Positions 1-64,000 of a stretch of 64,000 bases of DNA are shown here, piece by piece. Positions within the stretch are counted from its first letter, which is position 1, and each line of letters begins with the position of its first letter. This DNA comes from an uncultured Acidobacteriota bacterium (GTDB taxonomy: Bacteria; Acidobacteriota; Blastocatellia; RBC074), in assembly GCA_963796275.1 (NCBI GenBank), contig CAWCKY010000007.1, positions 32,001 to 96,000 on the forward strand, written 5' to 3'. A program made the position numbers and the translations under genes. The notes under the pieces were generated by a model. That model did not search any database and was not told where the DNA came from. It saw only the letters and a list, made by a program, of their open reading frames with translations.

Positions 1-1302
1 TTGCGCGCACAGCGCGGTTCCAAAGACGCTTCCGACGCGGCTCAGGCGGGATTCGCCTTTCTGCGACGCTATGCGCAGCAACACTGGTCCGAACCGCTGG
101 CCGATGATCTGCCGGTAGGGATCGAGCTGCTGCTGCCGCGATTGCTCGGCGAGGCGGCATCTCACGGGATCGATCTGCCGGCCAAGCCGTATCAGTCGCT
201 GCGAGCGCTTGGTACTCGCAAGCGACTGATAATCGCGGCAACGAAGCCGAGCGCGGGCTCGGGACCGGTGTACTCCTGGGAGGGGTGGGGATTTCAGGCC
301 GCCCCGGAAGTTATAGACGGTTCCGGCGGCGTAGGACATTGCCCCGCGGCCACTGCCGCATGGCTGGCGATGACGGCAAAACGCAATGACCTTAATGGGG
401 TTTTTAACCGAGCTGCGCGCCGGTTTTTGAAAACAGCCTCCGCAGCCTCCGGCGAGAGCGACTCCAGCTTAATGCCTGTTGTTTGGCCTATCAATCGCTT
501 TGAACAGATAGGGGGGCTCCACGCCCTCTCCCTTGCCGGCTTGGTTGACCATCCTCAGCTGCGAGACGCGGCGCGAGCCCAAATTCTCGACCTCAGCCAC
601 GCGTTGCGTCCGGACGGAATCGGCAAGAGCGATCATTTCAGCGTTAATGGCGATTGCACATTTATGGCGATCGCCACGCTGATCGCTGCTGGACATCAGG
701 TCAATAGCCGCGTGATATATCGTTTCCGGCAGAAAAATTCCTTCATCACCTATCCGATCGAGCTTCAACCCTCCTTGACTGCGACCGCTCACGCCGTGCT
801 AGCGCTGGCACGCGCTCGCGACGATGTCAGCTGCTTCGCGCGATATCTCGAAAGCAAAGAGTCGCCCGACGGCCGTTGGGTCGGCGACAAGTGGCACAAT
901 TCGTGGTTGTACACCACGGCGGAAGTGATCATTGCGTTGGCACAGGCTAACCGGACAAAGGCCCTGCCAGCCGCGGTCGCCGCGCTGCTCTGGCATCAGC
1001 GTGAGGGTGGCGGATGGGGCTGCGCCGATCGCCCGACGCTGGCGGAGACCGCATACGCAGCATTGGCGCTCCACATGCTCCGCTCGCGCGGCACTTGCAC
1101 CAAACAGGTTCACCTTGCGCTTGAGCGGGCCGCCGCGTGGCTCGCCGATAACTACGAAGCAATGTCACCGCGAAATGACATCTTCTGGATATCCAAGGAA
1201 CTCTACTGCCCCTACCGGGTCGACCGCGTGTTTATTTTGAGCGCCGTTCTCGCTCTCCATCAAGAATGCGGCGGGAGGAGTAACAATAACAATGCTGCAT
1301 AG
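1..1302 (+). CDS. Class II terpene cyclase (prenyltransferase/squalene-cyclase repeat, beta-gamma diterpene cyclase-like), 5'-truncated by window
   Basis: PVGIELLLP, GHCPAATAAW, QW-like repeats (ESPDGRW, HQREGGGW), DKWHNSWLYTT and WISKELYCPYRV are typical of bacterial class II diterpene cyclases. The DxDD position reads NGDCT (646-660). Confidence 0.85.
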   Translation: MRAQRGSKDASDAAQAGFAFLRRYAQQHWSEPLADDLPVGIELLLPRLLGEAASHGIDLPAKPYQSLRALGTRKRLIIAATKPSAGSGPVYSWEGWGFQAAPEVIDGSGGVGHCPAATAAWLAMTAKRNDLNGVFNRAARRFLKTASAASGESDSSLMPVVWPINRFEQIGGLHALSLAGLVDHPQLRDAARAQILDLSHALRPDGIGKSDHFSVNGDCTFMAIATLIAAGHQVNSRVIYRFRQKNSFITYPIELQPSLTATAHAVLALARARDDVSCFARYLESKESPDGRWVGDKWHNSWLYTTAEVIIALAQANRTKALPAAVAALLWHQREGGGWGCADRPTLAETAYAALALHMLRSRGTCTKQVHLALERAAAWLADNYEAMSPRNDIFWISKELYCPYRVDRVFILSAVLALHQECGGRSNNNNAA

Positions 1303-1682
1303 AGGAACTATATGAGTGCAGCGATGCGACCTGATTCTGGCGTGCTGGAATATCCTCGTCTTCGGTGACTCCTGCACATCCTCCGTGTCGTATGAAGATT
1401 TCGAGCGACTGGCCGGGAGGTGGAACGGGCATTCGTAAATTCCTTCACGCCGATTATGGCGATGATGATGCCCGAATTATTGACATTCAGCTTGGTCGTT
1501 TAATTCTATGCCGAATTGCCGCGTAGTAACACGATGAGTTTATTTCGGCGTTTCAACGCCGGCACCGCCATCCATCACACATTGCGTCACCTTGTGACTC
1601 CTGACTTCAACCGTCGCTATGCAACGCAACGCTCTGATAATACCTACCGGCGTTGATGTTGTTTGAAAATAAATGCAATTAC

Positions 1683-1874
1683 GCAGGGGCAGACCTATGT
1701 GTCATTTGTGTCAAGATAAGCCGTAATCTTCGTAACATCTGGCCACTGAGCGCCCCTTTGGGACATAGGAGCCAGCCTTATTCTTATCTTGGCGCATGAC
1801 CTATGTGTCGGCCCCGGAGTGCGCAACTGTGAACCGGGGGCAGACAACAGGTTAAACATCGGCCTGCCCCCTAC
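1683..1874. repeat. REP-like palindromic element interrupted by a ~90-bp TIR-bounded insert
   Basis: GCAGGGGCAGACCTATGTGTC ... GGGGCAGAC ... GGCCTGCCCCCTAC. GACCTATGTGTC is duplicated at 1692-1703 and 1798-1809 around inverted repeats 1707-1720 and 1783-1796 (12/14 match). Confidence 0.55.
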
Positions 1875-2007
1875 GTTGGATGACGTGGTTGCAGCAATTT
1901 TTCAAATTCAACCTCAGGTCTACGATTGCGCGTCTTTTTTACAATAGGCGTCCTGAAAATATTGAAAAGTTTGACTCAAGGCAGAACGGGAATAATTTAA
2001 ACGGCAC

Positions 2008-2037
2008 ACCGAAAAAAATCGCCTGAAACCGTTATAG
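2008..2037 (+). repeat. 30-bp imperfect direct repeat, copy 1 (copy 2 at 12303-12332)
   Basis: ACCGAAAAAAATCGCCTGAAACCGTTATAG vs ACCGTAAAAAACGGCCTGAAATCGTTATAG, 26/30 identical. Confidence 0.7.
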
Positions 2038-2104
2038 AGGAGCATGCTGATTAGGCGTGGATTGCTGGGTAGAAGGGGATATCCGCAGCTTGGATGAAGC
2101 CTGA

Positions 2105-3463
2105 ATGATGGGTTTATATCTCGCAAGGTCGCGAAGGCGTGGGGGCGCAATTAGTGAAATGAGCTGTTCAGTCGAAACATCACTTTGGAACGATTTTTCA
2201 CGCATGTCATACCAGCAGCGCGCTGGCCGCATCGCCGAACTGGCGCGTCTCGACCAGGCTTCAATTGAAGCGTTGAGTGGCCGCACGGTCACGGCGGATA
2301 TCGGGTTGGCAGAAAGATGCGTGGAGAACGCCATCGGCTATTTCGCGGCGCCCCTGGGAGTCGCCGCTTATATGCTTATTGACGGACGCGACGTCGTCGT
2401 GCCGATGGCCGTCGAGGAGACATCGATCATCGCCGCGGCGTCGAGCGCCGCAAAATTCTTCTACCCCCACGGCGGCGTCACCACCAGAACCGAAGGCACC
2501 CTGGGTATCGGCCAGATCCAGATACCGAGGGCGAGAGATTCGGGTCGCATCATAGAAACTGTTATAGCCAATCACGACCTGCTGCTCGCTTGCGCCAATG
2601 AACTGGTACCAGGCTTGATCGCTCGCGGCGGCGGGGCGCAGCGCATCGAAGGGCGCGTTTTGCCTGGAATGGTAGTGGTCTATATCTATGTAGACACCTG
2701 CGACGCGATGGGCGCCAACCTGATCAATCAGATATGCGAAGGACTGAAGCCCCTCATTGAGGACTTGACCGGGGAAGAAGTCGGCGTCTGCATTCTTTCG
2801 AACCTGACTGACACGCGCATGTCGTTTGCGACTGCGCGCGCACGACAGATTGACCGGCGTCTGGTCGACGGGATCGTCAACGCCTATGAGTTCGCCGCGC
2901 AGGACCATTACCGCGCCGCGACGCACAACAAGGGAATCCTCAACGCCATCGACGCTATTTTATTGGCGACGGGCAATGACTGGAGGGCGATGGAGGCGGG
3001 CGCTCACGCTTACGCGGCCCTCGGCGGACACTACCGCCCGTTGTCGCGCTGGCGTCGTGAGGGTGACGACCTGGTCGGCGAGATCAGGCTGCCTACATCT
3101 GTTGGGATGGTAGGCGGTATGACCGGGATTCATCCGACCGCGCGAGCATGCCTGAAGATACTGGGCGCACAGACGGCTGCTGAACTGGGCCGAATCTGCG
3201 CCGCCGTCGGCTTGATACAGAACTTCGCGGCGCTACGCGCGCTGTCGACCGTCGGTATCGTCAAAGGCCATATGAATCTGCATGCGCGGAACCTGGCGGT
3301 TCTCGCCGGAGCGAATCAGGAAGAACAACCCATGTTAGTCGAGAAGCTGCGCGAGGAACTACTGCATAAAAATCGGATAACGCTGACCCAGGCGCAGGAC
3401 ATTTTGTTAGATATCCGAAACAACGCGGTAACAGGAGGCGCGCTTATGTCGCCCCGTGAGTGA
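2105..3463 (+). CDS. mvaA: Class II hydroxymethylglutaryl-CoA reductase (true start may be ATG 2159)
   Basis: ENAIG, PMAVEETSIIAA, DAMGANLIN, RAATHNKGILN, GMVGG and GHMNLH motifs. Confidence 0.95.
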   Translation: MMGLYLARSRRRGGAISEMSCSVETSLWNDFSRMSYQQRAGRIAELARLDQASIEALSGRTVTADIGLAERCVENAIGYFAAPLGVAAYMLIDGRDVVVPMAVEETSIIAAASSAAKFFYPHGGVTTRTEGTLGIGQIQIPRARDSGRIIETVIANHDLLLACANELVPGLIARGGGAQRIEGRVLPGMVVVYIYVDTCDAMGANLINQICEGLKPLIEDLTGEEVGVCILSNLTDTRMSFATARARQIDRRLVDGIVNAYEFAAQDHYRAATHNKGILNAIDAILLATGNDWRAMEAGAHAYAALGGHYRPLSRWRREGDDLVGEIRLPTSVGMVGGMTGIHPTARACLKILGAQTAAELGRICAAVGLIQNFAALRALSTVGIVKGHMNLHARNLAVLAGANQEEQPMLVEKLREELLHKNRITLTQAQDILLDIRNNAVTGGALMSPRE

Positions 3464-3560
3464 CGCCCTGTGAGACTGAAAATAGCATGGGAGTTCAAGC
3501 TTTAGCCAAAGCTTTAACCTGGCATCTGCCATTGAAAGTTACATACGGAGGATTCTTAAC

Positions 3561-4808
3561 ATGGTCGGAATGGAAGCTTTGGCCTTTTCAGTGCCGCAAT
3601 ACTATATCAACTTAAGTGACCTGGCGGTCGCGCGGGGAATTGACCCGGACAAGTATACCGTCGGTCTTGGCCAACGCGAGATGTCCATCGCTACACCTTG
3701 CGAAGACGCTGTTACTCTGGCCGCCGGAGCGGGACAGCGGCTGCTAGCCAGCTTCGACGTCGATCCGGGGTCCATCGCCTTGCTCATTGTCGGCGCCGAA
3801 ACCGGGATTGATCATAGTAAGCCGATCGCCAGTTACGTTCATGAGTTACTCGGCTTATCCACTCTATGTCGATCTTTCGAGATCAAACATGCATGCCACG
3901 GCGGCATGGCCGGACTATTTACGGCTTCGCAGTGGACAATGTCAGGTCGCGCCGCGGGCAAGAAGGCTCTCATCATCGCCACTGATATCGCGAGATACGG
4001 AGTTGGAGCGCCTGGCGAGCCGACGCAGGGGGCCGGCGCCGTCGCGATGCTGATTTCGGACAATCCAGCGTTGCTCGAGTTCGACACGGACGCCGAAGGC
4101 TACTACTCGAAACAGGTCATGGACTTTTGGCGCCCTATCTACAGCAAAGAGGCCTTCACCGACGGCCACTATTCAATATCCTGCTACCTCGACGCCTTGC
4201 AATACTCCTACGCTGCCTATCGCCGTGATTCCGGCCGCGACGGCGACCCGCATTTTGCGGACCGCTTCGTCGCCTGCCTTTATCACGCGCCGTTCGTGAA
4301 GATGACTCAGAAGGCTCATCAGCGATTGTTGGAGACCGACGCAGGGGCGCCGTTCGCATCCGACAGCCCCGAGATGCAAAGCGCCAGAGATGACTTTGCC
4401 AGGCGAGTGGTGCCTTCGCTGGAGATCAATGCGCGCGTGGGCAACATCTACACCGGATCGCTTTTTCTGTCGCTGGTCAACTTTCTTGAAGACCAGGCCG
4501 AGGGTAACGCCGGGCGCACGATCAGTCTATTCAGTTACGGCAGCGGCTGCCAGGCCGAGTTCATCACCGCCAGAGTCGGAGAGCGGGCTGGACAGGCGAT
4601 GAAACGACAAAGTTTTCGAACGGTTCTGGACGCTCGCACGCGCCTCGACGTGCGTCGCTACGAAGAGATTCTCGAGGCGAACGGAGTGGCAGATCTCAAC
4701 GATTCGAAGGTTTGCGACCCGGAGGTCTGGGGCGTCGCGGGACCATTCGTATACGCAGGGGCGCATAACCATCAGCGGCAGTACGTCAGCCGATCTTCGA
4801 CAATTTAG
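3561..4808 (+). CDS. mvaS: Hydroxymethylglutaryl-CoA synthase
   Basis: ETGIDHSK, EIKHACHGG (catalytic Cys), GEPTQGAGAVA, DFWRP, GNIYTGSL and FSYGSG. RBS GGAGG upstream. Confidence 0.95.
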   Translation: MVGMEALAFSVPQYYINLSDLAVARGIDPDKYTVGLGQREMSIATPCEDAVTLAAGAGQRLLASFDVDPGSIALLIVGAETGIDHSKPIASYVHELLGLSTLCRSFEIKHACHGGMAGLFTASQWTMSGRAAGKKALIIATDIARYGVGAPGEPTQGAGAVAMLISDNPALLEFDTDAEGYYSKQVMDFWRPIYSKEAFTDGHYSISCYLDALQYSYAAYRRDSGRDGDPHFADRFVACLYHAPFVKMTQKAHQRLLETDAGAPFASDSPEMQSARDDFARRVVPSLEINARVGNIYTGSLFLSLVNFLEDQAEGNAGRTISLFSYGSGCQAEFITARVGERAGQAMKRQSFRTVLDARTRLDVRRYEEILEANGVADLNDSKVCDPEVWGVAGPFVYAGAHNHQRQYVSRSSTI

Positions 4809-5037
4809 CCGGAGTTGAGTACGGCCTCGATTGATGAATGGCCGTCTCGATTACGACTCCTAACGCCGCCTTCCTGGACCACGCGTATAAAAAGAGCTCT
4901 CACGGATATGGCGAACTACCAGATATGTTATGTCAACGAATATTTTTTCTCTTGAAAAGGAGATCAAAGAAACATATCCCTTCCAATCAGGTTATCGCCC
5001 GGCGTGACGAATACGTTATCTGCTAATCATTGCTGCT

Positions 5038-6090
5038 ATGGATATCGAACAGTTCGAACAACGGAAGCAGGATCACATCGCGCACTCATTGAGCACGGTC
5101 AACCAGGCCATAGGCATGAGCGGCCTGGAATCCATCCATCTATATCACGAGGCCATCCCGGACCTCGACTTCGAAGAGATCAGCCTAGTAACGACATGTT
5201 TCGGAATGGTGTTACCCACGCCCTTTTACGTCGCGAGTATGACGGCGGGACATGCGGACGCATTGAGCATCAATTGGATGCTGGCGCAGGCATGCCAGGA
5301 GCGCGGATGGGCTATGGGAGTGGGTTCGCAGCGCCGCGAATTGGAGGCCCGATTGGACGCCCGAGCGATAGATGATTGGCAGAGTCTTCGCCGGGCGGTT
5401 CCGGGCCTCGCGCTATTCGCCAACATCGGCATAAGCCAACTGATCAAGGCAGAGGTCTCAGATATCCGTCATCTCGTCGAGTCGCTCGATGCCCAGGCTC
5501 TGTGTGTTCACCTCAACGCATTGCAGGAGGCGATCCAGCCGGAGGGCACTCCGCAGTTCAAGGGGGCCTGGCGGGCGATCGAAACTCTCTGTCGCGAGTT
5601 GGGTTGTCCCGTCATCGTCAAAGAGACCGGATGTGGTTTCCACCGTTCGACGCTGCGCCGCCTCGCTCAGATCGGTCCGGTGGCGCCTTCAGCAGTAGAT
5701 GTCAGCGGACTCGGCGGCACACACTGGGGAAGGATCGAAGGCGCGCGCGCAGGCTTCCACACGCTGCATCAGTCGGCCGCCGCGACTTTCGCCAACTGGG
5801 GAGAGGCTACCGTCGAGAGCGTGCTGGCGGCGCGATTGGAGCTGTCTCCTCAGACGGAGATATGGGCGTCGGGAGGGGTTCGGTCCGGCCTCGACGCCGC
5901 CAAGCTTATCGCACTTGGGGCTCATCGCGTCGGCTATGCGAAGCCCGCACTGGATGCGGCGCTCACCGGGCCAATCGAACTGCGCCGTTGGATGGAGTTG
6001 CAGGAGTACGAGCTGCGAGTCGCTTTGTTCTGCTCCGGCTGTGCCACTACCGCCGTTCTGCGGGACAAGACTGGCTCGTGGGAGATGTAG
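5038..6090 (+). CDS. fni: Type 2 (FMN-dependent) isopentenyl-diphosphate isomerase
   Basis: RKQDHI, SMTAG, MGVGSQR, HLNALQEAIQPEG, VIVKETGCG, DVSGLGGT and ASGGVRSGLD. Confidence 0.95.
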   Translation: MDIEQFEQRKQDHIAHSLSTVNQAIGMSGLESIHLYHEAIPDLDFEEISLVTTCFGMVLPTPFYVASMTAGHADALSINWMLAQACQERGWAMGVGSQRRELEARLDARAIDDWQSLRRAVPGLALFANIGISQLIKAEVSDIRHLVESLDAQALCVHLNALQEAIQPEGTPQFKGAWRAIETLCRELGCPVIVKETGCGFHRSTLRRLAQIGPVAPSAVDVSGLGGTHWGRIEGARAGFHTLHQSAAATFANWGEATVESVLAARLELSPQTEIWASGGVRSGLDAAKLIALGAHRVGYAKPALDAALTGPIELRRWMELQEYELRVALFCSGCATTAVLRDKTGSWEM

Positions 6091-6224
6091 GGAGATTTTA
6101 CGAGACGCAATCAGGTTATCCGAGGAGATACCAAGCGCAAAGCGCAACGGGCTCCACGCGTACCACTCGCACAACATCTGCGCCGATCGGGTTCGTCCAG
6201 CGCTTGATATGGAGATTTTATAAG

Positions 6225-7169
6225 GTGTGTAGTTTCGATATTGCCGGGAAAGTTTTTGTTTTGGGTGAGTACGCGGTCCTGGGCGGATTGCCCGCTCTGG
6301 TGGCCGGCGTCGCCCCGCGCTTCTCCGGTTCGCTGCGTGAGGCTATGGATGAAGGCCCCTACTGGCACGCGGACAGCCCTGTAGGCCGCCTACTGCGCTG
6401 GGCCCGGGAACACTGCGGGGTGAGATTCTCCTTCCATTTCGAGGACCCTTATCATAGTGGGGGCTTCGGCGCTTCGACAGCGCAGTTTGCCATTGCCTAT
6501 GCCGCTGGGGCTGTGCGGCTCGGGTTGAGTTGCGATTGGCGAACCGCATGGCAGTTCTACCGCAAATTGACGGGCGCTGATGAAACGACTCCGAGCGGCG
6601 CCGATCTCGTCGCTCAGCTGCGGGGAGGAGTAACCCTCTTCAATCCGGTTTCGCTGAGCTGCGCGGACATCTGGGACGAATTCGACTGGTCGCGGCTGCT
6701 GGTCTTTGCGCCGAATGCGCAACCTGATCGAAAGGTCGCCACACACGTTCACCTCAAAGAGTTTTCCCTGGGAAGCCAAGAGATCGATCGCACCCAGCTG
6801 TTTTCCCGTTTGGCGGACCCCTTAAAAAAAGGCCTCACAGCGATAGATCGAAAGAGCGTCTACGATCTGGGCGCGGCGATGGATTGGTACGCCGACGCGC
6901 TCGCCGAAAACGGCCTGGAGGCACGTGTCACTTTCGAGGACCGGCGGGCGCTCAGGGCGATGCCGGGCGTGTGCGGAGCGAAGGGTGCCGGCGCTATGCA
7001 AGCAGATGTTGTACTTGCGCTCATGACGCCGGACGCGGATGCAGAGCCGATTATTCGGTCGGCACGGACACGCGGGTTGAAGCTGATATGTCATGGGTTG
7101 ACGCGGCAACCCGGAATCCAACCCCTTTTGCCACAGAAACACGGAGCCACGGAGCTTACGAGTAGGTAA
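6225..7169 (+). CDS. GHMP kinase, probable phosphomevalonate kinase
   Basis: GTG start at 6225 after RBS GGAG (6211-6214), in frame with track ORF 5376..7169. Motifs GKVFVLGEYAVL, GGFGASTAQF, PSGADL, KGAGAMQAD. It is the second GHMP kinase in an MVA operon. Confidence 0.8.
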   Translation: MCSFDIAGKVFVLGEYAVLGGLPALVAGVAPRFSGSLREAMDEGPYWHADSPVGRLLRWAREHCGVRFSFHFEDPYHSGGFGASTAQFAIAYAAGAVRLGLSCDWRTAWQFYRKLTGADETTPSGADLVAQLRGGVTLFNPVSLSCADIWDEFDWSRLLVFAPNAQPDRKVATHVHLKEFSLGSQEIDRTQLFSRLADPLKKGLTAIDRKSVYDLGAAMDWYADALAENGLEARVTFEDRRALRAMPGVCGAKGAGAMQADVVLALMTPDADAEPIIRSARTRGLKLICHGLTRQPGIQPLLPQKHGATELTSR

Positions 7170-7180
7170 AGGATATTCAT

Positions 7181-8200
7181 ATGCCTCAGGGAGCGATTTT
7201 CGAGATTCCATTTCCGTCGATGATCAATCCACATCTGGCGCCGGCGCGTGCCGCCAATCTTTCCTGGGTCCGCGCCCGTGGCCTGGCGCGCAGCGAGGCC
7301 AGGATGGAGGAGTACCTGTCGTGGGACCTGCCGCAGCTGACCGCCCGGACCTATCCATATGCCGACCGCGCCGATCTGGAAATGCTGATGAACTTTTTCA
7401 GCATTTTTTTCCTTATTGATGACGAGTTCGATGAACCGCAGGGCGACCGGCGGGCGCAACTGGCCGCGGTGACCCAGGAGATGATCACCATCCCGTTTCG
7501 TCCGGCAGGAGCCCCTCCGGACATCGTCTGCCCGATCACGCTGGCATGGGTCGAAGTATGGACGGACATGCGCCGCGGGATGTCGGAAACCTGGCAGAAC
7601 CTATTTGCATCGAACTCGGCGCGTTTCCTCACCGCCAGCTTGGAAGAGGAGCGCCTTGCCGCCAGCTCGGCGGTATTGGATCTCAACTCGTACGTGGAGC
7701 TGCGCCGCCATAGTGTGGGCGTCTATCACGGATTCGATTTGGCCGAGCGGAGCCGGGGCTTCGAGGTCCCGCCTCACGCGCATTCCCACCAGCGGATGCG
7801 CGACCTTCGCGCCGCTGCGACGGACACAATCGGGTTCATGAACGATGTGCATTCTCTAGAGCGGGACGAGCGCAAGGGCAAATCCTATAACCTAGTCGCT
7901 GTACTGCGAAGGGAACTCCGCTGTTCCCGGGCGGACGCCATTGAACGGGCTGTGCGGATGGCCCGCGAGCGGCTCAAGGCGGCACTCGAATTGCAAGCGA
8001 AGAGCCCGCACATCAGCGCCGAACTGAGACTTTCCAGCAACGAGTGCGTGGCGGTGGAACGGGGTGTGGAGGGAATCCGGAACTGGATCCGCGGCTACCA
8101 CGATTGGGCCTGTCAGAGCAGAAGGTACGCGGCGTCAGGCCCGATCGAATCATCGCTGGCTCCTGTCCGGCATGAGGATGATCTACTGGCCCTGACCTGA
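7181..8200 (+). CDS. Class I terpene synthase (pentalenene synthase-like fold, probably sesquiterpene)
   Basis: DDEFDE (DDxxD), LRRHSVG pyrophosphate-sensor Arg, NDVHSLERDE (NSE) and WACQSRRY (WxxxxxRY). Confidence 0.93.
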   Translation: MPQGAIFEIPFPSMINPHLAPARAANLSWVRARGLARSEARMEEYLSWDLPQLTARTYPYADRADLEMLMNFFSIFFLIDDEFDEPQGDRRAQLAAVTQEMITIPFRPAGAPPDIVCPITLAWVEVWTDMRRGMSETWQNLFASNSARFLTASLEEERLAASSAVLDLNSYVELRRHSVGVYHGFDLAERSRGFEVPPHAHSHQRMRDLRAAATDTIGFMNDVHSLERDERKGKSYNLVAVLRRELRCSRADAIERAVRMARERLKAALELQAKSPHISAELRLSSNECVAVERGVEGIRNWIRGYHDWACQSRRYAASGPIESSLAPVRHEDDLLALT

Positions 8201-8283
8201 AATTCTATATCGGAACAACCGACATTGGCGCATCGAGTGAAATATAAAATATTTCACATGCCATTCGGCAACGGAGAAAAGAC

Positions 8284-9387
8284 ATGCAACTAACTGTGTG
8301 CGCCCTCGCTCCATCTAACATAGCGATAGTTAAATACATGGGAAAGCAGGACGACGCGACCAACATACCTGAGAACCCGAGCCTGTCAATGACGCTGAAC
8401 AGGCTGCGCAGTTGCGTGGAGATAACTTGCGCCAACGCGGATGGCCCGGCTGAGGCGACGTGGGTGCCAGAGCCTCCGCTTCTGTGGAGCAGACAGGCGA
8501 GTCTCAAACTCGAAGTCCCGCGTCTCGATGAAGCTGGAATAGCCCGCTTTTTGCGCCACTTCGAGCGCGTGCGTCGTGCCGCGCCGGCGATACTTGCGAG
8601 ATACGGAGTACCGATTACCGCGCAGGATGGAGAGAGGTGCTCTTATCTGATTCGAAGCGGGAACACCTTTCCGTCGTCGACCGGCATCGCATCGAGCGCC
8701 GCCAGTTTCGCCGCACTGACATTGGCGACGGCGATGACGCTCATAAGCGATCAAGCAGCATTTGACGGCACCTGGGAATCGGAAACGGGTTTGCGAAGAG
8801 ATATGGCGAGCCTGTCGCGACAAGGATCAGGCAGCTCTTGCCGCTCGTTTGAAGGTCCCTGGGTCGGATGGGAGGCGGATCGCGTTTTTAAAATGAATGC
8901 CTCGACGCCGGAGCTTAGCCACTTCGTTTTGCTGGTCAGCGACGAGGCCAAGAAGATTCCTTCTTCCAGGGCCCACCAGCTCGTTAAGGAATCACCGCTA
9001 TGGACGGGGCGCGTGGAGCGCGCGAGCGCGCGATTCGAGCAGGCCTGCAGGGCACTATCTGAAGGAGACCTGACCCGCCTCGCCCGAATCGCGTGGAGAG
9101 AAGCCTGGGAGATGCACAGCTTATTCCACACTACGGCTGAGCCTTTCTCATATTGGCGCCCCCGCAGCATAGAGTTACTTCAGTGGCTCGCGCCGGCGAT
9201 CAACGGGCCGGCACCTGCCATCGTTTCGCCCCCGATCGTCTCGATGGACGCCGGTCCGAACGTGCATCTGATCGTCGAGGCGGCAGATGCTGATATGTGG
9301 CGTGAGAGATTGATTCGCCGTTACGGCGCGGGCGCTTTCCTCGAAGATGAGCCGGGCGACGGCGCCGCCCCATTCGGGCGATGTTGA
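8284..9387 (+). CDS. mvaD: Diphosphomevalonate decarboxylase
   Basis: APSNIAIVKYMGK, NPSLSMTL, GIASSAASFAAL, GSGSSCRS and DAGPNVH. Confidence 0.95.
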   Translation: MQLTVCALAPSNIAIVKYMGKQDDATNIPENPSLSMTLNRLRSCVEITCANADGPAEATWVPEPPLLWSRQASLKLEVPRLDEAGIARFLRHFERVRRAAPAILARYGVPITAQDGERCSYLIRSGNTFPSSTGIASSAASFAALTLATAMTLISDQAAFDGTWESETGLRRDMASLSRQGSGSSCRSFEGPWVGWEADRVFKMNASTPELSHFVLLVSDEAKKIPSSRAHQLVKESPLWTGRVERASARFEQACRALSEGDLTRLARIAWREAWEMHSLFHTTAEPFSYWRPRSIELLQWLAPAINGPAPAIVSPPIVSMDAGPNVHLIVEAADADMWRERLIRRYGAGAFLEDEPGDGAAPFGRC

Positions 9388-11332
9388 TGAAGCTCTATCA
9401 CCACCCAACATAACAATGTTTTCATTACCACTTATGACTGACTTGCGGCATAGACCGGGCGCCGCCAACAGACCCGTCCCGAACCCTGATGCCGATGTAA
9501 AAAGGGCGATCGGATTTCTGCGCGAGCGATGCGCCCCGAATGGATTTCCCTCTTTTGTTTCCCCAGATCCCGGCTTTTCTTCGCAGGTCGAGTCCGCCGA
9601 AGAAGTGTTCACGTCCATGCTGATTCTGCGCTCATTTGATGACTGTGGCCTGGACGCGCCAGGTGAGAAACGTCAACTTGAGAGAGTTTGTCGGTCTTTC
9701 ACTCGGCAGGGTTTCGTTCACTTTTTTGCGGACCGCGGCATGCTCGCGGCGGACGTCGACTGCACAGCGGCGGGGATCGAGCTGGCGCTCAAGCGCGGCA
9801 TATCGCTGGCTTTCGACGTCAAGCGCGTACTGGATGTCATTGCCGCGAACGTCGACGATTCCGGTGTGCTATGCGTCTATCTCGATCCCGATGAAAGTCG
9901 AAAGGATCGCGTGGACGCGGCCGTCTGCGCCAACACGCTCTACCTCTTTTATATGCTCGGCCGCGAAGCCGATCTGAAGGCTTCCGAGCAATACGTCTGG
10001 AATCAACTTACGGGGATCCGGTTCTCGGAGGGAACGCGCTATTACCCGTCCCCTGACATTTTCCTGCTGTTCCTGTCACGACTGCTCGCTGATTTTGAAC
10101 GCTCCCGAGCCCGTTTTGCAGCTGCGGTGGAATGGCGGATTCGCGAACGACTCGGCCTGCCCGGATCGAATGTCGAGCTTTCCGCACGCGTGACAGCGGC
10201 GTGGAAAGTGGGGTTACACGCGGAGCGGGAGTTGGATGAACTCGCGCGTGCCCAGAGAGTCGACGGCTCGTGGCCGGCCGCGCCCTGCTTCCGATTCGGA
10301 CGCCGGCCGGTGTATTTCGGCGGGGAGAGCCTTTCCACAGCCTGGGGCGCATGCGCCCTGATGATCGGTTCGCGGCGCCTTCCACGCACGGCGCTCGCGA
10401 GAGAAGTCGTCATGGACGGCTCCGGCGGATCGCGACTCAGCGAGCGGATCACCTATCCGTTTGGTTGTTTCGAATTGAATGCGGATCAGATTGAGCTGGT
10501 CCGAGACGAACTTGCCAGCCTGTCCGATCGCTACCAGCTCTTCGAGGGGCGGGAGGAGTGGAATCACATCCTCCTGACCTTCATCACCTATTGCTCCGCA
10601 CGCAGCCCCGAGGACGACGCCCTACGTCTGCTCTGTCATTTTCTGTATATGACGGTGTTTTTTAACGAGGCCCGCTCGCGGGGGCTGAATCGGGATTTAG
10701 CGCTCAACTACGCGGGAATTATGAGAGGCGGGCAAGCGCGCGCTTCCCATCCCGTACTCAGTGCCGCGCGAGATTTCCGTCTGCGGTTCGATCGGCTGCT
10801 CGCGGCGAAGGAGAGCGACGCCTCGGCCTTTTTCCATTACTTCGGTCTCAACATCTCCTCCTTCTTGCGAGACGCGACGGCCGACCATTCCGATCCTCGC
10901 GACCCGCGCACATCCCTGTGGGTGCGATTACACTCCATTTCCGCCCTTGCCTACTTCCAATTCTGGAAACTGCTTCTCAGGGTCGGCGCGCGCGAGGAAC
11001 TGCCTCACGCCACTGACATCTTCCGGTGTGAAATGCTGTCGGCCAGAATTCAAAGCCTCGCTAACGATATCTGTTCTATCGAAAGGGACGCGCGCGAGGA
11101 CTCTCTGAATATAGTATCCGTAGTTGCCCAGCGCGAGAACATTCCGTACAAGCTGGCGTTGAGTACGGTTCGACGATGGCACGACGACGCCGTAACGGAG
11201 TACGCCGACGCCACCCGCCGCGCGAGCAAGGTTACTCCGCCAGGCCCGGTTGCCGATTACCTGGAATTCATTGAGTCCTGCACAGCAGGGAACGTGCAGA
11301 GCATGCTTTCCCTTGCGTCCAGGTATTCATAA
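9347..11332 (+). CDS. Bifunctional terpene cyclase: N-terminal class II beta domain (HAD-TC/drimane-cyclase type) fused to C-terminal class I synthase-like alpha domain; start may be 9416 or 9434
   Basis: N-half: HFFADRGMLAADVDCTA, RVDAAVCANTLYLF, GTRYYPSPDIFL, AQRVDGSW, YFGGESLSTA. Linker MDGSGGS. C-half: ITYPF, WVRLHSISA, NDICSIERDARE (NSE), LNIVSV and terminal SRYS; the DDxxD site is degenerate (FFNEA). Confidence 0.8.
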   Translation: MSRATAPPHSGDVDEALSPPNITMFSLPLMTDLRHRPGAANRPVPNPDADVKRAIGFLRERCAPNGFPSFVSPDPGFSSQVESAEEVFTSMLILRSFDDCGLDAPGEKRQLERVCRSFTRQGFVHFFADRGMLAADVDCTAAGIELALKRGISLAFDVKRVLDVIAANVDDSGVLCVYLDPDESRKDRVDAAVCANTLYLFYMLGREADLKASEQYVWNQLTGIRFSEGTRYYPSPDIFLLFLSRLLADFERSRARFAAAVEWRIRERLGLPGSNVELSARVTAAWKVGLHAERELDELARAQRVDGSWPAAPCFRFGRRPVYFGGESLSTAWGACALMIGSRRLPRTALAREVVMDGSGGSRLSERITYPFGCFELNADQIELVRDELASLSDRYQLFEGREEWNHILLTFITYCSARSPEDDALRLLCHFLYMTVFFNEARSRGLNRDLALNYAGIMRGGQARASHPVLSAARDFRLRFDRLLAAKESDASAFFHYFGLNISSFLRDATADHSDPRDPRTSLWVRLHSISALAYFQFWKLLLRVGAREELPHATDIFRCEMLSARIQSLANDICSIERDAREDSLNIVSVVAQRENIPYKLALSTVRRWHDDAVTEYADATRRASKVTPPGPVADYLEFIESCTAGNVQSMLSLASRYS

Positions 11333-12198
11333 TGTGGGTTAAGTTTAAAACCTGTCTACCAGGAAAATGGGTCCTGGTTGGAGAACATGCTGTGATGCGC
11401 GGCGGTATGGCCATCGTCTTCCCTTTCCCGGAAGTGAGCCTCTGCCTCGACTTTGTTCCGCAACGAAGCAAAAAGCTGAAAGTTACTCCGCCGGACGCTG
11501 AGCCAGTGATACATGAGCTACTCAGAACTTATGAAAGTTGGAGGAGTGGGAATGACGGGTTTTCCTTGCCCATGGGCAGCCTGACCATTCAGAGCGATAT
11601 ACCTCAAGGCGCCGGCCTCGGCTCTTCAGCCGCTTTGTGCTCGGCTGTGGCGCGGTGGATCGCCAGCGCCACAGGTCTTCCGTTAACTGAGCTGGCTGAA
11701 CTTGCGCGCTGTTTGGAGTCCCGTTTTCACGGCGCCAGCAGTGGCATGGACATCGCGGTCGTGCTTGCCAATGCGCCGATCGTATTCGAGAAAGGCGGTC
11801 AGCCGCGAATACTGAAGCTCGGGAGAATTCCCCATTTCACTCTGCACGATACGGGGTTGCGGTCGAACACTTCCGATTGTGTCTCACGGGTAAAGACATT
11901 CATAGCCAGAAATCCGAAGAGGGCTACCGCCGTAGACCGGGCGATGGACGCTGCGTCATTCCAAGCGTTGAAAGGGCTATTGAATTACGGCCGCGGTGAA
12001 GAACAGGCCGGGTTGAAGGCGATCGCCGAAGGAATGCGAATGGCGCTTGATTGTTTTGGCGCCTCGAACTGGGACCTGATTTCCGGAGACGAAGAGCGAT
12101 TGATCCGGTCGCTGCTGAACGATGGCGCGTTGGCCGTGAAGCCGACGGGGGCAGGTGGAGGCGGTATGGCACTGGCGCTCTGGGATCGCCCAGGATGA
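11332..12198 (+). CDS. mvk: Mevalonate kinase
   Basis: PGKWVLVGEHAV, PQGAGLGSSAA, FHGASSGMD and KPTGAGGGG. Coupled to the upstream fusion gene by a TAATG overlap. Confidence 0.9.
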   Translation: MWVKFKTCLPGKWVLVGEHAVMRGGMAIVFPFPEVSLCLDFVPQRSKKLKVTPPDAEPVIHELLRTYESWRSGNDGFSLPMGSLTIQSDIPQGAGLGSSAALCSAVARWIASATGLPLTELAELARCLESRFHGASSGMDIAVVLANAPIVFEKGGQPRILKLGRIPHFTLHDTGLRSNTSDCVSRVKTFIARNPKRATAVDRAMDAASFQALKGLLNYGRGEEQAGLKAIAEGMRMALDCFGASNWDLISGDEERLIRSLLNDGALAVKPTGAGGGGMALALWDRPG

Positions 12199-12302
12199 TG
12201 CTAGCGCTCCGACGTTCAGTCGGCCCGTTCTCGGAGTTTATTCAGAGAAATGCTGCGCCTCAGCTGACCGTGTTCCCAGCTGAAAATATTCTTCATCGAA
12301 AT

Positions 12303-12332
12303 ACCGTAAAAAACGGCCTGAAATCGTTATAG
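12303..12332 (+). repeat. 30-bp imperfect direct repeat, copy 2
   Basis: 26/30 identical to 2008-2037. Both copies are also preceded by CTGAAAATATT (1953-1963 and 12280-12290). Confidence 0.7.
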
Positions 12333-12403
12333 GAATGACAAATCGGAATGCACTTCAAAGAGCCTCTTAATGGCTTCTTTCCTGAGCAGCGCGATCGTGA
12401 GGC

Positions 12404-12422
12404 TATCAACTGACAGTTGATA
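12404..12422. promoter_or_regulatory. Perfect palindrome upstream of bioB, possible operator
   Basis: TATCAACTG-A-CAGTTGATA. Confidence 0.35.
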
Positions 12423-12737
12423 AGGTCGCCTGACTCTCGAGATGACTACGGCATTTTGTTAGCTGGCATTCTGTCAATCAACTAATAAACCTATATCAGT
12501 TACTTCGGTTGTTCTGTTAATTTCAGAGCAACCGTTTTTTATGGTGAAACTGATTTGGGACAGATTTCGTCTGCCCCCGTGAGTTGACGGCATCACGTAT
12601 TCGCTTCGAGTTGATTCTGGTGTAGATTGCAGTCGTGTTGATATCTTTTGCCCGGTCTTTATGCCCGGTCACATCGCAAGCCGCAATGATGCGGCCCGTT
12701 CGGCAAGTCGAATATCGATCAAGGAGAAATATTCCGC

Positions 12738-13727
12738 ATGGCTTCAATTGACGTCTCCGTGCTGCGCCACGACTGGACAGTCAGCGAGATCGAACTCATC
12801 TACAATCTACCTTTGCCCGATCTTATCTTTCAGGCTCAGATCGAGCACCGCCGCCATCACAATCCATCAGAGGTACAAGGTTGTACGCTACTCAGTATTA
12901 AGACGGGCGGCTGCCCTGAGGATTGCGCTTACTGCCCGCAATCAGCTCGTTATCAAACCGGCGTCACGCGCCACACACTTCTGAGCGTAGACGAGACGAT
13001 GGATGCGGCCCGTCAGGCTCGCGAGCAAGGCGCGACCCGCTTCTGTATGGGCGCGGCATGGCGCGACGCGCCACAAGGCAAGGAGTTCGATCGTGTGCTC
13101 GAGATGGTGCGCGGGGTTCGCGCTTTGGGGATGGAGGCATGCTGCACGCTCGGCATGTTGACTGACGAGCAAGCCGAAGCATTGGCCCTCGCGGGGCTGA
13201 CAGCCTACAACCATAACATCGACACAGCGCCGGAGTTCTATGGCTCGATCATCACCACGCGCGCTTACGAAGATCGACTGGCGACACTGGCGCATGTCCG
13301 GCGCGCCGGCGTCACCGTGTGCTGTGGCGGCATCATCGGGATGGGTGAATCCTGCGGGGATCGTTACGGTCTGCTGCAACAACTCGCCAGCCAGCGCCCG
13401 CATCCCGAGAGTGTGCCGATCAATCTGTTGGTACGTGTGGAGGGCACGCCGCTGGCCGAACAACCTGACACCGATCCCATAGAACTGGTGAGGATGATCG
13501 CTACCGCGCGCATTCTGATGCCGGTCTCGATGGTGAGATTAAGCGCCGGCCGGCTCGCGCTCTCGGACGAAGCGCAGGCGCTCTGTTTTCTGGCCGGCGC
13601 CAATTCGATCTTTATGGGCGACCGGCTGCTGACCACGCCCAATCCAGAGCACAATCGCGACCAGGCATTGCTCGGCCGACTCGGGTTGCGCCTTCGATCG
13701 ACACCGAGCCAGGCTTCGGATGAGTGA
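12738..13727 (+). CDS. bioB: Biotin synthase
   Basis: Radical SAM motif [11 protein letters not shown], plus [24 protein letters not shown] and GANSIF. RBS AAGGAG. Confidence 0.97.
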
Positions 13728-14139
13728 AGGCTAACGAGCGAGTCTATGTTTCGGCGCCGTTCCGAGGCTGTAGCCACGCCATATTAGTGTTAGGTAAGGT
13801 ATCCATTAGAATCTTTTTTATACCTACATAACTCTTGTTTATTTATCTTCATAACTATAATATCCCCTCGTCTGATACACCAACCATAGCTTCTCTAAGT
13901 TCCATATAACGTCTGCGGCCAATTTTTACGGTTACGAGGCTCGCAACCAACTCGAGTTTCACCTTCACCGTGCGGATTGGACGTGGCGGGTAATGTCTTG
14001 GCTTGAGCAATCAAGTCAAGGGTGTGAACAGACAGGAGAGGGATTCGCAAGCGCCGACTGCGCTAAAAAAACACGCCACTCGGAAAGTAAAAGTGGCTGA
14101 AGCACCCACTACAGGTTCGAAAAACAGGAGGTCACAAGT

Positions 14140-16722
14140 ATGCGTAACACACTCTACCTTTTGCTGGCCGCAGCAATGTTTTTCTCAGCGATCTGGATGT
14201 CTTCGGTGACCGGCGCGTCGAATCAAGGCGCAGCCGGACAGCAACAGATCGAGCCGCCGACCTTGCAGGTACAACCCGTCGGCCTGCCCAACTACGATGT
14301 CCGCGAGGAGCTTCGCGACGCAGCGCCAAGCCGAGTGAATCAATTGGGCGCGGCGGTTGTCGCCACCGATACACAGGCGATGCAGAACGCCATTGAATCT
14401 TTCCGTCAGCGAATTCCTCTCGAGGCGCGTGATAATTTACGTGTGGTGATGAGCGATACGGGTCTGCCGAAAATGGTGTTCAATATTGAGGGGCCGCTCT
14501 CCGTTCCCCAATCGGACCTGCCGGATTCGATCGCGCGCGGTTTTCTCGCCGATCATTCGGCCATGTTCGGACTCGACCGGGGCCAGATCTCCGAGATGAA
14601 ATTGAAGAATGCGGATAACGACAATGGCACGACCTTTTTAAATTACGAACAAACGGTCGACGGCATTCCTGTCTTTCAAGGGGAAGTTCAAGTGGTCGTC
14701 AACGCCAACGGGCAGGTGATCTCTATCAACGAAGGGCTGGTAATTCCCGACCCCCGAATCGATATGGCTCCCAGGCTTTCCGAGAGCGAAGGCATGCAGA
14801 TGGCTTTTCTGCACGCGGGCAGAGTGGCGCCTGCATCGTTCGAGATGATGGAGGACCGGATAGCTAAAGGCGAACGAGCCGTTTATCGAAACCCGTTCGG
14901 TGAGGACCGCGAGAATATTCTCTCTGGTATGAGAATTATGCGCGTCGGGCTGCGAGCCGTACTCGCCTGGCACTCCTACGTGGATGTCGGGGCGAACGAA
15001 TGGTACGAAATCCTGGTCGATGCGAATACGGGAGCGATGCTCTATCGCCACAACCTCTACGCGGACGTCGCCCAGGGAACGGTCTTCCGGGTGAATGGGT
15101 TAGGTCAACGCACGCTCGAATCTTTCGTCGGGGATACGACGATCAACACGGCCGCCGGCTGGATGGGCACTTCGACGGTGACGACAGGCAATAACGTCGA
15201 TGCCTATTTGGACACGAATGCGGATAACCAACCGGATGCGATTACTACCACCGGTATTCAAAACGGACGCGCCTTCTCGTCCATACAGGACTTCACCTTC
15301 CCATTCACACTGGGCATTGATCCTCGGACGCAAAGAGCGGCTGTTTTGGCCAGTCTCTTCTATTTTAATAACATAATGCACGATTTTTCTTACCGGCTCG
15401 GGTTCACTGAATCGGCTGGCAATTTCCAGACGAATAACTTCGGGCGTGGTGGGACCGGCAATGATTCGGTCAGAGCCGAAGCGCAGGATGGATCGGGTAC
15501 CAACAACGCAAACTTTGGGACGCCGCCCGAAGGATCGCGCCCGCGTATGCAGATGTTTCTCTTCACGCGCGGAACGTCTGATCTGAATGATGACCGCGAC
15601 TCCACATTCGACGGCGATGTCGTATTGCACGAGTATGGTCATGGAATTTCGAATCGTCTGGTTGGCGGGCCGGCAAACACGAGCTGTTTGGGCGGAACGC
15701 AAGCGGGCGCTATGGGCGAAGGCTGGTCGGATTACTGGGCTTCCACATTCTATAATAATGGCGTTGTCGGCGAATTTGTCACCAACAATTTGACGCGCGG
15801 CATTCGCCGCGCCGCCTACACGGTTCCGGCGAACCCGGTTCACGATTCTTACGCCGACCTGGGAGTTGGAGGCTTTCAGGTCCATCGCGACGGCGAGGTC
15901 TGGGCTGCGACATTGTGGGATTTACGACAAACGCTGGGCGCCACCATCGCCGACAGGCTGGTCCTGCAAGGAATGAAGTTCACCCCCTGCAGTCCATCCT
16001 ACCTCAATGCTCGCGATGGCATCTTGATGGCTGATCAGAACATCAACGGCGGTGCGAACAGATGCACCATTTGGCGCGTCTTCGCGCGTCACGGGATGGG
16101 CGTCTCGGCCCAAGGGAATAACGGCACCACGCACGTCGCCGCAACCGATATACCGCAGGATTGCAACGGCGGTGGGGGGGCGACGACGATCTTCCTCGAC
16201 AACTTCGAGACTAACCAGGGATGGACGGCCAACCTGAATGGAACCGACACAGCGACGACAGGACAATGGGCGCTTGCTAATCCCGAGACTACAACTTCGA
16301 GCGGAACCAAGCAGCTCGGAACCACTGTCAGTGGGGTGAATGCCCTGGTTACAGGCGCCCTGGCCGGCTCCTCCGCCGGAGTCAATGACTTAGACGGCGG
16401 CGTCACAACCGTCATGTCACCGGCAATCACCTTACAAGGAGGAACCAGCTTCACGCTGACCTTCTCCTATTACCTGGCCCACGGAACCAACTCCTCGACC
16501 GCCGACTTCTTCCGCGTGCGGGTTGTGGTCGGCAGCACCGTAACCACAGTATTCCAGGAACTCGGCGGCACTGAGGACGACGATGCAGTCTGGGCCACCG
16601 GCACGGTGAACCTCAGTCAGTTCGCCGGACAGACGATCCGAATCCTGGTCGAGGCGGCGGACGCCAGCGGCGCAAGCCTCGTCGAAGCAGGCCTTGACGA
16701 CTTGAGGATAACAAGGCAGTAA
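14140..16722 (+). CDS. Secreted M36 (fungalysin) metallopeptidase with FTP propeptide and C-terminal beta-sandwich
   Basis: Signal peptide, GFTESAGNFQ, NNANFGTPPEG, HEYGHGISNRL, GAMGEGWSD and VHRDGEVW. Confidence 0.92.
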   Translation: MRNTLYLLLAAAMFFSAIWMSSVTGASNQGAAGQQQIEPPTLQVQPVGLPNYDVREELRDAAPSRVNQLGAAVVATDTQAMQNAIESFRQRIPLEARDNLRVVMSDTGLPKMVFNIEGPLSVPQSDLPDSIARGFLADHSAMFGLDRGQISEMKLKNADNDNGTTFLNYEQTVDGIPVFQGEVQVVVNANGQVISINEGLVIPDPRIDMAPRLSESEGMQMAFLHAGRVAPASFEMMEDRIAKGERAVYRNPFGEDRENILSGMRIMRVGLRAVLAWHSYVDVGANEWYEILVDANTGAMLYRHNLYADVAQGTVFRVNGLGQRTLESFVGDTTINTAAGWMGTSTVTTGNNVDAYLDTNADNQPDAITTTGIQNGRAFSSIQDFTFPFTLGIDPRTQRAAVLASLFYFNNIMHDFSYRLGFTESAGNFQTNNFGRGGTGNDSVRAEAQDGSGTNNANFGTPPEGSRPRMQMFLFTRGTSDLNDDRDSTFDGDVVLHEYGHGISNRLVGGPANTSCLGGTQAGAMGEGWSDYWASTFYNNGVVGEFVTNNLTRGIRRAAYTVPANPVHDSYADLGVGGFQVHRDGEVWAATLWDLRQTLGATIADRLVLQGMKFTPCSPSYLNARDGILMADQNINGGANRCTIWRVFARHGMGVSAQGNNGTTHVAATDIPQDCNGGGGATTIFLDNFETNQGWTANLNGTDTATTGQWALANPETTTSSGTKQLGTTVSGVNALVTGALAGSSAGVNDLDGGVTTVMSPAITLQGGTSFTLTFSYYLAHGTNSSTADFFRVRVVVGSTVTTVFQELGGTEDDDAVWATGTVNLSQFAGQTIRILVEAADASGASLVEAGLDDLRITRQ

Positions 16723-16727
16723 GGACA

Positions 16728-16810
16728 GAAGATCGAGGATCGAGGATCGAAGAAAAAAGATCGAGGATCGAGAATTTAAACTCACTCAAACTTCTCGATC
16801 CTCGATCCTT
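16728..16810. repeat. GATCGAG heptamer repeats forming a 16-bp-stem hairpin (possible terminator or stabilising element)
   Basis: GATCGAGGATCGAGAA (16759-16774) pairs with TTCTCGATCCTCGATC (16792-16807). Extra tandem units lie at 16731-16750. Confidence 0.7.
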
Positions 16811-17137
16811 GGGCGGATGTCCTTCATCACGTTTCTGCTTATGCGCCCCGGTTCGGATTGCCTGGGGGCATGGCTCAAACTCTCATGCCAAGGTTTTCTG
16901 GGTTCCCCAGCCCGAACAAATTCGACCATTTGTCGGCGGAATTCTGGGGATATGGCGGACGCGATTTATGCAGATGTTGAGGTGCCCAGATAATCGGGTC
17001 AACTTCGCAAGATGAGACTGCTCGACTTGGAGATGCGGAAGTGTAGCTGATATGTCAGGGGGCTAAAGTGGATCGAATAGAGGTGCTCAGGCATCGATAG
17101 CCGCGATCCGTAATTGATGCCTTCGTTGAGGTAATTT

Positions 17138-18028
17138 ATGGTCATCGACAATCTATCACGCCGCTCTTTCCTCCTCGCTTCTTCAGGATTGGTTGCGAGC
17201 GGCACACTCCCACGAGCTACGCAGACGCTCACTGCCGGGCAAGTGATCGATCGCATCAAAGCCAGCGTCGGCATTCCGTGGCGCGCTCAAACGGTTGATA
17301 ACATCATCGCTGGAACGGTGGAGACGCCTGTCAAAGGAATCGCCACCACGATGATGGCGACGCTTGACGTCGTTCAGAGAGCCGCCGCGAGCGGGAAGAA
17401 TATGGTGATCACCCACGAGTCGACTTTCTTCTCGCACCAGGATCGAACCGACCATATCCTTCAGGATCCTACCTATCAATTCAAACTTAATTTCCTGAAC
17501 AAGCACAATATGGTTGTGTTCCATTTCCACGATCATTGGCACGGTCGGCAACCGGACGGAATCGCCATCGGAATGATGAGGGAGTTGGGCTGGGAGAAGA
17601 AGGCCGACCCGGATAACCCTAAGATGTTTACTTTCTCGGAAACCCCGCTCGCGCTACTTGCCCGAGAGATGGAGACGAAGTTGAAGATTCGCACTATGCG
17701 CGTACTTGGCGATCCAAATTTGCCAGTCAAACGCGTGCTTGCGAGTTGGGGGAACCTGAGCCTGATGCCCGGCATTCCCTTTCTTTCGCGACCCGACGTG
17801 GATGTACTGGTGGTCGGGGAGACACACGAGTGGGAACTGGTCGAATACGCTCAGGACGCAATCACCTCAGGGCAAAAGAAAGCCCTTATCGTGCTCGGCC
17901 ATGTTGTGTCGGAGCAAGCAGGAATGAAGTATTGCGCCGAATGGCTGAAAGGCTTCATCAAGGATATCCCAATAGAGTTCGTCGCAGCGCCCGAGCCATT
18001 CTGGACTCCCGGCAACCCGATACGATAA
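17138..18028 (+). CDS. Tat-exported NIF3-like dinuclear metal protein
   Basis: SRRSFL Tat motif, [25 protein letters not shown] and [11 protein letters not shown]. Confidence 0.88.
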
Positions 18029-18268
18029 ATCCCCGCTTGCCTCTCTCATTCTGGAGCCTGCCGTCATCGATAAATGCCTAGTCGGCCCCGCCTAATGCTC
18101 GACCGGATCGATACTTCTGTTGAGTTTATTATTGTCTACCAACTTTGCGAGCTTCACACTTTGAGCTGGGAATTTATCTATCATGGTGCATTCTGCGCTC
18201 AGGCCGGGACTGAAATGGTCAGCATCGCTGTGTAGCAATCTGGTTCGTACGATCACTATCCGTCTGTA

Positions 18269-18360
18269 TGCGTATATTTACCCAACCGGTGCGCAATTTA
18301 ACCCACTTGCTACTCTTTACCTCCTATAATCAGACATTTAAAGCAGGCACACTTTTTGCT
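18269..18360 (+). promoter_or_regulatory. sigma54 promoter with paired upstream 16-bp boxes
   Basis: AGGCACACTTTTTGCT with GG 18346-47, N10, GC 18358-59. Boxes TGCGTATATTTACCCA (18269-84) and TGCGCAATTTAACCCA (18290-305) start 21 bp apart. Confidence 0.65.
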
Positions 18361-18424
18361 CCATAACAGTGTTGGAAAGGACGAGTGCTTGAACTCACGT
18401 GAGCGGTCAAGCATCGACAAAACT

Positions 18425-18799
18425 ATGTATTCCACGCTTCCATCTTGCACTTCAGTTGAGACTCTCGAGTTTAGTGATGAGCTTGAAGGGATAACGCTGC
18501 AGACGTTAAGGCCTTGCGACAGGATCCACGTGCGTACGTGCAACAGCGACTATGATATCTTTCTGATTGAACCCGAGTCCGGTCGCGCGCTGGTGAGAGG
18601 CGGGAAATTTTTTGCTCAGCCGGTGGAGGCGACTGTGAGCGGCTCAACTTTTGGTGGCTGCATGCTCAGAGTAGGCTGGCTCTGCGAAGGGCTGCAGATG
18701 GAGTTCAATGCCAACGGCCGGGCCATAGTGACATCTCCGGTCCAGGAGTTGCGCGTCGAGCGTGGGAGTTTAAATACCGTTGTCTGCAGGGCCTTCTGA
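18425..18799 (+). CDS. Conserved hypothetical protein
   Basis: Clean ORF from ATG 18425 (track start 18356 overlaps the promoter). Globular beta-rich sequence (VRTCNSDY, GRALVRGG, GSTFGG). Confidence 0.65.
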   Translation: MYSTLPSCTSVETLEFSDELEGITLQTLRPCDRIHVRTCNSDYDIFLIEPESGRALVRGGKFFAQPVEATVSGSTFGGCMLRVGWLCEGLQMEFNANGRAIVTSPVQELRVERGSLNTVVCRAF

Positions 18800-18903
18800 C
18801 GCAGTCCAGCTAGCGTTATTTACGACGTCGCCCGTTGGACAAGGGCGCAAACCATTTCCACCGATAATTCTTACCTGATAAATAATCTGGCAAATGCGAA
18901 GAC

Positions 18904-18959
18904 TGTGGATTCAGCCTCAGGCGGTCAGAGTAACACCCCCTGAAGTCGGAACTCCAAAC
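18904..18959. repeat. Degenerate REP-like doublet (same family as 43061-43121)
   Basis: CCCCTGAAGTCGGAACTCCAAAC resembles the reverse complement of GTTTGGAGTTCCGCCTTCAGGCGG. Confidence 0.5.
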
Positions 18960-19245
18960 TCAACTACACAAAGTCCAGGCTGTCTGGGTATTGATCTGCA
19001 AGATTTTTCTATGCACGGCTTTCATTTTTTTGCTGTATGGTAATAGTGCGACTTTGCTATTTTGCCATTCAGTGCTTACAAATACAGGTCTTTTCGCCAG
19101 ACGGTTTTTCGATAGGGATAAGAGTGTCAATAGCACACCGGACATCGATTTCGCCAGCTGAATTCGTTTGCACCAAAGGGGATCGGATCGAGGAGCACGG
19201 CGAGGCACCGCGCCATTCTGGTCGATAAGACAATAAGCGTGCTTC

Positions 19246-20700
19246 TTATCTGGGTATTTCGGTGTCCATACCTTCAAGCTTTTTTAAACGGTAGCGCAAT
19301 TGATCGCGCGAAATGCCCAGCAATTCGGCCGCTCGCGTTTGATTGCCACCGCTGCGATTCATCGCCTGCTCGACCAGCGCCATCTCCACCGATTCGAGTT
19401 GAACTCCCTCGGGCGGCAGCTGGAAAAGCCCGGACAGACTCGCGGTCTTGGCTTCCATAACCTTATCATCTGCCACGGCCGGCGTTTTTATAGGCTCGCT
19501 CGCTTGTGTTTCGGGGTGCATTTCAGGTGAAATGCCGCGCGGTAACCAGGTCGCGGTGATCAAATCACCGTCTTCGAGGATCATTACTCGCTCTATCACA
19601 TTACGGAGCTCACGCACGTTGCCCGGCCACGAGTAACGCCGGAATATCCAGGCTACTTCCGGCGCGAGTCCGGATATCTTTCTTCTGAGCCGCTCATTGA
19701 AACCGCTGATGTAGTGTTCGGTCAGCAGCAACACGTCGTCGCCGCGTTCACGCAGGGGCGGCAGATCGATCTGGATTACCGATAGGCGGTAATAGAGATC
19801 GATGCGAAAGCGCCCGGCTTCGCTCTCAGCTTTAAGATCGCGATTCGATGCCGCGATCACGCGCATGTCGAGAGGGAGGTCTTTCAATCCGCCGACGCGC
19901 CGGAAAGCTCCTTCCTCGAGCACACGCAAGAGCTTCGCCTGCAGACCGAGCTCGAGCTCGCCGATCTCGTCCAGGAAGATCGTTCCGCCTTCAGCCTGCT
20001 CGAACAATCCTTCCTTGCGCCCCTTGGCATCGGTGAAGGCGCCCTTCTCGTATCCGAATAATTCGCTTTCGATCAGCGTCGGTGGAATTGCCGCGCAATT
20101 GATCGCCACGAAAGGCTCTTCGGCGCGGCGCGAGCCATAATGGATAGCTTTGGCCACGAGATCTTTTCCGGTTCCGCTCTCACCCTGTAGCAGCACTGAT
20201 GAGGCTTCGCTCACGGCGACCTTGCGAGCCATCGCGATCATCCCCTTCAAGGCCGGCGATTCTCCGATAATTTGCTCGAAACTGAATTCGCGGGTGCGCT
20301 CGCGCCGGATCTGATTGACCTCTTTGCGAAGTTGATTGGCCTCAAGGCCATTGCGAATCGTGACGTGCAGTTCGTTGAGGTTGATCGGTTTGCCGATGAA
20401 GTCATAGGCTCCGCCGCGCAGGGCCGCCAGCGTATCCTCGACCAAGACATTGGCTGTGATCATAATCACAACTGCTTGCGGCTGGCGGCTCTTGATTTCT
20501 TTAAGGGCATCCAGCCCTGAGCCGTCAGGCAGGTTTATGTCAAGCAGCACGGCTGCGGGACGATCTGACTCGAATGAAGCGAGCGCCTGCGAGATCGTCC
20601 CCGCTTCAATCGGCTCATATCCCCATCCCCGCAAAGCTTCTTTCAGAGTCCAGCGGATCGCCCTTTCATCATCGACCACCAGGATCTTTTGTTTTGCCAT
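19246..20700 (-). CDS. sigma54-dependent NtrC/AtoC-family response regulator (REC-AAA+-Fis HTH)
   Basis: LVVDDE receiver, GESGTGKD Walker [24 protein letters not shown] and [14 protein letters not shown]. Confidence 0.95.
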
Positions 20701-21098
20701 ACTATTAGGTATTACCTCCGCTTTTTGATGAGCAATTATCTTGCCACGCAGAAGGTATCTGAGAAAGGGATACGGGACAGTCTGTCCTGGACGTGATGCT
20801 AAGTATTCTCAGCAGCCGTGATATCTCGAACTCATCGTTCCAGACACCGATGGCGAAGAGTGCTGGAAAATGGAGCTCCCGCAGGCGATACGTGACCATT
20901 TATGCTGAACTTAATTTGCGCGTGGAAGGGCAAGTTTGTGCCAGGGTAAAGCGTCCTGTTTCCCATCGTATATATAAAGATTGACAACGGATGGTGGGGG
21001 ATATTGCGCGACCGGCTGCATAAAAACACGAATTAAATTAGCCGCGTTCTGCGTGGGGCATGAGCGGCAGATGAAAATGACATATCATGAGGTGATAC

Positions 21099-22412
21099 GT
21101 GCCGGCACCGCGCGAGGCCTTGTGGAATTTCAAGACTGGAACGTGCTACGCTGCGCTCCGCACGATACGAAATTCCCCCCTGTCGCCTGAAGCAGGCAGT
21201 CCCCTTGTCGCGAAACTTATGGAGAAAGCGAGCGACCATTTGCACGACATGCAACTAGAAGCGTCCGAGGCGATGTTCCGAAGTTTGCTGGAATCTGCGC
21301 CTGATCCTATTGTGATAGTCAATCGACACGGCCAGATCGTGCTCGTCAATACGCAGACAGAGAAGGTCTTCGGTTATAGCCGTGAAGAGCTGCTTGGCCA
21401 GCCGATTGAAATTCTGATTCCGGAGCGATTTCATATCAAACACGTCGGTCATCGCGCCAGCTATTCGGCCGATCCGCATAGGCGTCCGATGGGCATCGGG
21501 TTAGATCTCTCGGCTCGGCGAAGAGACGGGTCTGAGTTTCCGGTCGAGATCAGCCTCAGCCCGATGGAGACCGGGGTTGGGCGTATCGTCACGGCTATCA
21601 TTCGCGATACAAGTGAATGGAAGCGTGTGGGAGTAGAGTTGCGCATGCTCAATCGAGATCTGGAACAGCGAGTGCGCGAGCGCACCGCACAGCTTCACGA
21701 GCGCACCACGCAGCTTGAAGCCGCAAACAGGGAGTTGGAAGCGTTCTCTTACTCGGTCTCGCACGATTTGCGCGCCCCCCTACGCCATCTGAGCGGATTC
21801 GCCAGACTCCTGAAGGAGCGCGCCGCCGAAAGTCTAGACGAGAAGAGCCTGCGTTATATCCAGAATATCGATGAAGCTGCCGGATTAATGGGTAAATTGA
21901 TCGATGACCTGCTGGCTTTTTCCAGGATGGCGCGCGCCGAGATAGCCAAGAGCCACGTCAGCTTTGATCAGACGGTCAAGCGAGTGTTTGAAGTTTTGCA
22001 GCCGGAAATGCAGGGCCGAAAGATAGTTTGCCAGATTGATTCACTTCCGGATACCGAAGGCGATCAGACGATGTTTCGCCTGGTCTGGTCGAACTTGATT
22101 TCGAATGCCTTGAAGTATACGCGTACGCGTGATGAAGCGCACATCGAGATTGGAAGCGCAAAGAACGACCAGGGCGAGACGGTCTATTTCGTCCGCGATA
22201 ACGGCGTCGGATTCGATATGCAATATGCCGATAAGCTTTTCGGAGTCTTTCAACGACTGCACAGTAGAGAAGATTTCGAGGGTACCGGAATCGGGTTGGC
22301 CACCGTTCAACGCATTATTCGACGCCACGGAGGTTCGGTCTGGGCCGAAGGCAAAGTGGGTAGCGGTGCGACCTTCTACTTTTCATTACCTTCTGATGAG
22401 GAAGGAGTTTAG
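21099..22412 (+). CDS. PAS sensor histidine kinase (start likely 21219 or 21249)
   Basis: PAS ([10 protein letters not shown]...[13 protein letters not shown]), [13 protein letters not shown]-box, [17 protein letters not shown] and GTGIGLA. Confidence 0.93.
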
Positions 22413-22414
22413 AA

Positions 22415-22876
22415 ATGGTGATTGAAGTGAGACCTATTCTGCTCGTGGAAGATGACCGCAAAGACGTCGAGCTGATCTTGGCGGCATTTTCCGAAAATAA
22501 CATCAGCAATGAGGTGGTCGTGGTTCGCGACGGTGTCGAAGCGCTCGATTACCTCTACCGGCGAGGAAACTATGCCGCGCGGGAGGGAAGTCATCCACTG
22601 GTTATTCTGCTCGATCTCAAATTACCGAGGCTGGATGGGATCCAGGTGCTGCAAAATTTGAAAGCCGACCCGCAGTTGAAATCCGTTCCGATTGTGATGC
22701 TCACTTCTTCGCGCGAGGAGAGCGATGTAGTGCGTAGCTATAACCTGGGTGTCAATGCATATGTGGTTAAGCCGGTCGACTTCCTTGAGTTCTCCGACGT
22801 GATCAGACAGATCGGTCTCTTCTGGACGGTCGTAAATCATCCGCCGCGCATATACACGAAGAGTCACAATGACTGA
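22415..22876 (+). CDS. Single-domain response regulator (Rcp1-like)
   Basis: ILLVEDD, LLDLKLP, MLTSSREE and YNLGVNAYVVKPV. Confidence 0.93.
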   Translation: MVIEVRPILLVEDDRKDVELILAAFSENNISNEVVVVRDGVEALDYLYRRGNYAAREGSHPLVILLDLKLPRLDGIQVLQNLKADPQLKSVPIVMLTSSREESDVVRSYNLGVNAYVVKPVDFLEFSDVIRQIGLFWTVVNHPPRIYTKSHND

Positions 22877-24947
22877 GATGACGATGAATCGATCCAACGG
22901 AAGCGTGGCTGAATCTGATGAGTCGGCGAAAAGGCCCTTACGCATTCTTTTGATCGAAGACGATCGACTGGACGCGGAATTGACCGAAGAGACGCTCGCC
23001 GGCGAAGGGGTCGTTTGCGAGATCAGCCGGGTAGAGACGCGAGCCGATTACCTGGTGGCGCTGGAGGAGGTCTCTTACGACCTGATAATTTCGGACTATT
23101 CCTTACCTTCGTTCGATGGCATGACCGCGCTCGGCATCGCGCAAGAGACCTGCCCCGATATCCCTTTTATTCTGATTTCCGGCAGGTTCGGCGAAGAACT
23201 CGCTATCGATGCGCTTAAGAGCGGCGCAGCGGAATATGTGCTCAAGCAAAAGCTGGAGCGGCTTGCTCCGGCCGTTCGCCGCGCCTTGCGGGAGGCCGAA
23301 AACAGGATGGCCCGTAAACGAGCGGAAGAGGCATTGCAGCAGGCGTATGAAGAACTGGAAAGACGCGTGCAGGATCGCACTGTCGAATTGAGATCGGCCA
23401 ATGAATCCTTGGAAGCGGAGATCGTTGAGCGTAAGACGAGGGAGAAGAAGATCACCGAACAAGCCGCGCTGCTCGATCATGCGCGCGATGCGATCCTGGT
23501 CCGAGGGCTTGATGATCGTGTTATTTACTGGAACAGGAGCGCCGAACGTATCTATGGCTGGTCTACGGCAGAGGCTGTTGGCCGGAATATCGTGGAGTTG
23601 TGTTACGGTGACGATCGATCGCAATTCGAAAAAGCTAAAGAAAGGTTGTACGAGAATGGTGAGTGGAGCGGGGAATTGCGCCATCGTACCAAATATGGCA
23701 GAGAGAGAATGGTAGACAGTAGCTGGACTCTGGTGCGCGATGAGGAGGATCATCCGCAGTCGATCTTCACCATCGACACGGATATCACAGAAAAGAAGAA
23801 GCTCGAAGCGCAGTATCTTCACGCGCAACGTATGGAGAGCATCGGCACGCTCGCCAGCGGCATTGCGCATGACCTTAACAACGTACTCTCGCCCATCTTG
23901 ATGGCGATCCAATTGCTGCAGATCAGGTTTAACGATGAAGACAGCCACCGTCTGCTCTCGGTATTGCAGGAGAATACCGAACGCGGAGCCGAGATGATCA
24001 AGCAGGTCCTCTCCTTTGCCAGGGGAGTTCAGGGAGAACGCGCCCCCCTGCAACTGAGCCATCTGGTGCGCGAGATGGCCAGAACGCTGAGGAGCACCTT
24101 TCCTAAATCGATAGAGGTCAGAATCTCGCTGGTGGAAGATCTGCCGACCGTCTCCGGCGATGCCACGCAGTTGCATCAGGTGTTGATGAACCTGTGTGTC
24201 AATGCGCGTGACGCTATGCCTTACGGTGGGAGACTGACGATAGAGGCCGAGGATATCCACCTTGATCAAACGTTTGCGGATACTCACATCGATGCCAAAC
24301 CCGGGCCTCACCTGGTGATTACGGTGAGCGACACAGGAGCCGGCATCCCGCCGGAGATCATTGATAAGATATTCGAACCTTTCTTCACAACCAAGGAAAC
24401 GGGCAAGGGAACAGGTCTCGGCTTATCTACTGTGATCGGGATCGTGAAGAGCCACAGCGGCTTCATCAATGTCTACAGCGAGGTCGGTAAAGGGACACTA
24501 TTCAAGATATATCTGCCCGTCGTGGATATCGGGCGACTAAGGCGAGCCGAGGATTTACCCACTGAGATTCCATTCGGTCATGGAGAAACGATTCTGGTCG
24601 TAGACGATGAAGCCGCGATTCGTGAGATAGCCAGGCAAACGCTCGAGAACTTCGGTTACCAGGTGTTGACCGCTAACGATGGTGCTGAGGCGATAGCGCT
24701 CTATGCCGAACAAAAAAACGAGATCGAGGCGGTGTTGACCGATATGATGATGCCGTTTATGGACGGACCGGCCACCATTCGCGCGCTACATAGGCTCAAT
24801 CCTGGTGTCAAGATAATTGCCACCAGCGGACTCGATGCCAACGGGAATATGGTCGAAAGCGCCGGTGCAGGCGTGCGGGCATATTTGTCGAAGCCATATA
24901 CGGCGGAAAAATTATTACTTATACTTGCTGATGTGCTCAACGAATAG
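22869..24947 (+). CDS. Hybrid sensor kinase REC-PAS-HisKA-HATPase-REC
   Basis: N-terminal receiver, [12 protein letters not shown]-box, [25 protein letters not shown] and C-terminal receiver (TDMMMP). Confidence 0.93.
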
Positions 24948-25315
24948 CTCACCTGATCTGGCGACCCCTCCAAGCATAGAGCTTATACGTTTTATACGCA
25001 TTGGTAAGGCTCTTCGCTTCCGAGTGAATATAAGTAAAGTGACAGTCTGGTCGTGGCGAAGTGCGAATTCGTACTCGAACGTCCAAGGATGTCTTCCATG
25101 ACATGCCCAGTTAATGATATATATATCTTAATGAACCGCACGAGAATTGGGGACTTCCCATGAAGCTTTACTCGCGCGGCTTTCTCGAATTTCCTCTCAC
25201 TGAAATGATAGTGATATAGGTTGCCCTTCAAGCCAAGAATCAAGTGGCTAACTGACCGCAAACGTTCAGAATCACAACGCTACGCATACAAACACAAGGA
25301 GATTTTTATACCGAT

Positions 25316-25501
25316 ATGATGAATAGAAAATTAGCTGGTAAGTTATTGCTGGTGATGCTCTTAGCTGGCTGCAGCCTGGGGCTTGGGAATGTTGAGGCTG
25401 CTTCTCAATCTAGAAGTTCTAGTGTCTTGGCATGTCCAGCAGGGTGTGATGTTTGTATCGAGATTTTAAGTATTACTATTTGCCTCGGCCTCCCTGGTTA
25501 A
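25316..25501 (+). CDS. Small secreted Cys-rich peptide (61 aa)
   Basis: RBS-like AAGGAG upstream, signal or lipoprotein-like N-terminus (LLAGC; VEA-A), C-terminal CPAGCDVC...IC, and a downstream hairpin. Confidence 0.55.
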   Translation: MMNRKLAGKLLLVMLLAGCSLGLGNVEAASQSRSSSVLACPAGCDVCIEILSITICLGLPG

Positions 25502-25628
25502 AGTTGAGTCTGGGGGACACGCCTCCTTTGGCTGAATAGTTCTTATGTAAAGCCAGGGGCAGCATCAAGAGGCTTGCCCTGCAATCCTGCTTGACCCCAA
25601 CTTGCCCGGCGCGAACGTACATTCTCCA

Positions 25629-25658
25629 AGCCGGGGGATTCTATTAGCTCCCCCGGCT
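25629..25658 (+). terminator. GC-rich hairpin, probable intrinsic terminator
   Basis: 10-bp stem AGCCGGGGGA / TCCCCCGGCT with a weak T tail. Confidence 0.5.
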
Positions 25659-25756
25659 CTTGCTTGATAATTACCCACTTTAAATTTCACAGCCTTCATT
25701 TATATAATCTGTAGAGTTTTCCTTCCCTACTGTGCAGGCTAAACTCCACCCAAAAT

Positions 25757-25936
25757 TTGGCAAAGTTCCCCAATCGCTGCGCAAAAATCCGCAATCGCCC
25801 CAACCGTTCTGTTAGCGCGTTTGTCATATGCCGAATGTAACTTTGATGGAGGAGGATGATTTAGGGCCTCCTATGCTTCCATTGCGGTCTGGAAATGGGC
25901 GGGATACCGAGTGAAATCCGTGGCCAGAGAATTGCT
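25757..25936 (+). promoter_or_regulatory. sigma54 promoter with paired upstream 16-bp boxes
   Basis: TGGCCAGAGAATTGCT with GG 25922-23, N10, GC 25934-35. Boxes TTGGCAAAGTTCCCCA (25757-72) and TGCGCAAAAATCCGCA (25778-93) start 21 bp apart. Confidence 0.65.
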
Positions 25937-26038
25937 TATCATTATTTCGGGGTCATTACCGATGCCGGCTTCAAATGATCGAGATGAATGTCATCAAATT
26001 GATAATTTCAACATGAAGAAAATGATCAAGGACAGGTT

Positions 26039-26809
26039 ATGCCGAAAGAGAAAGTATTAGTTGTCGATGATGAGCCGATGATTCGCGGATTGTTATGTGA
26101 GGCTCTACAGTGCTGGGGATATTACGTGAGCGAAGCTGGAACTGGCGCACAGACGCTGGCGACGCTCGGCGATTCTCAGATCGCAGCCGTGCTGCTCGAT
26201 ATCAATCTGCCGGACAGCTCCGGTCTTGATTTGCTGCGTGAAATCAAGCGTCGATGGCCGAGGGTTGCCGTGGTAATGGTTTCGGCGGAGACCTTCTATG
26301 ATACGGCAGTCTCTGCTCTGCGCGGCGGCGCCGACGATTTCATCGGGAAGCCGATCCATCTCGATGAATTGCGCTTCGCGCTGAATCGCGCCATTGAGAC
26401 GAGCAATAAAGATGGAGAACGAATGACAGTCGATAAGCCGCGTGTGCTCATCATCGGCGACTCAGCTGACCGGATTCCGTATCTTCAATCGGTATTCAGT
26501 CCGAACGAGGTGGAGATCGCAAGTGTTGTCTATCCTGAAGAATGGGGCCACTCTGCCACCGGCAAGTACGATTTGGCTTTGATCGATGTAGGTCCGGATT
26601 TCCTGGAGTCTCTGCTCAAGACTATTCGGACAAATAGCACCGACATTCCTTTGTTAGTGGAGAACAGCAGGGTTGCCATGTCAACCAATATTGCAGGGGT
26701 CCTGCCGAAGTATCGCGCTATGCCATGCGGGCGCAATGAAATGATCCGGCTTGCGCGCCGTCGCCTCGCTTCAATCACCAGTCGCGGACGAGCGAAAAGC
26801 TTGCTCTGA
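26039..26809 (+). CDS. Response regulator with receiver plus degenerate second receiver-like domain
   Basis: VLVVDDE...LLDINLPD...DFIGKPI is similar to the receiver of the NtrC-like gene. The C-half RVLIIGD...YDLALIDV is a pseudo-receiver. Confidence 0.85.
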   Translation: MPKEKVLVVDDEPMIRGLLCEALQCWGYYVSEAGTGAQTLATLGDSQIAAVLLDINLPDSSGLDLLREIKRRWPRVAVVMVSAETFYDTAVSALRGGADDFIGKPIHLDELRFALNRAIETSNKDGERMTVDKPRVLIIGDSADRIPYLQSVFSPNEVEIASVVYPEEWGHSATGKYDLALIDVGPDFLESLLKTIRTNSTDIPLLVENSRVAMSTNIAGVLPKYRAMPCGRNEMIRLARRRLASITSRGRAKSLL

Positions 26810-27053
26810 TAGGCGGCGGGCGCGTTGATTTCAATTTATCCCCCCGCGCGCTGGGCAGCCGAAATCCCCCATCGGCGCTCAGCGCATTCATTCCCCAAGA
26901 TGCGAGCAATATTCCGAACAGACTGCCGAGTAAGCGTAGAGTCAGGCATTCCACCCACAGTTATCGCGCGAGCTCACGCGAATTCCCAATGAACCGCGAA
27001 TGAGGCTCGGCGGCTTGCAGTTATCCCTGAGAAATGCTCCTCTCTTGTTCACT

Positions 27054-27884
27054 TCACCTTATCGGGAGGCGGTGACGGGCTAAGAAGGCGGCCAACCCCT
27101 CTGCCATGCCTTGCGGATTCTGTAAGTACAACAGATGCGCTGCGCCGGAAAGGACAAACGGCTCTGCATTTGGCAGCCAGGTGAGCAGAAGTTGCTGACG
27201 CTCGTCCCAGATCGGGGACATTTCCATACTCATCTCCCCGACTACCGCGAGTATCGGTTGTGTGATCCGCCTTGCGTCATCCCGGCTGAACGGCCACTGT
27301 TGGATGGCGGGCATCTCCTGACCGAAGAATGTATCCGCGTCGGCCACGGCGTGGTCGAATGCCTCGGGGAGCACTCGATCCAGCAAGGCACGGTAGCCTG
27401 GCCCGCAGGTTCCCAGCAAGAAGGTATCGACCGCCCCAGCCTTGTCGCCGGCCCGGTAAAGCTGCATGGCCGTACCAACGAATGACCTAGCGGTCTGTGC
27501 ACTCGGGACCGTCATCAGCGCGGGTTCCAGGACGGCCAATGTCTGCACCACGTCCGGGGCATCGAGAGCGAGTTGCAGAGCGATATTCCCGCTCGATGAA
27601 TGGCCTACAATGTGCGCCCGCGCGATTCCAAGGTGGCGCATCATCGAACGCAAGTGCGCCGCATGCTGCGCGAGACTGACCGAACCCGCTACGCGGCTGC
27701 TGCCCGCGTAGCCGACGCGATGATAGCGAATCAATAGATAACGGTCAGTAAGGGCTGGCTCATCCAAAAGCGGCTTGAACCAGTCGGCGAAGACGCCGGC
27801 ATGGATCAGTACGACCGGCTCACCATCTCCGCGCGTCTCGTACTCGAGTTCAATACCGTCAAGGGCTACTCTTTTTATGGGCAT
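27054..27884 (-). CDS. Alpha/beta hydrolase
   Basis: Start MPIKRV after GGAG RBS. Motifs GEPVVLIHAG, GHSSSG nucleophile elbow and GAAHL. Confidence 0.88.
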   Translation of the reverse strand: MPIKRVALDGIELEYETRGDGEPVVLIHAGVFADWFKPLLDEPALTDRYLLIRYHRVGYAGSSRVAGSVSLAQHAAHLRSMMRHLGIARAHIVGHSSSGNIALQLALDAPDVVQTLAVLEPALMTVPSAQTARSFVGTAMQLYRAGDKAGAVDTFLLGTCGPGYRALLDRVLPEAFDHAVADADTFFGQEMPAIQQWPFSRDDARRITQPILAVVGEMSMEMSPIWDERQQLLLTWLPNAEPFVLSGAAHLLYLQNPQGMAEGLAAFLARHRLPIR

Positions 27885-28546
27885 CTTATTACTCCCTGTG
27901 TGGGAAGGTTCGGACATTGAGGCGATCTCCGATCGATCATAACCACATAGTATCGCTATTACTTTCGGTGTGAGATGGACTCTTAATCTCATCCCCGCCT
28001 GGCATCGACGGGTCACCGCTACGGAAACCGAATCAGAAGAACGATCCTAAGGCCAATAGAATCAACGCATTTACCGTAACATTACTCCATGATACCTGTT
28101 TTCCCTCCATCCGACGAAGGATAATCCGCCTGCTCAACAGTTCGAGAACCTCTCAGAGAGACCCCAACCCGTCTGGTTGGGACGAGTATTTTTTAAACGC
28201 CGTTTTCTAACTTGCTAATATTTTTTGAGTTGATCGATTAGGTTCAAGACCCAAAGAGAGAGAGAAGCTGTCGCCGGAGCCAAAGTGATCGCGCCAACGC
28301 GGCGACCAGCATCAAGTCGTAGAATACGACGAGCCGCAGTGGGGATTACCGATTTTCCAGCCCATTCCGGGGTCTTACAAGCTGGAAGTTAAGAACTTTA
28401 CGATAAAAATGATGAGCGCCGCGGATTTCGCAGGCAGTCCTGCAATTTTACCCCAGGGAGGATAGAACAACATGGGAATACAAGGATTGAGATCGAGTCG
28501 GTTTAGCGGAAATGGATGTTCTCTTAGCAAAACCAAATACAAGCAT

Positions 28547-31500
28547 ATGAAAACGATTACGTGCTTATTCCTTCTATGTTTTTTCTCTTTATCAGTATTC
28601 GCGCAGAGCGATGGATTGCCAAGAGGAGCGTACCTGATGCCATACACGAGGTACGAGGCTACATCAACATCGCTCGCTGGTGGAGCTACGTTGTTAGGGC
28701 CGACGTTTGATCAGACAAAAGTTCAGTCTGAAGCGAGCGATAGAATTTGCGCGAGTTTGTCTGCGGCCAATTCATCGGTAAGCTGGCTGACTACACAGGC
28801 GGGGCAAGGTCTCGTTCTGCGTTATAGTATTCCTGATGGACAGAGCGGCACCCTTGGACTTTATGTAAATAATACATTTGTCCAGAATATCAATCTAACC
28901 ACGAAATGGGCGTGGCAATACTTTGCGAAACCGGGTCAAGGAGACCCTAACCTGCCATCGAATACACCCAATCCTAATGCCACTCAAAGAATGCGTTTTG
29001 ACGAGGTACGGGTATTCCTGGCGAATTCTATTCCGGCAGGCGCTAGTGTAAAACTTCAAAAAGGTGTTGATGGCATTACTTACATGATTGACTTCATTGA
29101 ACTGGAGCCAATCCCTCAGGCAGTCGCATTCAACCCGGCGACTATGCGTAGTGTAACGGAGTTCGGCGCCGTTCCCAACGATGGTCAGGACGATTTGAGC
29201 TCATTCAACAGTGCAAGAATTGCCTTACAGAACTCAGGAAGGACCCTCTATATCCCTGCGGGAACGTTCAATCTTGGTTCTACGTGGAATATCGAAACCA
29301 ACATTTCAATTCAAGGTGCGGGTATTTGGTATACAACCTTATATTTCACAAGCACCGGTTCGGGTGGCATTGTTGGGAATGGCGATAATATACAGCTCCG
29401 CGATTTCTACATGAACGGAGAAAACACGACCAGAAATGAATACAAAGGTCTCACCGGTGGTTATGGCAATAATTCTGTAATCGAAAGACTGTGGATTGAG
29501 CACTTCGAAACAGGCGCGTGGATCACAACCTGGAATGGCGCTATTACGAATGGACTTCGCGTCTCATTTTGTCGCTTCAGAAATAACTACGCCGATGGCA
29601 TCAATTTAACTCGCGGCAGCAGTAATTGCATCGTTGAACAGTGTAACATGCGGAACAATGGCGATGATGCAATTGCCACCTGGTCTGCCTTCGATGGCCC
29701 TCAGCAGTGTTTCAATAACGAATTCAGATATTGTACGGCAGAAAATACCTGGCGCGCTGGGGGTATCGGTTTCTTTGGAGGCGGAGGGCACAAGGGCCAC
29801 CACTTGTTGATCAAAGATAGCACTGAAAATGGCATTCGCATCAACTCAGACTTTCCCACAGTAGGTAGCTCATTCAGCTCGACCTTATGGATTGAAGTGT
29901 ATGAAACGACGGTTATCGGCTGTGGAACGAATGCGAATCTCTGGCATAACCGTTATGGGGCAGTGGATATCTTTACCCGATTGTATAACGTTCAAAACTT
30001 CAGACTGAGAAACGTCGACATCCAGGGCTCACAGAAGGATGCCGTTATGATTTATGATGTTGCGAGCACGTTCAGAATCTCAAACATCGAGTTCATCAAC
30101 GTTACACTTAACGGAGCAGGTCTTGATGGCAACATCAACAACTACACGCCTCCGACATATGATGATTATGCAGGCTATGGCATTTACGTGCTTCCCGAGA
30201 CCGATGGCTCAATGACAATTACAAATACGAATATTTGTAATACTCCATCCGGGCAGACCAGGAACGATTCAGCCGCTACCTTTGTGATCAATGGCACTCA
30301 CAGCTCTATTTGCGACGGAAATACGAACAATGCTCCGATAGCTAACGCAGGTCCAGATCAGAATTTGGCTTCGGGAACAACATCAGCAAACCTCAGTGGT
30401 TCCGCAACAGATGCGAATGGAGATCCCATAACATACAGTTGGTCTCAAATTGGCGGTCCTACGGCAACGATCACTGAAAATTCAAGTGCAACTACATCGG
30501 TCACCGGACTTTCTAGTGGTAATACCTATGTTTTCAGAATGTCTGCCAGTGACGGGGAAGGTGGAATAGGCACTGATGACATTCAGATTACCGTTCAGTC
30601 TCCACCAAGCAATCTGCCTTCTCCATGGGTAACCGGGGATATTGGCGCGGTTGCTGCTTCGGGCTTTGCCAGCTATAACAGCTCAACTGCGACATTTACC
30701 GCCAATGGATCGGGGGCCGATGTCTGGGATACGGCAGACGAATTCAGATATATCTATCAGCCCATTAATGGCGACGTAACAATTACAGCGCGTGTTGCCA
30801 GCCTGGCCAATACAAATGTTTGGGCAAAGGCCGGGGTAATGATCAGAGCATCAACTGCTGCGGGATCACAGCATGCGTTCACAACCGTGACGCCGGGAAA
30901 TGGTGTGAATTTCCAACGCAGGGCCACAACGAATGGTATTAGCGAGAACACGGGGGGCGGCGCGGGTGCGGCTCCTTACTGGCTGCGTTTGCAGCGTATT
31001 GGAAATACTTTCACGAGTTCGGCCTCAACAAATGGCACAAACTGGACAACAATCGGCTCGGCAACTATTTCTATGGGCGCTACAGCGCTGGTCGGTCTAG
31101 CGGTAGCATCGCATGCTGACGGTACCATTGCTACGGCAACATTTTCCAATGTGCAAATCAGTACGCAATCACCTTCGACGCAGGATCCTTTCCCTGGTCC
31201 TGGTCCTGCCGCGATACCTGGAACAATCGAATTTGAAAACTTTGATACAGGAGGTGAAGGCGTCGCTTATCACGATAACGAGGCGGCAAATGAGGGAGGT
31301 CAAGGAAGAACAACCGAAGGTGTGGATACTGAAATCTGTAGCGAAGGCGGTCTTAACATCGGATGGACAGCCACTGGCGAGTGGTATGAGTATACCGTGA
31401 ATGTTGCGACCGCTGGCGTCTATAACATTGACGTTCGTGTCGCATCGATGTTTGCCGGTGGAGCTTTCCACATCGAATTCAATGGTGTTGATAATACCGG

Positions 31501-32380
31501 ATTGTTTAGCACTGCCAACACGAATGGTTGGCAAACCTGGATGACAATCTCAAAAGCCAATGTCTCATTGACGGCAGGCGTTCAGGTGATGAGAGTGTTT
31601 CTTGATGATGCAAACTTCAATCTGGACAAGATTACATTTTCAATTGCGGGCGGCAATGTTCCGGTTACAGGTATTACCGTATCACCAACATCTCGGTCAT
31701 TGCCGGTCGGAAGTACTGTTCAACTCGTTCCTACGGTTTCACCTGCAATCGCTACCAACAAGAGTGTGACCTATGCGTCAAATAATAATGCGGCGGCTAC
31801 CGTAAACGGTTCAGGGCTAGTGTCTGCGGTTGGCACAGGTACGGCTGTCATTACGGTTACAACCGTAGATCAAGGTAAAACAGCTACGAGCGCTATCACT
31901 GTGATTAGTACTGCGACTGCTTACAGAATCAAAAATCGCTGGCAAAACACCTACCTATATGATGCGGGCGATCGCGTAAGATATAGCTCCACCGCTGCTG
32001 GAGCTGCTTACAATTGGGTTCTTGAAGATGTAGGGAGCGGGCAGAAAGAAATTAAAAACGTCGGCACAGGTGAGTATATGCACATTGAAAACCTGGCCGG
32101 TTTTGTTCAATGCGCCGCCCGCACCGTAGGTTGGATGAGCTCCCGCTGGACGACTGAGGATGCCGGAAGCGGATTCATCAGATTAAGAAACGTGTGGCAG
32201 TCAAGTAACTATATTCACGTTGAGAACCTTGCGGGTCATGCACAGTACGGAACAATTTTTCCTGTGTGGGAGAGCGCACAATGGGTTCTTGAACCAGTTT
32301 CCGGTGGAAGTGTGGCTATGGGAAATTCTTCTCAACCAGATTCTATCCAATTTCGGCCCACGAAACAGGCGCGGGAATAA
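28547..32380 (+). CDS. Large secreted multimodular glycoside hydrolase (GH87/mycodextranase-like beta-helix with PKD, ConA-like, CBM6, Big_2 and ricin-like modules)
   Basis: Signal peptide, PYTRYEA, SEASDR, RYSIPD, RFDE, GAGIWYT, FRNNYADGIN and RNNGDD. Modules: APIANAGPDQ (PKD), WAKAGVMIR, ENFDTGGEGVAYHD/TGEWYEY (CBM6), VPVTGITVSP (Big_2), YRIKNRWQ (ricin-like). Confidence 0.82.
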   Translation: MKTITCLFLLCFFSLSVFAQSDGLPRGAYLMPYTRYEATSTSLAGGATLLGPTFDQTKVQSEASDRICASLSAANSSVSWLTTQAGQGLVLRYSIPDGQSGTLGLYVNNTFVQNINLTTKWAWQYFAKPGQGDPNLPSNTPNPNATQRMRFDEVRVFLANSIPAGASVKLQKGVDGITYMIDFIELEPIPQAVAFNPATMRSVTEFGAVPNDGQDDLSSFNSARIALQNSGRTLYIPAGTFNLGSTWNIETNISIQGAGIWYTTLYFTSTGSGGIVGNGDNIQLRDFYMNGENTTRNEYKGLTGGYGNNSVIERLWIEHFETGAWITTWNGAITNGLRVSFCRFRNNYADGINLTRGSSNCIVEQCNMRNNGDDAIATWSAFDGPQQCFNNEFRYCTAENTWRAGGIGFFGGGGHKGHHLLIKDSTENGIRINSDFPTVGSSFSSTLWIEVYETTVIGCGTNANLWHNRYGAVDIFTRLYNVQNFRLRNVDIQGSQKDAVMIYDVASTFRISNIEFINVTLNGAGLDGNINNYTPPTYDDYAGYGIYVLPETDGSMTITNTNICNTPSGQTRNDSAATFVINGTHSSICDGNTNNAPIANAGPDQNLASGTTSANLSGSATDANGDPITYSWSQIGGPTATITENSSATTSVTGLSSGNTYVFRMSASDGEGGIGTDDIQITVQSPPSNLPSPWVTGDIGAVAASGFASYNSSTATFTANGSGADVWDTADEFRYIYQPINGDVTITARVASLANTNVWAKAGVMIRASTAAGSQHAFTTVTPGNGVNFQRRATTNGISENTGGGAGAAPYWLRLQRIGNTFTSSASTNGTNWTTIGSATISMGATALVGLAVASHADGTIATATFSNVQISTQSPSTQDPFPGPGPAAIPGTIEFENFDTGGEGVAYHDNEAANEGGQGRTTEGVDTEICSEGGLNIGWTATGEWYEYTVNVATAGVYNIDVRVASMFAGGAFHIEFNGVDNTGLFSTANTNGWQTWMTISKANVSLTAGVQVMRVFLDDANFNLDKITFSIAGGNVPVTGITVSPTSRSLPVGSTVQLVPTVSPAIATNKSVTYASNNNAAATVNGSGLVSAVGTGTAVITVTTVDQGKTATSAITVISTATAYRIKNRWQNTYLYDAGDRVRYSSTAAGAAYNWVLEDVGSGQKEIKNVGTGEYMHIENLAGFVQCAARTVGWMSSRWTTEDAGSGFIRLRNVWQSSNYIHVENLAGHAQYGTIFPVWESAQWVLEPVSGGSVAMGNSSQPDSIQFRPTKQARE

Positions 32381-32520
32381 AGCCCTTTGTCGATGCCCAG
32401 ATCTTTTCGAGATGCATTTTATTGTCGCGTGGCGTAACTATGAATTTAGCGATGCATTTTGCGATGTATTAGCGCACGGAAAGCCGGTAAAGCGCTTCTC
32501 GTGGTTGAGAGCGCGGGAAC

Positions 32521-32845
32521 TCAAGCGTCGATACGCGACGCGGGCAATCTCGCATGTCTACCGAGGGTTGAAACCTGGTCATTACCCAAACTTTTGCGCT
32601 AATGGATCTCCGCCCCAACGGGGCGCAAGATTTACGCCCCGTTGGGGCGGAGATCGTATATCCAAAAAGAGTAAAAGTTTGGGTAATGACAAGAGGTTGA
32701 AACCGGTTTCAACCCCAAGGAAGGCTTGAAGATATTCGCGCGTCGCGTAAACGACGCCTGAATCACCCGTCGCTGAAAAGATCTGCCACGGTGATTGAAA
32801 CCTGTATAACCCACGGCTACATCCACACCTTCGCTACGCGACGAT
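32521..32845. repeat. REP-like repeat cluster (CGTCGxTACGCGACG / GGTTGAAACC / CCCACGGCTAC units)
   Basis: Multiple degenerate palindromic units in the intergenic region. Confidence 0.55.
32578..32690. mobile_element. 113-bp MITE-like element with perfect 18-bp terminal inverted repeats
   Basis: GTCATTACCCAAACTTTT (32578-95) / AAAAGTTTGGGTAATGAC (32673-90). Internal 21-bp inverted repeat 32605-25 / 32635-55. GGTTGAAACC occurs on both flanks. Confidence 0.65.
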
Positions 32846-33136
32846 GAAAATGTGTCTTCCGTGAAATATCCGGGTTAACGACAAGGGGGATGAAACTGTT
32901 TAAACTGCAGCTAAATTCACGTTGTCGTTAGGTGACGGCGTGAATGTTCATTTCGTGCAGAAAATCGTGCAGAAAATTAGGTAATGACAAGCGTATCGAA
33001 CCGGGCTACGGCCTTGCATGCATTGCAAGATTCACCCGTAGTCGAAACGGTGGACAGAGAGAAGTTACTGTGGCACTTTAAGCCCCTGTAATTTTTATCC
33101 GATGGTCAAGAAGAAGCAGCGGCGACTCCATCAACT

Positions 33137-34825
33137 ATGTCCACTGAAAACTATCACCAGACTGCAGCCGAACCTGCGCCTCCGGCCGAACCGGAGATCA
33201 GAGCAGCTCTTTCGGCCATCATCGGCGGCCGCCAGTTTCAGAGCGCGAGCCGGTTATCCTCATTTCTCAATTACATCGTGCAAGAGACTCTTAAGGGCAA
33301 TGATCACTACCTGAAAGAGTACGTGCTCGGCACGGAGGTCTTTGGTCGGGCAGCGAATTACGATCCCCGCATTGATCCAATCGTCCGAAACTATGCCGTC
33401 AGATTACGTAAAAAGCTGGAAGAGTACTATGCGGAAAATCCCGATGCCTGCGATGTAATCATCTCGCTCCCAAAAGGTCACTATGTTCCGGTCTTCTCCA
33501 GGCGGACGGAGACTCTTCAGCGATCATCCGCTGAGAGCACGACGAGGCGCGTGATGGAGCAGGCTATCGAGCCTCAAAGCGTGAGCCTGCCGAACCGCGA
33601 TTTGAATGGCGAGATTCCGGCGACGGTTGAAAATCTCCGGCGAGACCGAGCAGTTGGCTGGTGGGCGGTCGCAATCGTGATGGCTCTCATCGCGATCGGG
33701 ACGGCCTTCGTCTGGGCGTTTTTGAATGGGGTTGAGCGGCGCAACAAGGCGGCGCCCGTCGAGACCGCGTTGAGCGGTTCTGCTCAAGCTGCTCAGGTCG
33801 CCGTTCCGCCCGAGATTGACGGATTGCCGGACACGGTGTGGGCTGGCCGTATCAATCAGCGGGTTGGGAAGCGGCTGAAGGGCAACGTATATCACAGCGC
33901 AAGCTTTGGCGTGCTATGGGACGTAGCTAATCTCTATTTGATGGTAGAGGTGCGCGATGGCGAACAGAGCGGTTCGGCGGCGCGAAAAAGAGACGAGGTT
34001 GAGATCTATCTGGACACCGGCAACCAGAGGGAACATAGCTACCGGGCGCACAATTATCAATTCATTCTGCCGGTTCAAGGCGGCGTCCCGACCGAGCAGA
34101 ACAGACGCACCGCCGGATTGAAGATGGCGACCGTGCGGGAGAACTGGGGGTATCGCATGGAAGCCGCAATTCCCTGGACAACCTTAGCAGTCACCGGCGA
34201 GGCCGGGCGTAAATTCGGTTTCGATCTCGGCGTCAGCCGCAGGGAGAAAGACGCCTCATTACTTATGTGGCATGGCACGGTTGACAATTGGTTCGATCCA
34301 TCCGGATTTGGCAACTTGATGCTGGCTTCCGACCTGGTCAACGCGGCAATGACGACCGTCCTTCCATCAGCGGAGCCGCAGTCTACGGCCGGTCAGGACA
34401 ATCGGTCGGTATTGCGAATCGTCAGCCAGGCGAATAATGAAGCAGGGGCAATCGTAAGGTTCGAGCTTCCATCTCTGCCGGCGCGAGTGTTGAGCGCCAA
34501 ATTGCGCTTGTACTGCGCCGGATTGAAGGCGTCGGGCCGCGGACAGGTCGTCCGTGTCTACGGCAAATTTGCAATGAGTCGTCAATTCGGCGCGCCGGGG
34601 GAGCAAGGGCCGTCGTCGTTCCAATCCGCCATTCTGATCAGTGCCCCGGCGATGTGGTACGAATGGGATGTCACACCAGTCGTCCGTCAGGCGGTAGAAG
34701 GTCGCAGCCGATATATTGAGATGATCCTTCGTGCCAGAGATGCCGAGGATACTGGAAACGGATGGGCGGATATCTCCAGCGGAAGCGCTTCAGGACAAGA
34801 ACCGCGGCTGGCACTGGAATATTGA
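33137..34825 (+). CDS. Membrane-anchored one-component regulator: N-terminal wHTH-like domain, TM helix, periplasmic CBM9-like and DNRLRE-like domains
   Basis: SRLSSFLNYIV...LKEYVLGTEVFGR...DPIVRNYAVRLRKKLEEYY; TM WWAVAIVMALIAIG; PEIDG...LWDVANLYL...EAAIPW...GFDLG (CBM9-like); IVRFEL...SAKLRLY...WDVT...PRLAL (DNRLRE-like). Confidence 0.75.
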   Translation: MSTENYHQTAAEPAPPAEPEIRAALSAIIGGRQFQSASRLSSFLNYIVQETLKGNDHYLKEYVLGTEVFGRAANYDPRIDPIVRNYAVRLRKKLEEYYAENPDACDVIISLPKGHYVPVFSRRTETLQRSSAESTTRRVMEQAIEPQSVSLPNRDLNGEIPATVENLRRDRAVGWWAVAIVMALIAIGTAFVWAFLNGVERRNKAAPVETALSGSAQAAQVAVPPEIDGLPDTVWAGRINQRVGKRLKGNVYHSASFGVLWDVANLYLMVEVRDGEQSGSAARKRDEVEIYLDTGNQREHSYRAHNYQFILPVQGGVPTEQNRRTAGLKMATVRENWGYRMEAAIPWTTLAVTGEAGRKFGFDLGVSRREKDASLLMWHGTVDNWFDPSGFGNLMLASDLVNAAMTTVLPSAEPQSTAGQDNRSVLRIVSQANNEAGAIVRFELPSLPARVLSAKLRLYCAGLKASGRGQVVRVYGKFAMSRQFGAPGEQGPSSFQSAILISAPAMWYEWDVTPVVRQAVEGRSRYIEMILRARDAEDTGNGWADISSGSASGQEPRLALEY

Positions 34826-34909
34826 TAACTCGTTTTTTCTCAATTGAGTTACCGTAAAACAAATCTTGTTACTTAGAGGGAACGACCGATTCCATATAGA
34901 AGTGTAAAC

Positions 34910-36289
34910 ATGAATGTTGATAATCTGAGAGTGACACTAAAATCCGTACCTGTCGTGATCGCGCTAATGCTCATCGGTCTTATCGGGATAGCAATGGCTT
35001 TCACTCTTCAATTTCGTGAGCGGTTCACGCCTGCTGGTACCGGGGCACCCGTCACTTTGACCATGTGGTACCTGGGCGCAGGAAGTCACCACGAAAAACG
35101 TTTCACCGACGAGTTGGTACGCCGTTACGAACAGGAACATCCGGGCGTCGAGGTCCTGGTCACCTACTACAACAGCCTCGATGAATACATTCGCATTATC
35201 AAAAGCGCGCTGTCGGGAGAGACGGCCTTTCCGGATCTGGCGTGCGGCGATCAGGGATCGCATTCGGTCGATGCGCTCATTCGTCAAGGTCGTCTGGTCG
35301 ATCTGAGCGATGAAGCGACCCGGCGCGATTGGAGATATCGTTTACAGCCGGAAATGCTCGAATACCTCGGTCGTCGTTACACCGGCGGAACATTTCTGAT
35401 TCCTTCGCGGATTCATTTCGCTGGGATTTTTTACAATCGGCAGGTCTTTGAAAAGCTCGGTCTGCAGATTCCCAGAACCGAGGCGGAATTTGAATCACTG
35501 CTGGGGCGGCTCAAAAGGGAAGGTCAGACCCCGCTGATGATCGGTGAAAAAGCGGGTGATCAACTGCTCTTCCACTGGTACGCGCTGATCAACAACCGTG
35601 TCAATCTGATCAATCGGCCGGCGCGCGAGATCCTCGGCGACCTCTTCGCCGGTAAAAATTCAGTAGCTTTCGACTCGGAGCCATTCAGACAAGGGGCCGA
35701 GAAGATGAAGGAGTGGATGAAGCGCGGTTATTTCAACCGTGATTTCGCCAGCCTCACCAGCGATGGGGCTTATGACCGTTTCCTCGCAGGGAAATCCCCG
35801 TTGTACCTCGGTCTGGGAGGAAGTTGGGCGCAAGAGAGAGAACGCGCGCATCCGCCACAGTTCGTCATCGGGTTTTTCCCTTTTCCGCCGGCCGAGTTGG
35901 GGAAGCGTGCCATCGCCACCGGTTCACCTACTGCCGTCTGGCAGGTATTTAAAGGCAATGATCAGGCGGCGGCCATTGAGCTGACCGATTGGATGCTAAG
36001 TCGTGAAGTCGGCCGGTTCCTGATCGAAAATCAAAATCTACCGGCGCTGCGAGTCGATGACCTGCGCGGCATTTCACTTGCACCTCACCTGCTCGATGAA
36101 CTTTCGGCTTTCAAGGAATGCGACCTCGGCATCTTTTATGACAATGCCAGCCCAGCGCTGCGCGCGGTCATGAAAGAGGGGCTGACACAATTGATGACCG
36201 GAGAGAAGTCCGTCAATGGGCTGGTAACCGAGACCCAGGCGACATTTCAAAAGGATATCAATTCTTCTCCGCTCAGCATCGCCCGATAA
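34910..36289 (+). CDS. Sugar ABC-type extracellular solute-binding protein (no adjacent permeases)
   Basis: N-terminal anchor, VTLTMWY, YEQEHPGVEV, GIFYNRQVFEKLGL and GFFPFP. Confidence 0.85.
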   Translation: MNVDNLRVTLKSVPVVIALMLIGLIGIAMAFTLQFRERFTPAGTGAPVTLTMWYLGAGSHHEKRFTDELVRRYEQEHPGVEVLVTYYNSLDEYIRIIKSALSGETAFPDLACGDQGSHSVDALIRQGRLVDLSDEATRRDWRYRLQPEMLEYLGRRYTGGTFLIPSRIHFAGIFYNRQVFEKLGLQIPRTEAEFESLLGRLKREGQTPLMIGEKAGDQLLFHWYALINNRVNLINRPAREILGDLFAGKNSVAFDSEPFRQGAEKMKEWMKRGYFNRDFASLTSDGAYDRFLAGKSPLYLGLGGSWAQERERAHPPQFVIGFFPFPPAELGKRAIATGSPTAVWQVFKGNDQAAAIELTDWMLSREVGRFLIENQNLPALRVDDLRGISLAPHLLDELSAFKECDLGIFYDNASPALRAVMKEGLTQLMTGEKSVNGLVTETQATFQKDINSSPLSIAR

Positions 36290-36380
36290 CTCGGCCACCT
36301 TTAGTATCGCTAATGTTGACGATCCGGCGAGCAAACACGCGCACCAAGAACAGCGATCGGGGAAGGTTATGAAACAGATA

Positions 36381-37556
36381 TTATTTCACTTTTGTTTCAG
36401 CCTTGTTCTTTGACATTCCGTCCACTCTTTCAAAATTGGTTTTGTAGATCGGCAAATTCGGATCGTTGTTCTTTGTGCCGATTTGTATGGCTTTCTCATA
36501 ATTCGGACGTGCCAGTTCGAGCTTACCGCTCTTTTCATAGGCTTCGGCCAAACTATCATAGACATTGGCTGACCCGGGAAATCTCTCGACGTTAATCTTA
36601 AATGCCTTTATGGCTTCATCCATCTTGCCGTCACCCATCAACGCGTATCCGATGCTATTCATCAACTGTTCCGGCATCAAGATCGTGTAGCCGAATTTCG
36701 CCGTCAACTTTTGGTAATGCTCCTCGGCGGCATTCACGCCCTGCCTGGCAATCGCGGGCGAGACTTGCCATCCATCGAAAATTTTCTTGAAGCCGAAATA
36801 ATGGCTGCGCAATACGACCGATCCGTGATCTTCGTCTTCCATGAGCATCGAATCCCACTCGAACTCCGGTATCCTGTTTTTGGCGAGGATGTTTTTGAAC
36901 CGGTCAAATCCTTCGCGCATCGCCCCGCCTTCGTTGGCCATCGTAAAATAGAGGGTCTTGTTCAATTCTTTGCGGTCTTTGAAGAACTCTTCGGCCCTGC
37001 GGCACATCAACTGGTTGTCCCAGTGCAGAGACGGGCTGACTGCGATGAAACTATTGAAGACCTCCGGGCGTGTCAGAAAGGAGTTGATCGCAAATAACCC
37101 GCCGAACGAATGCCCGGCAAAGACGCGATAGGGCTGTGTGCGATAACTGCCTTCTATCTTTGGGATCAATTCGGTCTCGATAAATTTCAGGAATTTGTCC
37201 GCCCCTCCGCTGGTTGGAAATTGTATCGGCTCGTTCCTTTCACGCGTCGGTGTCAGATCACGCGTACGATCAGTATTGGTGATCGCAACGACGATCATCT
37301 CCGGCATACGGCCATTCCGCGAAAGGAATTCTATCGTGCTGACGGTATGACCAAGCTGAGCCAGGCCATCGGTCATATAGAGAACCGGGTATCGGTGGCC
37401 ATCGCGCTCGTATCCTGGTGGTGTGCGAACGAGCACAATCCGCTCCTCGCCCAGCACTTCGGATTTAATGGTGACGCGCTCACTCGACCCGTAATTCTGC
37501 GCGAAAGCAGTTGCAGTCAATGAGCAAAGAAACAGGAACAGACAACAATGTTTCAT
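36381..37556 (-). CDS. Secreted putative esterase (IroE/YuiI-like alpha/beta hydrolase) with C-terminal TPR
   Basis: YPVLYMTDG, DRTRDLTPT, SGGADKFLKF, GHSFGG, EDHGSV and a TPR (ANVYDSLAEAY). Confidence 0.88.
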   Translation of the reverse strand: MKHCCLFLFLCSLTATAFAQNYGSSERVTIKSEVLGEERIVLVRTPPGYERDGHRYPVLYMTDGLAQLGHTVSTIEFLSRNGRMPEMIVVAITNTDRTRDLTPTRERNEPIQFPTSGGADKFLKFIETELIPKIEGSYRTQPYRVFAGHSFGGLFAINSFLTRPEVFNSFIAVSPSLHWDNQLMCRRAEEFFKDRKELNKTLYFTMANEGGAMREGFDRFKNILAKNRIPEFEWDSMLMEDEDHGSVVLRSHYFGFKKIFDGWQVSPAIARQGVNAAEEHYQKLTAKFGYTILMPEQLMNSIGYALMGDGKMDEAIKAFKINVERFPGSANVYDSLAEAYEKSGKLELARPNYEKAIQIGTKNNDPNLPIYKTNFERVDGMSKNKAETKVK

Positions 37557-37775
37557 ATTTGCCTCCTTCTGAGGTAAGGGCTATTGAACTTCCGGTTGAA
37601 ATGCGATTGCGGAAGGACATAGTTTAAACCGGGAAGCAGCTACCGGCTGATTCTGGTTTGCTGATTGAAAACAATTTTTACGACATTTTACATCGCACCT
37701 GGGCGCATTTTTTAATAGCCTTCCATCTCTAGAGTCTTATTAGATCCGCCAGAAATGGCCCTTGGGTGACATCAG

Positions 37776-39815
37776 TTATGGTTTCCAGCCCGGTAGCGAG
37801 ACGGTTGCGCGATAGTTAGAGTCGTTGTACATGGGGTTGCGTACCGGTTTATATATCTGCTTGCCAGTGAATGGCCTGTCTTGCGTATATATCCACACGG
37901 AATCCGAATCCCACACTATGATTTCGTCACGCTCATCGCCCGTGACGTTCAAAACCTGATACGCGAGATCAGGATGCCCGTCGTTCGGGAACATGACCAC
38001 GCGCCGCAATTGCCCGTCGATCATCCCACCTTCCTTCAAATTCGCACTGAGCATCGCGAATTCGTGCCCATCGCCGCGCCAATTCACCGGCTGTAGATGG
38101 CTTGAGCCGGGAATGAGCTCTTCTTGTGCGAGAATATTAGCCTCAGCGTCGAACAGCGTCACAATCCCCGTATTGCGCCAAAAATTGGCAGTCATAATCT
38201 GCAGACCGTTCGCCTCGGGCCGATACTTGCCGACGCTTTGCGTCTGCGCGTGCCCGATGCGCACCTGTTTCACGATCTTTCCATCAGCGGAGATCACGAC
38301 GAAACCCTCATCACTTCCGCAGGAGTAGATTCGAGGCCGCGCCTGCGGATCGTCCGTGTAATTTCCGGCAGAGATAGCATCAGTATGGTCATTCATCTCC
38401 GCATCGCGCGACCAGAGCTGTTTGCCCGTCCCGTTCCATAAGGAAAACCCGATCACGAACTCGTCCTTACCGTCACCGTCGAAATCATAGGGATATGGAT
38501 AGTGTCCGGTCTGCCCCTTACCCGTCCACAACAGCTTTAGTTGATTGTCGAACACCCAGAAAGTACGGTAACGATCCTTTAACAGCAGCTCCTGGCGACC
38601 CTTTCTCCCCGACAGATTCAGGAAGATTATCGAGTCGCCGCTGTTCAGCTCGTACGGCCGCTCCCTGTTGTCTGACGGTGCGTTAGGCATCCAGGCGCGC
38701 TGGCGCACCTTGCCGGTCGCTCCCTCCAGCACCTGAATCTGAAAGTCCTTCACCATGACGACTTCATTCTTTCCATCACCGTCAATGTCGTGAATCTGGA
38801 ACGGAGTGTCGTTGGTCAGTAAGGTATTGCGCGGATCGGGGCGGCCGATCTGCCAAAGTACCTTGCCATCGAAATTGACGGCGGTTAGACAGCTGATATG
38901 GTCAAACGCATCTCCGCGCACCTTCGGAATATTCTGCGCGATCAATAGATCGGTGCGTCCGTCGCCATCCAGATCCCCGAAACGCACGTTACGCCCCGCA
39001 CCGTATATCGGAGTGCGAAACTTCTTCCAGAGCTTCGGCTGCGGATTGGATGCTCGGAGCGATGTCAGCTCCTTCTCGCGTGCGACGATAGCGCTGCGGA
39101 TACGCTTCTCGACGGCATCGGGCGCAGATACTACGAATTCGGTGAATCTTGCGGGAACGTTTGCCGTAATGCCTGCACGCCCGCTCAGTATCTCCCCATC
39201 ATCCGCCTCGATGACCAGTTTGCCATCGAAATATGCGCGAATCTTCGCTCCTTCGTTTTCTATCCTCAATTCGTGGTATTGCCTGATATCGTAAGATACG
39301 TCGGCGGCTCCGAGTTCCTTCCAGTCTATCACGCGCAACTTCTGTTCGATCGGCAGCCGCAGCGCCAGACGCGCTTTCTTACCGCCCGAGATAGAGAATA
39401 TGTAGTAATGGCGGTTCGTGTGATACCGGAACACGATGCCGGCTGATTCCGCGAGCGACAGTGGCCGGACTCTCGCCGAAACTGTGTAACTGGTCCACGA
39501 TGGATCGCCAGTTACGAATAGCGGTTGCCAGCGCTCCGGCTGGTCATGCAGGAGATGTTGTTCGAGATATGTTTTGCCGTCCTCGTCGCCTGCCACCCAC
39601 GAGTCATTATGCGTGATCGGGTTATACCACGGGAAAGCCGGCACACCACGATGAGGCAGATAGTGATATTCCTGAATGGCTCCATTCAGCAAGCCGACCG
39701 GCTTCGAGAGCCAACCGGGTGGGAATCTCGAGAAATCGTCCCGAAATAGCTCGACCGAAGGCGGTGCGCCGAGAGAGAGTAGGGCTGTGATTGTGAGCAA
39801 CAGGATCAGGCGCAT
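37776..39815 (-). CDS. Secreted FG-GAP beta-propeller protein, rhamnogalacturonan lyase (PL11)-like, with N-terminal ConA-like domain
   Basis: GDLDGDGRTD, HDIDGDGKNE and YDFDGDGKDE repeats, plus TGHYP, GHAQ and YNDSNY. Confidence 0.7.
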   Translation of the reverse strand: MRLILLLTITALLSLGAPPSVELFRDDFSRFPPGWLSKPVGLLNGAIQEYHYLPHRGVPAFPWYNPITHNDSWVAGDEDGKTYLEQHLLHDQPERWQPLFVTGDPSWTSYTVSARVRPLSLAESAGIVFRYHTNRHYYIFSISGGKKARLALRLPIEQKLRVIDWKELGAADVSYDIRQYHELRIENEGAKIRAYFDGKLVIEADDGEILSGRAGITANVPARFTEFVVSAPDAVEKRIRSAIVAREKELTSLRASNPQPKLWKKFRTPIYGAGRNVRFGDLDGDGRTDLLIAQNIPKVRGDAFDHISCLTAVNFDGKVLWQIGRPDPRNTLLTNDTPFQIHDIDGDGKNEVVMVKDFQIQVLEGATGKVRQRAWMPNAPSDNRERPYELNSGDSIIFLNLSGRKGRQELLLKDRYRTFWVFDNQLKLLWTGKGQTGHYPYPYDFDGDGKDEFVIGFSLWNGTGKQLWSRDAEMNDHTDAISAGNYTDDPQARPRIYSCGSDEGFVVISADGKIVKQVRIGHAQTQSVGKYRPEANGLQIMTANFWRNTGIVTLFDAEANILAQEELIPGSSHLQPVNWRGDGHEFAMLSANLKEGGMIDGQLRRVVMFPNDGHPDLAYQVLNVTGDERDEIIVWDSDSVWIYTQDRPFTGKQIYKPVRNPMYNDSNYRATVSLPGWKP

Positions 39816-40324
39816 ATGTCAAAGTCCAAACGGGAAGTGAAGTGGTATTCCGTGCGTGTACCGCCAGCAAGGTGCAGGTACTCAAAGTCAACGACCCGAC
39901 AAGAATACGCAAAGTATGTATTTTCTCTATCACTGTTTCGGTGGTAGTTGCGGTATTGTCTCTGCTGACCGAAATACTCCCCATAATCAGACCGGGTGGT
40001 CAGAGAGGCTAACACGCTTCTGGTTTGAGGTTCAATTGATCGCCAGAATAGACTGATTTTCTTTTTCATTTGCGGGTTGAGCCGGGCAGCGGCGTTGTTA
40101 CCGCCGACCATCCCGGCCCACAGCCGGATCGAAAAGATGGCTCCTGCTTCAGTTGGATGGAAACGCGATGACCAGCATGCTGGGGAACACGGCGAATGTA
40201 ACAAATTTACCCGTGTTCCCCGTCTTCAGCGGTTAGTAACGGGCAGGAGCCTGTGTATCCACTTTCTGCTATCTACTGATCGCTGTTTTCACAGGGACGC
40301 GCCACACCTTCGTCACGCGCTGAC

Positions 40325-41377
40325 CTAACGGCAGCTGAGGAGCGCCGTCTTAACCGCATTCAATATTGCGTTGGGATTTACGACGTGCAGATTATGTACG
40401 GTATCGGCGCCATTGACCGTAAAGAACAGCCTCCCGTTTTGATCCTGAGTGATAAAGGAATAGAGGTCTCTATGTTCAGTAGGGAAGACGTAGAGTCCAT
40501 CCTGCTCAAATGTCACAACTGAGGCTACTGTGCCTCGATTTAGCGAGAAGATGCCCTGGCTGATTGTAGGACGAGAGCCGGTGGCTCCAATGAGATCAGC
40601 TCCCACAGTAGCTGAATCAAGCGAGATGTACCCTTTGGCAACGGCTTCTTCCGGAGTAGTTGCATTGAGGGGGATGTTGCCGGCCCGGTCGCCGTAGAAC
40701 AGCGAAACCCAGACCGGAGGGGGAATATCCAGTACGCTTCCCAGGACCGGATCCTGCCTGACGAATTGTGCGACCAGCGGGCCGGCCGCGCCGCTATCGA
40801 CGAAGGCCCAGGGCAGCGGCCCGGGAATATCGGGAACAAGAAAGATGGCACCTCTGATACCGAATTTGCTGCTCAACGTGACGCCCTGATCGATCAATCT
40901 TTGTTGCGCTAACATTATGATCTCTGCTCCCAGGCTATGGCCCAGCAGGACGTTCGGCCGTATTCCAAGTTGCGGAAGTTTATCGAGAGAGGCCAGCAGA
41001 GAAGTGACATAATCATTTATCGTGAGGCTCCCAAACTGAATGCCATTGGGATAGCCGCTGTTTCCGTGACCGGGGTAATTTAACAACACCGCCTTCGAAA
41101 CCAAAAAACCAAAATTGTCCGAGAAGATCGCCTGAGTCAGAGGCTTGAAGGTATTCGCCGTTTGCCCAGTGCCATTTAGAAAAAGCACTTGTAATCCGAA
41201 GTTGGGATTGCGGGGGTTTACCACTACCGTTGCGCCCATCTGCACCGAGACATTGTCTCTCAGCTGGATCTGAAAATTAATGTCATGCGCGGGCGGTTCA
41301 GATGCAGATATACGCGACACATTGCCGCCAATAACTAGAAACATCCCGGCCAGAAAAACTTGAAACATCGTTTTCAT
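40325..41377 (-). CDS. Secreted alpha/beta hydrolase
   Basis: Signal peptide, NYPGHGNS, GHSLG and a C-terminal His (VHNLH). Confidence 0.8.
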   Translation of the reverse strand: MKTMFQVFLAGMFLVIGGNVSRISASEPPAHDINFQIQLRDNVSVQMGATVVVNPRNPNFGLQVLFLNGTGQTANTFKPLTQAIFSDNFGFLVSKAVLLNYPGHGNSGYPNGIQFGSLTINDYVTSLLASLDKLPQLGIRPNVLLGHSLGAEIIMLAQQRLIDQGVTLSSKFGIRGAIFLVPDIPGPLPWAFVDSGAAGPLVAQFVRQDPVLGSVLDIPPPVWVSLFYGDRAGNIPLNATTPEEAVAKGYISLDSATVGADLIGATGSRPTISQGIFSLNRGTVASVVTFEQDGLYVFPTEHRDLYSFITQDQNGRLFFTVNGADTVHNLHVVNPNAILNAVKTALLSCR

Positions 41378-41696
41378 AAAGTTGATGTACCTCGCTAATT
41401 TTATTGGGGCATTCTTTCGCGTTGTGGGTAGGAAAATGGCCTTTCAAACAAACCAGGGCCAACTTTCTTAAGTAATAAGTTATACGAACTGATTTTACAC
41501 GACTCAATCTCGATTGTACGGTTCGTCTCCACGAATTTGCGAAAAAATTGTTTCGTCGCAACGGTTGTTGCACACACGTCTTAGGGATTCGACGCGGCGG
41601 TTGCCGCACGCCCGCCTCAGGGAGCGACACGGCGATTGTTGCACACACTCTCAGGGGATTACGCGGCAATTTTTTATGCAACCTGTTTATGATCAC

Positions 41697-42664
41697 TCAC
41701 GGATTCTCGAGCGTGGCATTGCCGTTCACCATCAAACGATCTGCTTTCACGGTGCCCCGAAGCGTGGCGGTACCGTTCAAGTTCACTGTTCCGTTCGGCG
41801 CGACGATCGTGGCGAGATGCGGACGCGGATCAGGCTGAGGCCGAACTGGCCGGGGCCCGTACCATAGAGCGTGTCCATCTGATCGTCTGTGAGCGGATCA
41901 AGGCCGGCATCCAGGAATACCACGCCGGCGCCAAACCCGTCGATCTGCTGGCGTGAGATGCCCGGGTTGACTGTGCATTCGCTCGGAGCCGGCGTTTCGC
42001 TGGTGACCACGCCATAGATCGCCAGGGCGAAGTCTCGGGCATTATTGCCGTTGATCCAACTGCGATTGCGATAAGCCGCGCCTCCCGCATACGTATCACT
42101 GATCGAGCGAAACCAGTTGATCGGTGAGGTCCCGCTGATACCGGAAATTTCGAACGCGTACATGCGGCCGCCGCGCAAAACCACTCGATCGCTGCCGGTG
42201 AAATCCAACCGGAGCAGCCCATTGGCCTGCGAGGTGTAAGTGATAGGCAGACCGGAGCCGGAACCAAACAGGTCAATGCCTGAACTGTAACTATTCGGAT
42301 TTGGCGCGATCCTGCCACCGAGATAGTAGAGATTGAGAGTGAGGGGGGCGGTGCCGGTCGTCCCGGTCCCGTCGCCCACATATAGGTAGATCGATTGCAG
42401 CTGGTAGTCGTTCCCCTGCGGGATAGTGACCGTCTGGCTGTAGCTCGTCGATCCTCCGCCTCCGCTGAAGCTTTCGCCCACCGTCGCTTGCGCGCTCGGA
42501 TTGCTCACCGTTGTTACGATCGGAGAGGCCGGCCAACTGGTTGCTCCCGGTCCGACATTTTGTGTGACGGTGATGTCAGCGAAGGCGAGCGTGCCAGCTA
42601 TTATTAGAACGGCTGTCGTGAGAAGAATGCGTAGCGTAGTGCCGTGATGGATGAGCGAAAGCAT
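41697..42664 (-). pseudogene. GH30-like glycoside hydrolase gene with a large internal deletion
   Basis: The ORF reaches the GH30 start (RQQIDGFGAG...GLSLIRVRISP), then joins out of frame at ~41810 to a beta-solenoid-like tail TIVAPNGTVNLNGTATLRGTVKADRLMVNGNATLENP* ending at 41697. Confidence 0.7.
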
Positions 42665-42899
42665 GACCTTTCTCCTTGGGAAACGAGCGCCAGGTTATGG
42701 TACCGCTCAAGGCCGGGCGCCTTCTTGGTATCGAGGTGTGCGAGCAGACGGCAAAGCTTTGGCTGGGACAGATTGACTGCAGCGCAATCATTCTTTCATC
42801 GAGGCTATAATTCGCGGCGCGCGCCTATAGGTAGGACTGCTGCGGGTTGTCAAGCAGAAAGTGGCTCTATTTCGACGATCCTGGATTGATCTGGTCAAC

Positions 42900-43039
42900 C
42901 ATATCTTTGACGATGTGCTCTTAGACTTGTCGCTCAATGTGATAGCGGAGTTCTTCATCGAGATACTACTCGACTTGCCGGCAGCGGAATAGCGAGCGCA
43001 ATCTTGGCGGTATGTGTAGAACCAGCGTGTGAACCGCAT
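42900..43039 (-). pseudogene. Decayed 5' fragment of a second ADOP permease
   Basis: MRFTRWFYT/IPPRLRSLFRCRQVE*YLDEELRYHIERQV*EHIVK matches the N-terminus of the adjacent permease (MRIKHWFYTIPLRLRSLFRRRQVEKELNEELRYHFERQIEENVTR). Confidence 0.75.
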
Positions 43040-43060
43040 CTCTCAAGTCTCCAGGGAAAT

Positions 43061-43121
43061 CGTTTGGAGTTCCGCCTTCAGGCGGTCTGGGTTAACCGCA
43101 TTAAATGCGGAGCTTCAAACG
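43061..43121. repeat. REP-like inverted doublet
   Basis: CGTTTGGAGTTCCGCCTTCAGGCGG ... CCGCATTAAATGCGGAGCTTCAAACG. Confidence 0.6.
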
Positions 43122-43122
43122 C

Positions 43123-45843
43123 TCAGTCGTGGCGCAGAGCGACCATCGGGTCGACTCGCGCGGCGCGTAAGGCAGGCATAAAACTCGCCAATCCCGCAAC
43201 CGCAGCCAACAAGCAGGCGGACGCAACAAGTGTCCAGGGATCGTGTGGTGAAAGGCCGAAGAGAAGAGCTCCGGCGCTCTTCGCCGCCGCGAGCGAAACG
43301 ACGGTTCCGATCCCCAGTCCGATCAAAAGCAACAATGCCATTTCCCGCAAGATCAACAACACGATGTCGGCGCGGCTGGCGCCGAGAGCCAGGCGAATCC
43401 CGATCTCGTTCCTCCGCCTGAGTACCATGTAGGATATGACGCCGTACAATCCGATCGTCGCCAGTACGGCTGCGAGAATTCCAAAGAAACCGGCGAGCCA
43501 GGCCATCAGGCGCTCCCGGATGAGCCCCTCGCGAACCTGCGTCTCGAAGACCTTGAACTGAACTGTTAAGTCTGGGCTGATAGCACCGACTCTGCGCCTG
43601 ACTTCGTTGATCACCCCGGTAAGCGGCGCTGAAGAGCGAATCACAATGAATGCCCACGGTCCGAGATCGGGGTACCGCGCTGTGGAGACATAGGTGATCG
43701 GAGGGATCGCCTCACGCAGATCGACATATTTCGTATCCTTGACAACTCCGATCACTTCATAAAGAGTCTCCGGATAGCCCGGTCCTGCCGCAATGCTACG
43801 CACGAGAGCTCCGACAGGATTACCGTTCGTGATGAATCGTCGCACGAATGTCTCGTTCACAAGTGCGACCTGGCGGGATGCCGCTATGTCGAAGTCATTG
43901 AAGTCTCGGCCGGCAAGCAGCGGTATATCCATCATCTTGAAATATCCTGGGCCGACATAGGCGAATTTCGAACTGTCTTCTTGTTTTCCCTCTAGGCCCT
44001 GTACCCTGACTCCCAGCGACATGTCAAAAAAGTCACTGGCTAAAGGTCTGTAAATGGTGGCAGCGGCGGATTCCACCTGTGGAACCGCCCGGATATGTTC
44101 CAGCAAATTCGTTCGGAATGCGACTACCTTTTCGCGGGGGAGCTGAAGTCGGTGTAAATTGACGTCAATGAAGAGAATTCCGTTCCGGCGAAAGCCAGCA
44201 TCCAATGTGATCAGGTTTCGAAAACTCCTCACAAAAAGCAATGCCCCGAACAGCAGCGCCAGCGAAAGCGCAATCTGCCCGATCACAAAGAAGCGCTGGA
44301 ATGAAAATCGTTCCCGGTTCGTCAGCCCGCGCCCACCTGATCTCATCGCCGCGACAGGCGCGACCTGCGAGGCCTGGAGCGCCGGTACGAGCCCGAATAC
44401 AATACAGGTAAGAACTGCGACTGAGGCCATAAAAACCAGGACCCGCCAGTCCGAACTCAGGTCGAGTTTCAGGTTATTGTCTTCCGTGTTGAGAAACGAG
44501 ATGAGGCCACGGCTCATCAATTGTGCCAGACCGGCGCCGAGCGCAGCGCCGGAACCTGCGAGCAGCAGGCTTTCTGAGAGCATCTGTCGGATCAGCCGCC
44601 CGCGCGATGCGCCCAGCGCCACGCGCACCGCGATCTCTCGTTCCCTTGCGCTCGCCCGCGCGAGCAAAAGGTTGGCGATATTCGCACATGCAATCAAAAG
44701 CACCATACCGGTGATCACCAGCAGCGACCAGAGCGATGTCTCGTAGCTATCTCGCAAAGGGCTGACACCCTTTCCTGCCGCCGCCGCTGTCAGCCGGCAT
44801 TTCCGATACCTATCATTAGTGGAACCACCATAGCCGATCGGCACCGTTGCCTCGAAGATGCCGGGGCTGATGGTATTCAAGTGTTCAGACGCACTGGCCA
44901 AAGTCCAATCTCGTTTCAAGCGGCCCATGACGACTAACCACCAGATGTTTCTTTTTGCCAGCTCGTCTTCTCGCTCGCAGATCGGCAACGCAACGTCAAA
45001 GCTCTTTCCGACTACGAGGCCGAAAAATCCCGGCGGCGTCACGCCGATCACCGTGTGCGGCTGGTCCCCAATAATCAAGGTCCTGCCGATCACCGAGTCC
45101 TCACCACCAAAATAGTTTTGCCAGAACGCATAACTTATTACCGCCCCTGCCTCACCGCATCCGGGACGGTCATCACTTGCCGTGAAGAGACGTCCCTTCA
45201 CCGGCACGACGCCAAGGACGGAGAAGAGATCGCCGCTTACCCAGAAACCGTTGAATCGGCGCATCTCTGTTCCCTGACCGACGGCGAAGGAATCGTCTCC
45301 CCAGGCGAAAATGCCGGAGAATGCTTTTTGGTGCTCGCGAATTTGTTCCCACAAAGGGTTTGTAATCTGAACGTACGGGTTGGCATAGAACCCCATCCCA
45401 GGCTGGCCTCCGGCGATTCGCACTTCAGCCAACTCCTGTGGATTGGCCACCGGCAGGCTGCGCAATCGGACGGCATTGAGTAACTGGAAGATCGCGGCAT
45501 TAGCGCCAATCCCGAGCGCCAGTGAAAGAATCGCGACCGCCGTGAAGCCTGGGCTGCGGCGAAGCACCCGGACGGCATAGCGAAGGTCGTGTAGCATGTT
45601 TTCGATCAACCCTACGCGTCGCATATCGCGGCACTCCTCCTTGCGCCGCTCGAGGCCGCCCAAAGCGCGCATCGCGGCATAACGAGACTCCTCCGGCGTC
45701 ATACCTCTGGTGACGTTCTCTTCGATTTGCCGCTCGAAGTGATAGCGGAGTTCCTCGTTCAGTTCCTTCTCAACTTGTCGGCGGCGGAAGAGCGAGCGTA
45801 ACCGCAATGGGATAGTATAAAACCAGTGTTTGATCCGCATCAC
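43123..45843 (-). CDS. ADOP-family duplicated MacB/FtsX-type ABC permease
   Basis: DLRYAVRVLRRSPGFT, LLIACANIANLLLAR, REIAVRVALGASR, RRNEIGIRLALGA and RAARVDPMVALR. Confidence 0.93.
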   Translation of the reverse strand: MMRIKHWFYTIPLRLRSLFRRRQVEKELNEELRYHFERQIEENVTRGMTPEESRYAAMRALGGLERRKEECRDMRRVGLIENMLHDLRYAVRVLRRSPGFTAVAILSLALGIGANAAIFQLLNAVRLRSLPVANPQELAEVRIAGGQPGMGFYANPYVQITNPLWEQIREHQKAFSGIFAWGDDSFAVGQGTEMRRFNGFWVSGDLFSVLGVVPVKGRLFTASDDRPGCGEAGAVISYAFWQNYFGGEDSVIGRTLIIGDQPHTVIGVTPPGFFGLVVGKSFDVALPICEREDELAKRNIWWLVVMGRLKRDWTLASASEHLNTISPGIFEATVPIGYGGSTNDRYRKCRLTAAAAGKGVSPLRDSYETSLWSLLVITGMVLLIACANIANLLLARASAREREIAVRVALGASRGRLIRQMLSESLLLAGSGAALGAGLAQLMSRGLISFLNTEDNNLKLDLSSDWRVLVFMASVAVLTCIVFGLVPALQASQVAPVAAMRSGGRGLTNRERFSFQRFFVIGQIALSLALLFGALLFVRSFRNLITLDAGFRRNGILFIDVNLHRLQLPREKVVAFRTNLLEHIRAVPQVESAAATIYRPLASDFFDMSLGVRVQGLEGKQEDSSKFAYVGPGYFKMMDIPLLAGRDFNDFDIAASRQVALVNETFVRRFITNGNPVGALVRSIAAGPGYPETLYEVIGVVKDTKYVDLREAIPPITYVSTARYPDLGPWAFIVIRSSAPLTGVINEVRRRVGAISPDLTVQFKVFETQVREGLIRERLMAWLAGFFGILAAVLATIGLYGVISYMVLRRRNEIGIRLALGASRADIVLLILREMALLLLIGLGIGTVVSLAAAKSAGALLFGLSPHDPWTLVASACLLAAVAGLASFMPALRAARVDPMVALRHD

Positions 45844-46070
45844 TCAAACCTCCTTGAGTTTTTCCACGCGAGATGGCGCTAGAGAAGCAATTCCAGTTGG
45901 CGGCCTTATTCACAACTCATGTCGACCGAACCGTGTTAATTTGCCGCGACGGTTTTTCTATATCTCGGTTTCCAATCTGCAGTAATCCAACTTATTGCTT
46001 AAGGTTTATACAGGGGAAGGTATTGAGAAGCCGTCGCTAACTTGCAGGACGTAGGTCCAAGTCTACTCAT
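45844..46070 (-). pseudogene. padR: padR-family regulator pseudogene
   Basis: RBS GGAGG and ATG at 46070. Broken frames give VLQVSDG, WITADWKP, NRRGK, LTRFGR, AANWNCFSSAISR and KLKEV*, abutting the ADOP start in the usual PadR-ADOP arrangement. Confidence 0.75.
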
Positions 46071-46237
46071 ATCAGCCTCCATTGGTTACCGAGATGAGTG
46101 TAGTCCAACCCCTCTCGGTAAGCAAGAGGACAGTGGTAGGCGAAGCCTTGAAGTTCATTTATCGCCGCATATTGGCGCCGAGCTTAGTTATGATGATCGC
46201 GCGTTCCAATGACCCGAGAAAGATGGCTCCCCTCTCT

Positions 46238-47864
46238 TTATTGCGATCCAGCCTTTATAATACGCATCAGATTGCGCTGAGTGGTCTGCATCTCCTCGCT
46301 CTTGGCCTGACTGAATTTGTTGAAGAGTTGTTGGGCGCGAGCAGTTTGCCCCATTCGCTGAAGCGCTTGCGCCAGTTGATAGGTGGCCGCCGGATCCTCT
46401 GGATCCAGATCGAGTGCCTTCTCCAATTGCTCAGCCGCTCTGGCCACCTGGCCGCGACGGAGCAGCATTTTCCCCAGCAGAGCGCGCGATTGCGGCAGCC
46501 CCGGATCCAACTGAATGGACTTCTCCAGGGCAGTGATTGCTTCTCTCTCCGCTTCTGTTCCTGACCGGGTACGACTCAACGCTTCTCCAAGAAGCCAAAA
46601 CACGCGGGGATCGTTGGGAGTGCGCTCGGTTTGCCGCCGCAAGAGGGCAATGGCCTCGGGACCTTTATCCATCTGGATGAGGGCTAGTGCCTGGGCAACC
46701 CGAGGTAACGCTTCATCGGGCGAAAGTTGTCCAGCGGTCTCAAACTCCCTGACTGCTTGCTCAAGCCTGCCCTTCATTACCAGGACCACGCCCCTGTGCA
46801 AACGCAGGCGCGGAGATTCAGGGATCAATCGAGCGCCGATGTCGGCGATTTCCAAGCTGAGGTCGAAATTCTCGTGTCTCAAGCAGAGAGCGATCAGGTC
46901 GAGGTAATTTGCTTCGTCTTTCGGCTCGAGCTCCACGGCCGCGCGGAGGGCATCGTAAGCCCGTTTCCTTTGCCCGTTCCGCTCGTAAGCCTGCGCCAGC
47001 AGGTTGTAAATTTCGGCTTTACGATGGCCGGAGGCCAGCATCTCTTCACCGGACCGGATTGCTGATGCAAGGTTTCCATTCTTGACCAGCACCAGTGTCA
47101 GGTTGTATCCCACCTGATAGGGATCCGGGTATCCCTGTCGAGCCAACTCGAATCGGTGGGCGGCAGCATCGTACCTTTCCATTCGGGCGAGCAAGACCCC
47201 GGCATGGAACCTGAGTATTCGCCTCTGCCTCAGATAAGTTTGATGGAATATTTTCCAGGAGCGCTGTAGCTTTGGCGGGCTGCTTGGCTTCGAGATAGCT
47301 GGTGGCGAACTTGATCGTCACGCGAGGGTCTTTCCGACCCATGTCGCCGCTTTGCTCGTAGTGATCCACCGCGCGCTCGAAGTCGCGTGCTACAAATGCG
47401 ATCTCTGCCAGTCCCCAGTGACAGGCCGGGTCCCGGGGCATCAACTTTAATGCAGCCTCAAAATGAAGCTTGGCATCTCGCTGTCTGCCAAGAGCCAGTT
47501 CATTGACCGCCATGTTCTTGAGCGCCGGGACAAACTTCGGGTCCAGCGCCAGGACTTTCTCGAATTGCTCGTTCGCTTCTTCTCGCTTGCCCGCACCGGA
47601 GAGAGCGATTCCCAGCAGGTTACGAGCTTTGAGATCGACAGGTGAGCGATCAAGAATCTGCTGCAAGAGAAGGATGGCTTGATCGAACTCTCTCTTTTGC
47701 ACAAGATTCATCGCAGCCTGGTAGTTCGAACCTTGTGCCCAGACAGAGCCTGCCCACGCTCCTAACGTGCAGAGCAACCACAATGCCGGCAAAAATTTAT
47801 GTCGTCTGAGCACCTGTATTCTCCGGATTGAGAGGATAGGAGTGCGCCACCTAATCATATTCAA
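46238..47864 (-). CDS. Secreted TPR-repeat protein, frameshifted at ~47210
   Basis: Two overlapping TPR ORFs (47046..47864 and 46238..47194). Removing one G in CAG-G-TTC gives continuous NTQFHAGVLLARM. Confidence 0.8.
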
Positions 47865-48061
47865 TCCACCTTAACATCATACTATACGACCAATTAGACT
47901 AACTCTATGATCGTTTCCCACAAAAATGCGTACGATCTTTGCTTGGATATAGCAGCTTCGAATAAATTTGGAAACCCCGTACGAATTTTTTGAGTGGCCA
48001 TTATGCCGTTGCTGTCGGTCCTCGAGACCGTTCCATTCCAATGCCAAGGGAGGGCCGGCCC

Positions 48062-51000
48062 ATGATCTTTAGGGAATATAAAATATTTAGAATATTTAGA
48101 AGTATCGCGAAAACTGCCGCTTATTTGTTGTTCGTTTTGGCTTTTACCAGCCTTGAGGGGGTGGCTCAGTTTCGGAGCGCCATTGAAGGCACGGTGATAG
48201 ACCCGAATGGAGGGATCGTGGCGGAAGCTGATGTAATTCTCGCTAATATAGATACCGGCATCAGCCAGACGGCGAGGACCAATACCGCAGGATATTACAG
48301 TTTTCCTTCTCTGCCGCCGGGGAAGTACAAGATCACCGTTTCCGCCAAGGGCTTCGCGTCCGTGAGGCAGGAGAACATCATACTTGGCGGTGCCGAGACG
48401 CGAACGATATCGCTCGCGCTGAAAGTGGGTGATGTCACTGAGATGGTTACCGTCACATCCGATCCTTCGCCGGTGCAAAGTTCAGAAGCCAAGGTCGCTT
48501 CGAATATTTCTGAAGCGCAAATCCGGAACCTCCCAATTGCCGGACGGAACATTTTGGATCTCGTATCGCTGGCTCCCGGCGTGACTGGAGTCGGTAACCT
48601 CAGCAGCCAGGCCGGCAGCCTGGATATCTTCAGTCTTGTCGGTGAGCCGAAAGTGAATGCGAACGGTCTACGTGGAGACGGGAACGGTTTTTATGTGGAT
48701 GGTATATCGGCCAATAGCAATCCCGATCCAGGCACCGTCTATGTAACTCTCAACCCCGATTCGATCGCGGAGTTCAGCGTGGCCTTGAACGACTACTCCG
48801 CGGAGTACGGACGAAGCGGATCGATCGTAGTTAACGCCGTTTCCAAGTCGGGCAGCAACAGCGTACATGGTTCTCTCTTCGAGTATCACCGGAATAACAA
48901 ACTCATGGCACGCAACGTCTATCAGAACACGCCGAACCCGAATACCGGCCGCACTCTGCCGGTCTCACGGCGAAACGAGTTCGGATTCTCGCTGGGCGGC
49001 CCTATTCAAAGAGACAAGATGTTCTTCTTCGGCAGCATGGACATACTCCGCTCGTCCGACACGGTGACAGACCAGGTTACTGTCGAAACCCCGGAATTCG
49101 TCAATTTCTTGAGAGCGAATTACCCCGATAACATCTCGACCTCCCTCCTGACCAGTTTCCCCGCCGGTGATATCGGACCGTTCCAGGCAGGGGCCATTCA
49201 GACGGTCGCGGATGTCATGGCAGTCTCGGGGTTTACAGAATGCTCGGGCACAGGCCCACTGGGTATGCCCTGCGGCATGCCGATGCGCGGGTCGGTCGTT
49301 CGGAGCTTCGCCCCAACCCGCAACGGAATGCAATGGAATGTGCGAGTGGACCGATACTTCAACGATTCCAAAGACCGGGTGCACGTCAATTATCAAAGAA
49401 GAACCGCAGATGTCGAAGGCCAGCAGCTCCGGACAGAGTTCCGAAACGCGTTCGCCGCCAAACCAATTACCTACTACGCCAATGTCAACTGGACGCATAC
49501 ATTCAGTCCTTCGATGATCAACGAAGCCGCTATTGGCTTCACCAGGTTCCAGGGCGGCCAGGAATGTTCTCATTGTGAAATACCGCCCATAGGCACCGGG
49601 AATGGGCTGGGTTCCCTGCAGGTGCCGGGAGGATTCGGCAACGGTTTTGCGCCGGCGCTCTTCATCCAGAATGATTGGAACTGGCGGGACGTTTTATCGG
49701 TCAACCGTGGCAAGCATGCCTTGAAGGTCGGCGTCGAGATATTCCGCGACCAGGAGAATGATCTCTTCAGCGGACCACAACAGCGACCCGGGTACGAATT
49801 CTTGAATATCTTCGATTTCGCCGCTGACACTGTGCAGAATCAAACCGGCGTCAATTACGACCTGCGAGACGGCGCTCCGGCATTTCAGGATGTCCAATAC
49901 CGGACGACCACGTTTGGTCTTTTCGTCCAGGATAATTGGAAGGTAAAAAAGAATTTCTCGCTCAACCTGGGATTGCGCTGGGATTTCTCTTCGAATCCCT
50001 ATGAGAAGAATGGCCGGATGAGCACTATCGCACCGGGCGCCGGATCGACTTTTCAAGAACGCATGACCAATGCCTCGGTAGGTATTGTTCCGAACCTCTT
50101 TGAAAAACACCGCATCGGCTACTTCGCGCCGCGCTTGAGTTTTGCCTGGACGCCGGCTGGCTTAGAGAATCGTATGAGCATCCGAGGCGGCATGGGAGTT
50201 TTTATGAGCCGGTGGCCGAACATCGCCTGGAGCGATCGGATCCGCGCCAATCCGCCATTCCAGGCCGGGATCACCGCCAGTACCCAGACTCCGGATGGTC
50301 CGCAACCAGCATACGGGCTTTGCCGGCTCGATATGTCACCATTCAACTGCCCTTTCCCCACAGGACTCCAAATCGGCGTCAATGAGCGCGGCGGACCCAT
50401 CGGAGCAAGAGCGGCCATCGGAGGGACCGCGCCTGACCTCAGGTATGCCTATACGATCAACCGCTTCTTCGGCATTCAGTACGCTTTCACATCAAACTGG
50501 ATCCTCGAGGCAAACTATTTGGGTTCGCAGGCCGTCCATCTATACACGAATACCGACCGAAACCGGTTTGCTGGAGACCTGAGTTTTGACGGGGTTCTCG
50601 ACCGGTTGAACCCATACTTTGCCGGCATGAGTTACACGGATAACAGCGGTTGGTCTCATTACGACGGCGGCACAATTTCGCTCAACAAGCGGTTCAATCG
50701 AGGGTACACCTTCATGACCTCTTTCACCTTTGGCAAGGCGATCAGCGTTCAGGACGCTACCGGCGTCGGGCGCGACAGCCTCCAATCACCGGTCGTCGAT
50801 GCCAACAACATCAATGCCCAGCGCGGCCTGGCCTCTTTCGATATTCCCAAGAGGCTTTCCTCGAGCTTAGTGTACGAGGTTCCCAAAACCCTTTTCGGAA
50901 GGCGATTGGCGAGTGCCATTCTGGGCAACTGGCAATTGGGCGCCACCGGCAGCTTCCAGGACGGGTATCCGTTCTGGGTCGTCGCCGGGCAGGACCTCAA

Positions 51001-51427
51001 CGGTGATGGCAATAATTTCGACGTGCCAAACATCCCATCATTCGGAAGCTCCAGACGCGCCGACCGATCCGATTTTATCGCCGGATTTATGAGCGCGGCG
51101 GATTTCCCTCTGCCGGAGTGCACGAGGCGCAACGAAACAGGCGCTTGCGTGGGTTGGGCTCGAGGTGGTGATCTCGGGCGCAACACCTTCCGGGGGCCCG
51201 GATTAGCCCTGGTAGACTTCAGCCTCGGTAGAAGCTTCAGCATACCCTGGTTTTACAGTAAGGAGGGCGCTCGTTTCCAGTTCCGTGCTGAGTTCTACAA
51301 TCTGTTTAATCGAGTCAATTTGGATCCACGCACTGTCGTTGCCAATCTAACGGATGTGAATTTCAGCCGTGCCACAGGTGTTTTCTACCCGCGCACGGTC
51401 CAGTTGAGCGCGCGAATCGAATTCTAA
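48062..51427 (+). CDS. TonB-dependent receptor-like outer-membrane protein (carboxypeptidase-regulatory-like N-domain, Oar type)
   Basis: IEGTVIDPNGG, LPPGKYKITV, YSAEYGR, RNEFGFSLGGP, FVQDNWKV, FRAEFYNLFN and terminal RIEF. Confidence 0.92.
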   Translation: MIFREYKIFRIFRSIAKTAAYLLFVLAFTSLEGVAQFRSAIEGTVIDPNGGIVAEADVILANIDTGISQTARTNTAGYYSFPSLPPGKYKITVSAKGFASVRQENIILGGAETRTISLALKVGDVTEMVTVTSDPSPVQSSEAKVASNISEAQIRNLPIAGRNILDLVSLAPGVTGVGNLSSQAGSLDIFSLVGEPKVNANGLRGDGNGFYVDGISANSNPDPGTVYVTLNPDSIAEFSVALNDYSAEYGRSGSIVVNAVSKSGSNSVHGSLFEYHRNNKLMARNVYQNTPNPNTGRTLPVSRRNEFGFSLGGPIQRDKMFFFGSMDILRSSDTVTDQVTVETPEFVNFLRANYPDNISTSLLTSFPAGDIGPFQAGAIQTVADVMAVSGFTECSGTGPLGMPCGMPMRGSVVRSFAPTRNGMQWNVRVDRYFNDSKDRVHVNYQRRTADVEGQQLRTEFRNAFAAKPITYYANVNWTHTFSPSMINEAAIGFTRFQGGQECSHCEIPPIGTGNGLGSLQVPGGFGNGFAPALFIQNDWNWRDVLSVNRGKHALKVGVEIFRDQENDLFSGPQQRPGYEFLNIFDFAADTVQNQTGVNYDLRDGAPAFQDVQYRTTTFGLFVQDNWKVKKNFSLNLGLRWDFSSNPYEKNGRMSTIAPGAGSTFQERMTNASVGIVPNLFEKHRIGYFAPRLSFAWTPAGLENRMSIRGGMGVFMSRWPNIAWSDRIRANPPFQAGITASTQTPDGPQPAYGLCRLDMSPFNCPFPTGLQIGVNERGGPIGARAAIGGTAPDLRYAYTINRFFGIQYAFTSNWILEANYLGSQAVHLYTNTDRNRFAGDLSFDGVLDRLNPYFAGMSYTDNSGWSHYDGGTISLNKRFNRGYTFMTSFTFGKAISVQDATGVGRDSLQSPVVDANNINAQRGLASFDIPKRLSSSLVYEVPKTLFGRRLASAILGNWQLGATGSFQDGYPFWVVAGQDLNGDGNNFDVPNIPSFGSSRRADRSDFIAGFMSAADFPLPECTRRNETGACVGWARGGDLGRNTFRGPGLALVDFSLGRSFSIPWFYSKEGARFQFRAEFYNLFNRVNLDPRTVVANLTDVNFSRATGVFYPRTVQLSARIEF

Positions 51428-51489
51428 ACAACCAGGCGCTTTGCCGGCTTACGCGGTCAAGTGCACTTAGATTCAGCAGTCGAATTTAT

Positions 51490-53884
51490 ATGTCACGAAT
51501 CACCATATTCATCATCGCTGTCCTGTCTATCGCCAACCTGGCCCACGCCCAGCCAATCAAAAACGCCGTCCCTGATGCCGCGCGCCCACTGCCGCTTACA
51601 GCCGTTCGCCTCACCGGCGGCCCGCTCAAACATGCGCAGGACCTGGACGCGGACTATTTGCTCAAGTTGGAGCCGGATCGGATGCTGGCATTCTACCGCA
51701 AGCGCGCAGGGTTGGAACCGAAAGCGGAGCCTTACGGCGGGTGGGATGGCGATGGCAGAAACCTGACCGGCCACATCGCCGGGCACTACTTGTCCGGCGT
51801 GAGCATGATGTACGCCGCGACGGGCGACGCGCGCTTCAAAGAGCGCGCCGAATACATCGTCCGCGAATTGAAGGAAGTGCAGGACAAGTACGGCGACGGT
51901 TATCTGGGGGCATTGGCCAATGGCAAGGAGCAGTTCATCGAAGTCTCGAAGGGCAACATCCGCTCGGCGAGCTTCGACCTGAACGGGCTGTGGGCACCGT
52001 GGTACGTGCTGCACAAAACTTTTGCCGGTTTGCGCGATGCTTATCGTTACACCGGCAATCGAGCGGCGCTCGAAATCGAAATCAAATTCGCCGCCTGGGC
52101 CGAAGGCATCCTCGCCAAACTCGACGACGCGCAGATTGCAGAAGATGCTCAATACCGAGTTTGGCGGCATGCCCGAAGTGCTGGCTGACCTTTATGCCGA
52201 CACGGGCGACAAGCGCTGGCTGACGCTGTCACACCGCTTCGACCACCGCGCCGTGCTCGATCCGCTGGCGCGCCGCGAAAACATCCTGAACGGACTGCAC
52301 GGCAACACGCAGGTGCCGAAGATTGCACGGCTCGCTGGTGCGCTACGCCTACACGGGCGATAAGGCTGATGGCGAGGCGGCCCATTTTTTCTGGGACATC
52401 GTCGTTAAACATCACAGCTTTGCGACGGGAGGCCACGGCAAGGACGAATATTTCGGCCCGCCCGACGTGTTGAGCGACCGCATTGACGGGCGCACCGCCG
52501 AGACCTGCAACGTTTACAACATGATCAAGATGACGCGGAAACTCTTCGCGCTTCATCCCGAGATCAAATATGCCGAGTTTCACGAACGCGCGCTGTTCAA
52601 TCACATCCTCGGTTCGATTGATCGCGGAAGACGGCCGCACGTGTTATATGGTTCCGGTCGGGCGCGGCGTGCAGCGCGAGTATCAGGATATGTTCCGCGA
52701 GCTTCACCTGCTGCGTAGGCTCCGGCATGGAAAGCCACGCGCTGCACGGCGATGGGCTATATTACGAATCGGGCGACAAGTTGTGGGTCAATATTTACGC
52801 GCCTTCCACGGCCAAATGGGAAGCGGCGGGCGTTGACCTGGCGATGGACACAAACTTTCCCGAAGGCGAATCGGCTAGCTTGAAGCTGACGCTCAAAGCG
52901 CCCAAAGAATTCATGCTGGCGTTGCGCCGCCCTTCGTGGGCAGGCGAAGGTTTTGCCGTCAAGGTCAATGGGCAGCCCGTCAAACAGCTTTCCGCTCCCG
53001 GCTCCTACGTCGAACTCAAGCGCAGATGGAAGACGGGGGACGCCGTCGCATTGACGCTGCCGAAGACGCTGTGGTTGGAACCATTGCCCGATAACAAGCG
53101 TGTGACCGCGATAATGTGGGGGCCGATTGTGTTGGCTGGCGATTTGGGTCCGGAAAGAGAACGCCGCCGTGGCAGACAGGCTGAGGCCCAAGCCGGGGCA
53201 CGACCGCCTGCTCAACCGATTCGCATTCCATCGCTCGTGGCCGCCGACCGCCCGCTGTCCGAATGGCTCAAAGCCGTGACGGACAAACCGGGCAATTTTC
53301 GCACCGGCGGCATCGGGCACGAAGAAGATGTAAACCTCGTGCCGTTTTACCGCCTGCACCGTCGCACATACTCGATCTACTTTGACCTGTTCACGCCGGC
53401 CGAATGGGAGAAGAAGGCCGGCGAGTTGCTCGCCGCAGAAGAACGCCGGCGCAAGCTCGAAGCCGCGACGGTTGCATTTGTGGATCAGCCGGGCGAAGTG
53501 TACTCCGAGCGCGATTTCAACCAGCGAGGCGAAGACACAACGCCCGTGCGCATCGGAGGCCGCCCGGGTCGCAGCGCCCGCAAATGGTTTTCCTTCGATC
53601 TGCCCGTCGATGCGGCTCATCCGCAGAAGCTGATTGTGACCTATCACGGCGAAGAGCGCGCGACGCGGACGTTTGAAATCCTGGTGGACGACACGCGCAT
53701 CGGTGAACAGCGCATCGAACGGCATCGCCCCGGCAGCCCGACCAAGAGCTTTTTCGATGTCGAGTACTCGGTTCCGGGTGATTCGGTGAAGGGGAAGCAA
53801 AAGGTGACGGTGCGATTTCAGGCTACGGGCGGCAATGAAACCGCCGGTGTATTTGGCGTCCGCCTGGTTCGCGCGGAGCAGTAG
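51490..53884 (+). CDS. GH127-family beta-L-arabinofuranosidase-like protein, interrupted by four +1 frameshifts
   Basis: YGGW, GHIAGHYLS, TEFGGM, HGNTQVPK, ETCNVYNM and FTCCVGSGMES are spread across frames. Extra bases at ~52138, ~52325, ~52624 and ~52699. Confidence 0.85.
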
Positions 53885-54194
53885 GGAACAACCAGGCGCA
53901 CGTTCTGCGAGACAGCAATAAGGTAACGAAAGGCTTACCTGAGCGAACTGCAGCCGTGTGTTGCAGACTGCGCCGTCCGTCACGCAGTTTGATCAGGCGG
54001 CTGAAACTATGTATGCTTTCGGCGCGGCGAGCGGCGAAGATGGATCCGAGGGTCTTTTTGAGATTGGGCTGAGGAGGATATTATCTTACGTAATCTTTCG
54101 CCCGACTTCGTGGACAATTATTTACCAAAATCTCACGTCGGACGTCCAAAAGTGAGATCGGCGATCAATCCGTTTGGGGCTGAATGGGATATTT

Positions 54195-55184
54195 ATGACA
54201 ACGGCTAATCACCGAGTCATCGAAACAAACGGCATTAAGATGCATATTGCAGACCAGGGCACGGGGCCGCTGGTCGTTTTGTGTCACGGGTTTCCGGAAC
54301 TGTGGTACTCCTGGCATCACCAATTACCGGCGCTGGCTGGTGCGGGCTACCGCGTTGTGGCGCCGGACCAGCGTGGTTACGGCCAGACCGAGGCGCCTGA
54401 AGCAATCGAAGCCTATGACCTCACACAGTTGACTGCTGATATCGTTGGCTTAGTCCAAGGATTGGGCGAGGAGCAGGCCGTTATCGTCGGGCACGACTGG
54501 GGGGCGCTGGTGGCCTGGCATTGCGCCCTGCTGCGGCCAGATATCTTCCGCGCCGTCGCTCTGCTGAGCGTTCCTTATCGTCAATGGTCCTGGACCGCCA
54601 TTCGCCCGACCGATGCAATGAGGAAGATGGCGGGCGAGAATCATTTTTATCAATTGTATTTTCAGGAACCTGGCAAGGCTGAGGCAGAGCTTGAAGCCGA
54701 CGTTCGCAAGAGCCTGATCATGCTTCTCTATTCGGCGTCGGGTGATCCTCCGCTAGAGAAGCGCTGGCGCTTTCTGTTCGGCAAGCACGAGACGCTGCTC
54801 GACAGCGGCACCTTGCCGGAGACACTGCCGTCGTGGTTGACGGCAGAGTATCTCGACTTATCCACACGCGAGTTCGAGAGGACCGGTTTTCGGGGTGGGC
54901 TCAACTGGTACCGGAACATTGACCGGGCGTGGGAACTAATGCGCTTCCTGAGCGGCGCGAAGATTCGGCAGCCATCGCTCTTCGCGGGCGGAGAGCTTGA
55001 TCCCTTGACTGCGATGAATAGGCAATACTTTGACGCCCTGGAACAGACCATGCCCGGCCTCAAGGAGAAAGTGTTGCTGCCGGGTGCGGGGCATTGGATA
55101 CAGCAGGAACGCCCCACCGAGATCAACCGGCTGCTGATTGATTTTCTGAACGGCTTGGATCAGCAAGGTTCGGGTAATTCGTAG
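54195..55184 (+). CDS. Epoxide hydrolase (alpha/beta fold, EphA-like)
   Basis: LCHGFPELWYSW, DQRGYG, GHDWGA, GGLNWYRN and AGHWIQQERP. Confidence 0.92.
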   Translation: MTTANHRVIETNGIKMHIADQGTGPLVVLCHGFPELWYSWHHQLPALAGAGYRVVAPDQRGYGQTEAPEAIEAYDLTQLTADIVGLVQGLGEEQAVIVGHDWGALVAWHCALLRPDIFRAVALLSVPYRQWSWTAIRPTDAMRKMAGENHFYQLYFQEPGKAEAELEADVRKSLIMLLYSASGDPPLEKRWRFLFGKHETLLDSGTLPETLPSWLTAEYLDLSTREFERTGFRGGLNWYRNIDRAWELMRFLSGAKIRQPSLFAGGELDPLTAMNRQYFDALEQTMPGLKEKVLLPGAGHWIQQERPTEINRLLIDFLNGLDQQGSGNS

Positions 55185-55290
55185 CAACTCCGTATGCGCG
55201 CGCGAGCCGGAGCAGCCAATTACTGCGTAGGCTCGCCGCGCACCGTAGCGGGCTTCAAGAAAACTATTGCCCTCAGAATCGCGCAACATA

Positions 55291-55812
55291 CTATTGTCTT
55301 TTGTAAACCATCTTCCACCTGTTACCCATAAATTCTTTGGCGATAGTAAGGGTCTTCCGGTCGTCGTCCATATCCCAGGTCTCTTTTAGCCCGCCGCCCG
55401 TAAGCTGAGTCGTAATGATCAGCTGCTTTCCGCTCCAACCAGCCTTTGATTTGAACGTGGAGCCATCTGGCTCGGTGTTGGTACTCTCCTTTCCATCGGT
55501 GGTCCAACGCAGTTCAATCACTCTAGGCAGTTCCTCGAAGCTTCTTATTAATTTCAGCTCCGGGTCCTTGTGATCGACCTCGTTCATTTCCTTCTCGGCT
55601 CCAGGCGGGATAGGTGGATCTCCAGCCTCTTTCGTCAATGACACAGCTTTCCATTTCCCGGTGAAGTCGGGTTTCCCATCTTTGTCCTGACCCGAACTCA
55701 GCGAGGAAGCAGAAGCAAGCGCAACTGATATCAGCAGAGCTAACGAGGCGGCTATCAGTGATAACGCGCCATGCTTCGCACTGAAACCGCTCTTTTTTTC
55801 AATCAGTCTCAT
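55291..55812 (-). CDS. Secreted hypothetical protein (lipocalin-like beta-barrel)
   Basis: Signal peptide, KPDFTGKWK, TTDGKESTN and terminal VYKRQ. Confidence 0.7.
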   Translation of the reverse strand: MRLIEKKSGFSAKHGALSLIAASLALLISVALASASSLSSGQDKDGKPDFTGKWKAVSLTKEAGDPPIPPGAEKEMNEVDHKDPELKLIRSFEELPRVIELRWTTDGKESTNTEPDGSTFKSKAGWSGKQLIITTQLTGGGLKETWDMDDDRKTLTIAKEFMGNRWKMVYKRQ

Positions 55813-56559
55813 AATAGGACGACGAGAACGATTCGCCTATTATGCAATATATTGCATAAGTGCAAATCGTTCTCAGCGTCCATGACGATCCGGATGCGGC
55901 CGACGATCAGGCCCGTCTTTGGCTGCGATTGGATGAATCCCTCAACAATCCACAGAATGCAGCTCGATTGCGGGGCACAATTAGAGCGGGCATTAGAGAG
56001 GCGCAAGCGGATTCTGCATATAAACACATGCCACTGAGGCAATACATCGCGCATATCAAGAACGGATGCAGCCGAGAGATAAGGGATGCTCCGAGCGGCA
56101 TGAGCAGAAGGAGAGGGTAATATGGCTTGCAAGACCACGAGATATTCCCCTCACCCCCAACAAATCGGAGACACATTAAGACAGGATCAGATGGTGGACC
56201 TACTAAATGAAGCTTCTCGGCGAGGGCTAATCTCTACTATAACAATCGAGGGAAGGGAGTTGAAAAAGAGGGAAGACCCTACGAAACGGAAACCGATGCG
56301 CAAGGGGGTGGATCAATGGAAGCCGGGCATCCTGTAATGCCGTTTTATGTTCGCGCCGACCAATCGCTTTCACCAAGCCATTTGGCCCGCGAACATAAAC
56401 CATTATCAGATGACCTCGTGCTACTTGAAATATGAAAGAAATTACTACTTCTGAAAAGATTACTTCAAGTTGTGAATAACTCATCATCCAAAGAAATGCC
56501 GAGCTGCTTGAAAGAGAGCTTCAGAGCAGTAAGCAAATCTTTTTCACAGGGGCCGTATG

Positions 56560-56938
56560 TCATAGGCCATCCAAAGAAATCCCAAGCCTGCTGAATGAAA
56601 ATTTCAGCGCAGTGAGTAATCCTTTTTCACAATGACTGTTTTGTGCCTTTTCAAGAAGAATGGCCAAGAAAACATCATCTGGATATCTATTCTCGCTGCC
56701 ATCTACCATACCTGCTAACTCTCCTGTGACAGTTTCCTGCATTTCATTGAAGCCAATCAACTCAGCAAGGCTATTCTTTACAGTATCAGTGTCACTCTCA
56801 GTCTCCTGACTTGGGTAAGAACCACGCGCACTTACCGTAATATTTAGAGCTAGAGAAGACACAAAGCGGATATTTCTGATCAGACGGCAAATCAGAATAG
56901 ATTTTTTTCAGCTCTGCTATTTTTTCAGCATCTAACAT
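56560..56938 (-). CDS. Hypothetical helical protein, putative immunity protein; frameshift at ~56872
   Basis: RBS AGGAG and ATG at 56938 (MLDAEKIAELKKIYSDLPSDQK), joining the track ORF after removal of one base. Lower GC. Confidence 0.55.
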
Positions 56939-56962
56939 CTGTCTCTCCTATTGAGTCTCATA

Positions 56963-57099
56963 TTAGTACGACGTTCTTGGAAGCGAATTAACGTCAACCC
57001 TCTCTCAGTCAGCACCTTGATCCTGGTGTTTCCTTGCATAATCGCGCCATCAGGCTTAACAATTAAAGGAGGGCCGAAGGTTTTCAACTTTGGCGTCAT
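56963..57099 (-). pseudogene. Remnant of a ParB-like toxin C-terminus
   Basis: PLIVKPDGAIMQGNTRIKVLTERG/DVNSLPRTSY* resembles the ParB/Srx core (PxxV...I.dG.hR). It is frameshifted and lacks an upstream body. Confidence 0.5.
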
Positions 57100-57192
57100 C
57101 GAGCTAGGGGTCGCTAAACAGCCGTGGGAGGCTGGTTTGGGCCGCCTCAGCGCTTACTTGGCCACAATGGGATTAGTAGATTTCCATCAGGA

Positions 57193-59361
57193 TTAGTTCT
57201 GCTTAAGCCGAAAGATTTTGAGTCCGAACCTAGAATCATTGCCATAAATCCGCTCCAAATAACGATGACTATAAACCTCGAAAGTCACCCAGTTCTGCAG
57301 TTGAATCTGGTAATCTGGCTCCTCGCTTTCGGCGGCTCTGACTCCTGGTACCGTATCTCCTGATGGACCACTGCCTTTATTGCCGATATAGGCCACAAAC
57401 CCGAAAAGGTTAGGATAATACATCACATAACGTACGCCCTGCTGCTTGAGCGCCAGATGAACTTCCTCCAGCGAAGTACAACGGCTCAAGAGTCTTCGCC
57501 ACACGACCGAATTCCAACCAGCGTCTGAGATGTGAGGATGTTCGATCCCATAATTCATCTGAGCTCCGATCATCAGCACCTTTGCATCAGGAGGAGAAAG
57601 GCGATTGATAAAATCCAGGGCACGATAATCTCCTCTGGAGGACATCAGAAATTCTCGGCGTGAGGTTCCTCCTGTAAGAAATGCAGGACCATTTTTGATG
57701 ATGTATTCATGACTACTTTTGTAAAGGACAACTCCTAGAGCAATACCAACAATGGTCAGAGGCAGCCATTTTCCGAGCTGGAAGCGATCCCCGATCCTTT
57801 CGCTGGCGGAATTCAACGCATATGCCGAAATGATCGTCAATGGGGGGTAAAGCGGAAGCAAGTAACGGTCTATCCAGGATGCCTGGACGGTCAAAAGGAA
57901 AAATCCGGCGCTGATTCCAAGCAACCAGACAATCCATCTCTGTTTTTTAGCCAGGATCAAGAATGGCAGAAACGCGAACAGATAGTTCGGGGTCAGACCC
58001 GGATCGGCAATGTTATATCTGGCTGATGCTGTCAAATATTCCCATATCCTTAGTGGATGACGTTCCGGCCTGCGCGAAGCGTACTTCGCCAGAATTTGTT
58101 CGATCTGAGCGACGATTTGCGGATCGGTTTCCCGCGCTCGATTAAAATGAACATCTATTCTCTCTTGATCTTCAGCAGTGAAGTATAGAGGGCGGCCGTT
58201 CTCAAAACGCGCGACCTCTCCCGTAAAAAAAGGATAGATCGGGTTGTGAAACCAGACGGCATTTTTGATGAGCCAGGGAGAAGTAACGGCGAGGGCAATA
58301 AGGATGAAGGCGAAACCATTCTTAATTATGTGAGAGAAAGAATCTCCTCTGCGCCAACACTCAACGCAAAACAATACTCCCAACATCAGCAGCCACAGGC
58401 CGGCAGTATACTTAATTCCCATGCTGAAACCTGCGAGCAGAGCCGAAGCAATCAACCAGCCGCGATTGGCAGTCGCTAGATAAGTTATCATTGCGCTGGT
58501 TGTGAGAAACAACATACCGGCGAGCGTGACGTCAACGCGAGATGTGACGGCTATCTCAATCACCATCCCGGCTGCGAAGAATCCAAGAAGCGCAATCATC
58601 CCTATCCGGCGAGAAAGAAATCGCGCACAAAAACCATACAATCCCAGGGCGCTGATGAGACCCAGTAAAACACTAAACAGTTTTGCCGCAATATCAGCCT
58701 TCGCCATCAGGCAAACGGCATAGATCATATGGACCAGAAAAGGCAGATTGCCTGAGAAGTTGTCCAGCACCGGGAACAATTGCCCGTGTTCGACAAATAC
58801 CTGTGTGACCGGCAAATGATAAATAGCCTCATCAGGAGAGTAGGGCGGAATTGCGGCTCGAAGGATAAGGAGCAAAGAGGCCAGACCGATTAGAGAGACT
58901 GCTATGAGCCGGGTCCAATTGGCAATGAGTTCTCGGAACAGTTCATTCAACAGCCCGGAAAGGCTGGAAATCTCACGGTAAGTAATTCCAAGCAGCAGTA
59001 TAATGAGCATCGCAACAGGCAACGGCCTGAGCCAACCAACTATCCCCAAACCGAAAACACATAGAGCGAGGCTGCCCGTCCCAAGCATGACCGAGTATGC
59101 CACTTCTTCCGCATGACCGACGAATTTCAATTTGAGAGCCCGGCTGATGCTGCTCCCAATGCAATAGGCGAGGGTGATAATAGATACCGCCAGCAGAAGG
59201 TCAAAAGCGCGGTCTAACAAGGCAAGAGAGCCGCGGTAATCAATCGTCGCCCGTGTGATTTGCAGATGCGCGTAAACCGCCGGTGCTGCAAACACGGCGA
59301 GAAGAAGGGAGAACCCCACTTTTCGTAAGGCTGGTTGTTTAAGGGTGATCGGGTAGCTCAT
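57193..59361 (-). CDS. GT-C membrane glycosyltransferase (ArnT/PMT-like, family 39-like)
   Basis: Many TM helices, PDEAIYHL, GIKYT, SPWLIKNAVWFHNPIYPF and RYLLP. Confidence 0.8.
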   Translation of the reverse strand: MSYPITLKQPALRKVGFSLLLAVFAAPAVYAHLQITRATIDYRGSLALLDRAFDLLLAVSIITLAYCIGSSISRALKLKFVGHAEEVAYSVMLGTGSLALCVFGLGIVGWLRPLPVAMLIILLLGITYREISSLSGLLNELFRELIANWTRLIAVSLIGLASLLLILRAAIPPYSPDEAIYHLPVTQVFVEHGQLFPVLDNFSGNLPFLVHMIYAVCLMAKADIAAKLFSVLLGLISALGLYGFCARFLSRRIGMIALLGFFAAGMVIEIAVTSRVDVTLAGMLFLTTSAMITYLATANRGWLIASALLAGFSMGIKYTAGLWLLMLGVLFCVECWRRGDSFSHIIKNGFAFILIALAVTSPWLIKNAVWFHNPIYPFFTGEVARFENGRPLYFTAEDQERIDVHFNRARETDPQIVAQIEQILAKYASRRPERHPLRIWEYLTASARYNIADPGLTPNYLFAFLPFLILAKKQRWIVWLLGISAGFFLLTVQASWIDRYLLPLYPPLTIISAYALNSASERIGDRFQLGKWLPLTIVGIALGVVLYKSSHEYIIKNGPAFLTGGTSRREFLMSSRGDYRALDFINRLSPPDAKVLMIGAQMNYGIEHPHISDAGWNSVVWRRLLSRCTSLEEVHLALKQQGVRYVMYYPNLFGFVAYIGNKGSGPSGDTVPGVRAAESEEPDYQIQLQNWVTFEVYSHRYLERIYGNDSRFGLKIFRLKQN

Positions 59362-61882
59362 TTTTCACAGTTGAAATAGAAGTTGAGTTCCGCAGCGCCG
59401 ACCACACGATGAAACATGCCACTAACACGAAAGCGATGGCCGAAATCAATAAGGCCGCGCGGTCGTACCATTGGCGGCTGAAAGTTAGCGTCACTGGCCC
59501 ATCCGCGAATGTCAGCATATAAAATGGCGTGGCTGCATAGATCGTTCCGCTGTCGGCCCTGTACCACTTCGGATGAAAAGTAGTCGCCACCAGGATTGGC
59601 GCCAGCACAGATGAATCAACGGCCTTATTTAATGGCGCGTAGTCCAGCTTGATCAAATTTTTTCCGGTTTCAATGGATACTGCGCCGGCCACAACAGGCG
59701 AACCATCTGGCTCGGCAAAGGTCGGGACTTTGTCTCGTTCAAGGACGCGACGGATGGCTATCCACTCATGGCGTATCTGGCTGGAGCTGTAATGATAGGT
59801 CGGGAATAACGAATTTACCCGCTCGCCAGGCACTTCTTTTTTGCGCTCGATGACTTCCAGTCTGGTGAACTCCGAACGGGCTGCATTGATCCTCTGGAAC
59901 AAGGGAGCATCGCTCGCTAAGGCGACCAGAAGCCTTTTCCCCGCGAACTCGCGCAACAATTTAAAGGCCCGGTTACAGTCGCCGCACTCATAGCTGTCGA
60001 GGACAACCGCTCCAAAAAGTTCAAGGTCCTGCAGTCGGTCAATCTTCCTCTCCGGCGTGCGCACCAACAGCACGTCGAACCACCCATCGGCGAATTGTTC
60101 CTCAGCCCATCTGATGAAGCTGGAATCGTTGCGCCGCCTCTCCTTGACCGTGAAGTCGCTCACCACCAGCGCCGGGCGATATGGCAATACGCGCGCTCTG
60201 GGTGGCGGACTCTCCTTCAGCTCAAACACGGTCCACGCGCCGAAATCCTGCCAACTGCCGATTGCGGGTTCCTGAGCCAGGCGGGCTTTGATCTGCGGCG
60301 TGTGGATGACGATGTAGCGCGTCCCAACCATCCTGGCTCGTTCCAAATGTTTCGATATGGGTTGCCTGATGAAGTCTAGGTCGTCGCCAAGAACCGAGCT
60401 GATCCCGAAGTGGTAAGGCGCACTCGAGAGCGTGTTAACTACAGGCAGGAAGAAGAGAGAGTTGACCGAAGCTTCGTGGTAGGCGATGCTCAGGGCCTCG
60501 TTCCCTTGAGCTGCCAAATAAGCGTTGATCGCCCTGCCGTCAAACCGCGCTCGCGTCTCGCGCACGGGAGGCACCTCAACCAGATAGCGTCCGCTGCGTC
60601 GCACCTTCGCAAAGTCTAAAATACTGGCTATCTCTGTGAACTTTTGGGGGGTGTAAAACGAGAACTGAATTTTCGTCCCCGGCGAAGTGAGGACTGTCAC
60701 GGCCAGTCCCCCTAAAGCTATGCCTGCTGTGTAGCGTACACGCTTCAATGAGAAGGCCTGATCCTTTCCGGGAAATTCACCAAGCAGTCTGGCCAATCCG
60801 CGGAAAGCCGCAGCCAGCGCGATACCGGCTAGAACAGCCAGCAGAAAGATCAGAATGGCCAGGAGTCGTTGAGCCTGTAAAGGAAACCAAGCAGGTGCTG
60901 CTGAAGAGAAGAACAGAGCCCCGGACAATAATCCGCAGCCGCCCAGATAGGACCACATAGCGGGAGACGGGTTCTTGCGCCAGATTGCAGCCCCGATCAC
61001 TGCCACAATGCAGTAGCCCCAAAGAACATTGGAGAAATAACGGCCGAGGTTGACCGGATTGGGGCGGGTGACGAAGTACTCGTACTCGCTGAACATTGGT
61101 GCCAGCCAGAAAAGCACCAGCAGAACACTAAACAGAACGGATGCCAGGCGGGCAAACAGCGTGTAGGCGGTTGGACGGAATTCACTGCTACCAATCGTAC
61201 GCAAACATTTGTACCCGTCGCAAAGAAGAGCCGCGGCCACAAAAAAGACCGCAGCAATGGCAGCGAAGAAGTTCGAAAGTATCGTAAGTGCCAACGCTAA
61301 CGCTGACAATCCAGGCTTCCACCAAGCCTGCGAGTCCGTTAGATAGATTGACAACCATAAGACCAGTAAGATGAAGCCTAATAATTGTGCGTAGAGTCCG
61401 AGCTGAAGAGTACTGAATAGATCGACACCCGAGTTCAGCCGCAGGTAGAAGCGCGAGTCGGTGAGGAGAAAAAGGGTGACGACTAGCGAACCGGAAGCAA
61501 TCAGTATGCTATGTCCTGCAATCTCCTTTGCCGCAATCCAAATTATAAATGGCAGCAAGAAGACAGAACTCAGAACGGCTAACTTAAATGCTGCACCGAA
61601 AGATAACAACTGGGAATGATAAAGCAAAGCGGCCAGCCAGTTCTGCACCGGCGGATAAAAGTTGGGGAACGGCATGCCACCAAGAACAGCATCCGTCCAG
61701 CCAAACGTGTCAGGAAAGATATGTGTTGAGTATAGCTCGGCTAGCGCTTGATGCGAAGATCCATCCCAGGCATCAGAGGGCAATGGGTTGAGGAGCTTTT
61801 GAGAAAGGCAGAGTAAAAGAAGGGTAATGCTACCTAATAGAGGGAGTAATAAGGTTGATCTTTTTGTTATTAGGCTCCACAA
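59339..61882 (-). CDS. GT-C-like polytopic membrane protein (PTPS-related/YfhO-like)
   Basis: WDGSSH, GMPFPNFYPP, FWLAP, multiple TMs, a large periplasmic domain, TFHPKW and a C-terminal TM. Confidence 0.75.
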   Translation of the reverse strand: MWSLITKRSTLLLPLLGSITLLLLCLSQKLLNPLPSDAWDGSSHQALAELYSTHIFPDTFGWTDAVLGGMPFPNFYPPVQNWLAALLYHSQLLSFGAAFKLAVLSSVFLLPFIIWIAAKEIAGHSILIASGSLVVTLFLLTDSRFYLRLNSGVDLFSTLQLGLYAQLLGFILLVLWLSIYLTDSQAWWKPGLSALALALTILSNFFAAIAAVFFVAAALLCDGYKCLRTIGSSEFRPTAYTLFARLASVLFSVLLVLFWLAPMFSEYEYFVTRPNPVNLGRYFSNVLWGYCIVAVIGAAIWRKNPSPAMWSYLGGCGLLSGALFFSSAAPAWFPLQAQRLLAILIFLLAVLAGIALAAAFRGLARLLGEFPGKDQAFSLKRVRYTAGIALGGLAVTVLTSPGTKIQFSFYTPQKFTEIASILDFAKVRRSGRYLVEVPPVRETRARFDGRAINAYLAAQGNEALSIAYHEASVNSLFFLPVVNTLSSAPYHFGISSVLGDDLDFIRQPISKHLERARMVGTRYIVIHTPQIKARLAQEPAIGSWQDFGAWTVFELKESPPPRARVLPYRPALVVSDFTVKERRRNDSSFIRWAEEQFADGWFDVLLVRTPERKIDRLQDLELFGAVVLDSYECGDCNRAFKLLREFAGKRLLVALASDAPLFQRINAARSEFTRLEVIERKKEVPGERVNSLFPTYHYSSSQIRHEWIAIRRVLERDKVPTFAEPDGSPVVAGAVSIETGKNLIKLDYAPLNKAVDSSVLAPILVATTFHPKWYRADSGTIYAATPFYMLTFADGPVTLTFSRQWYDRAALLISAIAFVLVACFIVWSALRNSTSISTVKNELPDHP

Positions 61883-61976
61883 GACAAGCAGTTCATCAGT
61901 AAGTAAATATAATATTGGTTCTACACAAGTTTACTCTTGCAAGAATATGTATACTAGGAAGCTACTTTACAGCAGC

Positions 61977-63024
61977 TTAGGCTGAAAGTTGCAACACCTT
62001 GTACCAGGTTTTTCCGCCGTCAACCGTCCGATAAACATTTCTTCGAGAAAGTACCCATCCATTCTGAGGATCCTGAAAAGTAAATTAATTCATAAAAGAC
62101 CTCATTATGTTTAATATTCATTTCCTTCCAACTTTTACCGCCATCGATAGTTTGCAACACAATGCCACCTTTGTTTTCAGACACATCAACCTCTGAACCC
62201 CATCCAACAGCCCATCCCAGCTTTGCGTCCACAAAATAGATAGTTTTTATTTTCCAACCTTCTCCTGGAATCGAAAAAGACAAAGGACGCCACCTTCTCC
62301 CACCATCTAGAGTCCTGTATAACTCTCCTCTTAGCCCCTTAACCCACCCCACGATTTTAGAAACAAAGAAAACATTCGTATACTCCGTTTCTTCTGACCC
62401 TACTTCGATTTCTTCCCAGCTTTCGCCACCGTTCTTAGTATGATACATAATTCCATATTCTCCACCTATCCATCCTTCGTTGGAATCGAGAAAGAAGAGG
62501 GAGTAAAAATGATAGTGTTCTTGTGTTGGAGGAGCATGCTCACGCCAAGTTTTTCCTCCATCAACAGTTCGCCAAATCGTGAAAGGCCCCAATACCCACC
62601 CGTGCAATTTGTCCGCGAATTTTAAGCCTACAGATGAAACGAAAGATGGGGTGTTTGCTCTAAGCCTATTCCAGGTCAGCCCACCATCTTCAGTTATCCA
62701 CAAATTTCCAAATTTATTTATTACCCAGCCATTATTTTCATCAACAAAGCTAAGTAGATCGAATCCATCAACAGTACCAGCAGCTATTTTATTCCACTTC
62801 CCACCTCCATCCTGAGTAACCAATAGATCACCCTCCTTCGACACGATCCACGCGTGATCCTTTCCTCTAAATTCAGCGCAAAGTGGTTGTGCGTAAGAGA
62901 CTTCCTGGTCAGCAGTATTTGCATCATTAGTCTTCACCGATTTTGGTTGCGATGATTCACAACACGATGAGATAGCGACGAAAACTAATAACACATACAA
63001 TAGGTGCTTCACTTTCTCTCTCAT
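61977..63024 (-). CDS. YCF48/BNR-repeat beta-propeller lipoprotein, frameshift at ~62072
   Basis: Lipobox ISS-C and repeated F.D...GW and T.DGG.TW motifs. Removing one G restores FSDPQNGWVLSRRNVYRTVDGGKTWYKVLQLSA*. Confidence 0.82.
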
Positions 63025-63147
63025 TCAGGTGCTCCAAATAAACTTTGGCAGAATCTACGAATAACCCACATGGTAAAAGCTAAGGCTAGACTTCTCTACC
63101 TCTCGGGAGCATATCCAATTGTAGGTGATATGTATAACGGGTTCATA

Positions 63148-64000
63148 TCAATATCGGTATCTTGGTTTCGGTAATTTAGCACCCTCAATGCAGTTTAGAT
63201 AAACAATTGCGTCAACTTCGGAGTCTGATTTGACGTATTCATGTGGATTGGAGGCATGATGGGTATATTTTCCCGTCGCATGCGACAACTCATGAAGCCA
63301 AACTGCTGTTTGCATCTGAACACGATCTAGGTCCACAAGTTGCCTACCAACTCGTATGGTCGTTCCATCTCTTTGAGAGAAGTAACGAGCATATAACATG
63401 ATTTTTGCGTCCCCTCCTATTCCCGTTGTTTGCGCTGCGGCATTTGGATTACCACTGGGGATAAGCTGGTCAGGGGCATAGCCCGTATTCCCACTGTTCC
63501 TAATAGTATCCAGTAATTCAGCTGGATCTGGAAACTTATTCGACCCGATCGCCTCTCTACATCTCCTAGCTAGATCATTGTTACCAGATAATATGGATTT
63601 TGCATTGAGGTATCCCATATAATACTCATGATGAGTTGGTATCTTATTTCGTTGTGTCCATGGTGCACGTTGTTGCAAACTACCCAAGGACCCTGAGAAA
63701 AAGTTTGAAATGGTTACTTTATACTGTATACTCCCATAGATATCGATCCCCCAATCATTCTCCTTCCAGTAGTCTTTCGCATTGTCAGTATAATCAGGTG
63801 TAATTGACAATCCAGGAACCGAGGTACTCGCAATCCCAGTTGGGGTCGCAATTTGATCGATACTGGCTGACCCATGTGATATCAATCCGATAGTCTGCTC
63901 ACATGGCGTTTGTATACCATCCAAATAACAGTCCAATCCCATACTGCCAGCAGGATTGCTATAACCGTAAGGAGAGGCAGACCCTCCTGAATTGTCATTG
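63148..64000 (-). CDS. C-terminal part of a probable Rhs/polymorphic toxin with HExxH metallopeptidase domain (runs off window)
   Basis: The frame is open to the window end (NDNSGGSASPYGYSNPAGSMGLDCYLDGIQTPC). AAAQT...IMLY...F...VWLHELSHATG gives a zincin motif. Low GC. Confidence 0.6.
   Translation of the reverse strand, partial: NDNSGGSASPYGYSNPAGSMGLDCYLDGIQTPCEQTIGLISHGSASIDQIATPTGIASTSVPGLSITPDYTDNAKDYWKENDWGIDIYGSIQYKVTISNFFSGSLGSLQQRAPWTQRNKIPTHHEYYMGYLNAKSILSGNNDLARRCREAIGSNKFPDPAELLDTIRNSGNTGYAPDQLIPSGNPNAAAQTTGIGGDAKIMLYARYFSQRDGTTIRVGRQLVDLDRVQMQTAVWLHELSHATGKYTHHASNPHEYVKSDSEVDAIVYLNCIEGAKLPKPRYRY

Follow-up and report, generated by a model that had tools for sequence, protein, structure and literature searches.

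Cluster-linked mevalonate (MVA) pathways are a hallmark of actinomycete terpenoid clusters, where mevalonate cassettes adjoin the terpenoid or meroterpenoid genes. Acidobacteria are abundant in soil and their chemistry is little studied, and no characterised acidobacterial terpene cluster was found in literature searches on drimane-type cyclases and on MVA-linked clusters in Acidobacteria. The enzymes that we found described as joining class II and class I cyclisation on one chain are tridomain diterpene synthases, and the known drimane cyclases without a gamma domain are fused to a phosphatase. Among the bacterial bifunctional tridomain enzymes both domain orders occur, according to the available portion of the source (PMC12164552). 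For the phosphatase-fused type the reference used here is AsDMS, the HAD-TCbeta drimenol synthase of Aquimarina spongiae (PDB 9mhs, 9mlo, 9m7d-f), whose general acid D323 and diphosphate-binding residues were taken from the accessible part of PMC12232559.

The region described in the present work links a mevalonate pathway to a terpenoid cluster in a Blastocatellia soil acidobacterium and places two cyclase genes within the mevalonate operon. It is likely to be an accessory terpenoid gene cluster of two blocks, in which the cyclases fed by the mevalonate pathway would include a two-step fusion enzyme. The cluster is real and probably undescribed; the original prediction had called the pathway probably undescribed, and literature searches alone, on which this point depends, found no paper on such a cluster or fusion. 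Because the layout of the fusion was found nowhere described, the cluster probably makes uncharacterised terpenes.

Extent and organisation of the cluster

The cluster occupies about 16 kb (C7:28256-44198) and consists of two co-oriented blocks with a repeat-filled spacer between them. Positions are those of the window, the whole stretch of 64,000 nucleotides that was analysed, except where they carry the prefix of the contig, C7; the window position is the C7 position minus 32000. The features are as follows.

C7:28256-28846, plus strand: ECF sigma factor, 196 aa (Sigma70_r2, r4 and ECF Pfam matches)
C7:29007-30107, plus strand: TS1 (P0005), class I terpene synthase, 366 aa (PF19086, 82 bits)
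C7:30124-30522, plus strand: 132-aa ORF (P0240) with no assigned function, perhaps no real gene
C7:30814-31680, plus strand: trans-prenyl diphosphate synthase, 288 aa from GTG (PF00348, 130 bits)
1-1302, start at C7:31755, plus strand: class II beta-gamma terpene cyclase (P0003), 515 aa (PF13243)
1303-2104, no strand: non-coding spacer of 802 nt separating HMGR from the class II cyclase
2105-3463, plus strand: HMG-CoA reductase (HMGR), 452 aa, NAD-type (class II) model (PF00368, about 312 bits; TIGR00532, 347.5 against a cut-off of 259.95)
3561-4808, plus strand: HMG-CoA synthase (HMGS), 415 aa (PF08540 and PF01154 above cut-offs)
5038-6090, plus strand: type 2 IPP isomerase (IDI-2), 350 aa (TIGR02151, 308.4 bits against a cut-off of 281.3)
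6225-7169, plus strand: divergent GHMP-kinase-like protein (PMK-like), 314 aa (GTG start at 6225 after GGAG)
7181-8200, plus strand: TS2 (P0004), class I sesquiterpene-synthase-like protein, 339 aa (PF19086, 133.6 bits)
8284-9387, plus strand: diphosphomevalonate decarboxylase (MVD), 367 aa (PF22700 and PF18376 above cut-offs)
9416-11332, plus strand: beta-alpha fusion (661 aa as the ORF from 9347, 638 aa in the gene-caller form)
11332-12198, plus strand: mevalonate kinase (MVK), 288 aa (GHMP_kinases_N, 59.4 bits, above cut-off)
12506-12534 (L016:18506-18534), plus strand: terminator-like hairpin, with a stem of 11 bp and a T run after it, between MVK and bioB

Block 1 runs from the sigma factor through TS1, the small ORF and the prenyl diphosphate synthase to the beta-gamma cyclase, and block 2, which is operon-like, runs through HMGR, HMGS, IDI-2, the PMK-like gene, TS2, MVD, the fusion and MVK to the terminator-like hairpin, where the operon probably ends. 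The nine genes that the original prediction had placed on the plus strand, from the class II cyclase to MVK, are confirmed in that order by the ORFs and domain matches, and the tight junctions that it described can be seen in the letters themselves: the 11-nt gap between the PMK-like gene and TS2 separates a TAA at 7167-7169 from an ATG at 7181, and the fusion and MVK overlap by 1 nt in the TAATG at 11330-11334. The gap between TS2 and MVD is 83 nt and that between MVD and the fusion about 28 nt. Three gene starts differ from the forms first called. The fusion probably begins at an ATG at 9416 or 9434 rather than at 9347, so that no overlap with MVD is required; the PMK-like protein probably begins at the GTG at 6225, so that its gene does not directly abut IDI-2; and the class II cyclase ORF is truncated by the window edge, its true start lying 245 nt upstream.

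The roughly 3.7 kb before base 1 add the sigma factor, a class I cyclase, the 132-aa ORF and the prenyl synthase. The cyclases, which had been counted as three, thus number four, the extra one being the class I synthase at C7:29007-30107, and the prenyl diphosphate synthase that had been suspected upstream of base 1 is present there at C7:30814-31680. The acetoacetyl-CoA thiolase suspected in the same place did not turn up in an ORF scan that reached 20 kb upstream and 6 kb downstream, and a domain scan of the window and the upstream ORFs detected no tailoring enzyme in the cluster. The GC content of the cluster is 58.2%, whereas the mean for the genome is 54.3% (sd 1.9%), and only 3.3% of 16-kb windows reach so high a value.

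The 802-nt spacer that divides the blocks is made up mostly of short dispersed repeats that have dozens of copies in the genome, it has no match in Rfam at E<=0.1, and no promoter common to the two blocks was seen. The repeats and the lack of a visible common promoter favour an account in which two unrelated units happen to be adjacent, one a sigma-controlled module of class II and class I cyclases and the other a mevalonate operon that brings cyclases of its own. A related metagenome contig, L027, on which the order is PMK-like, MVD and fusion, shows that the unit of mevalonate genes and fusion exists, although the contig is too short to reach block 1; it has no class I synthase between the PMK-like gene and MVD, which fits the earlier proposal that a cyclase was inserted between mevalonate genes. 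However, a 34,061-bp metagenome contig from a close relative carries homologues of TS1 (within TS1's 90% cluster) and of the class II cyclase (89%) together with homologues of HMGR, HMGS, the fusion (82%) and BioB. Because homologues from both blocks are found on this contig, their association has outlived divergence to 82-89% identity, and we regard the separation of the region into unrelated units as somewhat unlikely.

Within block 1, TS1 carries the motifs WDDAQVEEED and NDLGGLAKD. The prenyl synthase has DDIAD as its FARM, with Gly/Ser at -5/-4, and DDIGN as its SARM, and it matches PF00348 over profile positions 29-224 only; the N-terminal part, including the KRFR motif, lies 5' of the first start codon, and a stretch that resembles this N-terminus is found in another frame from an ATG at about C7:30692. 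Either a frameshift or an indel in the assembly accounts for the frame break, and the reads examined at the site gave no clear coverage. The portion of the class II cyclase in the window matches SQHop_cyclase_C with 29.5 bits (cut-off 26.1), and P0003 aligns end to end with 6vpt (E 4.8e-32), 7xkx and 5bp8, the E-values ranging from 4.8e-32 to 8.4e-22. It belongs to a large, uncharacterised family that occurs in Sorangium, cyanobacteria and Chloroflexota, 71 of whose 120 members examined have DGDDTA as the acid motif, while the nearest relatives have DGDCT(F/S/A), as does P0241, an 89% orthologue (DGDCTF). The motif in P0003 is NGDCTF, in which the middle Asp is retained and both flanking Asp residues are replaced; it is unique among the 120, and the first Asp, which is Asn in P0003, is present in 118 of them. 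In a related enzyme this first Asp is described as having an activating role in the available portion of PMC9585517.

The different frame of the prenyl synthase N-terminus and the uniqueness of NGDCTF both point toward partial decay of the cluster, with the prenyl synthase a frameshifted pseudogene, the beta-gamma cyclase crippled by the change from D to N, and block 1 inactive in this genome. Such decay is, on balance, unlikely: the assembly bears marks of indel errors, a second copy of tuf being broken across several frames, and the frameshift may for this reason be an artefact.

The mevalonate genes and the isoprenoid supply of the host

Pfam and NCBIfam matches identify HMGS, HMGR, MVK, MVD and an IPP isomerase as members of the mevalonate set, with several of the more specific models scoring the proteins just under or well under their thresholds: HMGS reaches 357.4 bits against TIGR01835, slightly below the cut-off of 360.35, and the best matches of MVD and MVK are TIGR01240 (142 bits, cut-off 171) and TIGR00549 (134 bits, cut-off 163). 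The PMK-like protein has no match in Pfam or NCBIfam even at E<=10. It is taken to be a phosphomevalonate kinase from its position, its weak motifs and its language-model neighbours, an assignment that is accordingly provisional. A homologue with 69% identity lies immediately 5' of MVD on L027; in the ESM Atlas its closest clusters, with scores of 0.95-0.97, are GHMP kinases or "phosphomevalonate kinase"; the motif GKVFVLGEYAVLGG aligns with the N-terminal motif of MVK, weakly and over an hhalign span of only 21 residues; and the best PDB match is a mevalonate kinase, at E 0.055. The AlphaFold model (pLDDT 32) is unusable.

TS2, the class I synthase inside the operon, has both DDxxD and NSE motifs (DDEFD and NDVHSLERDE) and matches PDB 6q4s at E 3.9e-99. 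It matches NF041564 (7-epi-alpha-eudesmol synthase) over its full length with 378 bits, and since this is far below the equivalog cut-off of 680, its product cannot be named.

The host had been described as an apparent acidobacterium, and this is borne out by EF-Tu: among the 120 matches listed, at 94-96% identity, all seven rows that name an organism read "Blastocatellia bacterium". Its genome encodes Dxr, IspE, IspF (on a 411-aa frame), IspG and IspH of the MEP pathway, all above cut-offs. HMGR is a single-copy gene in the genome. It was found in 7 of the 41 genomes searched, the host included, and within the same family in only 1 of 24 relatives (0 of 2 in the same genus, 1 of 22 among the others). 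HMGR-bearing relatives score 423-442 bits against PF00368, compared to about 313 in the host, the five such relatives searched have no homologue of the PMK-like protein, and the mevalonate genes and the fusion went undetected in nearly all relatives searched. Because the MEP genes are kept, HMGR is single-copy and HMGR is found in only one of the 24 relatives, the mevalonate operon looks like an accessory precursor supply, which was probably acquired, and not the housekeeping route of the lineage.

An alternative is that the operon is the main isoprenoid route of a host whose MEP pathway lacks its first enzyme, the cyclases being mere neighbours. This draws on the result that nothing in the assembly, which is 94.7% complete, scores above cut-off for Dxs with either TIGR00204 or PF13292, and because Dxs was not found, some probability must be left to dependence of the host on mevalonate. 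The gap is nevertheless common to the family, with Dxs above cut-off in none of 16 genomes and Dxr above cut-off in 25 of 25; given the scarcity of HMGR, it follows that the lineage makes isoprenoids without Dxs and without the mevalonate pathway. Together with the intact IspE, IspF, IspG and IspH of the host and the position of cyclases inside the operon, at junctions of 11 nt and 1 nt, this makes a housekeeping role highly improbable, and the accessory role is the one retained below.

The beta-alpha fusion

The label "beta-alpha fusion" was right, as is evident from the match to an AsDMS profile, from the predicted structure and from Foldseek. The chain comprises a beta barrel at residues ~46-342 (nt ~9482-10372), a disordered linker at residues 345-375, and an alpha domain at residues ~379-660 (nt ~10481-11326). 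Residues 47-340 match AsDMS 227-524 (phmmer E 1.4e-27; profile E 2.5e-42), and the ten best Foldseek matches to the fusion are all AsDMS chains (E ~1e-16, rmsd 2.2-3.3 A, 305-320 columns); in the predicted structure the beta domain has a pLDDT of about 90, while confidence in the alpha domain is only moderate. No gamma domain is present, the N-terminal domain being a single barrel of about 300 residues that aligns only with the AsDMS beta domain. In the motif D136-V-D138-C-T-A, D138 aligns with the general acid of AsDMS, D323; R231, Y232 and Y233 align with R415, Y416 and Y417, F88 with F271, and K186 and R188 with R368 and R370. Across 16 aligned homologues, D136, D138, C139, T140, R231, Y232 and Y233 are invariant.

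The alpha domain scores 35.2 bits against PF19086 (cut-off 23.7), Foldseek aligns it with class I synthases at target-normalised TM-scores of 0.52-0.58, and its Atlas neighbours are terpene synthases. The diphosphate site of class I enzymes includes an upstream sensor Arg and a C-terminal RY pair. Both are kept across the alpha family, and in the fusion they are R527, which lies 46 residues before N573, and R659-Y660; the fusion also has N573-DICSIERD, and the triad N-D-x-x-S-x-x-x-D is found in 57 of 64 family rows. At the column of the DDxxD motif, the fusion has FFNEARS. Without DDxxD the ionisation of a diphosphate by this domain is not assured, and the family as a whole would bear on how strictly class I chemistry requires the Asp-rich motif.

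This raises the question of whether the beta domain is the sole cyclase, the alpha domain being a non-catalytic partner or a remover of diphosphate that replaces the HAD phosphatase of AsDMS, which would leave a drimenyl-type diphosphate or just the alcohol as the product. In favour of such a role, the first Asp-rich motif is missing from the fusion's own clade, where the column reads NE or IE, and across the 64 family rows it reads ND in 32, NE in five and DD in only 11; furthermore, the partner domain of AsDMS is reported, in the accessible part of PMC12232559, to remove phosphate only. On the other hand, the family as a whole retains the triad, together with the Arg upstream of it and the RY at the C-terminus, and conservation of the alpha domain equals that of the beta domain, the identity to P0009 being 70% for the alpha domain and 71% for the whole protein. 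An Asn, moreover, can still bind a metal ion. A purely auxiliary alpha domain is therefore judged unlikely, and a fusion in which both domains contribute to catalysis is preferred.

A scan for fusion partners over 1.84 billion 50%-identity clusters, with 75 matched representatives, found the alpha and beta families joined in six proteins, four of them beta-alpha and two alpha-beta, so that such fusions are rare, with either domain order represented. In Streptomyces there are homologues of the beta domain without a fusion partner.

Proposed pathway and comparison with known systems

By analogy with the actinomycete cassettes, the mevalonate operon would supply extra IPP and DMAPP to the cyclases of the cluster. 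TS2 may convert FPP into a sesquiterpene. The beta domain of the fusion would use D138 to protonate a prenyl diphosphate, most likely FPP, at its terminal double bond and would form a drimenyl-type bicyclic diphosphate; the alpha domain may then bind this intermediate with the NSE triad, R527 and the RY pair at its C-terminus, and ionise or remove the diphosphate, with a hydrocarbon or alcohol as the final product, so that a class II step would be followed by a class I step on a single chain. In block 1, the beta-gamma cyclase and TS1 may act on a longer prenyl diphosphate and so provide another product.

A more far-reaching interpretation, which is tentative and held with less than even confidence, is that the fusion founds an undescribed bifunctional class, that it is integral to a mobile mevalonate operon, and that the Streptomyces beta homologues could be olindenone cyclases. 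A gamma-less barrel of AsDMS type with a DxDC motif may pass a bicyclic diphosphate to an atypical class I domain that has N-D or N-E in place of the Asp-rich motif, and the resulting skeleton would be beyond either enzyme type by itself. The fusion may, in this lineage, be an integral gene of the mobile operon, always between MVD and MVK, and precursor supply and cyclase would then travel together as a unit. The unfused Streptomyces homologues could be the cyclases that are still missing for the olindenones and other rearranged drimanes.

Of the known systems, the actinomycete cassettes resemble this locus in having a cluster-linked second mevalonate pathway with a type 2 IDI beside MEP genes; the locus differs from them in its acidobacterial host, its gene order, the two cyclase genes inside it and the very divergent GHMP-kinase in the place of PMK. 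P0003 shares its end-to-end alignment and middle Asp with three class II diterpene cyclases, namely halimadienyl diphosphate synthase (6vpt), Tpn2 (7xkx) and PtmT2, an ent-CPP synthase (5bp8), but its identity to them is distant and its motif is NGDCTF. TS2 shares DDxxD and NSE with the family of 7-epi-alpha-eudesmol and pentalenene synthases, with a score below the equivalog cut-off.

The fusion shares a single gamma-less class II barrel with AsDMS and with the fungal AstC type. In AsDMS and the fusion the beta domains are homologous over their full length, with the acid Asp, the phosphate-binding R/Y residues and the aromatic residue in common, and each chain has two activities, those of the fusion being proposed. 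The two differ in that AsDMS has an N-terminal HAD phosphatase where the fusion has instead a C-terminal class I alpha domain, in the acid motif (DLDTT in AsDMS, DVDCTA in the fusion), in sequence, with about 26% identity, and in that the fusion alone is embedded in a mevalonate operon. The fusion has no match to a HAD domain, its second domain being PF19086, and for this reason it is not a member of the HAD-TCbeta group, although its beta domain is still a relative. With the gamma-beta-alpha diterpene cyclase/synthases (ChjDCS, StrDCS, bAbS) and the plant CPS/KS type, the fusion shares the presence of class II and class I domains on one polypeptide; it differs from the tridomain enzymes in having no gamma domain, its N-terminal domain being one barrel of ~300 residues, and in having an alpha domain without DDxxD. 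Its beta domain is of the AsDMS lineage and not of the beta-gamma CPS lineage, and its substrate is probably C15. A beta-alpha enzyme of this kind would, if the assignment is true, represent a third solution beside the tridomain and the phosphatase-fused enzymes, and would offer a compact way to sesquiterpene skeletons whose formation requires both chemistries.

Gene content and extent of the cluster

The cluster was read in a host genome of 9.46 Mb in 7 contigs, in which the window is positions 32001-96000 of contig CAWCKY010000007.1 (C7), and genes were called from an ORF listing together with Pfam and NCBIfam scans. All nine genes named in the original prediction are present on the + strand in the predicted order, and both the 11-nt gap before the second class I synthase (TS2) and the TAATG stop/start overlap between the two-domain beta-alpha gene (the fusion) and MVK can be read directly in the sequence. 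The observation is confirmed and its interpretation supported, with corrections to the extent of the cluster and the number of cyclases. A genome-wide search with PF19086 gives three matches, all in the cluster region, one of which lies 2 kb before the window. The predicted interleaving of cyclases with mevalonate genes stands, while their number rises from three to four because the reading of the upstream sequence (C7:26001-45000) adds TS1. The suggestion that missing precursor genes might lie upstream of base 1 is borne out for a prenyl diphosphate synthase; no thiolase occurs among the ORFs scanned in the window and the C7 upstream region.

Table. Features of the cluster region
C7:28256-28846, + strand (same strand as the window genes): ECF sigma factor
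C7:29007-30107, + strand: TS1, class I synthase, 366 aa
C7:30124-30522, + strand: 132-aa ORF, no family match
C7:30814-31680, + strand: prenyl diphosphate synthase
C7:31755, + strand: actual start of the class II cyclase gene, full length 515 aa
Window 1-1302, + strand: class II cyclase (ORF, Pfam/NCBIfam)
Window 2105-3463, + strand: HMGR (ORF, Pfam/NCBIfam)
Window 3561-4808, + strand: HMGS (ORF, Pfam/NCBIfam)
Window 5038-6090, + strand: type 2 IDI (ORF, Pfam/NCBIfam)
End at window 7169, + strand: GHMP-like (PMK-like) ORF
Window 7181-8200, + strand: TS2, class I synthase (ORF, Pfam/NCBIfam)
Window 8284-9387, + strand: MVD (ORF, Pfam/NCBIfam)
Window 9347-11332, + strand: fusion, two-domain, 661 aa
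Window 11332-12198, + strand: MVK (ORF, Pfam/NCBIfam)
Window 12506-12534: strong terminator-like hairpin 3' of MVK
Start at window 12738: bioB

The prenyl synthase ORF begins after a conserved basic motif, with an N-terminus-like stretch in another frame; none of the NCBIfam models scores close to cut-off against it, and its three paralogues in the genome are distant, with the tblastn alignments covering the core alone and not the N-terminus. The small residues Gly and Ser stand ahead of its FARM motif. Such residues usually accompany products of C20 or longer, so the block that runs from the ECF sigma factor to the class II cyclase may use a longer prenyl diphosphate, from which its product would be formed. 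The cyclase of this block, a beta-gamma protein, can be aligned over its full length with halimadienyl diphosphate synthase (6vpt, PMC9585517), Tpn2 and PtmT2; its family, with 299 proteins at E<=1e-20, is large and uncharacterised. Its acid motif, NGDCTF, stands alone among the 120 relatives examined, 71 of which have DGDDTA, and the orthologue at 89% identity has DGDCTF.

The frame break in the prenyl synthase and the NGDCTF motif may stem from genuine decay or from errors in the assembly. A second EF-Tu copy on another contig (C6:1279081-1280270) is broken across several reading frames; it is a pseudogene or else points to indel errors in the assembly, which bears on the reading of the prenyl synthase frameshift, since an assembly indel is possible there too. 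One soil-metagenome DNA run shares 0.16 of words with the locus, and its 19 short contigs (those listed are 189-353 nt) give little cover at the frameshift site; no RNA run carrying the locus was found among the sequencing runs searched.

Two genes downstream of bioB are not considered part of the cluster: an M36 metallopeptidase of the fungalysin type (860 aa, window 14140-16722), which has an FTP propeptide motif, and a protein of the NIF3 family (window 17138-18028) that weakly matches a TAT signal. Upstream of the cluster, the minus strand of C7 encodes a 1076-aa TPR-CHAT protein (L001:2612-5842, that is C7:14612-17842) and an 808-aa Ser/Thr kinase with CarboxypepD_reg, PEGA and TonB_C domains (L001:6153-8579, C7:18153-20579).

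Status and conservation of the mevalonate operon

The identification of the host as an acidobacterium agrees with the EF-Tu hits, as all seven organism-named rows among the 120 listed are "Blastocatellia bacterium" (94-96% identity). The proposed check for MEP genes finds Dxr, IspE, IspF (in a 411-aa frame), IspG and IspH above curated cut-offs in this genome, and Dxs is not found. When the search is widened to the host and 24 relatives, Dxr is above cut-off in 25/25 genomes. Dxs (TIGR00204 cut-off) is above it in 5/25 and in 0/16 genomes of the family, the host included; the canonical enzyme is absent from the other 20. The 25 include G004, a same-family genome flagged as unpublished.

HMGR is single-copy in the host and was found in 7 of 41 genomes, host included; it occurs in neither of the two same-genus genomes and in one of 22 others of the same family, a pattern of counts that is unchanged when G004 is left out. 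HMGR-bearing relatives score 423-442 bits against PF00368 versus 313 bits in the host. A PMK-like homologue was found in none of the five HMGR-bearing relatives searched, and the fusion in none of 40 relatives and none of 400 genomes sampled from the phylum. The GC content of the cluster is 58.2% compared with a genome mean of 54.3% (sd 1.9%), which places it in the top 3.3% of 16-kb windows. Since the lineage lives without mevalonate genes, the operon appears to be an add-on, and it was probably acquired. The reading that would have turned against the original prediction, in which these genes are the sole housekeeping isoprenoid route, is made very unlikely by the presence of MEP genes and by the occurrence of HMGR in 1/24 same-family relatives.

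The class II cyclase and HMGR are separated by an 802-nt spacer, which is no simple promoter region. Segments of ~70-120 nt within it (window 1477-1906) recur dozens of times (>20 copies) in the genome at ~75-90% identity, and a 12-nt direct repeat pair, GACCTATGTGTC, at 1692 and 1798 lies inside a 14-nt inverted repeat; these repeats may constitute a MITE-like element family. A scan for sigma-70 promoters returns fewer sites than shuffled sequence and none on the + strand, and the Rfam search of the 19-kb locus gives no credible match, its sole hit being an archaeal-type snoRNA at E 0.02, below the gathering score.

Much of the gene set recurs on a 34,061-bp metagenome contig, whose gene content was taken from protein-cluster tables: TS1, HMGR and HMGS each have a homologue there within their own 90% cluster, and there are homologues of the class II cyclase (89% identity), the fusion (82%) and BioB as well. 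A 3.5-kb relative contig carries the PMK-like gene (69% identity), MVD (80%) and the fusion (76-78%) in that order, with no synthase between the PMK-like gene and MVD; the fusion is therefore one of the genes that make up the operon's conserved core, whereas TS2 is a variable insert. By its sequence TS2 is a canonical sesquiterpene-synthase-like enzyme (PDB 6q4s, E 3.9e-99; NF041564, 378 bits, below the cut-off of 680). No profile recognises the PMK-like protein, and its position, conserved neighbour, motifs and language-model neighbours weakly suggest a PMK; hhalign against MVK gives a 21-residue motif match alone, and an AlphaFold model from a two-sequence alignment (mean pLDDT 32) is too low in confidence to use as a fold model.

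Architecture and family of the beta-alpha fusion

In the AlphaFold model of the fusion, pLDDT is ~90 over residues 46-342, residues 345-375 form a disordered linker, and confidence is moderate for 379-660. Along its entire length the N-terminal domain shows homology to the class II beta domain of AsDMS, the HAD-TCbeta drimenol synthase (phmmer E 1.4e-27; profile E 2.5e-42) and also to fungal AstC, and the first ten Foldseek hits are AsDMS chains, with monodomain cyclases such as MstE lower. A geosmin-synthase-like alpha-alpha architecture was rejected, as the N-terminal domain is a beta barrel; there is no gamma domain. In the alignment, the AsDMS residues to which the text of PMC12232559 assigns roles correspond as follows: the general acid D323 to D138 (motif DVDCTA versus DLDTT), the phosphate-binding R415, Y416, R368 and R370 to R231, Y232, K186 and R188, and the aromatic Y417 and F271 to Y233 and F88. 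Across 16 homologues these positions vary little or not at all.

The C-terminal domain matches PF19086. Its N-D-x-x-S-x-x-x-D triad is retained, as are an Arg lying 46 residues before the triad and an RY pair at the terminus, both presumed to play their usual roles in the class I site; the DDxxD column reads FFNEARS. An exhaustive search of 1.84 billion representatives yields 75 relatives of this domain at E<=0.001. In 64 aligned rows the first two motif positions are ND in 32, DD in 11 and NE in 5, and the triad N-D-S-D is kept in 57. Fusions of this alpha family with the same beta family occur in six representatives, four as beta-alpha and two as alpha-beta, and all six carry DVDCT(A/S); the occurrence of either order speaks for a shared pathway of the two domains.

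In a collection of 5.8 billion proteins, five non-self full-length homologues of the fusion (67-82% identity) are all metagenomic, and eight standalone beta proteins have organism-named rows that are Streptomyces. The fusion homologues P0007 and P0011 are encoded on metagenome contigs of 34,061 bp and 137,574 bp. These AsDMS-type proteins (P0014-P0021, 363-388 aa) include ones from Streptomyces arboris and S. longwoodensis. According to a 2024 paper (PMC12453296), no homologue of marine drimenol synthases had been described in Streptomyces and the cyclase of the rearranged-drimane olindenones is unidentified; the standalone proteins are candidates for it. A precomputed Pfam column places PF28380.1 on the N-terminal domain of the fusion and of homologues P0006-P0013, so this domain may by now be covered by a newly added Pfam family; the Pfam models scanned here, which do not include PF28380, gave no N-domain hit on the fusion.

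The scan of metagenomes for synteny found two short contigs, and that of genomes three beta-only loci; an alpha-type gene occurs in one of the three beta-bearing genomes, 6 kb from the beta gene. This is a contig of a Polyangiaceae MAG (L024), where one strand carries both an unfused beta homologue (1200-2309, 41% identity) and an alpha-type synthase (8258-9412) with 24% identity to the alpha domain of the fusion (E 6e-17), with chemotaxis genes (cheB, cheR, cheA-like) between them and an MCP-signalling gene after the alpha gene. A search of the 300 other genomes from that MAG's phylum found no beta domain.

Proposed reaction and relation to known systems

Because the general acid and the phosphate-binding residues are conserved, the beta domain is proposed to carry out a class II step, in which protonation would initiate cyclisation of a prenyl diphosphate and the diphosphate would be kept; by analogy with AsDMS the likeliest substrate is FPP, with a drimenyl-type diphosphate as product. 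The DxDC motif is reminiscent of DCTA in oxidosqualene cyclases. An epoxide substrate is not favoured, as the cluster has no epoxidase gene and AsDMS, with DxDT, protonates an alkene. The alpha domain would then bind the allylic diphosphate and, as the Asp-rich motif is missing, may either ionise it to start further carbocation chemistry or simply remove it. The retained triad is consistent with the full two-step reading, class II and then class I, which is held tentatively, at somewhat below an even chance. That the alpha domain just removes the diphosphate, or is non-catalytic, would fit the lost Asp-rich motif and sits less easily with the triad; it is considered unlikely.

The cluster type, a terpene cluster with a presumed precursor supply of its own, is familiar in principle. 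Searches of open-access papers and preprints found no account of a mevalonate-linked terpene cluster in Acidobacteria and none of a protein that joins a gamma-less beta domain with an alpha domain of class I. Related cyclases are the subject of PMC9128629, PMC13684600, PMC13244436 and PMC9814783. HAD-TCbeta enzymes, for which AsDMS provides structures (PMC12232559, PMC12365925), carry a HAD domain, whereas the fusion has none; the bacterial tridomain class II/I diterpene synthases, which in the text of PMC12164552 include alpha-gamma-beta orders, have a gamma domain that the fusion lacks; and canonical class I synthases have the DDxxD that is missing from its alpha domain. The fusion is a putative bifunctional-terpene-synthase variant outside all three types; its architecture and its seat within a mevalonate operon are both rare and out of the ordinary, and they lend themselves to direct testing.

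Follow-up and report, generated by a model that had tools for sequence, protein, structure and literature searches.

The classification of terpene synthases is based on alpha, beta and gamma domains, and both genome mining and functional prediction are guided by it. The open reading frame P0001, in the stretch of 64,000 nucleotides analysed here (the window), raises the question of what a bacterial protein does when a class II beta domain is followed, in one polypeptide, by a class I alpha fold without its Asp-rich motif. Translation of the frame revealed 661 residues and no internal stops, in agreement with the sequence-only reading on both the continuity of the frame and the place of all the motifs named in it. 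The features of the protein and its neighbourhood are presented in Table 1.

Table 1. Coordinates of the fusion gene, its domains and motifs, and the neighbouring genes in the window.
Feature	Position (nt)	Strand	Remarks
HMG-CoA reductase	2105–3463	+	
HMG-CoA synthase	3561–4808	+	
FMN_dh-family protein	5038–6090	+	
Canonical class I sesquiterpene synthase	7181–8200	+	Same operon; PF19086 E 1e-38
Diphosphomevalonate decarboxylase gene	8284–9387	+	Adjoins fusion gene
Whole fusion ORF (P0001)	9347–11332	+	661 aa plus stop
Alternative starts of the fusion ORF	9416; 9434	+	Met24 (638-aa form, P0002); Met30
Class II beta domain, AsDMS/AstC type	9440–10381	+	Residues ~32–345 (HMM envelope 32–345)
General-acid motif D136-V-D138-C-T	9752–9766	+	Aligns with AsDMS D331-L-D333-T-T
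Predicted diphosphate/catalytic residues of beta domain	9878–10045	+	Alignment to AsDMS
R319	10301–10303	+	Aligns with AsDMS diphosphate ligand R513
Flexible linker	10382–10441	+	Residues ~346–365; pLDDT <50 at model residues 324–339
Class I terpene synthase alpha domain	10430–11329	+	Residues ~362–661
N440-E-A-R-S444 in DDxxD register	10664–10678	+	Two profile alignments
R527, diphosphate-sensor position	10925–10927	+	27/27 rows; invariant in alignment A3 as R168
NSE/DTE-type motif N573-D-I-C-S577-I-E-R-D581	11063–11089	+	Asp where Glu is usual
C-terminal RY pair, R659-Y660	11321–11326	+	
Mevalonate kinase gene	11332–12198	+	Directly 3' of fusion gene

The start codon truly used by the fusion gene is uncertain. 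The recorded form of the gene (P0002) begins at Met24, and the nearest homologue starts at the position of Met30 in the homologue alignment. Residues 1–47 are unconserved among homologues, about 31–47 such residues standing ahead of the beta domain, and the initial 19 residues of the 638-aa form are disordered in its AF2 model. The fusion itself is a genuine single polypeptide, neither a chance ORF nor an assembly chimera, since both halves match real families, fused homologues exist and an independent contig crosses the junction. The search for full-length homologues in the same beta-alpha order returned five, all continuous fusions, with 67–82% identity and 93–96% query coverage. The contig (540 bases, run X1) spans positions 10189–10722, about 95% alike and with no gaps, and no stop or frameshift, as the sequence-only reading had proposed to look for in reads, was seen across the linker. 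A long frame created by assembly or annotation, or a decaying pseudogene joining two genes, might be suspected from the SD-like purine run and ATG held by the linker, and from the split genes that are the closest relatives outside the clade. Against this suspicion stand the five independent full-length homologues, the gap-free contig, the strong conservation in both domains, the beta-alpha order found in nine clusters elsewhere and the high model confidence (pLDDT 91). Such an origin is largely refuted, and we regard it as extremely improbable.

The N-terminal half presents the alpha6-alpha6 barrel of a beta domain without gamma, as indicated by both Foldseek and phmmer. Its assignment to the HAD-TC class II cyclases, of which AsDMS and AstC are representatives, was well supported: PDB 9mhs matched residues 47–340 in phmmer (E 1.4e-27), the match to AstC had E 3.3e-19, and Foldseek aligned this half with 9m7f/9mhs over about 310 columns (E ~3e-16, rmsd 2.2–3.5). 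The characteristic stretches are HFF (residues 125–127), DVDCTA from D136 (9752–9769), DAAVCANTLYLF from residue 190, GTRYY (229–233) and QRVDGSW...YFGG (303–326). The general-acid motif is conserved as DxDC in 23 of 23 beta rows, Cys being its fourth residue in all of them; at the fifth position 21 rows have T and two have S or A.

The correspondence with AsDMS was mapped by hand from the 9mhs alignment, and the roles of the AsDMS residues are those described for this enzyme (PMC12365925, section 7). Y178, K186 and R188 align with AsDMS Y373, R378 and R380; R231, Y232 and Y233 of GTRYY align with R425, Y426 and Y427; and F315 and F324, near R319, align with F509 and F518. Thus AsDMS D331, D333, Y427, Y373, R380, R425, Y426 and R513 are identical in the window protein, and R378 is replaced by Lys. 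The metal-free diphosphate-binding set of six residues is thereby kept as five identities and one Arg-to-Lys change, and the Tyr hydrogen-bond partner of the general acid is present as Y233. No HAD family matched the window protein in Pfam or NCBIfam.

The fold of the C-terminal half is that of class I; an NSE-type motif and an RY pair are present and DDxxD is absent, as had been read from the letters. PF19086 scored 35.2 bits on this half (cut-off 23.7), Foldseek matched it to bacterial sesquiterpene synthases (TMt 0.78–0.81; 0.81 for T-muurolol synthase, 9hr3), and the profile of the alpha family matched 9hqi in HMMER with E 1.9e-21. The half includes ITYPF at residues 368–372 and FFNEA at residues 438–442 (10658–10672). 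A HMMER profile with T-muurolol synthase and an hhalign comparison with seven canonical synthases both placed NEARS in the DDxxD register; by these two methods the DDxx(D/E) motif is absent, its ligand positions 1 and 5 being N440 and S444. In the five closest homologues this register reads IEARS or IESRW, with Ile at position 1, and in the fused relative P0036 acidic residues are missing from the site altogether. It is therefore improbable that all three metals of a complete ionisation site are bound.

The remaining diphosphate-site positions of the alpha domain are well conserved. Compared with the second metal motif, (N,D)Dxx(S,T)xxxE, NDICSIERD has N and S at their expected places and Asp for Glu at the last position. 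Of the 27 alpha-bearing rows, 26 show this NDxxSxxxD form, and P0020 has Cys for Ser. In the alpha-family alignment A3 (16 members, mean column identity 39%), R527, N573, D574, D581 and Y660 show no variation, and S577 and R659 show almost none. Among the six fused homologues, mean pairwise identity is 76.2% for alpha, against 79.6% for beta.

The linker between the two domains contains GSGGS at residues 358–362 (10418–10432), GAGAGAAG at 10399–10406 and the ATG of Met356 at 10412–10414. Homologues P0004–P0007 have a 21-residue insertion at this place. The AF2 model combines its high pLDDT with a pTM of 0.57, and the inter-domain packing is without confidence. It had been suggested that the ATG could allow separate translation of the second half, which its conservation does not support: of the six fused homologues, two keep Met356 and four have V or L instead. 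The alternative suggestion, that the purine run and ATG record a recent fusion, is in better agreement with the nearest split relatives, beta P0011 (59% identity) and alpha P0012 (54%), both of which occur on contigs with lengths of 41135 and 7541 bases. The fusion would then be recent and derived from an adjacent beta/alpha gene pair.

The pairing of these domains recurs in other genomes. Among 150 cluster representatives, the beta-alpha order was found in nine and the alpha-beta order in five. A class I gene accompanies TC-beta at 22 of 38 loci, where it is fused (one locus), immediately downstream (11), upstream (4), convergent (4) or 3.5 kb away (2). At five Streptomyces/Kitasatospora loci the neighbour of TC-beta is a canonical DDxxD-type synthase and not a member of the alpha family of the window. 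In the beta tree, the beta-alpha label needs at least five changes and the alpha-beta label five, with at least three forced by starred branches in each case. These counts indicate that the pairing arose several times and in both orders. The clade of the window protein is nested among stand-alone beta proteins (P0011, P0008) on a starred branch with support of 98, and lies outside the beta proteins with N-terminal extensions. The earlier idea that a HAD domain was replaced by the class I fold does not agree with this position, nor with the domain order, since HAD is N-terminal of beta and alpha is C-terminal; as judged from the tree, the window gene arose by a fusion event of its own, from a beta/alpha pair that had been split. 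Relatives with visible source names are annotated as 'hypothetical protein' or as generic terpene synthase.

Like the bacterial drimenol synthase AsDMS (PDB 9mhs, 9m7d-f) and the fungal AstC (PDB 22ty/22tz), the window protein has a gamma-less class II beta domain; its acid motif follows DxD(T/C)T, and both the Tyr partner and the residues for metal-free diphosphate binding are conserved. The window protein differs from them in the motif (DxDCT, against DxDTT), in the absence of the HAD phosphatase domain and in its partner, which is C-terminal and of class I fold. Stand-alone cyclases, such as the Sorangium cellulosum terpene synthase beta and the merosterolic acid synthase MstE, also consist of a single gamma-less beta domain, and the nearest beta relatives of the window protein (P0011) are of this kind; in the window protein itself, beta is covalently joined to a class I domain. 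For the Sorangium enzyme, with a DxDVT motif, FPP cyclisation has been reported, and that preprint, in its accessible part, discusses as partner a HAD protein separate from the cyclase and no class I synthase (bioRxiv 10.1101/2025.09.20.677545).

The diterpene cyclase-synthases of bacteria, fungi and plants (CseDCS, ChjDCS, abietadiene and miltiradiene synthases) carry, in a gamma-beta-alpha arrangement, a class II site ahead of a class I domain. The sequence-only reading had held that known bifunctional class I/II cyclases include a gamma domain, and the bacterial cases in the accessible part of the source are indeed gamma-beta-alpha tridomain enzymes, with beta ahead of alpha in one polypeptide (PMC11469919). 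Neither a gamma domain nor DxDD at a beta-gamma interface was found in the window protein by AF2, Foldseek or HMM searches, which indicated two domains and the motif DVDCT. The 661-aa protein had no Pfam match to SQHop_cyclase or to the N-terminal Terpene_synth family, and the Foldseek match to miltiradiene synthase 7wat was poor (TMq 0.33, rmsd 14.3). A plant-type beta-alpha synthase is equally not indicated, as PF01397 and PF03936 gave no match at E <= 0.01, DDxxD is absent and the two domains are not confidently packed in the model. Plant copalyl diphosphate synthases have an active class II site, a gamma domain and a vestigial alpha domain that lacks DDxxD and is not known to keep the second motif; in the alpha domain of the window an NSE-type motif, the Arg sensor and RY are strongly conserved. 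The closest solved class I structure, the T-muurolol synthase of Roseiflexus castenholzii (PDB 9hqi/9hr3), shares with it the alpha fold, the N-terminal YPF, the Arg sensor and the NDxxSxxx(E/D) motif, and differs by having DDxxD for NEARS, Glu rather than Asp as third ligand of the second motif, and no fused class II domain. No description of a gamma-less beta-alpha class II/class I architecture was found in the literature searched.

The fusion gene sits, translationally coupled, in an accessory mevalonate/terpene cluster, a tight operon with its genes on the same strand. The diphosphomevalonate decarboxylase gene has 41 nt in common with a fusion gene that starts at 9347 and stops 28 nt before one that starts at Met24, and the ATG of the mevalonate kinase gene shares one base with the TAA stop of the fusion gene (TAATG); the order of fusion gene and mevalonate kinase is repeated at the locus L041. 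The FMN_dh-family protein is read as IDI type 2 from its Pfam match and its context. The canonical class I synthase lies 1.1 kb upstream of the fusion gene and scored 378 bits against NF041564, under the cut-off of 680.

From these data we suggest a two-step route, to which we give about an even chance: the beta domain would cyclise a prenyl diphosphate, and the alpha domain would then act on the cyclic diphosphate by means of a metal site of non-canonical type. The surrounding mevalonate genes would supply the precursor. The conserved residues suggest that beta, like AsDMS, needs no metal to bind a linear prenyl diphosphate by its diphosphate head; all the characterised relatives point to FPP as the substrate by analogy, and GGPP is also possible. 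D138, held by Y233, would protonate the terminal double bond, and beta would release a cyclic, drimane-type prenyl diphosphate. The second step is proposed less firmly. The product may cross the flexible linker, of some 20–40 residues, to the tethered alpha domain, which would hold the diphosphate through the Arg sensor, the N-S-D motif (one Mg) and the RY pair, and remove it by ionisation or hydrolysis. The metal site would have to be non-canonical, because both usual Asp-rich ligand positions are lost.

Some observations count against two steps in one protein. The Asp-rich motif is absent from alpha. A product such as drim-7-en-11-yl diphosphate is homoallylic, and class I enzymes would use it poorly; the product would be allylic only as a drim-8-ene or monocyclic compound. 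The canonical synthase upstream could be the second enzyme, and the AF2 model has no confident inter-domain packing. The same data would fit a class II cyclase whose alpha domain is non-catalytic and only binds diphosphate or has a structural or regulatory role, like the vestigial alpha domain in plant copalyl diphosphate synthases, the cyclic diphosphate being finished elsewhere, for example by the canonical synthase of the operon or by a phosphatase. The N and S at Asp-rich positions 1 and 5, the I with S or W of the closest homologues, the relative without any acid, the canonical synthase in the same operon, the DDxxD-type partners at the five actinobacterial loci and the lack of a fixed interface in AF2 all favour this explanation. 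However, alpha is conserved nearly as well as beta, its diphosphate-site residues are invariant or nearly so in a family of 39% identity, and the two domains became paired more than once, as fusions of either order and as coupled genes, which would not be easily understood if alpha were a passive appendage; we consider a non-catalytic alpha possible but less likely. A reversed order, in which alpha makes a neutral olefin or alcohol that beta re-protonates for a second cyclisation, would agree with the ability of class II beta domains to use diphosphate-free substrates and with the existence of alpha-beta fusions. It is improbable, since beta keeps the AsDMS diphosphate-binding residues (Y178, K186, R188, R231, Y232 and R319) and the motif on which the efficient ionisation of linear diphosphates depends is absent from alpha.

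In the accessible part of a late-2026 preprint, the class II architectures are beta, beta-gamma and alpha-beta-gamma only (PMC13684600), and in that of a survey of 1,374 characterised enzymes its beta domain type is plant-only (bioRxiv 10.1101/2024.01.29.577750). A bacterial protein in which a gamma-less, apparently active class II domain is joined with one of class I would extend the domain scheme, and the AsDMS-type beta would be a portable module, with a HAD phosphatase as partner there and a class I fold here. Tentatively, TC-beta and the alpha family of the window may represent an unrecognised, widespread bacterial two-part cyclase system, in which alpha acts through a reduced metal site. 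If true, the system covers fusions in either order and coupled neighbouring genes, with class II handing a cyclic diphosphate to a class I-like partner that uses the NSD motif, the Arg sensor and RY in place of the Asp-rich motif. Mining rules that require DDxxD or gamma-beta would miss such genes. They would provide a natural case in which to test what the class I fold is capable of when the Asp-rich motif is missing, and would represent, if the proposal is right, a new way of class I chemistry, probably leading to sesquiterpene skeletons beyond either class alone.

The fusion protein P0001 is encoded by one uninterrupted ORF of 661 residues, and translation recovered the motifs that the sequence-only reading had picked out, at the positions given there: HFF, DVDCT (nt 9752–9766), DAAVCANTLYLF, GTRYY and QRVDGSW...YFGG in the N-terminal half (beta), then the GSGGS linker, and ITYPF, FFNEA, NDICSIERD (nt 11063–11089) and the terminal RY in the C-terminal half (alpha). 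A stop or frameshift at the linker had been named as a possible flaw; in an unrelated metagenome run (X1), a 540-base contig reads through this region with no gaps. The full-length beta-alpha homologues anticipated by that reading exist as five proteins of 67–82% identity from other sources, each of them one continuous fusion, and an artefactual long frame is essentially excluded. The recorded 638-residue form, P0002, starts at Met24, and homologues show no conservation over the N-terminal ~47 residues of P0001. Separate translation of alpha from Met356, in the linker, had also been suggested; only two of six homologues have a Met there, and a conserved internal start was rejected. The nine sequencing runs matching the sequence, with small shares (0.05–0.14), included no RNA runs.

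Both domain assignments held up. Residues 47–340 match the C-terminal class II domain of the bacterial drimenol synthase AsDMS in HMMER (9mhs, E 1.4e-27; 9m7d, E 6.3e-27) and that of its fungal HAD-type relative AstC (E 3.3e-19), and Foldseek also placed this half with AsDMS (E ~3e-16, rmsd 2.2–3.5). Records in a large protein collection assign it the newer Pfam family PF28380. Residues 466–617 pass PF19086 (35.2 bits against a cut-off of 23.7), and the C-terminal half resembles bacterial class I sesquiterpene synthases, with a TMt of 0.81 for T-muurolol synthase and 0.78 for epi-cubenol synthase. In the ESM Atlas, the whole protein gave only leads below 0.9, and the alpha part only 'terpene synthase'. 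The AlphaFold2 model, built from a 38-row alignment, has a mean pLDDT of 91 but a pTM of only 0.57, which points to two confidently modelled domains whose mutual orientation carries no confidence; the N-terminus and linker (model residues 324–339) are disordered. A rigid beta-alpha packing like that of plant enzymes was rejected on this pTM and on the rmsd of 14.3 for the 7wat match. Modelled as separate chains, without controls, beta and alpha gave a complex score of 0.00 against a mark of 0.32, a result that weighs neither for nor against an interaction.

Neither a gamma nor a HAD domain was found in the fusion protein by Pfam, NCBIfam or our own HMM scoring. The protein therefore falls outside the HAD-TC family, whose members carry a HAD domain, and outside the gamma-beta-alpha family, in which gamma, DxDD and DDxxD are present and all three of which are missing here. 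No description of a fusion between an AsDMS/AstC-type class II domain (TC-beta) and a class I domain was found in the full-text literature searched, a scope that excludes most subscription journals and supplementary files; the available portions of PMC12365925, PMC13244436 (including part of its reference list), PMC13684600, PMC11469919, PMC12453296 and two bioRxiv preprints contain none. Supplementary figures of drimenol-synthase papers could list such fused homologues.

The beta residues were mapped by HMMER alignment to AsDMS, for which the accessible text of PMC12365925 describes D331/D333 as the acid/base pair, Y427 as its Tyr partner, and Y373, R378, R380, R425, Y426 and R513 as a metal-free diphosphate site. 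The pair and its partner are kept as D136, D138 and Y233, and the predicted diphosphate site as Y178, K186, R188, R231, Y232 and R319, respectively. All 23 beta-containing rows inspected retain DxDC, and 21 of them have T as the fifth residue. By these residues, beta is likely to function as a class II cyclase on a prenyl diphosphate. Its default substrate is taken by analogy to be FPP, which AsDMS, AstC and the stand-alone beta enzyme from Sorangium (bioRxiv 10.1101/2025.09.20.677545) are all reported to use.

In the alpha family (16-member profile, mean column identity 39%), R168, N214, D215, D222, N229 and Y301 are invariant, and S218 and R300 nearly so; they correspond to R527, N573, D574, D581, N588, Y660, S577 and R659 of P0001. 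These residues would represent the sensor for the diphosphate, an NSE/DTE-type motif in the form NDxxSxxxD, and the RY pair, which supports the earlier view of an NSE-type motif and terminal RY without DDxxD. HMMER alignment with T-muurolol synthase and hhalign against seven canonical synthases agree that N440-E441-A-R-S444 occupies the DDxxD register, and by both profile alignments the Asp-rich motif is absent from alpha. Position 1 of this register is Ile in the five closest homologues; in the alpha-family rows inspected it is never Asp, and position 2 mostly carries Asp or Glu.

We predict that the fusion protein acts in the manner of a class II to class I tandem enzyme. Beta would cyclise the prenyl diphosphate, and alpha would then remove the diphosphate through a reduced metal site, an order of events to which we assign an even chance of being right. 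A catalytic alpha is favoured by the strong conservation of its diphosphate-site residues, by the nearly equal conservation of the two domains among six fused homologues (mean pairwise identity of 76.2% for alpha versus 79.6% for beta), and by the repeated and independent fixation of the pairing. Canonical class I ionisation by alpha is disfavoured because both usual Asp ligands are lost, and it is also counted against by drim-7-enyl diphosphate not being allylic. The main competing explanation, that alpha is non-catalytic and a neighbouring canonical synthase or a phosphatase finishes the reaction, is possible but rather unlikely; such a synthase is indeed encoded nearby, and the conservation of alpha speaks for catalysis. 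That alpha acts first is improbable, as it fits poorly with the diphosphate site kept in beta.

The fusion gene belongs to a same-strand operon with mevalonate-pathway genes, and its TAA stop overlaps the ATG of the mevalonate kinase gene (TAATG).

Genes of the mevalonate/terpene operon (window coordinates)
Feature	Position	Strand	Remark
HMG-CoA reductase	2105-3463	+	
HMG-CoA synthase	3561-4808	+	
FMN_dh-family protein	5038-6090	+	read as IDI type 2
ORF	~6246-7169	+	inside longer frame 5376-7169
Canonical class I sesquiterpene synthase	7181-8200	+	
Diphosphomevalonate decarboxylase	8284-9387	+	
Fusion gene	9347-11332	+	
Mevalonate kinase	11332-12198	+	

The ORF without an assigned name had no Pfam or NCBIfam match, and its sole PDB match was a mevalonate kinase (E 0.098); from its sequence and position, it is a putative kinase standing where phosphomevalonate kinase would be expected. 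The canonical synthase has 7-epi-alpha-eudesmol synthase as its best NCBIfam match (378 bits, well under the cut-off of 680). Directly upstream of the mevalonate genes, and running into window 1-1302, lies the locus L040 8256-13302 (G000:C7:28256-33302). It encodes an ECF sigma factor and a second class I synthase, along with a polyprenyl synthase whose best match, a weak one, is GGPP synthase, and a class II cyclase of beta-gamma architecture whose relatives are bacterial diterpene cyclases (6vpt, E 4.8e-32). With this class I synthase and beta-gamma cyclase, the island holds three separate cyclase systems. The genome also encodes IspH of the MEP pathway. HMG-CoA reductase was present in one of 36 same-family genomes searched, and P0001 had no match in 60 relatives (two at genus level, 34 at family level and 24 at class level). 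We infer that the mevalonate/terpene cluster is accessory, and it was probably acquired. A metagenome scan with P0001 returned two loci, a 1310-base soil contig (L041) and a weak 51-residue match (L042). In L041 the alpha half is 75% identical, and the fusion gene is again followed directly by a mevalonate kinase gene (87% identity over 85 residues). Elsewhere in the window, positions 14140-16722 (+) encode an 860-aa M36 fungalysin-type metallopeptidase with a C-terminal choice-of-anchor J domain. Composition shifts across 56001-64000, where G+C is 0.43–0.53 and AT skew reaches 0.15–0.19 at 58–62 kb, compared with a G+C of 0.55–0.60 in the terpene cluster.

An exhaustive HMMER search gave 639 matches at E ≤ 0.001, and the 150 listed representatives were scored with our own beta and alpha HMMs. 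Beta alone was found in 107, some of which are possibly fragments of fused genes; alpha alone in 17; beta behind an N-terminal extension of >150 aa (HAD-type and others) in 11; beta-alpha in nine; alpha-beta in five; and beta with a C-terminal extension in one. A Pfam check of ten proteins confirmed the class I domain in five beta-alpha and three alpha-beta proteins. Where source names were seen, the relatives are called 'hypothetical protein' or carry generic terpene synthase names. Four have N-terminal extras of about 350–400 residues, P0026 (1029 aa), P0043 (717), P0119 (720) and P0058 (678), and Pfam found no match in P0043 or P0058. On a FastTree beta tree of 125 rows, which omits P0001 (a duplicate of P0002), P0010 (unrelated) and rows covering <220 beta-HMM positions, the beta-alpha label requires at least five changes and the alpha-beta label five, with at least three of each forced by well-supported branches. 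The clade of the window's protein (six fused proteins) nests (98*) with P0011 and P0008, two beta proteins that stand alone, and this argues against the earlier proposal that a class I fold replaced HAD in situ. P0011 (beta only, 59% identity) and P0012 (alpha only, 54%) both occur on contigs of two lengths, 41135 and 7541 bases, and so probably lie on the same contigs.

In named genomes, the beta alignment A5 located 38 TC-beta loci (L029 and L030 are one MAG with identical coordinates). When these loci were scanned with the alpha HMM, 22 proved to have a class I gene, which is fused to beta in one (L006, a UBP8 MAG), immediately downstream on the same strand in 11, upstream in four from Haliangium MAGs (two of which share a MAG), convergent in four, and 3.5 kb away in two. 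The five-member alpha alignment A4 gave 177 pattern matches on genome contigs, none of them confirmed. A histidine kinase gene follows the fused gene of L006. Two myxobacterial MAGs carry a stand-alone TC-beta and an alpha-family gene within a chemosensory cluster (L005 4812-13410 and L004 4946-13394), in the order CheR, beta, CheA-receiver hybrid, CheW, alpha, MCP, with an extra CheW directly after beta in L004.

At five Streptomyces/Kitasatospora loci (L015, L021, L022, L031 and L039), the neighbour of beta is closer to the window's canonical synthase than to the alpha family; it has the motif IDDEFD at L015, L022 and L031, and no aligned residues there at L021 and L039. Judged from these sequences, the loci appear to make up a distinct two-gene sesquiterpene system, class II plus class I, in actinomycetes. 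Several myxobacterial neighbours of TC-beta also keep DD. Given these canonical-like or DD-bearing neighbours, the pairing of a class II beta with a class I alpha is general, and it is the alpha subfamily containing the window's domain that has lost the Asp-rich motif.
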